From: Hydrurus foetidus
Lineage: Eukaryota
Length of the DNA stretch: 35,716 bases
Direction of reading: 5' to 3'
NCBI GenBank assembly: GCA_900617105.1
Contig: UYFQ01000789.1
Location: 1-35,716 of the forward strand
Below are positions 1 to 35,716 of this stretch, piece by piece. Position numbers and translations under genes: made by a program. Positions within the stretch are counted from its first letter, which is position 1; every line of letters begins with the position of its first letter. The notes beneath the pieces were generated by a model. It had not been told where the DNA came from. It searched no databases and saw only the letters and a list, made by a program, of their open reading frames with translations.

Positions 1-211
1 TCGCGGTTCGAACCCCCGACATCGAAGAGGGGTTTTTGGCTATTAGGGTAGTAGGGTTGTCGACCGTAAGGTGAATGCCCCGATCCACCGTTGTTGAGTG
101 TGGATTGTCAGATGGGGGACGCCCAACCATAGGGTCTTCGGCAACTGAGCACGTCAACAAGGCGGTCGGGAAAGGTGCGCATTTTGCTGAGTGAAGTTTT
201 AATAACTTTTG

Positions 212-2434
212 CTATTGAGCCGACCATTCAGCTGCTCGGGCAGCTGACGAGGAGAGATGGGTTGAGAAAGAAGCTGGAGGTGTGTGCACTAGGAGTGGCA
301 TAAGTGATTGGTGCGCGTGAACCGGAAGCGGCTTTGTAAAAAAGTCTGCAAGGTTGTCGGCGCCCTGGCGCCAAGCAACAATGAATTGCCGCTGTTGAAT
401 GCGATCTCGTATCCAGTGATATCGCATGTCGATGCTTTTAGTACGTTTTGGTTTGATGGTGTCCAACGCGATCCCGACGGCGCATTTATTGTCACAGAGA
501 ATAATTGTTGGAGGTTGGGGATACCCTAAAGAAGACAATATATTGCGTAAGCAAACTCCTTCTTGCCCAGCCTGGAATAAAGCGGCATATTCTGCTTCTG
601 CGACTGAGGAGACAACGGACGGAATTATAGAGCTGAATACATTTATGCAGCCGTTGATTTGTGTTGGTTGTTGAGCGTTGCCTAAGTAGAATATGGCCCC
701 TGCAACAGAACGAGATCCAGGACGAGATAAATATGAGGCGTCTGACTGCAGGATCATATCGCATGCATGGTAACGTAGAGCGTTATTAGGATAGCGTGCA
801 CAGTATGCTAGTAATCGGTGCGCTGCCATAAGCACGTCTTGTGTCGGTTGGGATTGTAATGACGACAAGTGTGTAACGGCAGGTAGAATTGTGATGTCGA
901 CACCTCTGGCATAATAAAGGAGACTACCCACGATTTCCTGCAGGGTAGTAGTTTCGGTGGGCGAAAGACGTGTACTGGTGTCTATGTGTGGTGTCTGTTG
1001 TCCGACACCGTACGTGGGTGGAATGTACACGGCTGGAGAGTTGGCACCAGCTTTAAGAAGTGGAGCGAAACGCTGTAATACTTTCAAAATATATCCTGGC
1101 ATACTGAGTGTGACCGTACGTTGACTGTAATCGAAGGCTATGGCGAATCCAAGATATTTCGATCCTTTCCAGTCGATAGTGATGGAATACAATGTTTGCA
1201 GCGTGTGAATGAGATGATTAACGCCGCTGAGAGTGGTGTATTTGACACCAAAATCGTCGACTACAAGAGAAAACACTGTTCCATTAGCCACGTGTCGAAA
1301 GAGACAGGTGGTGTCAGTTTGATGGTAACCTGCTGATGCCAGGTGGGTGATGAGCCTTTGTTGTGCTAGAAGCCCTGCTTGAGGTAGGCCATACATTCCT
1401 TTGTTGACTTGGAAGAGAAGTGCATTGTTGCGAATATATTGCTGAAGGTTATGCGACTGGATTACTGTAGGTGGAAGAAATTTTGCCGCGATGCGAAGGT
1501 ATTCTGGACGCGTCAGTGGAGTGTTCAAATAGTAATCTTTGATGTCGATGGTAAGCCACTTAGATTCGTCAGATATAACTGACTGAAGAAGAATTTTTAC
1601 CAATGGCATGGCAGCTGTTCGAGCTGTTGTCGGGCCAGGATAATGTATGCGATCGCCACCAATTGTGCCCCTAATGCGATAGGTGCGTTCACCTGCAGCC
1701 GTTTCTTTTTCTTTCGTTTGCGGATTATAATATGTTGTGTCCTTACGACGCTCGATAGGTTGCTCATCGAGGAAGAAGGGTCGAATCGTGGCAGTGGCTA
1801 AGAGCCTGTCAAGCTCTTCCGATTCGGCTTGTTCCCATCGGAGTGCGTTGGGGCCAGCTTTGGCGGAGGCGTAGCGTAATGGTTGACCGTGATCGTCCAG
1901 GTTGAGAGTGTTGCTGGCTGCTGGACTTTGAGGAGGGAAAGTGACTGGTGAAGCCAGCTGTGCAGGAAGCGGTACTGATGGACGCCGAGGAACATTACTG
2001 TTTATACGGGTATTTGGGCCAGTGTAATGAGTCGGAGTGCTGAGGGGCGACTGCATGACGGGTGGTGTCGGTATTCTCGGAGGCAGAGGGAGTTCTAACA
2101 CCCTCTGATCTGCGTACGGGGTATGAGGAATGACAGTAATGCACATCGGCGAAACGTTTTGTTCTTGCGGAGAGTTCAGTAGAGCGCGAGGAAGGGCTGC
2201 TGTGGTGTCTGCTTGTGGAGTAAAGGGAGCTGACAACGCAGGTGTATTTACTGCCGAAGGCAAAGGTGCATCCAAGGTCCCACCCACGGTCCCACCCAAG
2301 GTATCGACCTGGTTTATGCTGATTTGATTTTTTTGATTCAGCTGAGTCTTTAGTTTGGGTTCGAGTGGGGTCGGTGTCGGTGGTACCAGGGATAATGGTA
2401 CCCATGATGCCAGCGAGATCGGTGATAAGGGCAT
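212..2434 (-). CDS. pol: Copia A pol, reverse transcriptase-RNase H part (frameshifted relative to the integrase part near 2370-2430)
   Basis: Motifs RIRGTIGGDRI, IDIKDYYL, KGMYGLPQAG, VVDDFGVKY (RT); SDASY, SVAEAEY, CDN, KSIDMRYHWIRD, NLADFFTK (Copia RNase H). Confidence 0.93.
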   Translation of the reverse strand: MPLSPISLASWVPLSLVPPTPTPLEPKLKTQLNQKNQISINQVDTLGGTVGGTLDAPLPSAVNTPALSAPFTPQADTTAALPRALLNSPQEQNVSPMCITVIPHTPYADQRVLELPLPPRIPTPPVMQSPLSTPTHYTGPNTRINSNVPRRPSVPLPAQLASPVTFPPQSPAASNTLNLDDHGQPLRYASAKAGPNALRWEQAESEELDRLLATATIRPFFLDEQPIERRKDTTYYNPQTKEKETAAGERTYRIRGTIGGDRIHYPGPTTARTAAMPLVKILLQSVISDESKWLTIDIKDYYLNTPLTRPEYLRIAAKFLPPTVIQSHNLQQYIRNNALLFQVNKGMYGLPQAGLLAQQRLITHLASAGYHQTDTTCLFRHVANGTVFSLVVDDFGVKYTTLSGVNHLIHTLQTLYSITIDWKGSKYLGFAIAFDYSQRTVTLSMPGYILKVLQRFAPLLKAGANSPAVYIPPTYGVGQQTPHIDTSTRLSPTETTTLQEIVGSLLYYARGVDITILPAVTHLSSLQSQPTQDVLMAAHRLLAYCARYPNNALRYHACDMILQSDASYLSRPGSRSVAGAIFYLGNAQQPTQINGCINVFSSIIPSVVSSVAEAEYAALFQAGQEGVCLRNILSSLGYPQPPTIILCDNKCAVGIALDTIKPKRTKSIDMRYHWIRDRIQQRQFIVAWRQGADNLADFFTKPLPVHAHQSLMPLLVHTPPASFSTHLSSSAARAAEWSAQ

Positions 2435-4034
2435 TAACAGTAGAGACTCCGGGCTGCGACGTGGTGCGAAGTTGTGGGTGCAGTAAGGTAAACTGTGTAA
2501 GTACTATTTTAAGCATCATGATGGCAGCAAGCAAATTTTCGTGAGGGCTTGGTCCTGGGACTACGAACCCATGAGGGAACCACGCTAATGTGTCGGATAT
2601 GCGAGTGGCCTTGGTGGTGGATGACCAAACGCGGTAGGACCGGTAGTGCTGTAGCGCGGGGCCGAGGTAGTATCCGGGGACTCCATGCGGCGCCCAGGAG
2701 GAGCGAACACTGGGTTTGTCGTGAATGAGGATGCGAGTCCCAGCTGGGGCGATGGGATGCCGGGCGAAGTCTAACGCTCCGCCATGAAGCCCTGCGTACG
2801 CTGAAACCGACGGGTTGGGGCTATAGGGTAGCAGATGGTTGAGGCTTAGTTCTGCCTGAGGCAGTAGTTCGTCCCAAAGCGTCATTGAAAACTCTGGTGC
2901 AGCAGTGCATAGGGTGGCGATAAAGTGATTCTTTAGAGTGCGAATCGCGCGCTCTGCTTTCAGTGAGCGGTGTGTGTGAGGCGGGCAATACTGAATGCTG
3001 ATGTTGTTCGTATTTGCGAAGGCTTCTAAAGGACCAGATGTTTCATTGTCCAAACGTTGAAAGGCGGGTCGGCGGCCACGCTGAGCGAAAAAGTTTAGGG
3101 TCTTTTTGTATGCTGTGACGTACTCTGTGTGATGCCTTGTTTTCATCGTTTCAACATGGATGTAACCGTCTAAGACTGACACAAGTATGTATTGAGAACC
3201 ATTGTGTGATGGTACTGGAAACCGACCGGTGAGGTCGGAATGTAAAGTGTCAGACAGAAGGACAACTCGTGTGTAAGCGGTGAGCTGTGTGGGGGCGTCA
3301 GTGGGCACAAGGTCCTCATCGGTGTCGTTTGTGTTGAAGATGGTGACGGGAATCTGAGTTGAGTTTTGTCCTTGACGATGTTGATCCAAATGCCCTTGAG
3401 CTGTGGCGATGCTATTTGGCGGATGAGCAGTTATCATTAGTGATGTTAGACGCGGATAAGAGTCGAGATAGCCCCGACGGACAGCTTTCGTCAATGTAGT
3501 GATAGAGGGGCTACCGAAGGCAGCATGTGTAAACTTTACAAATTCGGCGTCCGATGGCAAGGCATAAGCGGCATGTGCTGCAGGGCAGGATGCAGTTGCA
3601 AGAGGCAAGGTTGGTAGCGTCCAAAGGTTATCATTGATCGATTTTAGACCATAGAGGACTGGAAGATTGTTGTATGTGACTGTGACATCTTTAGCCGAGA
3701 AAGTGGCGACACAGCCTATCGGACAAAGTTGCGCGATAGATAAAAGAGACGTGTTAAGGACATCGTCCATGAAGATATGGCACTGTACTGAGTGTGGAAG
3801 GTTAGGAAAGTCGAGTTCGCATGAACCAATCGACGAAATTGTAGTTCCGTTGGGGAGTAACACATGAAGGCTGGGGCATAGACTAGTGAGGTATGGTGCA
3901 TCAGTTTTGCGAAGCAAGGTGTGCGTTGACCCGGTGTCGGCACAAAAAGAAGGAAGGACGGTGGGGAAAGATTGTTGTGTTATATTACACCGTGCGGGAA
4001 TAGAACATGAACAGTGCCCGACCGTCCCTAAAGG
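1995..4034 (-). CDS. pol: Copia A pol, protease-integrase part (frame is open from 4034, directly after the gag UGA)
   Basis: Reading 39 codons upstream of the ORF-track start gives ...PSFCADTGSTHTLLRK (aspartic protease DTG). Integrase HSDLTGRFP, RLDNE, AERAIRTLKNHF. The last ~125 aa are probably off-frame. Confidence 0.88.
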   Translation of the reverse strand, partial: PLGTVGHCSCSIPARCNITQQSFPTVLPSFCADTGSTHTLLRKTDAPYLTSLCPSLHVLLPNGTTISSIGSCELDFPNLPHSVQCHIFMDDVLNTSLLSIAQLCPIGCVATFSAKDVTVTYNNLPVLYGLKSINDNLWTLPTLPLATASCPAAHAAYALPSDAEFVKFTHAAFGSPSITTLTKAVRRGYLDSYPRLTSLMITAHPPNSIATAQGHLDQHRQGQNSTQIPVTIFNTNDTDEDLVPTDAPTQLTAYTRVVLLSDTLHSDLTGRFPVPSHNGSQYILVSVLDGYIHVETMKTRHHTEYVTAYKKTLNFFAQRGRRPAFQRLDNETSGPLEAFANTNNISIQYCPPHTHRSLKAERAIRTLKNHFIATLCTAAPEFSMTLWDELLPQAELSLNHLLPYSPNPSVSAYAGLHGGALDFARHPIAPAGTRILIHDKPSVRSSWAPHGVPGYYLGPALQHYRSYRVWSSTTKATRISDTLAWFPHGFVVPGPSPHENLLAAIMMLKIVLTQFTLLHPQLRTTSQPGVSTVNALITDLAGIMGTIIPGTTDTDPTRTQTKDSAESKKSNQHKPGRYLGWDRGWDLGCTFAFGSKYTCVVSSLYSTSRHHSSPSSRSTELSARTKRFADVHYCHSSYPVRRSEGVRTPSASENTDTTRHAVAPQHSDSLHWPKYPYKQ

Positions 4035-4301
4035 TCAGAGTCGGTTGACTGATGCCCCTTGTATGGTGTTGTGATCTGCGGCGGCGCGTTTGGCGGCGGA
4101 AAATTCATTTGTAGACATGTGTCTACAGTCAGCGCTGCGATGGCTGTCGTATCCATGATGGAAACAGTAGAGACGGTCGGTGGCTGGGGTAGCTGGGGTT
4201 CGCTTCGTAGCTGCATTGCGCGTACGCGGAACACGAGGATTTGACGGAGTGGCTGCTTTCACAGCAGCTGTGATGAGGGCAGCAAATGCCGGTGAGTGCA
4301 A
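4035..4301 (-). CDS. gag: Copia A gag, C-terminal fragment
   Basis: Zinc-knuckle-like YCFHHGYDSHRSADC. Joins in frame to 11060-11881 when the Gypsy element and one TSD copy are removed. Ends in TGA. Confidence 0.85.
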   Translation of the reverse strand: MHSPAFAALITAAVKAATPSNPRVPRTRNAATKRTPATPATDRLYCFHHGYDSHRSADCRHMSTNEFSAAKRAAADHNTIQGASVNRL

Positions 4302-4305
4302 TAGG

Positions 4306-4510
4306 TGTGGTCGGACCGGCTATACCGGGCCTACGGGCCGTACCGGACCTTGTCCCGATCCATCCGATCCTACCGCCTACTGTACACATACATCTCTAGC
4401 GCAGCTGCTAGCTAGCTCTAGCCTACTCGTAGAAGTTATCCTAGCTTCTAGCTTAGACCTGTAACTAACTAACACCTTCCTCTATCGACCTACTTCCTAT
4501 CCGGACTACA
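4306..4510 (+). repeat. Gypsy 5' LTR (205 bp)
   Basis: TGTGGTCGGA...CCGGACTACA; direct repeat of 10853-11059 with about three differences by eye. Confidence 0.95.
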
Positions 4511-5070
4511 ATAGCGCTATTAGTCCACTCTTTTCTCTGCTACCTCTCATTCCGTCTACTCGTCCCAACCTGTAGATAAGACTTCTGAGCGTTTGCTCAA
4601 CGACTTTCGAGCCGTTCTCTTCTGCAGCCATTGGCTCAGAAGACCTAGTCTAAGTTAGAGAAAGTCAGAGTAACTGCTTTCTTGGAATCCCCGTGCATTG
4701 GGCTCTTCCAAACTTGACATTTTGGTCGAAGTTGATTTATCCTTCCCAGAAGTCATTTTAGACTTGCTCCGCTGGTCGATCGAATCACAGATTCATCACC
4801 AGAGACATAAGATTAGTCTATAGACTTCTTTTGTCGACGTTGAGCAACGTCTTTGACCTTAACAGGCACCCAATTTTTCTACCACTCTAAATTTGGCTTT
4901 CACGCCATAGAACTTTTCAGTTCAAGAGTTGGGTAGAATTGCTTCATTCGTTGTTACTGACGTTACAGTACCCGTTTGTGAACGAGGCGAAGCTCTTGAA
5001 AATTTTTCTGAGCAGGGGTTATCGATCTCCATTGACTTTCAGTGAGATTTACATCGATAAGTGATTAGAC

Positions 5071-6523
5071 ATGTCATCACCACCTAACCCAAACCCTGAT
5101 CCGAATCCGGACGAAGAGGAGATTGCACGTCTGGCAGCTTTAGCCGCGCTCAACGAGTCGACTATCTCAATGTCGAACTCGCTGTTCCCAGCTTTCCCTC
5201 GACGATGCAACTCCAGGGTGAGGTGTTCGTCCTCAGGCATAACTTCATTGATGAAGCTGATGCGACTGAGTTCTACGAACAGGCTCAGAGGTACCCGTTG
5301 ATGAAGCTGACCGATTGCATGCAGAAGCAGGCAATCGAGTTACTAATTTCAGGATCATGATCGATCCTGAATTTAACATCATCGATAGACGACAACGCCA
5401 TGATTGGCAGACTAAATTGTCGGTACTTCAGGTAGCCAAACTGATAATAAAGTACTTCTCTCCAAATGGTTTGGGAGAATGTACTCTGGCAGAGAGCTTT
5501 AGCCAAGTTCCCTTCCATTATCAGATCGCTAACCACGATCATGAGAATGCCACATTCGTACGTTACAACGAACTTGTGAGCACTTATGAGAGGTCTAAGG
5601 GACCATTATCAGAGACTCAGCATGCTGAGCTCATATTGATATTGGAGAAGCGCCTAGCCAAGGGTAGTCAAATCCAACAGGATTACCTGAAAGCGAAAGC
5701 TGCTGACAATTCCCCACCTCATACGTGGTATTCGACTATGCTACGCATTGGTCAGGTTCTTGCCGAGGCTAGGGCAATGATGAACCTCATCAAAAGCTAT
5801 GGCAACCCGGACACGGTGTACTCGTTTCCTGCATCAGCAGTTCCACCAGACGTTGGTAAGAGGGAGACGAGTAGAGCGAGTGCTAAAGCACCCTCACCTA
5901 CACCATCCGCTTCGTCGAGATCAGTCACTGCTACTGTGCGTACTCCTAGCTCGTACGTTCCGACGCAGCACGGACTCTCTGTCCGTGCTTCCACGGAAGT
6001 ACCGCTCGTACCGATGTTTCGTCCGTGCCGGTCGTGCGGAGCTACGTCGCACAATTTGGCGGACTGCCCCATACTGTATTACTCCGACTCCAACACGAAT
6101 CACCAAGTTGAGTGGGAGAGTTCTACAGTGGGGATGGCTTGGGCCGCGGTGGGGTACTCTGAATGGCAACTGAACCTCGTCCTTCCGGGATACGAGGAAC
6201 GAGTTCAGTTCTACCCCAGAGGTTCTAAACCTTACTTGATGTGTAACGACAACAAGCGCGCCAAGAACAGCCATGGTTCTGGAAACAACTCCAACACCTC
6301 GGATGGTTCAGATCGTTCCAACCAGGGTCAAGGAGGAAACTCCCAGAACCAATCTGGTTATGGTAACCAGGGTAACCAGGGGGTGGTAGAGGTAAGCAAA
6401 GGGGCCATCAAAACCCCAATGCGAACCAATACCAGGGCCGTGGGTCCGGCGGTAAGGGTAAATACAACCCCCGCAGGGACACAACCCTCCTCCCAACACT
6501 CAGCCGGGACAACACCAGGGTAA
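5071..6523 (+). CDS. gag: Gypsy gag (broken by apparent single-base frameshifts)
   Basis: ATG at 5071. CCHC knuckle CRSCGATSHNLADC and G/N/Q-rich tail. Located between the 5' LTR and protease. Confidence 0.75.
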
Positions 6524-6542
6524 GAACCTTGCCCATGACTGT

Positions 6543-7397
6543 GTGGCTGCCACATTCGATGATGATGTCTTTAATCTGACTGATGATCATCTCGAAGTGC
6601 AGCCACTTGTACCTATTCGTGAAGAATTTTTACATACCCCTTCCATCCTCGCTTCTCACCACCTTAACGTTACGGTTATTGTGCAGGATAAGGACAGGAC
6701 AGGCCCAGCTAGCGAGCTGCGCGCCGCGGGAAAGGCCGTAATGGATACGGCCAATTACTCAGACAATTTTATTTCATATGACATGATTGAAAAATTAAAT
6801 GCTACTCACTTATGTTATCCTGCTCTTAAAGCCATAACTGTTTGCAGCGGTCTCGATGGCCAATGCTATCTAAATAACGAAATTTGCGATTTAAAAATCC
6901 TTTTTCATTCTTACGATGGTGAATGCCATAGCATCAGCCTACCCATGAGGGTCAATCGGAAAACCGACATCGACATTTTATTTAGCCGTGAAACGGTAAA
7001 TAAGTATGATTTTTGGACGTTAACTCCGTTTGCATTCGGCATTTCTCCTGAGCTAAGTGCTGAGAATAAGAGAAAGAGCGATGCTCGCAGACGCGAATTC
7101 GAAAGAAAAGAAGCTTTGGATAAACTCGATCCGTTGTTTCAACACAAATATACGCGTCGTATGATAGCGTTGGGTACCGAACCTGATACAGCCGTAGTCG
7201 AGTCTTTAACACCTCACTACGACAAGCTGAAATATCCAGGCGGTAAACCACCCTCTAAAAGAGAGAAACACACGGATCTTCCGAGTATCCAAACAAGAAG
7301 AGCATATTGCATGGTCAATCTTCTTCGAAGAGCAACGTCTCTTGTGTCCATACAATGTCGACATGTAACGATACTCAGATGGAGATCGAGGGAGTAG
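6543..7397 (+). CDS. pol: Gypsy aspartic protease region
   Basis: AVMDTANYSDNFIS (DTG-like active site) and DILFSRE flap-end motif, upstream of RT. Confidence 0.7.
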   Translation: MAATFDDDVFNLTDDHLEVQPLVPIREEFLHTPSILASHHLNVTVIVQDKDRTGPASELRAAGKAVMDTANYSDNFISYDMIEKLNATHLCYPALKAITVCSGLDGQCYLNNEICDLKILFHSYDGECHSISLPMRVNRKTDIDILFSRETVNKYDFWTLTPFAFGISPELSAENKRKSDARRREFERKEALDKLDPLFQHKYTRRMIALGTEPDTAVVESLTPHYDKLKYPGGKPPSKREKHTDLPSIQTRRAYCMVNLLRRATSLVSIQCRHVTILRWRSRE

Positions 7398-8549
7398 CTA
7401 CCCAAGATCCCTGTGGTGTTGTAGGTTGTGAGCGACTGAATAGTGTCACTACTATTCTCGCAAAACGTACGGGTGATACACCGCACCTAGGTGGCGACCA
7501 GATTCCCACCCCTACAAACACTTCTGAGGACTCTGATACCTTAGACTATGTCACTGAGCCTTTATGGCCCAGTGGTGTCGCACTCTCAGTTGACGAGATT
7601 GACGATGGCAAGATAGATACGTTTGCCCCCTTCTTGGCGGAGAAACCTAGTCAAGATGACTTGCCCAAAGGGCCAGAGGATTTCCTCAAAGAGATTACCT
7701 TTGAAGGAGATGAAAGCTTTCAAAGGAAGCTCCGAGAGCTCTGTTCTGAATATTCAGACATCTTCAGTGATCAATTAGCTGAGAAACCAGCGTCACTTAA
7801 ACCCTTTGAGATTAACATCCCACTTGAGTTGTGGGAAAAAGACGAAAACCGTACGCCGGTACGTCCCCAGTCATCAACAAAGAGGTTGCTCTCAAAGAAA
7901 ACCTTGACGAGATGCTTGCATCAGGGGTTATAGAGCGATCAGATGCCGCTTATTACAGTCATCCTGTAATAGTAACTAAGTCACCCGGTAAATTTCGAAC
8001 CTGCATCGATTACCGGCCACTTAATAGGTGTCTTAAGCCGGCCTCATTCCCGTTACCAAATATCAAACACCTCTTTGAGAGGATCGGTAATAAAAAACCG
8101 GATATTTTGGTGTGATGGATTTAACCGCTGGTTACCATCAAGCACCGTTACACCCCGCACACCGCATTTTACGGCATTCATATGCTTTGCGGGGGTATTT
8201 CAGTTTACGAGACTGCCCTTTGGTCCGTGTCGAGCCCCCTCTTACTTTCAAGAGCAGATGGTAACGGCGGTCCTCTATGGCCTTATCTATCATTGTTGCG
8301 AGATGTATCTCGACGATTGTATAGTATATGGCAAGGGTGAAGCAGAGTTTCTTACTAACTTGAAAAAAGTTTTTGCAAGATTTAGACTTAAGGGTCTAAG
8401 ACTCAAAGCTAAAAATGCCGTTTCGGCCTTCCACGTATTGAATACGTTGGCAGAGTCGTTGACAAAGATGGTTTATCCATGTCAAAAGAGAAGATAGAAA
8501 CAGTTTTAAACTTTTCTATACCTAAAAATTTAACCTTACTCAGGTCATT
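7307..8549 (+). CDS. pol: Gypsy reverse transcriptase (spread over three ORF-track frames)
   Basis: YSHPVIVTK, FRTCIDYRPLN, FPLPNI, RLPFG, YLDDCIVY. Confidence 0.9.
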
Positions 8550-10502
8550 TTGGGTTTAGCGAACTATTTTCGACAGTTTGTACCAATGCATTCCACTTTG
8601 GTTAAGCCAATGCAGGATATGATTGATCACTCTGCTCCGAGACGTTCTGCTGTAGTTTGGACTCAAAAGAGCACCAACTCATTTGTTGACACAAAGATTG
8701 CTATATCTCGTTGTCCATTAATGTACTTCATTGATGACAATAAGTTAGACATCCGCTTGTATACAGACGCATCCGACTTTGGTATCGGTGGAGTCTTATT
8801 CCAAGTTGTTGGTGCCATTTGGCAACCAATTGCTTTCATTAGCAAATCGTTGACACCCACACAAATAAGGTGGTCTACGATACAAAAAGAGGCTTATGCC
8901 ATCTTCTTTTGTTGTACACAACTCGATTATCTAATCAGAGATCGTACGTTCACTATCCATACGGATCATTTGAACATAACATATATGAAACAAAATCCTA
9001 CCTCAATGGTGGCGAGATGGTTCATTGCTATGCAAGAACTAGATTTTACCGTGGTATTCGTACCCGGTACTTCGAATGTTTTGGCAGACGCACTGTCAAG
9101 GCTTTGTCCTAATCTGACAGAAATTGCTCTGCCATTACGAACAGAAGAATTGGAATTACTTCCTACTTCATCATCGTCTTTCACTGTATCAGCTCTGACG
9201 GTCATAGAACCGGCTTCAGACGATCAGTTAGAATACATTCAAATGTGCCACAATGCAATTGTCGGTCACAACGGCGTAGACCGTACCCTTACTCGGTTGT
9301 TTAGTTTACAACAAGTATGGAAACACATGAAACAACATGTACGTACGTTCATACAGAACTGTCCGTGTTGTCAAAAGTTGAGTGCAAAAGATCCTAAGAT
9401 CAATGCGTCTCATTTTGCAACTTCAAATTATGCTATCTTCGATACGCTAAATGTTGACTATATTGGTCCATTTCCTGACAAAGGTTATATCCTAGTCATC
9501 ATCGATACATTCACACGATGGACAGAATTGTTCTGGTGTGCAGACGCAGATGCTAAATCAGCAGCTGACTGTTTGCTTGCGCATTTTGGTCGATTTGGAT
9601 CACCAAATATGATTAGATCTGATCGAGGATCACATTTCGCAAATGAATTGATCAAAGAATTCTTAGATCTTTGTGGAACACCACATAATCTCACCCTTGC
9701 TTACTCGAAACAAGAGAATGCAATTGTTGAAAGAGTCAACAAAGAGGTGAATAGACACTTAAGAGGTTTAGTTTTTGATAAACAAACCCTTGAGGGATAT
9801 GCTAAGTCAATCCCATTCGTGCAACGTATCATTAACGGTTCAGTTAATAGACGCACAGGTGTCTGTCCCGCTCATTTATTGTTCGGGAACAAACTTGATT
9901 TGAATCGTGGTATTCTCACTCCACACTTAAGTGTCGGAACACATTCAAGATCAACGTACATATCAGATTTGATAAGTGTACAAGACAAAGTACTTGAAAC
10001 TGCGGTTCAAACTTTGTTAAAAGCGGATGCTAAAAACGCCGCGTCAGCTGAATCAGCGACTGTGTTCCCCGTGGGGTCATATGTCTTATGCCGATACACT
10101 GATCGACCTCCAACTCGATTACATACTAAGTGGCATGGCCCTTACTGTATTGTCTCCTTTAAGGGGTCCGAGTACGTTCTCGCTAATCTTGTAAATCACA
10201 AGACACGAAGTGTTCACGTCAAAAATTTGAAAATATTCAATTATGACCCAGAGGTAGATATACCTGCTGACACTGCTCGTCGCGATTACATGGAGTTCGT
10301 GGTTGAGAAAGTTCTGGGTCACGCTGGTGACACCAAGAAACCGACTACAATGTCGTTCCATGTTAAATGGCTCAACTACGATGACTCTCATAATACATGG
10401 GAGCCGTGGAAATCACTACGGCTCTGTGAAGCACTCCATGATTATTTACGGGATAACAAAATGAAACATTTCATTCCCAGAAACATTGAGACATCAGCCT
10501 AA
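8550..10502 (+). CDS. pol: Gypsy RNase H-integrase-chromodomain
   Basis: YTDASDFGIGGVL, QKEAYAI, HTDH, ADALSR (RH); H-H-CC zinc finger, VDYIGP / SDRGSHF / VERVN (DDE); KWHGPY; chromodomain FVVEKVLGH...FHVKWLNYDDSHNTWEP. Confidence 0.95.
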   Translation: MGLANYFRQFVPMHSTLVKPMQDMIDHSAPRRSAVVWTQKSTNSFVDTKIAISRCPLMYFIDDNKLDIRLYTDASDFGIGGVLFQVVGAIWQPIAFISKSLTPTQIRWSTIQKEAYAIFFCCTQLDYLIRDRTFTIHTDHLNITYMKQNPTSMVARWFIAMQELDFTVVFVPGTSNVLADALSRLCPNLTEIALPLRTEELELLPTSSSSFTVSALTVIEPASDDQLEYIQMCHNAIVGHNGVDRTLTRLFSLQQVWKHMKQHVRTFIQNCPCCQKLSAKDPKINASHFATSNYAIFDTLNVDYIGPFPDKGYILVIIDTFTRWTELFWCADADAKSAADCLLAHFGRFGSPNMIRSDRGSHFANELIKEFLDLCGTPHNLTLAYSKQENAIVERVNKEVNRHLRGLVFDKQTLEGYAKSIPFVQRIINGSVNRRTGVCPAHLLFGNKLDLNRGILTPHLSVGTHSRSTYISDLISVQDKVLETAVQTLLKADAKNAASAESATVFPVGSYVLCRYTDRPPTRLHTKWHGPYCIVSFKGSEYVLANLVNHKTRSVHVKNLKIFNYDPEVDIPADTARRDYMEFVVEKVLGHAGDTKKPTTMSFHVKWLNYDDSHNTWEPWKSLRLCEALHDYLRDNKMKHFIPRNIETSA

Positions 10503-10829
10503 GTTGCTGATCTCGAACGTATTATCTTTTGAAGATTTTTCCTAATTTTTCCCTCTATGAGGTTTTTATGGTTTTAGTCAGTAAAAATCTGACATAATTA
10601 CGTATCGAGGTCTCGTGCGCAAGTACATGGTACTAGGCACCCACCTTATCGCCTCGACCGACCCACCACCAAGTCTATTTGTATAGGTTTTTATTTTTTA
10701 TTATACATTTCAATGTATTATTAGATTTACATATTTGTAATCTTTTTCTTTATTATTCCTTTAGTTAGTTTTAGCCTTATTAGATTTTTGTACAAAACGT
10801 GGTGGTCGCGTCATAGGTTCTTTTTCTTC

Positions 10830-10852
10830 AGAAAAAAGATAAGTGGGGGTGA
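10830..10852 (+). promoter_or_regulatory. Gypsy polypurine tract
   Basis: AGAAAAAAGATAAGTGGGGGTGA immediately before the 3' LTR. Confidence 0.85.
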
Positions 10853-11059
10853 TGTGGTCGGACCGGCTATACCGGGCCTACGGGCCGTACCGGACCTTGT
10901 CCCGATCCATCCGATCCTACCGCCTACTGTACACATACATCTCTAGCGCAGCTGCTAGCTAGCTCTAGCCTACTCGTAGAAGTTATCCTAGCTTCTAGCT
11001 TAGAGCCTGTAACTAACTAACACCTTTCCTCTATCGACCTATTTCCTATCCGGACTACA
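10853..11059 (+). repeat. Gypsy 3' LTR (207 bp)
   Basis: Direct repeat of 4306-4510, followed by TSD TAGG. Confidence 0.95.
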
Positions 11060-11881
11060 TAGGGAGGAGACATCAGTGTCAATAGATGTGTGCGGTAGTG
11101 TCGTGGTGGCGGCCGCATACCCCATTGTAGCCGCTGTGGGCGTAAAATTAGGTGCTTGATTAAGAGTGTGTGCTGTAAGGTCTCGGTAGTTTTGTCCCCC
11201 AACGAGTGGATGGGCGACTAGATAAGAGTCGATAGCATGATTGATATGCGGCTGAGTCTTGACCGCTTCACGAAAAAGGTGACACTTGTCGAGTTCCGAC
11301 AGAGGTTGTTGCGCCTCCGAGAACTGATCGTGGATTTCCTGGTGCATTCCGATGAAATCTTGAATGGATTCGTTGGGTGTCATGGGGAGTGACAGTTGAA
11401 GACGAAGGTGCGTAAAATCGCTGCGATTGAGTGTGCCATGGAGATCGGACAGATGTGTCATTATCGTGAGCGCGGGCACATTGAGAAGACCAAAGAAAGG
11501 ATCGTGGAGAAGAACGATATCCGCAGGCTGGACACTGGCGATGAGCTGCGCTTTGAGCGACCGTAGGTTGTCGGTGACTAAGATATTGTCGGCGAGGCGC
11601 CTCTCCCAGACTTTGATAGTGAGAGCTGTGGCATTGGCGGCTGGCGTGGCAGGAGTAGTGATGATGGGTCGGGGAGCTATTTGATTAGGCAAATCGGGGT
11701 CGGCGTTGGGGACGACATTGCCAGGAAGTTGTTGCCACTGGGTATCGTTGACGATAAATCCAAGCAGGCCATGCTGGTAAACTGTGGTACATGCAGCACC
11801 GTAGGCAGCGACGGCTGCACGATAGAACAACCGAAATTGCTGGCGAGGTTGATCCATGAGAGTCACCGGGAACGAGGCCAT
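11060..11881 (-). CDS. gag: Copia A gag, N-terminal 274 codons
   Basis: ATG 24 nt downstream of the putative LTR. Gag-like HGLLGFIV...IMTHLSDLHG. Reads ...DVSSL|LHSPAFAA across the excised insertion. Confidence 0.85.
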
Positions 11882-11893
11882 GACGACAGAAAG

Positions 11894-11904
11894 TTAAATC
11901 CAAC
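11894..11904 (-). promoter_or_regulatory. Copia A PBS-position sequence GTTGGATTTAA, complementary to its own LTR (11974-11984)
   Basis: Directly follows the LTR-terminal ACA on the minus strand. 11/11 complement (13/14 extended) to an LTR-internal site. No TGG. Confidence 0.65.
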
Positions 11905-12256
11905 TGTTGATGCTGCTGGTTGCTGGTTTGAATGCCGCACCAAATGTGAAACGAATGAACGTGTTTCACGAGTGTTGGATTTAAATTATGCGAGATGAGA
12001 GTCAATGCGCATGACTAACTGTTGGTGCGATTGAGAGTGTTTGGAAATGATAGTTGCGTACGATGTGGATTGTATGTACGACATGTACGACATGCTTGGT
12101 ATGTATGTACGACATGCTTGGTATGTACGCTGCGTACGGTGTGTGTTACATGTGCTGTACGTGCGCCATGATATGTACGGTGTGTGTTACATGTGCTGTA
12201 CGTGCGCCATGGTATGTACGGTGTGTGTTACATGTGTTGTACGCGCGCTATCAACA
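11905..12256 (-). repeat. Copia A putative 5' LTR (352 bp)
   Basis: 7-bp perfect terminal IR TGTTGAT/ATCAACA, just upstream of gag, size similar to the other Copia LTRs. Partner LTR not visible. Confidence 0.72.
12134..12245. repeat. 41-bp tandem repeat (~2.7 copies) in the presumed U3 of the Copia A LTR
   Basis: GTACGGTGTGTGTTACATGTGCTGTACGTGCGCCATGRTAT starting at 12134, 12175 and 12216. Confidence 0.9.
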
Positions 12257-12368
12257 TTTTATTCCAAAACCGTGAAAATAATCTTCTTTTTGCCTCAAAA
12301 TCCGGTTTTGGGGACTGTTCCGCAAAAAAAAATCGTTTTTATTTGCGGCTCCGTCGTATTATAGTTAT

Positions 12369-12734
12369 TGTCGGAATAACTGTGTGTTAAGTAACCGTAT
12401 AAGTCATTACGTATGTACGCTTGATGACGTTTCACCGTCGTGTGCTGTGTGGGGGTCGCTACTCCACACGGTCCAAGTTCTTTTTAACCCAGGAACATCG
12501 AAAGCAATGAAAGTACACCATGTTTGACTGTGTGGGACAGCGTGATCTTGTCGGCTGTCTCCATGAACAATGTAAGACACGTTGCATTGTTAATTACCTT
12601 TAACCTCACAAACAGCAGAACTTTCTCTTCGAGCCGAGTCAGTTGCTAGCTACTGTGCAGAAGTTGCAGAAGGAGAGCGTACGCAGGAAGATCTAGTGTG
12701 ACATTCAGTGAGTCTGAACGCCAACCGTACGACA
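12369..12734 (+). repeat. Copia B 5' LTR (366 bp)
   Basis: TGTCGGAATA...CGTACGACA; repeat of 18558-18923. Confidence 0.97.
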
Positions 12735-12744
12735 TAATTAACAA
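12735..12744 (+). promoter_or_regulatory. Copia B PBS-position sequence TAATTAACAA, complementary to its own LTR (12587-12596)
   Basis: Immediately after the LTR CA. Exact reverse complement TTGTTAATTA inside the LTR. No TGG. Confidence 0.7.
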
Positions 12745-12768
12745 AAGCTTTCGAACTTGCAACTTGCA

Positions 12769-13881
12769 ATGAAAGGCAGAGGCAGAGGCCGAGAGCACAA
12801 TCCCGCAGGCGGTCGAGCAAACCCTGCCAACAGTGGCAGAGGGAATGCTGGCCGCGGTGCGAAGCCTCCACCAAGAACAGGAACGGTAGCCGCGATCGGC
12901 GCATTCCTGGATCTTGGAAGAGAGATGAACCATGGTAGCGTAAGCGCATGGATGAGAAAGTTTCGCGAATACACACGCGCAAACTATAAGTCCGATATCT
13001 GCGAGATATTCGGCAATGAGGGCATACCGGGTACTTACCCGCAATATGTCGCTCCGGTAGACATACCTCTAGATGCTGGATTTATGGTCGCTACTAAATG
13101 GAAGAGAGCACTAGAGCTCTACGACAAGCTAGTCCTGACACTAAGGGAAGACCGAAAACAAGTTTTCGGTCTCATGCTGGGACAGATTAGCGAGCAATCA
13201 AAGTCAACAATAAGAGAAACGGAATCCGGCATCACGGCTATGCTAGAGGAGGACCCGCTATTGCTACTCCGAGCAATCATTCTGACCCACCTGTCAGACC
13301 CGAGACTAGGTGCGGATCAGAATTTGCTGAGAGTACGCATGGCGTACGAGACCGTGAGAATGGAGCCGAACGACGCGTTAAAATTCTACTACCAGCGCTT
13401 CAAAGCGCTGAAGACTGGTTACGAGGACACCATGCGTGCCCTAGGGGTCATGCCCGAATACAACGAGGCCATGACCGCCCACAACGAAATACTATCTGGG
13501 ATGAAGTTCATGAACGGGTTAAATTCAGGGTACCGTCATTATGTAGAGTACTACGAGCACAGGCTCAAAGATTGGCCAGACACTCTCGAGGACGCGTACC
13601 TCGAGATGGCCAAGGTAACACCGAAGAAAGCAGCAGCTGCTGCTGCAACACCACCCAACCAGACCAATGTTTTCGCGACGAAAACGGCTGGAGGTGAGAA
13701 ACCAGCGGAGAAAGGTAAAGCCAATGGGAACGGGGGCAGAGGGAAGGGTGGGCGTACGTCGTACGGCACCCGTCCCGGGAACTGTAATCAGTGTGGTGTA
13801 GCCGGACACTACTCTTACGAGTGCACGGCCAAGGATAGCCAAGCGGGTGCATCAGCACCCAGTGGAAAGTCGGTAAACTAA
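12769..13881 (+). CDS. gag: Copia B gag
   Basis: ATG at 12769, RG-rich N-terminus, C-terminal CCHC knuckle CNQCGVAGHYSYEC, TAA stop. Confidence 0.92.
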   Translation: MKGRGRGREHNPAGGRANPANSGRGNAGRGAKPPPRTGTVAAIGAFLDLGREMNHGSVSAWMRKFREYTRANYKSDICEIFGNEGIPGTYPQYVAPVDIPLDAGFMVATKWKRALELYDKLVLTLREDRKQVFGLMLGQISEQSKSTIRETESGITAMLEEDPLLLLRAIILTHLSDPRLGADQNLLRVRMAYETVRMEPNDALKFYYQRFKALKTGYEDTMRALGVMPEYNEAMTAHNEILSGMKFMNGLNSGYRHYVEYYEHRLKDWPDTLEDAYLEMAKVTPKKAAAAAATPPNQTNVFATKTAGGEKPAEKGKANGNGGRGKGGRTSYGTRPGNCNQCGVAGHYSYECTAKDSQAGASAPSGKSVN

Positions 13882-16589
13882 CCGAGATACATTATTCCTC
13901 ACCTGTACACTCACCCACACCCACACCCGTACATACCCACGCACTTACATTCCCCCACACCCTTATACACACACGCACCGATCCTCCATGTTTGGCTGAT
14001 TCCACTAGCGGAATTGAAACATGTGATCATATTGTTTTTAGTGCTAATACATGTAGTATATATAACACGATTAGAAGTAGACACATACTGCTTGATACAT
14101 GTGCTGGTGAGTCGGTATTCAACGACTCATCCCTGCTGCACAGCGTCGAACACGCACCCACACCCATGATTGTTAGCGGGGTGAATCCGAAAGGAAAACC
14201 GCTAATAATTAAGAAACGTGGGGTGTCGGCGTTCGGCAATGTGTATTATAGCCCTGACTGTGCTGGTAATATATTATCTTTTGGTAATGCTGTACGTGAC
14301 TGTACTGATGTTAAGTACTTACATGACTATGATTGTTACATAGTGCAAGATGTCAGCGGAAAATATTTTTATAGATTCTCACGAGATGAGACTATGAATA
14401 TATACCAATGCAATCTTGACACTATGGTAACAGAATGCATGCCAATATTAGTTACGACAGTAGAACAGAAGAAGAAGAAGTATACAGTGAGAGAAGTTAG
14501 AGACGCGTCGTTAGCTAGAGACTATCAGCGTAGATTAGGATACGCTAGCGCAGCACAGACTATTAAGTTGATATCCCAAGGGAATTTGACTAATAGCAAA
14601 GTGACTGCGCGAGACGTACATAGAGCCATTGATATATGGGGACCGGACGTGGGATCCCTTAAGGGGAAGACCACTAGTCACCAGGCCAAGTTAGAAGAGA
14701 AGTTACCATTGATAGGTATAGAGTACAAGACAGAACAAATCATGTACGTAGATATAATGTTCGTCAATCAGGTACCATATCTAGTATCAGTTGTTCAGCC
14801 TATCGAGTTCCTATACGTTAGCAAGTTAGCTAACAGAGAACACAAGAGCATATGGAACAGTTTAAAGACTTCATTAGCAAGCATGGTAAAGTACAGATTC
14901 AGAGTTAAAATGATCCGAGTAGATGGCGAGGGTGCAATTAACACAGAATGGTTTCACAACAAAGTCGGTTTAAGAGGTATAGTATTAGACGTTACCGGAG
15001 CCGGAGAAGCCGTAGCCGTAGTCGAGCGTAAGATACGACACATAAAGGAGAGAGTAAGATCAGTGATTAATTCTCTGCCATTCTCATTAAACGAGAAATT
15101 AGAAGTGTGGTTAGTTAAGTATGCAGTCAGTAGAATTGTATTAGCTCCCACACGTAACTCACTTAACCACATCAGTCCGAGAGAAAAATTAACCGGAAGA
15201 AAGTTAGACGTAGATAAGGAGATTAAACATGGTTTTGGTGATTATGTCCAAGTGCATAATGATGTCATCGATAACTCTACCAAACCAAGAACAGCCGGGG
15301 CCATAGCACTTATGAGCTCCGGTAATCTAGAAGGTTCATGGTACTATATGCTATTAGCTAACGAACGTATTGTTAAACGTACCAAAGCGACTGTACTACC
15401 CATGCCTGATGAAGTAATATTACACTTACATGTATTAGCTTCAAAAAGAAAACCTGCCAATATTAAACAGCCTGTATTAGAGAATAGTAGTCACGCTGTA
15501 TTCGATGATGACGACGATGTTGAAGATGATAGTGCTTATATTGGTGATGTCGAATATGAAACTGTCGATGAAAATGCTAACGTAAACTACACCGACGAGA
15601 TTATTGAAGATAACGACCACAATGATGACGACACATGTCTTGGATCACAACTCGACATATCTGATGAAAATCACCCACCCACATTAGATGAGTACGTAAA
15701 TGACACACTATATGTGAATGACAATACATCCGACAATGACGAACTATATTATGATGACACACATGATGATACACATGTACCCACACCGAAATGTGATCAA
15801 GCACTGATAGATGACATATTTGGCATAAGTGATGACGAAGATGACTTCGCTGATGTAACTGTACACCCTGAAGTATTCACCCCACCCGATACCATAATAG
15901 ACACCGCACATGACTCACCTGTTATTAACTCACCCGTGCTGCGTAGAAGTGGTAGAAATCACCAACTTGGTAAATGGGATAAGAAATATGTTGGTAATCT
16001 GTTCTACAACCACACTCACCTGTACAAAATGACTGTTAATGAAGGTATTAATAAGTTAGGGGTGATAGCTGTTGATTCCATTACATCTGAATTGAAACAA
16101 ATGTGTGATAAGAATGTTTGGGAAGGTGTAACTTATGAATCCCTCACCCCACAACAAAAACGCACCATTATACCTAGTAGCATGTTCTTGAAAGAAAAGT
16201 ATACTGCTGATGGTATGTTCGAAAAACTGAAATCTAGACTAGTAGCCGGTGGGCACTTACAAGATAGAGATGTTTATAATAACGGCGCATCACCTACTGC
16301 TAGCACATCTAGTGTATTCATACTGACTGCAATTGCTGCTAGACAGAAGCGTGCTGTTGCCACTGTTGACTTCCCCGGTGCATTCCTGAATAGTGATATG
16401 CCGCTGACCGGAGACCATGTTGTATACATGCGTCTGAACAAACAACTGACTGCGGCACTAATTAAATTGATGCCACATACAATAAATACATTAACAACAA
16501 TGGAACTTGTATTGTTAAACTTAAAAAAGCGTTATATGGATGCGTTGAATCTGCTAAGCTATGGTATGATAAACTATCCAGTGATTTGA
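13872..16589 (+). CDS. pol: Copia B pol (protease-integrase-RT N-part), -1 frame relative to gag
   Basis: Frame open from 13839. ILLDTCAGES (PR); YVDIMFV / RVDGEG / VERKIR (IN); KLKSRLVAGG, VDFPGAFL (RT). One-base slip near 16465. Confidence 0.92.
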   Translation, partial: GKLTEIHYSSPVHSPTPTPVHTHALTFPHTLIHTRTDPPCLADSTSGIETCDHIVFSANTCSIYNTIRSRHILLDTCAGESVFNDSSLLHSVEHAPTPMIVSGVNPKGKPLIIKKRGVSAFGNVYYSPDCAGNILSFGNAVRDCTDVKYLHDYDCYIVQDVSGKYFYRFSRDETMNIYQCNLDTMVTECMPILVTTVEQKKKKYTVREVRDASLARDYQRRLGYASAAQTIKLISQGNLTNSKVTARDVHRAIDIWGPDVGSLKGKTTSHQAKLEEKLPLIGIEYKTEQIMYVDIMFVNQVPYLVSVVQPIEFLYVSKLANREHKSIWNSLKTSLASMVKYRFRVKMIRVDGEGAINTEWFHNKVGLRGIVLDVTGAGEAVAVVERKIRHIKERVRSVINSLPFSLNEKLEVWLVKYAVSRIVLAPTRNSLNHISPREKLTGRKLDVDKEIKHGFGDYVQVHNDVIDNSTKPRTAGAIALMSSGNLEGSWYYMLLANERIVKRTKATVLPMPDEVILHLHVLASKRKPANIKQPVLENSSHAVFDDDDDVEDDSAYIGDVEYETVDENANVNYTDEIIEDNDHNDDDTCLGSQLDISDENHPPTLDEYVNDTLYVNDNTSDNDELYYDDTHDDTHVPTPKCDQALIDDIFGISDDEDDFADVTVHPEVFTPPDTIIDTAHDSPVINSPVLRRSGRNHQLGKWDKKYVGNLFYNHTHLYKMTVNEGINKLGVIAVDSITSELKQMCDKNVWEGVTYESLTPQQKRTIIPSSMFLKEKYTADGMFEKLKSRLVAGGHLQDRDVYNNGASPTASTSSVFILTAIAARQKRAVATVDFPGAFLNSDMPLTGDHVVYMRLNKQLTAALIKLMPHTINTLTTMELVLLNLKKRYMDALNLLSYGMINYPVI

Positions 16590-17782
16590 TTAAACTCAAT
16601 TATACTGCTAATGAATATGACATCTGCGTATTTAATAGAACTGAATCAGATAACACACAAACCTCACTCGTAATTCATGTTGATGATATGATTATCACTG
16701 CTTCAAATGAATCTCGCGTTGACGATGTTATTCAGCAAATTGAAACTATATACCCCGGTCTAACTAAACACCGCGGCAAAGTTTTAAACTATATAGGTAT
16801 GACATTTGACTTTACTAAGGCAGGCAGAGTCAAGATGACTATGGAGGGATTTGTGCAAGACCTCATTGAGGGGTGTAAGGATATGCCTGGCAAGGCTAAC
16901 ACACCTGCACAATCTAACCTATTCACTGTACCTAACGAATGTGACTCACCCTTACCCGACAACTTGCGTGAGCGTTTCCATTCTATTACAGCGAAGCTAC
17001 TCTATCTGAGCAAGAGGACGAGGCCAGATATTCTGACAGCCGTAGCGTTCCTGACCAAGAGAGTGACTAAGCCCCAAAGGGACGACTATAATAAGTTGAT
17101 CCGTACGGTACAGTACATACGGGATACCCAGAACTTGGGTGTAACATTTGAAGCACATGAACCTATACATGTGATTGCATATGTCGATGCATCCTTCGCC
17201 ATACATCCCGATATGAAAAGCCACACAGGTTGCGTAATTACCCTGGGAAAGGGAGCGATTTACGCCAAGAGCGGCACACAGCGCTTGATGACCAAATCAA
17301 GCACGGAAGCCGAGCTCGTTGCACTTAGCGACTCCGCCAACCAAGTGCTATGGACACGAAACTTCCTACACTGTCAAGGACACCACCAACCACCTGCACT
17401 AATCCATCAAGACAACCAGTCTACCATACAGCTGATTCGGAACGGACGTTCGAACAGCGAACGTACGCGCCATATCGACATACGGTACTTCTTCTTACAC
17501 GACAGACTGAGCACCGGAGACATCGACATTCAATACCTACCTACACAAGACATGACAGCTGATATCCTAACCAAGCCACTACAAGGGGAACTATTCCGTA
17601 AGCTCAGGAAGGAGCTATTAAACACCACCACCCCATCCGTCACCTACGCAGAAGGCTGCAAGACTGAGGATAGCGCCAACAGCACCGTGACTTACTCACG
17701 AACAAAAGCCAACTTCAACCCCAACTTCCCCTACCCATCTAAACCTACAACGACTCAACGAGGAGTCAAGAAGAGAAATTGA
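16466..17782 (+). CDS. pol: Copia B pol, RT C-part and RNase H
   Basis: KALYGCVESAKLWY, IHVDDMII, YVDASFA, KSSTEAELVA, HQDNQS, HIDIRYFF, ADILTKPLQG. Confidence 0.92.
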   Translation: MDATYNKYINNNGTCIVKLKKALYGCVESAKLWYDKLSSDLIKLNYTANEYDICVFNRTESDNTQTSLVIHVDDMIITASNESRVDDVIQQIETIYPGLTKHRGKVLNYIGMTFDFTKAGRVKMTMEGFVQDLIEGCKDMPGKANTPAQSNLFTVPNECDSPLPDNLRERFHSITAKLLYLSKRTRPDILTAVAFLTKRVTKPQRDDYNKLIRTVQYIRDTQNLGVTFEAHEPIHVIAYVDASFAIHPDMKSHTGCVITLGKGAIYAKSGTQRLMTKSSTEAELVALSDSANQVLWTRNFLHCQGHHQPPALIHQDNQSTIQLIRNGRSNSERTRHIDIRYFFLHDRLSTGDIDIQYLPTQDMTADILTKPLQGELFRKLRKELLNTTTPSVTYAEGCKTEDSANSTVTYSRTKANFNPNFPYPSKPTTTQRGVKKRN

Positions 17783-18029
17783 GACCCGGCCGATTCACAC
17801 CATCGAATCGACCACCCCTGTTGCCCCTGTCATGACTGCTACACCTACTGCTGCCCTGTCATACCTACTGCCATTTCCCGTCCGATCTGCTACCCCCCGT
17901 CATTTCTGCTGCCCTTCCAACATTACTGCTGCCCATCCTTCTTTACCTACTACCCGACTGCTGCGCGCACTATCAGGAGATGTACGTACGGACAACACGG
18001 ACAAGACGTGCCCACACCCCACTGCGAGA

Positions 18030-18232
18030 GGATCCTGACCCAAGGACCCCGGACCCGGAATCTGAGAGAACCCCACACTGGAGCGAGAATTTGGAGCTAG
18101 GACACCATGGAGCGAGATATCGGAGCGAGGAGTACCATGGAGCGAGAGCCATGGAGCAAACATCAGGAGCGAGGACCCTGGACCCTGAATCGGATTTATA
18201 TGGAGCGAGGACTCTGGACTGGACCCTGGATC
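18030..18232. repeat. Short imperfect repeats (ATGGAGCGAG, GGACCCTGGA) in the Copia B 3' non-coding region
   Basis: GGAGCGAG occurs about six times and GGACCC several times within ~200 bp. Confidence 0.7.
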
Positions 18233-18547
18233 GAAATTCAGATTCGATCACTTTAATCAATCAGAAAGCTGAGAGGATTTTTATAGCATACTATTGTTTG
18301 ACTATAAAATCACTCCCGCATTGTTTAACTCTACTGCTCGTACGGTTTCAGCCAGAACGTACGATACTAATATTACCCTGTGTGTACTAACGTATCTACC
18401 TTCACCCTAAAGGTCAACCTCACCATTACCTTAACTCCCTACCCTAAAACATCATGCTGTGATACATGACTCCTAGTCAAAGGAGCAATTTTGAATTTTA
18501 TCTTTGCGTTTTAATCATCCACATAGCCCCTACCCGACGACTCACGC

Positions 18548-18557
18548 CATAGGGGTG
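18548..18557 (+). promoter_or_regulatory. Copia B PPT-position motif CATAGGGGTG
   Basis: Abuts the 3' LTR; the same 10-mer precedes the Copia C 3' LTR. Confidence 0.75.
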
Positions 18558-18923
18558 TGTCGGAATAACTGTGTGTTAAGTAACCGTATAAGTCATTACG
18601 TATGTACGCTTGATGACGTTTCACCGTCGTGTGCTGTGTGGGGGTCGCTACTCCACACGGTCCAAGTTCTTTTTAACCCAGGAACATCGAAAGCAATGAA
18701 AGTACACCATGTTTGACTGTGTGGGACAGCGTGATCTTGTCGGCTGTCTCCATGAACAATGTAAGACACGTTGCATTGTTAATTACCTTTAACCTCACAA
18801 ACAGCAGAACTTTCTCTTCGAGCCGAGTCAGTTGCTAGCTACTGTGCAGAAGTTGCAGAAGGAGAGCGTACGCAGGAAGATCTAGTGTGACATTCAGTGA
18901 GTCTGAACGCCAACCGTACGACA
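18558..18923 (+). repeat. Copia B 3' LTR (366 bp)
   Basis: Repeat of 12369-12734, followed by TSD GTTAT. Confidence 0.97.
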
Positions 18924-19057
18924 GTTATGACCGGCACAATATACCGTTCATTCAACAACATGAAGGTCGAACTTGAAGTGCAGTCGTCACACGCTCATTG
19001 GCAGCAACTAACTCATCGAGGAGCATCCAAAGAAAATTAGTGCTGTCCTCGCCGGTC

Positions 19058-20755
19058 ATGCTGCTCTTCTCTCTTTACGCAGCTGGATTGCTGATCCAGG
19101 CCAGTGCGTACGGCAAATATGGATTCAATGGCTGGAAAAGCAGAGTAACCTCTTCTGGTATCTTACCTCCGAGGAGTTCAACGATATCTTCCGAGATCAG
19201 CATTTCTGACGCTCCAACAGATCCAAGAATCAAGAAAGTGGGTGTGGTCTTACTGGCGGGAGGAAAAGGGAAACGAATGAAGAGCACCGTACCGAAACAA
19301 TTTTTACCTTTGCTTGGGAAACCGGTATTTTTACGGAGTCTTGATATATTTCGATCGATGGAAGGAGTAGTGTCTGACATCGTCATCGTGCTCGATGAAA
19401 GCTATCGTGCGGAGTTCAATTACATTCTCCGAGAGGATCCGCGTATTTGTTGGGCTGACCCTGGAAATGAGAGACAAGACTCCGTTTTTAATGGTCTTCA
19501 TGCGATACCTGATACATGCTCAATTGTTGCGATTCACGATGCTGCGAGACCGTTGGTAACAGTCAAGGAGATTCTGAATGTCCTAAAAGATGGACTATTG
19601 CATGGTGCCGCCGTACTAGGAGTACCAATGAAGGCGACCGTGAAAGAATCTGAGGACGGTCAGTTCGTTTTGAGAACTGTGGAGAGAAGTCGATTGTGGG
19701 AAATTCATACCCCGCAGGTAGCATCGAAATCACTATTTCTAGAGGGATTCGCCAAAGTTAAAGCAGAGAATCTCGAAGTGACTGATGACGTCAGCGTGAT
19801 AGAGGCCTTAGGCAAACCAGTGAAGCTAACGTTAGGAGAGTACACAAATATTAAATTGACAACTCCCGACGATTTGCAAGTTGCAGAACAAGTTCTTCGT
19901 GAAAGAGGAGTTGAAGAGGTCACAGCTGCTGCACTTGTAGAAGAGGCTCAAATTGCGGTTGTTGAGGAGGTCACAGCTGCTGCACTTGTAGAAGAGGCTC
20001 AAATTGCGGTTGTTGAGGAGGTCACAGCTGCTGCACTTGTAGAAGAGGCTCAAATTGCGGTTGTCGAGGAGGTCACAGCTGCTGCACTTGTAGAAGAGGC
20101 TCAAATTGCGGTTGTTGAGGAGGTCACAGCTGCTGCACTTGTAGAAGAGGCTCAAATTGCAATTGTCGAGGAGGTCACAGCTGCTGCACTTGTAGAAGAG
20201 GCTCAAATTGCGGTTGTTGAGGAGGTCGCAGCTGCTGCACTTGTAGAAGAGGCTCAAATTGCGGTTGTTGAGGAGGTCACAGCTGCTGCACTTGTAGAAG
20301 AGGCTCAAATTGCGGTTGTTGAGGAGGTCACAGCTGCTGCACTTGTAGAAGAGGCTCAAATTGCGGTTGTTGAGGAGGTCACAGCTGCTGCACTTGTAGA
20401 AGAGGCTCAAATTGCGGTTGTTGAGGAGGTCGCAGCTGCTGCACTTGTAGAAGAGGCCCAAATTGCGGTTGTTGAGGAGGTCACAGCTGCTGCACTTGTA
20501 GAAGAGGCTCAAATTGCGGTTGTTGAGGAGGTCGCAGCTGCTGCACTTGTAGAAGAGGCTCAAATTGCGGTTGTCGAGGAGGTCACAGCTGCTGCACTTG
20601 TAGAAGAGGCTCAAATTGCAATTGTTGAGGAGGTCACAGCTGCTGCACTTGTAGAAGAGGCTCAAATTGCGGTTGTTGAGGAGGTCACAGCTGCTGCACT
20701 TGTAGAAGAGGTGAAAATTGCTGCTGCAGTCGTATCGCGTAAAATCTACTTTTGA
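19058..20755 (+). CDS. ispD: 2-C-methyl-D-erythritol 4-phosphate cytidylyltransferase (MEP pathway), plastid-targeted, with a long tandem-repeat C-terminal tail
   Basis: VLLAGGKGKRM, PKQFL, GNERQDSV, IHDAARP, LWEIHTPQ, VTDDVS, NIKLTTPDDL. First ATG at 19058 gives signal peptide MLLFSLYAAGLLIQASA-Y followed by an S/R-rich transit-like stretch. Confidence 0.93.
   Translation: MLLFSLYAAGLLIQASAYGKYGFNGWKSRVTSSGILPPRSSTISSEISISDAPTDPRIKKVGVVLLAGGKGKRMKSTVPKQFLPLLGKPVFLRSLDIFRSMEGVVSDIVIVLDESYRAEFNYILREDPRICWADPGNERQDSVFNGLHAIPDTCSIVAIHDAARPLVTVKEILNVLKDGLLHGAAVLGVPMKATVKESEDGQFVLRTVERSRLWEIHTPQVASKSLFLEGFAKVKAENLEVTDDVSVIEALGKPVKLTLGEYTNIKLTTPDDLQVAEQVLRERGVEEVTAAALVEEAQIAVVEEVTAAALVEEAQIAVVEEVTAAALVEEAQIAVVEEVTAAALVEEAQIAVVEEVTAAALVEEAQIAIVEEVTAAALVEEAQIAVVEEVAAAALVEEAQIAVVEEVTAAALVEEAQIAVVEEVTAAALVEEAQIAVVEEVTAAALVEEAQIAVVEEVAAAALVEEAQIAVVEEVTAAALVEEAQIAVVEEVAAAALVEEAQIAVVEEVTAAALVEEAQIAIVEEVTAAALVEEAQIAVVEEVTAAALVEEVKIAAAVVSRKIYF
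19913..20722 (+). repeat. Coding minisatellite: 51-bp unit (EEVTAAALVEEAQIAVV), 15 full copies plus 1 degenerate
   Basis: Units start at 19913, 19964 ... 20678 (period 51) and are near-identical. Confidence 0.97.
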
Positions 20756-21104
20756 AAGCGATCTCAGTAGATTAAAAAATTACATTTTTGAAAAGAATTA
20801 CTATCTCTGCTTATGAGGAGCATTTTGGTTAACCATGGACTACTAGATCAAATATGTGATTGTTAAGTATGAAACTGAGCTAAGCTACATGCCATTTTTA
20901 AGGAGGCGAATGACATATACTAGTCAAAATAATATTATCGCCGGTCAAAATATTATTATAAGGGAGCTGAAAATTGTGAATCCCACAACTTTCTTGCTGC
21001 CGAATCGATAGGAATTTCCGTCCAGGGCGGCGCTATCATCAAAGAACCAGGCAATTCTGCACATGGAACCCTCGCAGCGCTTGAAATGAAACAAAATCGA
21101 AGTT

Positions 21105-22094
21105 TTACAGATAGCCCAATGTGCCGTCTAGAGATCTGATGCTTTGCATGTCCGCATCGTCCAGGAACACCCGCATTGCTTCGTCCCGTATCCCGTTGCT
21201 GATCGGTCTCGCATTTTCGATTAGGTGGGGTCTGGTTGATGCTCGTGGAATTGCCACCACCTGCTCTTGGAGAAGCCAAGATAAAACCACATTGGACACA
21301 GTTGTGTCGTGCTTCAGAGCTATTTGGTTAAGGACTTTACTTGAGAACACAGGATTTTCGGCAAATTTCCCTTGCCACTGGGTTCCGAAGCTGGAATAAG
21401 CCATGTAAATAATGTTGTTTTCAGTTGCAAACTGACGCGTCTCGAAATCTTGATGGAAGGGATCCATCCAGTTTTGAACAATGGTCACTTTGGCTGTGGT
21501 AATCTCGAGCAGCTCCTCCAACCGTGCTTTATCAAAATTGGAGACTCCGACAGCTGAGATTTTCCCCATCTCCATCTGATCCACAAGATTTTTCCAACCG
21601 ACTTGCCATGAAATGGATTCTTCTTCCGGAGTGCAATGACCAGGCCAGCACGTTGGCGCATGTAGAAGCACTACGTCGAGAGTGGAGGTGGAATCGCCAT
21701 TGATTGAATTGCTCGATGCAAGCAGGGATGCTTCCATTTTCATCTTCTCGAAGGAGCGGGGATGGACTTTTGTGATGACAACAATTGATTCTTTATTGAC
21801 TTCAGGTGAAAAGCGGAGAAAATCTTGCATGCCTTCACCAACTCCTCGTTCATCATACCATTCCGGTGCCTGAGCAGTGTCTATAAGGCGCACTCCTGCT
21901 ATAAGCGAGGCGTGTGTAATGTGGGATGTTTGTGAACCGAGACCAGCTGTCCCGAGTCCTAGTCGTGGAATGCGGAGGCCAAGCGTAGATGATGGAAATG
22001 TCAATGAAATCAGTTGCCTGTTCTCCTCGACAACATCCACTGATGCAGCAGCTGCGCAGACAACAAGCAAGCCGAGAAAAATTGCTCTGGTCAT
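21105..22094 (-). CDS. Aldo/keto reductase family protein with N-terminal signal peptide
   Basis: IPRLGLGT, LIDTAQ...Y, ITKVHP, VVLLHAP (D-Y-K-H tetrad), AVGVSNF, AYSSFG, AIPRAS...HLIEN; hydrophobic N-terminus. Confidence 0.92.
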   Translation of the reverse strand: MTRAIFLGLLVVCAAAASVDVVEENRQLISLTFPSSTLGLRIPRLGLGTAGLGSQTSHITHASLIAGVRLIDTAQAPEWYDERGVGEGMQDFLRFSPEVNKESIVVITKVHPRSFEKMKMEASLLASSNSINGDSTSTLDVVLLHAPTCWPGHCTPEEESISWQVGWKNLVDQMEMGKISAVGVSNFDKARLEELLEITTAKVTIVQNWMDPFHQDFETRQFATENNIIYMAYSSFGTQWQGKFAENPVFSSKVLNQIALKHDTTVSNVVLSWLLQEQVVAIPRASTRPHLIENARPISNGIRDEAMRVFLDDADMQSIRSLDGTLGYL

Positions 22095-22328
22095 GGCACA
22101 ATTATTAATTATTCTTATCTCGAAGGAGGAAGTGAGTCGAAGGAAGGCTCCGTTGGACGTTGGACCAGTTTTGCGTAAATACCGTCTCCGAAACTATTAC
22201 GGGCTGGTGTCACCAAGAAAGGCAAAAAAAATCAAGCTATAACAGTTTTGAGTTTTAAGAATATTAGGTGGTGAAGCAGTCAGATTATGAGTGATTAGGC
22301 CTGTAGATTGGGAGCATGAATGCTCAAA

Positions 22329-24909
22329 TTAGTTCTCTTGCACGAAGCTACGGTCGATTTCCATGATGTTGCGATGAGTGCTTTGTTTCGTCCGCATGCG
22401 CTCTAAATCCTGATATGATGGAGCACTTGTTCCAACTCGAGATCCAAGAGCAATATAGAGACGTATGTAATCCCGTGCTCGTCTTTGAAATTTGAAGACT
22501 CGACTGATAGGTAGAATGATCTTACTCCGGCAGAGAGCCTTGACTCTCTCAATGAATTTTACGCCAGCCTCTAACTTCACTGCCGAATCGTTCTGTTTTC
22601 TTTGCTCGAACTTTAGCTTGCCCCAGCCATATTCGATGCCGCCTCCTGCAGTTTCTGGAGTGCATACGACAGAAGGTAGGAGAATATGGCCTCGAGATTC
22701 TACCGTTTGCTGCAGAGCGGTCTTTTCGTACTGGAAGTCTGGACACGATGCTAGTACAGCGTGTGCATCCAAGGCTGGAGAGATGATTCTGTGATTGTTC
22801 CCTTTCATCTCGAACTTTTCTCGGGCACTTTGTTTTTGTCTTCCGAGCATGTGTGGAACATATTTACCCCTCTCGTAAAGAATCTGTGATCATTGACAAA
22901 GTTGACTTAATTGTGCATGAGGATAGCAAATGATCTCAATGGCAGCTCACCTGAAATATCCCCTTGTTTTTACCAATATATCCAGGGTGCACATATTCTT
23001 CAGCGGCTTCCACGTCTGGACCAAGTGTGCTGTTGGAGGAATCCTTACGCTTTTTTCTCTTCGCCATTTCTTTGGCTTCTTCCTCCTCGTTCATTGGAAC
23101 ATCATGCGGTCGCGCATTTGGATCGAGGAATGGTGGAGGATCGCCTTCAACGAATATCATTCGCTGAATCATTCCTATCTGTAGCCGGCGCCCATTGATC
23201 AGAGGTACGTCTTCTCCGAGGCATCATTCCTCAATGATGGAATCTCGCTTCGGCGTGGTCTTCCCACCCCATCTTAAACCCATAGCATTTACCATCAAAC
23301 CGTTTGATTGTTCTTTTAGGTGATCAGAAGAATGATCAACCTCCAGCAGGATCTGCATGTCCGGATGCAGTATCTCAATGACGTTAATAAAATCGTTACA
23401 CTGAGCCTGAAATAGTGCACCATCCCAGTATCCTTCTTTGTTTTTACCGTATTGAAAGAAGACTAACCCAGGTGATTCTCCAGCCTCAATGGGCTTCAAC
23501 TCATTTGTCAGTGCTCTCTCAGTATTCACCACATCTATCTCCATTTGACTCAGCTGCAATCCGAATCCTCTCCACTCATCCCACACTGCGCTAAGCATCG
23601 TGCCTTGTCCCTCTGTTTTTGGTCTCAATTTAGATCTTCCAAGACATGTCCAATAGTGCGATGGCAGTGCATTCTGCTTGAAGACTGCCTCATCTTGGCC
23701 AAGGTGATACAACGGTGAGTTGCACTTGCAGATTGACTGATCATGTCTGTGTCGACACTTGAATAATGCCCATTCGGGAGTACCTATCGCGAAGAAGTAT
23801 TCACCTGGCCGTGCGTGAACTCGCAACATGCTCAACCTGTACTGCTCATGTGTGTCCTCATTGAGAAAATCGACGTGCACTTTTATCGTAGGGTGAGGGT
23901 CTTCCTCTGTTGCAATTGGAACAGCCGTCGGGAAGCCACCAGCTATCAATGCAGCACTTCTATTTTGGAGAGCCTCCGCAGTAGCTGACGATAGAGGAAT
24001 ATTGACCCATACCGGCAGTCGAAGTGAATGCAGCATCTGGTCGGGACCGTAGCGCTTCCTAAAATCTTCTTTAGTTTCGTCAGATTCGTGTGAGTCTGTA
24101 TAGTAACAAACCGATGCCTTCGTGTATTTACATCCATTCTTGATCATCCAACGATGGACAGTGCTCCTCGATAATGGTAGCAAATCACTCAATGCCTTTT
24201 TCCCTTTGTCACTTTCGGGAGGACTCGACTCTAGTATAAACATGAGATTCTTTCTGGCCTCGTCAACAGACAGATGCTTCTCGTTCTTCAAGTACAGCAC
24301 AAATCGTCTGGTGTAGTCATACTCATCAAGAAAATTTCTTCTCTCATAGCATCCGCGTAGATCTTCTTTGAATAGACCATACTCTTTGAATTCATTGTAC
24401 CACTTGCGAATTATGACTGCTGGTACCATTTTCTCTGATTCTAAATACACATCGTTCACAATAGATCCCATAGAGTTCTTTATTTTAAAGTCAATTTTTT
24501 TCTTCAGACTATCTGCGACACCGAGCTGCATCTCCGAGAACGTAGTAGCCGATTGTATTTGCTGTAAACATCCTTCGATGACTACCATTTCCTCTCTCGA
24601 TCGTTGGTTCAGCCGAAGACACACAGATAGAGTCATCATGGATTGCACTGACAGTCATGACATCTGCTCCTTCGATGTATTCTGCAACGTACACTCCTCT
24701 TTCTCCTTCTTACCCTCTTCGACGAACTTCGCTTTCATAAGTAAAGAAAAGATCTCGTTTTTGAAAAAGGCTTTTCTTAGCTTACTGATATGCAACTTTG
24801 CAGCTGCTATTGATGTCATCAGTAACTTAGTCCTCTCTCTCATATACTGCACCGCATTGTCTATAGTTTTTTCTTTGTCTTCATCCAATGGCGACTCCAG
24901 TCCTCTCAT
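22329..24909 (-). pseudogene. Decayed IS630/Tc1/mariner-related DDE transposase with one spliceosomal intron
   Basis: LSRSTVHRWM, YYTDSHE, GQDEAVF, PKTEGQG, YGKNKEGYW, VDHSSDH, KGIFQ|ILYERG, DFQYEKTALQ...RGH...PE...IEYGWGKLK. In-frame TGA at 24655 and 23224. TIRs not found. Confidence 0.72.
22884..22950 (-). other. 67-nt GT-AG intron in the transposase gene
   Basis: CAG|GTGAGC ... ATCACAG|ATT. Splicing joins the 22936-23172 and 22329-22850 frames and restores the KGxxQxLxERG motif. Confidence 0.8.
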
Positions 24910-25208
24910 AAGTAATAGATGACTCGTTCGTGGATCCCTACAAAAAGCTCTCTTTGAGCGCTCGCTGGCACACTCATCAGCGTATAAGGTGTCCTATGCT
25001 GCTCTAGACATAGGGACTGTATCTGACTGCCGTGAGGTCTTGCAGAATAAGTTTTATTTCCACCGCAGCATTCTCTTTACAGCTTTGCTAACGCATCCAT
25101 AACTGCCTCTTCTACGTTAGCGATGAGTAGCATTTCTGGAAGACTTCTGCCCCAGGTTTTTGACGAAAGTTGATAGTCGCTTCCCTGCATCAAGGTACCA
25201 GAGCAGAA

Positions 25209-25745
25209 TGTTGGAGATAGTATCTTAGAGTCCGTTCGGCAGAAACGGTGTTTTCAAACTCGAATGCAGAGTTTCGGGGAAATACAGCATAAATCGAAGT
25301 ACAGTAAAAAGTCGAATATGCAAAACTCTGCATTTTGATGGATACAGAGTTTTTTTCGGTGTGTCGAGCGCAAAGAAATAAATGGAAATATTCTGCATTG
25401 CAAGAATACAGTTTTTCTGCAGAGTTTTTCTGTGCCACCGAACGAACCCTTAGTATATGGCACGAACACAATCTGTGTACTCACGTATCCGTACATACGT
25501 ACGGATCATTACGTGTGAGCATATGTGACGACGATGATGAATGGACCCGAGCAATGTCTCTGTAGGATTGCATGTTGTCATTGCATTTAAATGGATTTGT
25601 GGACCGTATTGAGTAATACGGCACTGTCTAATTAACAAGTGATTACTGAAATTCCATCGCTTATTTCACGAGCCCTGGCCGAGTGATCTTCAGCAACTGT
25701 ACTGCGAGAGGCGTACGTAACTGTCAAACCAAAGATCCGTCAACA
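25209..25745 (+). repeat. Copia C 5' LTR (contains a MITE insertion)
   Basis: Matches 30340-30648 once 25228-25449 and one TTA are removed. Confidence 0.93.
25228..25449. mobile_element. 222-bp Tourist-like (PIF/Harbinger) MITE
   Basis: TIRs GAGTCCGTTCGG / CCGAACGAACCC (10/12), TSD TTA, absent from the sister LTR. Confidence 0.88.
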
Positions 25746-25754
25746 TAATTAGAC
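25746..25754 (+). promoter_or_regulatory. Copia C PBS-position sequence TAATTAGAC, complementary to its own LTR (25626-25634)
   Basis: Immediately after the LTR CA. Exact reverse complement GTCTAATTA inside the LTR. No TGG. Confidence 0.65.
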
Positions 25755-25770
25755 TGGCAGCGGCATTTCA

Positions 25771-28700
25771 ATGCCTCTCAAACGTGCCGCGGAAGCTTTT
25801 AAAAGGACAGAGGAGTGTATTATGCAATACGGCAAATATAACAACATCATCAAATGGAGAGAACATATGCAAACAGTAGTAACGGAACTATACGGGATCG
25901 TGGGGATGTTCTTCACCACTGACGTGAGATACGAGCTCCCGAGAGTTTCCTACAGAGACTATCCAGCTCGAGCTCTGAGGAGGACGAAGAGATAGTCGAG
26001 GGTCAAGCAGAGCCAGTACCTGACCCAGAGGCCGCAGCATACGCCGCTGCGAGACCGGCACGCATCGCCGCTAGACTGGCGAGAAACGAGAGGAGACGTA
26101 AATCATCAGAACGCTTGCGAACGAAATATAAGGAAGACGACTACATCCAAAGAAAGAGGGACCTCAAAACACAACGCGAGAACGAACGTACGATGTACCC
26201 TATGATGTGGAAGCGCATGTCGCTCATGTCCCAGAGTAGGGTACGGGAGGAGGAAGAGTACAAAACGGAATACCTTACTTTGGACTGCGTACTTCTATGG
26301 ACACTGATAAGGAAGACTCACCTTACACACATGTTCGGTGACAACGCCACACTGAAAGAATTCAACCAACACGAGCAGGAGAGTAAGTACGGGTCACTCA
26401 GGCAAGGCGAGAAAGAGCACATCGTCACATTCAAGAATAGGTTCGACGATTAGGTAGCAGCAAATCTTGCCGTGGGGATAGCACTCGTGTCAGAGTCGAA
26501 GAGGGCACTCGACTTTCTAGGAAAGCTCGACACAAGGAGATAAAAGACCATGAAGAAAGATGCACTACGCCGGAAGCCCGGTGCGTTTCCGACCACACTC
26601 GCCTCAGCCTTCCACATCGCATCCCAATGGAACGACGGGGGTGTCATGTCCACACCCACAACACCACCGCGCCTTGCCTGAGTGACCCGTACTTACTCTC
26701 CTGCTCGTGTTGGTTGAATTCTTTCAGTGTGGCGTTGTCACCGAACATGTGTGTAAGGTGAGTCTTCCTTATCAGTGTCCATAGAAGTACGCAGTCCAAA
26801 GTAAGGTATGCCGTTTTGTACTCTTCCTCCTCCCGTACCCTACTCTGGGACATGAGCGACATGCGCTTCCACATCATAGGGTACATCGTACGTTCCACAC
26901 CCACAACGCTGCGTACGTTACCGACGAAGGTGCACACGTCACAATGACTAAGGACCAGGAAAAGAAAGCGGGGAAAGCCGGGGGGTGAACAAGAAATCCC
27001 TAGCTGATGTCGAATGTTTCAAATGTGAAACGAAGGGGCACTACGCCAGGAACTGTCCGCAAAGATAACCATCAGCAGATGAAGTACACGTAACGGTGGC
27101 GGAATCGGACAGCGAGTATGAGGGCGAGTCAAGCGAATGGGGAGTAGCACTCGTAACAGCTGTTGAGAGATGTTGCTTCACTCAATACGTCGTGCTACTG
27201 GACAACGAGGCTTCGTTGAACATTTTTAAGAACGCGGAGCTACTGACCGACTAGAGAAAGACAGAGAGATCGATCAATGTCAGTGGGATTCAGCAGGGAG
27301 GAGGGGTGTGCGTCGACCGAGAAGGAGAATTCGGGGAGTTTGGGACGGTTTACTACAGTGGATCTGCCTCCGCCAATATTCTTTCATTCGCTTCGCAAGT
27401 CGATGCAGGAGCAACAATCAGATACGACCACCTGAACGACTGCTTCACTCTTCAGCCGAAGGGAAGCACTAGGATATATCGCTTTGGGAGGAAGCGAGTC
27501 ATTGGAAGCGAGGGTCGCTTCTACTCCTGTGACTGGAGAGAAGTGGAGCTGGAGAAAGCCCTAGTGACTACGGTGGTTGAAAATTTGAAGGCGTTCAAGA
27601 AACGCGAGATAGTGCAAGCAAGACGTGCTCGTGAATTACTAGCAAGAATGGGCTTCCCGACAGTGGAACAAGTGATGTCTATCATCAACAGCGGGAGCAA
27701 CTTCGACGTGACGGCAAGGGACTTTCAGATCGCGGACGCGATATGGGGGAAGGATGTCACTTCGCTGAAAGGGAAAACAACCAAGCGAGCTACAGCAGTC
27801 GCTGATATCACCATCAGCACGAAAATCGCACAAAGAGATCAGGTGCTTTCGATCGATGTTATGTTCTTAGACAAATTATCTATACTAGTTGGGATAGCTA
27901 CTCCGTTGGGACTAACCATAGCGTACGGTCTTAACACAGCCGATCTGAAGAAACCAGCAAGGACGGCAGCTCAAGTCAAAGTCGGGATCAATCATTTCCT
28001 CGGAGTGCTCGCCTCCCAGAACTTCAGGACCTCCGTGATTATGAGCGACGGCGAGGGCGCAGTCACGAGCCTTGTCGACGAATTGGGGAAAGTCGGAGTC
28101 GAAGTAGATGTGAGTGGAGCGGGAGGCCACGTAGCTAGGATTGAAAGAAGAATTCGAGTAATTCAAGAAAGAGTTCGATCTCACGTGGCGTATCATTTCC
28201 CATTTACTTTGTCGACCGTGGGCATAGCTATGTGTGTGATGTACTGTGTCTCGAGGCTGAACTATGAACCGGCTGGGTTACGGGAATGGGGCCCCAGCCC
28301 CCGCGAGGCCTTCATAGGGAGAAAGCCGGATGGAAAGAGAGATTTCCGCTGTTCTTTTGGGGATTATGCACAGTGCACTGTGCCAAACACAGACGCGGGT
28401 CTCAAGGGTCGAACCGAAAACTGTGTTGTGATGCTCCCACTTGGAAATAGGACTGGTAGCGTGAGAATGCTATCACTCAGAACAGGACGGCTAGTCAATA
28501 GGGATCAGTTCCGAATATTACCGATGCCAGAGTCAGTTATAAAGCGACTGAATGAACTAGCGCTTGCCGACGGGAGAGTGAAGGGGAAGGGTGAGCTGTA
28601 CACACGACCCCCTTCGTAAGAGCAGGGCGGTGATGCAAGGAAGGGATTACCGGACCATCAACAATGGAGTCGATTCATCGATCCCACCATTAGAGAACGA

Positions 28701-30271
28701 GGAGGAGCCTGAGCTTATAGTCGACGTAGACGACTACGTGGATCACCAGCACGACAACGGAGGTGACTATGTAGATCAGCAATATGAGACCGGTGGTGCA
28801 CTCGACGGGCCGTATCTGGATGTACCGAATCACAGTAGCGATACAACCCTGGTGCCCGAGCAGCTTGTAGAGCGTGACTATGCAATCGACGGCTTGATAG
28901 ACAGCATGAATCGGATGCGAGCTGGGCCGGGGGACCATCCTGAAGATCCGACTGGAGGCGTAGACGAGCGAGAAGTACCAGTGGATTACACAGCTGTGGG
29001 TGATGAGTGGAACGACCGTCAAGGAGCTGAGGGCGCAGCTAACCATGCTAGAGAATTACTGGCGATTCCAGTAGACATGAAGTTATGGACTTTTTCTTGA
29101 ACGGAAAAGGGAGGGCTCTACGGCTCTACTGACCCGCAACTACGATGGCGATGGAGCAAACTGGGGAGACCACGTGCTCTATATATCGGTGAATGAAGCG
29201 TTGCGCACAAGGGGTGATGCGGCGGTCAGCGTTATCGAAAAAGAGCTTAGACAGATGATCGATAAGAAGGTTTGGGAACCGGTCGATGTGAAGGGACTGC
29301 CATGGGAGGAAAAGCAGCGTATTATTAGGTCGAGCATGTTTCTCAAAGAAAAGTTCTTAGCGAGCGGCGAGTTTGAGAAGCTGAAGGCACGGCTCGTTGC
29401 TGGAGGAGATCAACAAGATCGTGAACTGTATGATGACTTGTCTGCACCAACAGTGGCTACTAGTTCAGTGTTCACACTGCTGAGCATAGCAGCGTATGAG
29501 AAGAGGAAGATCACCGTGATCGACATCAGCGGGGCATTCCTCAACGCGGATATGACCACCGGGCTGGCGGTAAGCATGAGGCTGGACAGGAATATGTTTA
29601 AGATTATGATCAGACTGGCACCTCATTACTCGGAGTTCGTTGATCACAAGGGATGCATCGTGGTGCGACTCGACAAAGCACTGTATGGGTGTGTGGAGTC
29701 GGCCGCGCTTGAGTTAGGGTATGCACCAAACACCCACGACATGTGTGTATTCAACACACATGACGAACACGGGGTGCAGTGTACGATTGCTGTGCATGTC
29801 GACGACCTGATGATCACGAGCACGAACATTGCTATGATTGAGTCGGTGTCGACAGGTCTGATAAAAAGGTATGGTAACATCACGCGAAGAGATGGACCTT
29901 TAGTAAACTACCTCGGTATGGTATTCGATCTAACCACTGCAGGTGTTGCACGCGTGTCAATGACTGGATACGTCGAGGAGATGTTGAAGGAAAGCAGGAC
30001 AAAAGGGGGTGCGAGGACACCTGCGACAGAGGGGCTGTTCAATGTGAGGCAAGACGCCGAGATGGCGACTGAGGAGCGGTGCGTGAAGTTTCACCGTCAA
30101 GTAGCTAAGATGCTCTACCTAGCGAAGCGGGCGAGACCGGGAGAAGCGAGAGTGAAGCACCTCGGGACAAAAGAGATGTATACGAATCTCTTGACAAAGC
30201 CTTTGCAGGGTGCCCAGTCCAAGTGCGAGAGACAAGGACTTACTGGGTGGGATGTTGACACATCAATTTGA
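25771..30271 (+). pseudogene. Copia C gag-pol remnant with multiple stops and frameshifts; RNase H mostly deleted
   Basis: CFKCETKGHYARNC knuckle, VLLDNEAS (PR), SIDVMF / MSDGEG / IERRIR (IN), KLKARLVAGG, IDISGAFL, VHVDDLM (RT). KRARP is joined directly to GEARVKHLGT...LTKPLQG. Confidence 0.9.
26184..26895. repeat. 226-bp inverted duplication within Copia C gag (26184-26409 vs 26670-26895)
   Basis: The same peptide appears in + and - ORFs; one mismatch seen; the inverted copy is flanked by the direct repeat TCCACACCCACAAC (26649-26662, 26894-26907). Confidence 0.95.
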
Positions 30272-30339
30272 ATTAGATTTAATTAAGATTCATGCATGAT
30301 AAGCATATGTAGTAACGATTGTAGTGTCGCATAGGGGTG

Positions 30340-30648
30340 TGTTGGAGATATCTTAGTTTATGGCACGAACACAATCTGTGTACTCACGTATCCGTTCATA
30401 CGTACGGATCATTACGTGTGAGCATATGTGACGACGATGATGAATGGACCCGAGCAATGTCTCTGTAGGATTGCATGTTGTCATTGCATTTAAATGGATT
30501 TGTGGACCGTATTGAGTAATACGGCACTGTCTAATTAACAAGTGATTACTGAAATTCCATCGCTTATTTCACGAGCCCTGGCCGAGTGATCTTCAGCAAC
30601 TGTACTGCGAGAGGCGTACGTAACTGTCAAACCAAAGATCCGTCAACA
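30340..30648 (+). repeat. Copia C 3' LTR (309 bp)
   Basis: Preceded by CATAGGGGTG (30330-30339), followed by TSD CAGAA. Confidence 0.95.
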
Positions 30649-31134
30649 CAGAATAAAGTGTTACTGACGATGGCGATGAAGCGTGGACGACGGTGATTCC
30701 CAAAAATAGCGACCAAATTCCAGCGGAGATGGGCTTTTCGCCTCGGCAGCTGTCGCCGGATATCATCGAATTCGACACGATTATCATAGAATCAAATCTC
30801 GGAATTTTGAGATCCGTGGAGTTTGTGCTGCTAAACTACTTTTCGACTAAAGAGTCGACTCACAGATTCCAGCCATGACTACGCGTGGAAAGATGTCACG
30901 ATGTCATGGGGTTCTCTGGATGTAAATTATTGGATGTTGAGTTGTAACTGCTGTTAGAGGCTGTACAGTAGGGTATAGTTAGAGCCATTGCTACGTCCAG
31001 ACAGAAGTGATGTACGTACAGAACCTGTGTGTGCAAAGTAGACACCAAAGTAGACATCTCCACATGGTCACTGGCCGGGGGGGGGGGGGTCGTCTAGATT
31101 TTCGATAGAATCCTAGATTTTTTCTTTTCCGGGG

Positions 31135-32432
31135 ACCGTTTGCATGATCAGCCGTGCCATTTCTTTCCGGTGGCAACGTACGAACTGTACGGGGGATGTA
31201 CAGGTGATTTGCGTGTGAGCCCCACTTTTAACTCATCGGCGATACAATTTCAGCGCCAAGAAGCCCTCTGCGTTGTCTCAACTCCGGCAGATGTCGATAT
31301 CAAGGATTCCTGCATTGCTGTGGAAATACCATGGTTAGTCTGGCTTCCTCCAATTGGAATTTTGAACAGTCAAGAATTGACATTCATAGCGTTGAATTAT
31401 CTAGGAACTGACATCCATTAAAACGACAACATTATCAGGTTTACCTGAGGAAATTCTCGGAGACAGAATTTCTGACTTGATGACGTGATTTCTTTGCTGT
31501 CGCGTAAGGATCCAAACTGCGATTGCTGCACAGTTATCGTCTGCTGTGACAGATTTATTTGCTCTCCCGTCAGAATTAAAACTGCGGTTGCCGCTCAAAT
31601 TTCTTCAGCTGCGACAGGCCTTCACCATGAGCCCCAACTTTTGATGGACGAAGATGGTGCGCTGGTCAACTTCCATCAAACCTATCATAGATTAATGAGT
31701 TCTCATAGTTGAAAAATGTATAACGAATACTCTCTGTCCATGTATAACGAATTCCAACCGCTCACTAAGGTCTCTTGATTCATCACTAGTATGATCATCA
31801 TCGTTATCACTTTCTGTGTGATCAACGCTATCCGGTGATACGATGGTCGTCTTTGATTTCTTCTTAGGCCTCCTGACGGCCCTCACCCTAGCCATGACAC
31901 AATTTTGCGGTACCGATTACTCACAAACTATAGTGATCTACCTAGAAGTCAAGATATACCCTATGCTCAGAATTTCAAGACGAACAAAAGTTATACCTTC
32001 ATTCTTGCTGCATCTCTGGTATGTGAAAGCTGGAAGCCAGAATGTCAGGATCATGGACACTTTTTTTCAAAATTTTGAAATTTGAAAGCGTAACTTTTGA
32101 ACTAGAGTGTTTGCGAAACCTCGTATTTTGAAAATACGAGTTTTCAACTCGGCTTTTTTCAAACTCGTCACAACGAGAATAAAAACGACTTCTTCGAAAA
32201 CAAGTGGGATAGTCGGGTTTTCCCAGAAACGAGTTTGAAAAAGCCGAGTTTTTAAAACTCGTATTTTCAAAATACAAGGTTTCGCAAACACTCTACTTCA
32301 ATTCATTTCCGGAAGATTCCAGTGATTTTCTGTGCGTATCGGTGAGAGATTATTGAGAGAATTGTACCGCAATTTTCACGGAAACGCCGGAAAATTCAAT
32401 GCGGAAATGGCACGGCTGATCATGCAAACGGT
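31135..32432. mobile_element. Unclassified non-autonomous TIR element, 1298 bp
   Basis: Perfect 29-bp TIR ACCGTTTGCATGATCAGCCGTGCCATTTC (31135-31163 / 32404-32432) flanked by direct repeat CCGGGG. Confidence 0.75.
32104..32294. mobile_element. 191-bp foldback MITE nested in the TIR element
   Basis: ~65-bp TIRs starting AGAGTGTTTGCGAAACC. TSD reads as ACT (3 bp), or as TA if the ends are trimmed by one base. Confidence 0.85.
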
Positions 32433-32733
32433 CCGGGGTCACCCACTGCTCGGCCGTGGCCGAGTTAGTCTTTCTTACAGCGATACTATACGAAAAATTT
32501 CGCCAAAAAGCGGTTTTGCAAAACCAGCCAAAAAGCGAGCTTTTCCGTGTGTTTTTGTACTTGCGTAAATATACGACAAACCGTCGCTAGTCTCAAACTG
32601 ACGTCAAACCGCAACCTCCATCTGCTACTTTTTCAAATTTGATGAGGTAAAATTTAATTTTTTCGAAAAATTCAAATATGTTGATCACAAGGATCACTAT
32701 CAGGCATCAAACATCAAACCACAACTCTACAAA

Positions 32734-34107
32734 ATGTTACTGCGCAAAAAGTTGAAGAGACGTCTAAGTAGTGACTCCTCTGGTTCTGAATCCGACGGGA
32801 GCGATGATGATGTTATCACCCCAGCAGTCGACTTAAACTTCAAGAGAATCAGAATATTGGTCGTTCTGAAATCTGTTCTATCGTTAGAGGGTCACAGTAT
32901 GCTGCCAGTGCACCACTTAAGAGCAGGCAATCAGAAAAGAGATAGAGTTGAGATAGTGAGATGGGCTGCAGAGCCGGATGATAAAATGTTCAGAGCCGGA
33001 TGACAATTCCGTTTGGTTCGTGAAGATTTCTTCTACGTACTGCTAAAAATCTCTGTTGACTTATCGAGAAATGAAAAGCAAGCTCGGAACAGTTCTGGCT
33101 CCTCTATTACGCCAGAGTTGAAATTGATGATCACTTTACGGATTTTGGCCAGTGCATCTTACCTCGATATGATCCATTATCGAGTCCATGTAGACTCAGT
33201 TTCTAGCATCGTATGGGATACAGTCAAAGCTATTCATAGCAATATTGATAACATCAAATTGGCGTCAACAGAAGCAGAGTGCCTACGCATTGCAAAAGTT
33301 TGGGCTGCGATACAACTCATTAGATGGGGTCAGCATTTGACGGCTGGTACAATCTATGCTGGTGATGGATTAGCTATTGAAATTGGACAACCGTCAGTAG
33401 AGGAATTACGCGGGCGTCCTATTTCGATATTCAGGAACAGGAAAAACTTTTGGGCGCTCATAGCGCAGGGTTTCTGCGACGCCAATACACGATTTTCAGT
33501 ATTTGATGTGAAGTGGCCTGGTAACACAAATGATATTATTGCATATAATATGACAGACATATTTCATAAGGCAACTGCTGGATACTTTCCCCCATGGGCA
33601 ACTTTCGTCTTAGATGAGGCCTACTCATCTTGCGGTGGTATGCATTTAACTCCCTTTTCTGTGCATCAACTCAAGAGAACGAAGAGAAATGAGATATTGT
33701 TATATTATAAAATGTTATCTTTCACTCATATTCTTTCCTCACAACGCATAACCATTGAAAGAGCATTTGGAATTCTTGTCCGACGGTGGGGCATTCTGTG
33801 GAGACCAATAACATATCGTTTAGATAAAGTTGCAACCATAGTGAGGATTTGTGCAATGCTTCATAACATATGCGTTGACCGTTGGCTTTTAAGCAAACCA
33901 AGGTGTTATGTAAATAGAGTACGTCAATGGCCTGATGTTCCTGAGCAGGAGGCCGTCGAAGACCCCATGCCAGGAGATGATGCAATTGTAGAGCGATTAC
34001 ACAACAATTACATTCACTCTAGAGCATTGTCTGCGGACAACTCACTACGCATGCAGCTAGTAGAAGATATTTATAATTCTGGCATTGTTGCCTCGTCTGA
34101 CACCTAA
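32734..34107 (+). pseudogene. PIF/Harbinger (HARBI1-like, DDE_Tnp_4) transposase with one in-frame TGA at 33001-33003
   Basis: ITPELKLMITLRILA, AGDG, FRNRKNF, GFCDANTRF, WPGNTND, LDEAY, RITIERAFGILVRRWGIL, CAMLHN. The 32734 and 33013 ORFs share one frame. Confidence 0.88.
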
Positions 34108-34273
34108 TTTCATCAACTAGATTAGATTATAATTGTAAACGGACGTTTGCTTTATTTAGTTGATGCATGAAATTATATCGTAAGAATTCTATTTTAAGTA
34201 AATAAATAATATACTTTTTTCTTTCTACTACAAAATTGTCTCATTTATTACCTGAAGAAGATGAAATGTGGTT

Positions 34274-34776
34274 TCAAATGCTGATCAGACGCTTGAGTTC
34301 CGTTTTCATTTCAGACTGTTCTGCTTCATTATACATACCGAAAATTGTGGGGTTCTCCATAACTTTCAGTAGATTATTCACTTTCTCTGTTTTAGTCAAA
34401 GCTTCAGTGAGGATCGCATTGCTTTTTTTGTCATCAACACACGCTTTATTTTTCTCGATTATTGATTGATTGACAGCGTCGCTACTAACACTATCATTCC
34501 CTACGTTTGAGTTGGGTGTCATAAACTCGCGTAATAGAGCAACCTGTTCTTGTTTCATAGCTTCGTGTTTTTTTGAAGTCATCTCTTCTTCTCTTCTTTT
34601 TCTTTTAGCGTAATTTGATTGTTCTCCGTCATCACCCTTAACATCACTTTTGTTGTTGCTGGCTTCACATGCGCTCTCATCAAGAAAAAGATCCGCTTTT
34701 AGGAAATCTAGATTTTGCTGTCTAAGCGTCAACCAGAAATAAAACAGCCCTGTATCTTTAGGCCTGTTCTCTAGAC
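34274..34776 (-). CDS. Last exon of the probable Harbinger accessory (ORF1-type) protein, convergent with the transposase
   Basis: Frame open from an acceptor-like GAATAG| at 34777: LENRPKDTGLFYFWLTL...AKRKRREEE (NLS-like, coiled). Tail-to-tail layout is common in PIF/Harbinger. No Myb domain visible in the window. Confidence 0.5.
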
Positions 34777-34793
34777 CTATTCACAATTATATA

Positions 34794-35389
34794 ATGTGTA
34801 TGCGTATCAGTATGTGTATGTGTATCAGTATGTGTATGTGTATCAGTATGTGTATCAGTATGTGTATGTGTATCAGTATGTGTATGTGTATCAGTATGTG
34901 TATGTGTATCAGTATGTGTATGTGTATCAGTATGTGTATGTGTATGTGTATGTGTATCAGTATGTGTATGTGTATCAGTATGTGTATCAGTATCAGTATG
35001 TGTATGTGTATGTGTATGTGTATCAGTATGTGTATGTGTATGTGTATCAGTATGTGTATCAGTATGTGTATGTATGTGTATCAGTATGTGTATGTGTATG
35101 TGTATCAGTATGTGTATCAGTATGTGTATCAGTATGTGTATGTGTATGTTTATTAGTGTGTGTATCAGTAAGTGTATGTGTATGTGTATCAGTATGTGTT
35201 TTATTGGTATGTATCAATTAGTATGAGTATGTGAGTATGTGCAATAAAATATGTATGTATGTGTGTCAGTATGTGTGTGTGTTTATGTATGTGTATCAGT
35301 ATGTGTATGTGTATCAGTATATGTATCAGTATGTGTATGTTTATCAATTAGTATGTATCAATATCAGTGTATGTGTATGTGTATCAGTA

Positions 35390-35426
<37 letters not shown>

Positions 35427-35716
35427 CAGTATGTGTATCAGTATGTGTATCAGTATCAGTATGTTTATATGTGTATCAGTATGTGTATGTGTATGTGTAT
35501 CAGTATGTGTATGTGTTTGTGTATGTGTATCAGTATGTGTATCAGTATGTGTATCAGTATGTGTATGTGTATCAGTATGTGTTTGTGTATGTGTATCAGT
35601 ATGTGCATGTGTATCAGTATGTGTATGTGTATGTGTATCAGTATGTGTATTTGTATCAGTATGTGCATGTGTATCAGTATGTGTATGTGTATCAGTATGT
35701 GTATCAGTATGTGTAT
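34794..35716. repeat. Compound hexamer microsatellite (TATGTG)n/(TATCAG)n running off the right edge
   Basis: Interspersed TATGTG and TATCAG units over more than 900 bp, with a degenerate middle (35150-35370). Confidence 0.97.

Follow-up and report, generated by a model that had tools for sequence, protein, structure and literature searches.

Introduction

How do the Copia elements of this locus prime reverse transcription, when the bases following their 5' LTRs do not begin with TGG? The window, that is, the whole 35,716-nt stretch of DNA analysed, holds three such elements, A, B and C (Table 1). An earlier note on this DNA had reported that each carries, directly after its 5' LTR, the reverse complement of a site inside that same LTR, and had proposed that all three are self-primed. 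Here we weigh this proposal against its alternatives, using the window, close copies of its elements and more distant relatives.

Results

The window contains two lineages of Copia elements

By their sequences, A, B and C are Ty1/Copia-type LTR retrotransposons, and they belong to two distant lineages. Reverse transcriptase (RT) identity amounts to 36-53% between B and C and to 23-25% between A and either of them. Hence, the earlier count of three elements stands, but they make up two lineages and not three independent ones, B and C forming one and A the other. The RVT_2 profile (PF07727; cut-off 31.6 bits) scores 70 bits in C, 33 and 47.7 bits in B, and 29.9 bits (E 5e-7) in A. The pol order protease-integrase-RT-RNase H was found through the order of the ORFs, integrase motifs in alignments, and RT and RNase H motifs. 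The homologue P0190 carries PF00665; the integrases of the window themselves went undetected by Pfam.

With respect to a TG...CA LTR pair and a TSD, B is complete. C has the pair with a shortened 5' copy, and a TSD was looked for there with none visible. A has a single LTR, the 3' partner being absent from the window, and its relatives are complete. The B LTR end at 12734 is also set by contigs of other insertions, which depart from the sequence at this position. In A, an in-frame stop separates gag from pol; B passes from gag to pol by a frame change and has a frame break within RT; and the RNase H of C is mostly missing. No match to Rfam at gathering score and, using ARAGORN, no tRNA gene were found in the window. 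The IspD gene adjoining the elements has its best named relative in Ochromonadaceae (76%, other named algae 62-66%), which supports the stramenopile host presumed earlier. The host is likely a golden alga.

Table 1. Features of Copia elements A, B and C and of the nested Gypsy element, in window coordinates
Element	Feature	Position	Strand	Details
A	5' LTR (putative)	11905..12256	-	352 bp; TGTTGA...TCAACA ends; relatives share termini
A	Initiator-like CATA	11987..11990	-	predicted transcription start 11988-11989
A	Predicted self-primer segment	11974..11984	-	11 nt; exact complement of primer-binding position
A	Primer-binding position	11894..11904	-	exact complement of 11974-11984; gap 69 nt
A	gag, 5' part	11060..11881	-	split by Gypsy insertion; resumes 4305-4038; stop 4035-4037
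A	pol	212..4034	-	protease + integrase 4034-1995; RT-RNase H 2503-212, different frame
Gypsy	Chromodomain Ty3/Gypsy element inside gag of A	4306..11059	+	4-bp TSD TAGG
B	5' LTR	12369..12734	+	366 bp; identical to 3' LTR; TSD GTTAT
B	Initiator-like CATT and predicted self-primer	12585..12596	+	CATT 12585-12588 overlaps self-primer 12587-12596
B	Primer-binding position	12735..12744	+	10-nt complement of 12587-12596; gap 138
B	gag + pol	12742..17782	+	gag to 13881; pol 13839-16589, 16466-17782; PR-INT-RT-RH
B	Polypurine tract and 3' LTR	18547..18923	+	PPT ends AGGGGTG at 18557; LTR 18558-18923
C	5' LTR	25449..25745	+	without first 12 nt; end set by 99.3% LTR pair
C	Initiator-like CACT and predicted self-primer	25622..25634	+	CACT 25622-25625; self-primer 25626-25634
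C	Primer-binding position	25746..25756	+	9 exact pairs (25746-25754), T:T mismatch, one further C:G pair; gap 111
C	Coding remnants	25923..30271	+	gag broken with inverted duplication; integrase 27255-28619; RT 29081-30271
C	3' LTR	30340..30648	+	309 bp, after PPT AGGGGTG

Each element pairs with its own LTR

The complements described for A, B and C proved exact at the coordinates given, and each begins with the base that adjoins the 5' LTR. When the LTR of each element was shuffled with its dinucleotides kept (n=5000, anchored pairing), the observed pairing was matched by 1 shuffle for A, 2 for B and 8 for C. The nested Gypsy element reached 5 nt in the same test (2097/5000 shuffles) and therefore shows no self-pairing. 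Each primer-binding site (PBS) forms only 3-6 nt with the LTRs of the other three elements. The TAATTA core that B and C were said to have in common was confirmed; it is palindromic, and from base 7 onwards the two PBS differ, each matching its own LTR.

Folding predicts the helix with a probability of 0.97 in A and 0.98 in C. The helix of B is weak (-7.3 kcal/mol), with a probability of 0.21 when the whole leader is folded. In close copies of B, a T at 12745 pairs with A12586 in 3 of 4 runs, extending the pairing to 11 nt. Minor variants also fall within the B helix, namely T12591C (4 contigs), A12596T (2 contigs) and one inserted PBS base (2 runs), with no partner change listed. In one run (X13), a loose contig end resembling A carries a single change in the PBS.

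Pairing covaries across relatives of A

Covariation across family members had been named as a check, and A's lineage does keep its pairing through compensated change. Our sample of this lineage consists of metagenome relatives with 49 testable loci, and 980 shuffles served as control. A perfect complement of 10-15 nt directly after the terminal CA/TA was found at 37 of the 49 loci, against 19 of the 980 shuffles, and at least 9 perfect pairs at 41 loci against 58 shuffles. Among the remaining eight loci, four pair at 10-11 of 11 positions given a wider search window or one mismatch; no pairing was found at the other four (L012, L014, L053 and L054) in the 102-391 nt of sequence that each has upstream of gag.

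The lineage holds 36 distinct PBS 11-mers, none of which starts with TGG. Pairing is confined to the own LTR, since 9 nt with a foreign LTR were reached in only 1 of 1332 comparisons. On the integrase tree, which covers 37 elements, every PBS position from 1 to 9 has undergone 6-17 changes. Among elements preselected for at least 9 pairs, all four Watson-Crick pair types are present at each of positions 3, 4, 5, 6, 7 and 8, and the predicted helix probability exceeds 0.5 in 37 of 37 members. LTR ends were set independently of the pairing: by a second LTR copy in L067, L008 and L045, while of the 20 loci that show a PPT, 19 have an inverted-repeat match of at least 4/6 at the found LTR end. In only 4 of 37 elements is the LTR arm followed on its 3' side by a T, which could extend pairing into the terminal A.

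An initiator-like motif lies at or before the paired segment

Diatom initiators have been described as CAY+1A and TCAH+1W (PMC4686930). In A's lineage, a comparable motif, CAHW, lies upstream of the predicted cut at a distance of 14-17 nt in 34 of 37 elements versus 696 of 3706 control offsets, a count made on the same data in which the motif was first noticed. Owing to this spacing, the primer of A is predicted to be about 15-16 nt long with a short unpaired 5' end. Its transcription start, placed near 11984 by the earlier note, probably lies 4-5 nt farther upstream, at the initiator-like motif. B and C carry a CAHW-type motif at the paired segment or 2 nt before it.

Evidence for B and C comes from the window and close copies

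Our evidence on B and C is drawn from the window and close copies only. A scan of genome contigs for their lineage returned two loci at 29-30% identity, one with about 55 nt of LTR sequence (L081) and one with none (L082). Viral contigs were scanned as well and yielded no relatives. Covariation in this lineage therefore consists of B versus C alone, as the scan gave no relative whose LTR is intact. The PBS starts are alike in B (TAATTA), C (TAATTA) and the distant relative L081 (TTATTA).

Discussion

The best explanation of these data, and in our judgement a likely one, is that the RNA of A, B and C itself serves, by its 5' end, as the primer of reverse transcription in place of a tRNA. On the sequence evidence, this part of the earlier proposal is well supported in A's lineage, owing to covariation across relatives, and moderately supported in B and C; its novelty for Copia was not upheld. 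Transcription would begin at the initiator-like motif, and the RNA 5' end would loop over R-U5 to the PBS and base-pair there. Cleavage where the paired segment ends on its 3' side, which in Tf1 is the work of the element's RNase H, would then free a 3'-OH beside the LTR end, and RT would extend it into minus strong-stop DNA. In B and C, the primer would measure 10-12 nt, nearly all of it paired; in A's lineage, it would include 2-6 unpaired bases at its 5' end. More tentatively, and with slightly less than even confidence, we suggest that self-priming occurs in both of these stramenopile Copia lineages, deeply separated as they are (RT about 25% identical), and in one of them with a new primer build: a 15-16 nt 5' end fixed by the initiator, an unpaired overhang and a freely drifting paired part.

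Covariation demonstrates pairing, not priming, and the long-range helix might be real and selected as a leader structure serving packaging, dimerisation or translation control, with the primer being another RNA or binding elsewhere. There is a precedent in the fungal Copia GalEa, whose Conserved Hairpin Site lies at the PBS position with a role described as unknown (PMC5445492), and the TAATTA core of B and C is palindromic like its CHSeq1. We consider a leader structure unlikely, as the helix has its edge exactly where the LTR ends, at the base next to it, which is the register that a primer needs. Moreover, the GalEa partner lies 12-41 bp downstream and the authors found no LTR complement (PMC5445492), whereas the partner here is inside the LTR; on visual inspection of the 25-45 nt that follow the PBS of B or C, no such downstream partner was apparent.

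Priming by a tRNA half or fragment, as in Osser, Bryco and Bianca, would leave the LTR complement merely to shield or copy the PBS. Copia elements are commonly primed by half-tRNAs (PMC6317226, Additional file 5), and B, C and L081 have similar PBS starts. This alternative is most open for B and C. However, B and C diverge from base 7, each fitting its own LTR, and tRNA-primed lineages are described as keeping to a single fixed PBS type or to a few (PMC6317226), whereas the many types in A's lineage track their own LTRs. The earlier statement that TGG is missing after the LTR holds in that none of the three PBS starts with it; A does have TGG at bases 3-5, which would favour a tRNA, but this is not kept in relatives: of the 36 distinct PBS, 1 has TGG anywhere in its first 11 nt and none has it at base 1. 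A tRNA fragment is rather improbable. Chance or AT-rich palindromes would have to be invoked at least for B and C, whose helices are short and AT-rich and which share ancestry and are not independent. This is very improbable given the rarity of equal pairing in their shuffled LTRs (2/5000 and 8/5000), and the 37 of 49 loci in A's lineage against 19 of 980 shuffles speak against it as well.

Self-priming by the RNA 5' end predicts exact start and cut sites, and implies that RNA duplexes can be cut by the RNase H of Copia elements, as they are by that of Tf1. So far, Tf1 is the only case with proof of self-priming, and predictions exist for a few groups; as a rule in divergent algal Copia, it would widen that range to stramenopiles. 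It would also bear on the proposal that hairpin priming preceded tRNA priming in LTR elements (PMC3601003). If true for both lineages, and taken together with TAR and the Tf1 group, self-priming would have been invented repeatedly, or would be an old Copia state later replaced by tRNA priming. Self-priming would also explain why PBS-based annotation would overlook such elements.

Self-priming as proposed here is neither a new mechanism nor the first report for Copia; our literature search found no paper on it in stramenopile Copia. The earlier suggestion that it was undescribed for Copia is contradicted by Neumann et al. (2019), who predicted it for 89% of 203 elements of the plant Copia lineage TAR and give citations of it in Houba and Osr-1 as well (PMC6317226). 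Their criterion, an LTR complement of at least 10 bp with 0-5 bp between it and the 5' LTR (PMC6317226), covers A and B, and C with 9 nt is one short. TAR is a plant lineage, described as having mostly a single gag-pol ORF (79%; PMC6317226), whereas A has an in-frame stop, B a frame change and the host is a stramenopile; by host and gag-pol layout, our elements do not match TAR. They also differ from TAR in that their RT lies near the PF07727 cut-off (29.9-70 bits).

Among the three Atlas clusters nearest to the RT-RNase H of B, one is commonest in diatoms, a lead only, as the phylum is known for 4 members. Presumably, A and B/C resemble the CoDi groups of diatoms. CoDiI and CoDiII are, like A-C, divergent stramenopile Copia, and CoDi does not fall within the main clade of Copia (Maumus et al., 2009; PMC2806351); the main text of that paper contains neither "tRNA" nor "self" and no discussion of priming. 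GalEa is likewise a Copia without a tRNA PBS and, as in B and C, has a palindromic core at this position, and differs from A-C in the location of the partner (PMC5445492).

A close likeness in priming is to Tf1/Tf2 of Schizosaccharomyces pombe and to the Tf1/sushi and Tcn1 chromoviruses, where, as in A-C, a PBS directly after the 5' LTR complements the own LTR over about 11 pairs and a tRNA site is lacking. The Tf1 helix involves the first 11 bases, and cleavage by RNase H falls between bases 11 and 12 (PMC7175516). The Tf1 group belongs to Ty3/Gypsy, while A-C have the Copia order, with integrase before RT, and PF07727. Priming was shown by experiment in Tf1 and is predicted in A-C. Finally, if transcription starts at CAHW, the unpaired bases 5' of the helix would set A's lineage apart from Tf1.

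Results

Each of the three Ty1/Copia-type elements, A, B and C, carries a primer-binding position (PBS) that starts at the first base past the LTR's terminal CA and is complementary to a segment inside its own LTR (the LTR arm). The six motif positions given by the earlier note were all confirmed, and the sequence shows both the pairing and the register of this helix. Dinucleotide-shuffled LTRs matched the observed pairing in 1/5000 (A), 2/5000 (B) and 8/5000 (C) cases, pairing of a PBS with the other elements' LTRs spanned 3-6 nt, and the same pairing test on the chromodomain Gypsy element, used as a control, gave nothing. The claim that no TGG follows the LTR is valid for the PBS start, but A has TGG at PBS bases 3-5, which its relatives do not keep. 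The 5' LTR of Gypsy is followed by neither TGG nor an LTR complement; a palindrome lies there. The presence of B's entire PBS sequence in C's LTR is partly due to a palindromic core common to B and C.

Features of the window and their coordinates
Feature	Position	Strand	Remarks
A, gag stop	4035-4037	minus	in-frame TGA directly before pol
Gypsy	4306-11059		splits gag of A
Gypsy, after 5' LTR	4511-4520		perfect 10-nt palindrome, single occurrence in window
Copia A, LTR	11905-12256	minus	single LTR, inferred from inverted ends
Copia B	12369-18923	+	two identical 366-bp LTRs; 5-bp TSD
B, PBS	12735-12744		10 nt
B, PPT	18520-18557
IspD gene	18977-20755	minus	N-terminal signal-like leader
IspD acidic repeat	19910-20721		51-bp (17-residue) unit, ~16 copies
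476-codon ORF	23224-24654	minus	no Pfam match
Copia C	25449-30648	+	LTR pair 99.3%; 5' LTR 12 nt short; gag broken; little RNase H
B's PBS sequence in C's LTR	25629-25638		overlaps C's primer segment
C, gag inverted duplication	26184-26409 / 26670-26895		226-bp, 99.6%
C, PPT	30327-30339
PIF/Harbinger-like DDE transposase (PF13359)	33004-34107	+
TG-rich satellite	34794-35716		low-complexity

In all, the window contains three elements of the Copia order and a chromodomain Gypsy. B is a relative of C (integrase 34-36%; RT 36-53%) and A is distant from both (RT 23-25%); the families are high-copy in the organism coded A. No 3' LTR of A was seen in the 211 nt remaining between its pol stop and the window end. 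A short PPT ending in GGGTG is common to B, C and 20/37 A-lineage rows (from the best 80 of at least 596), and B's copy may form the closing part of a hairpin, CCCCTA...TAGGGG. Among named relatives, the IspD gene is closest to one from Ochromonadaceae (76%), ahead of the other named algae (62-66%), and one named relative of A's integrase belongs to that family too (48%); these similarities make a chrysophyte host likely. The repeat array in the IspD C-terminal tail may be an assembly expansion, because the nearest match in the database is a protein of 318 aa. The 476-codon ORF may encode another transposase.

For B and C, the evidence comprises the window elements and contigs of four sequencing runs. 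Over 12550-12790, these contigs confirmed B's LTR end at 12734, and in three of the four runs every contig that covers 12745 has T there, which adds an 11th pair in B; for three minor variants within B's helix they list no partner change. Folding of the predicted leaders gave a helix probability of 0.97 for A, 0.98 for C and 0.21 for B. Two distant Copia contigs of the B/C lineage sit in two bacterial MAG records (L081, L082) and are probably mis-binned eukaryotic repeats.

Relatives of A were collected by a metagenome scan with an integrase alignment as query, and all counts for this lineage come from the best 80 of at least 596 confirmed stretches. A fixed rule alone left out 31 of the 80: loci lacking a gag start at 1350-2000 nt upstream of the integrase match, and loci with <100 nt before the gag start. 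In the other 49 loci, we took the best perfect complement starting directly after any CA or TA, <=350 nt from the gag ATG. It measured 10-15 nt in 37/49 loci versus 19/980 shuffles, and at least 9 nt in 41/49 versus 58/980. Among the eight loci failing this main test, L040 pairs at 11/11 positions and L028, L050 and L067 at 10/11; no pairing was seen in L012, L014, L053 and L054 (4/49 tested loci). The 41 loci hold 36 distinct PBS 11-mers, none starting with TGG. Among these 36, all four pair types are present at six PBS positions, and a PBS reached 9 nt with a foreign LTR in only 1/1332 comparisons; with A included, PBS positions 1-9 changed 6-17 times each on the integrase tree. The distinct-PBS, pair-type and tree tallies concern loci selected for pairing, a selection that dropped only 8/49. 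Complementarity with covariation among family members, as envisaged by the earlier note, is borne out for A's lineage.

The LTR end was set independently of pairing in L067 (two LTRs, TSD AGTAT), L008 and L045, and in 19/20 loci with a visible PPT the found LTR end matches the LTR's 5' end at four or more of six positions. LTRs of 12/37 lineage members end in TA, not CA; both LTRs of L067 (5051-5264, 10413-10625) end in TCAATA within the 5-bp TSD, and the TA/CA state changed at least eight times on the tree.

In 34/37 loci, versus 696/3706 at control offsets, a CAHW motif lies upstream of the LTR arm with its third base 14-17 nt, and mostly 15-16 nt, away from the predicted cut, the 3' end of the paired segment; the motif was noticed in the same data as counted. 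Diatom transcription is reported to start at CAY+1A and TCAH+1W (PMC4686930). With CAHW as initiator, A-lineage primers would be ~15-16 nt long, with 2-6 unpaired 5' bases in 30/34. The third base of CATT in B, 12587, is the first paired base, and that of CACT in C lies 2 nt before the helix.

Among loci L001-L079, 64 A-lineage relatives have the gag-pol junction seen in A. At least 100 upstream in-frame codons are open in 52/64; the stop is TGA in 45, TAG in 18 and TAA in one, and GGG starts 6-8 nt past it in 57/64 versus a background of 52/2752. Judged by sequence, this looks like a conserved stop-readthrough signal, which may resemble gammaretroviral readthrough.

Discussion

In Tf1, the 11 bases at the RNA's 5' end base-pair with the PBS, and RNase H cleaves directly after base 11, before base 12 (PMC7175516). 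By analogy, we infer an RNA start, a cut and priming for A, B and C: the 5' end of the element RNA would pair with the PBS, the cut would fall at the helix end, and the freed RNA would start minus-strand DNA synthesis from the LTR end.

Other explanations were weighed. Chance complementarity, set against the shuffled LTRs, is highly improbable. Priming by a tRNA fragment, a reading with A's internal TGG on its side, seems unlikely, since the PBS of A's relatives come in 36 different sequences that match their own LTRs and do not keep this TGG. Scarcely more probable is a structural helix, a reading with which the covariation, as evidence of pairing, also agrees. We regard the observation as real and most likely functional, with self-priming as its likely explanation.

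The earlier note suggested that self-priming might be undescribed for Copia. Neumann et al. 2019 (PMC6317226) predict it for 89% of 203 plant TAR elements and cite Capy 2005 as having proposed it for Houba and Osr-1, so that self-priming in Copia was already on record as an idea. No description for stramenopile Copia was found in the literature searched, mostly non-subscription journals; Maumus et al. 2009 treat diatom Copia lineages, with priming absent from the main text (PMC2806351). What would be new here is the extension to another group of hosts and to two Copia lineages distant from each other, together with a primer whose 5' end is predicted to stay unpaired. The hairpin described for fungal GalEa differs from the LTR-PBS helix of A, B and C (PMC5445492), and hairpin priming has been proposed to be older than tRNA priming (PMC3601003).
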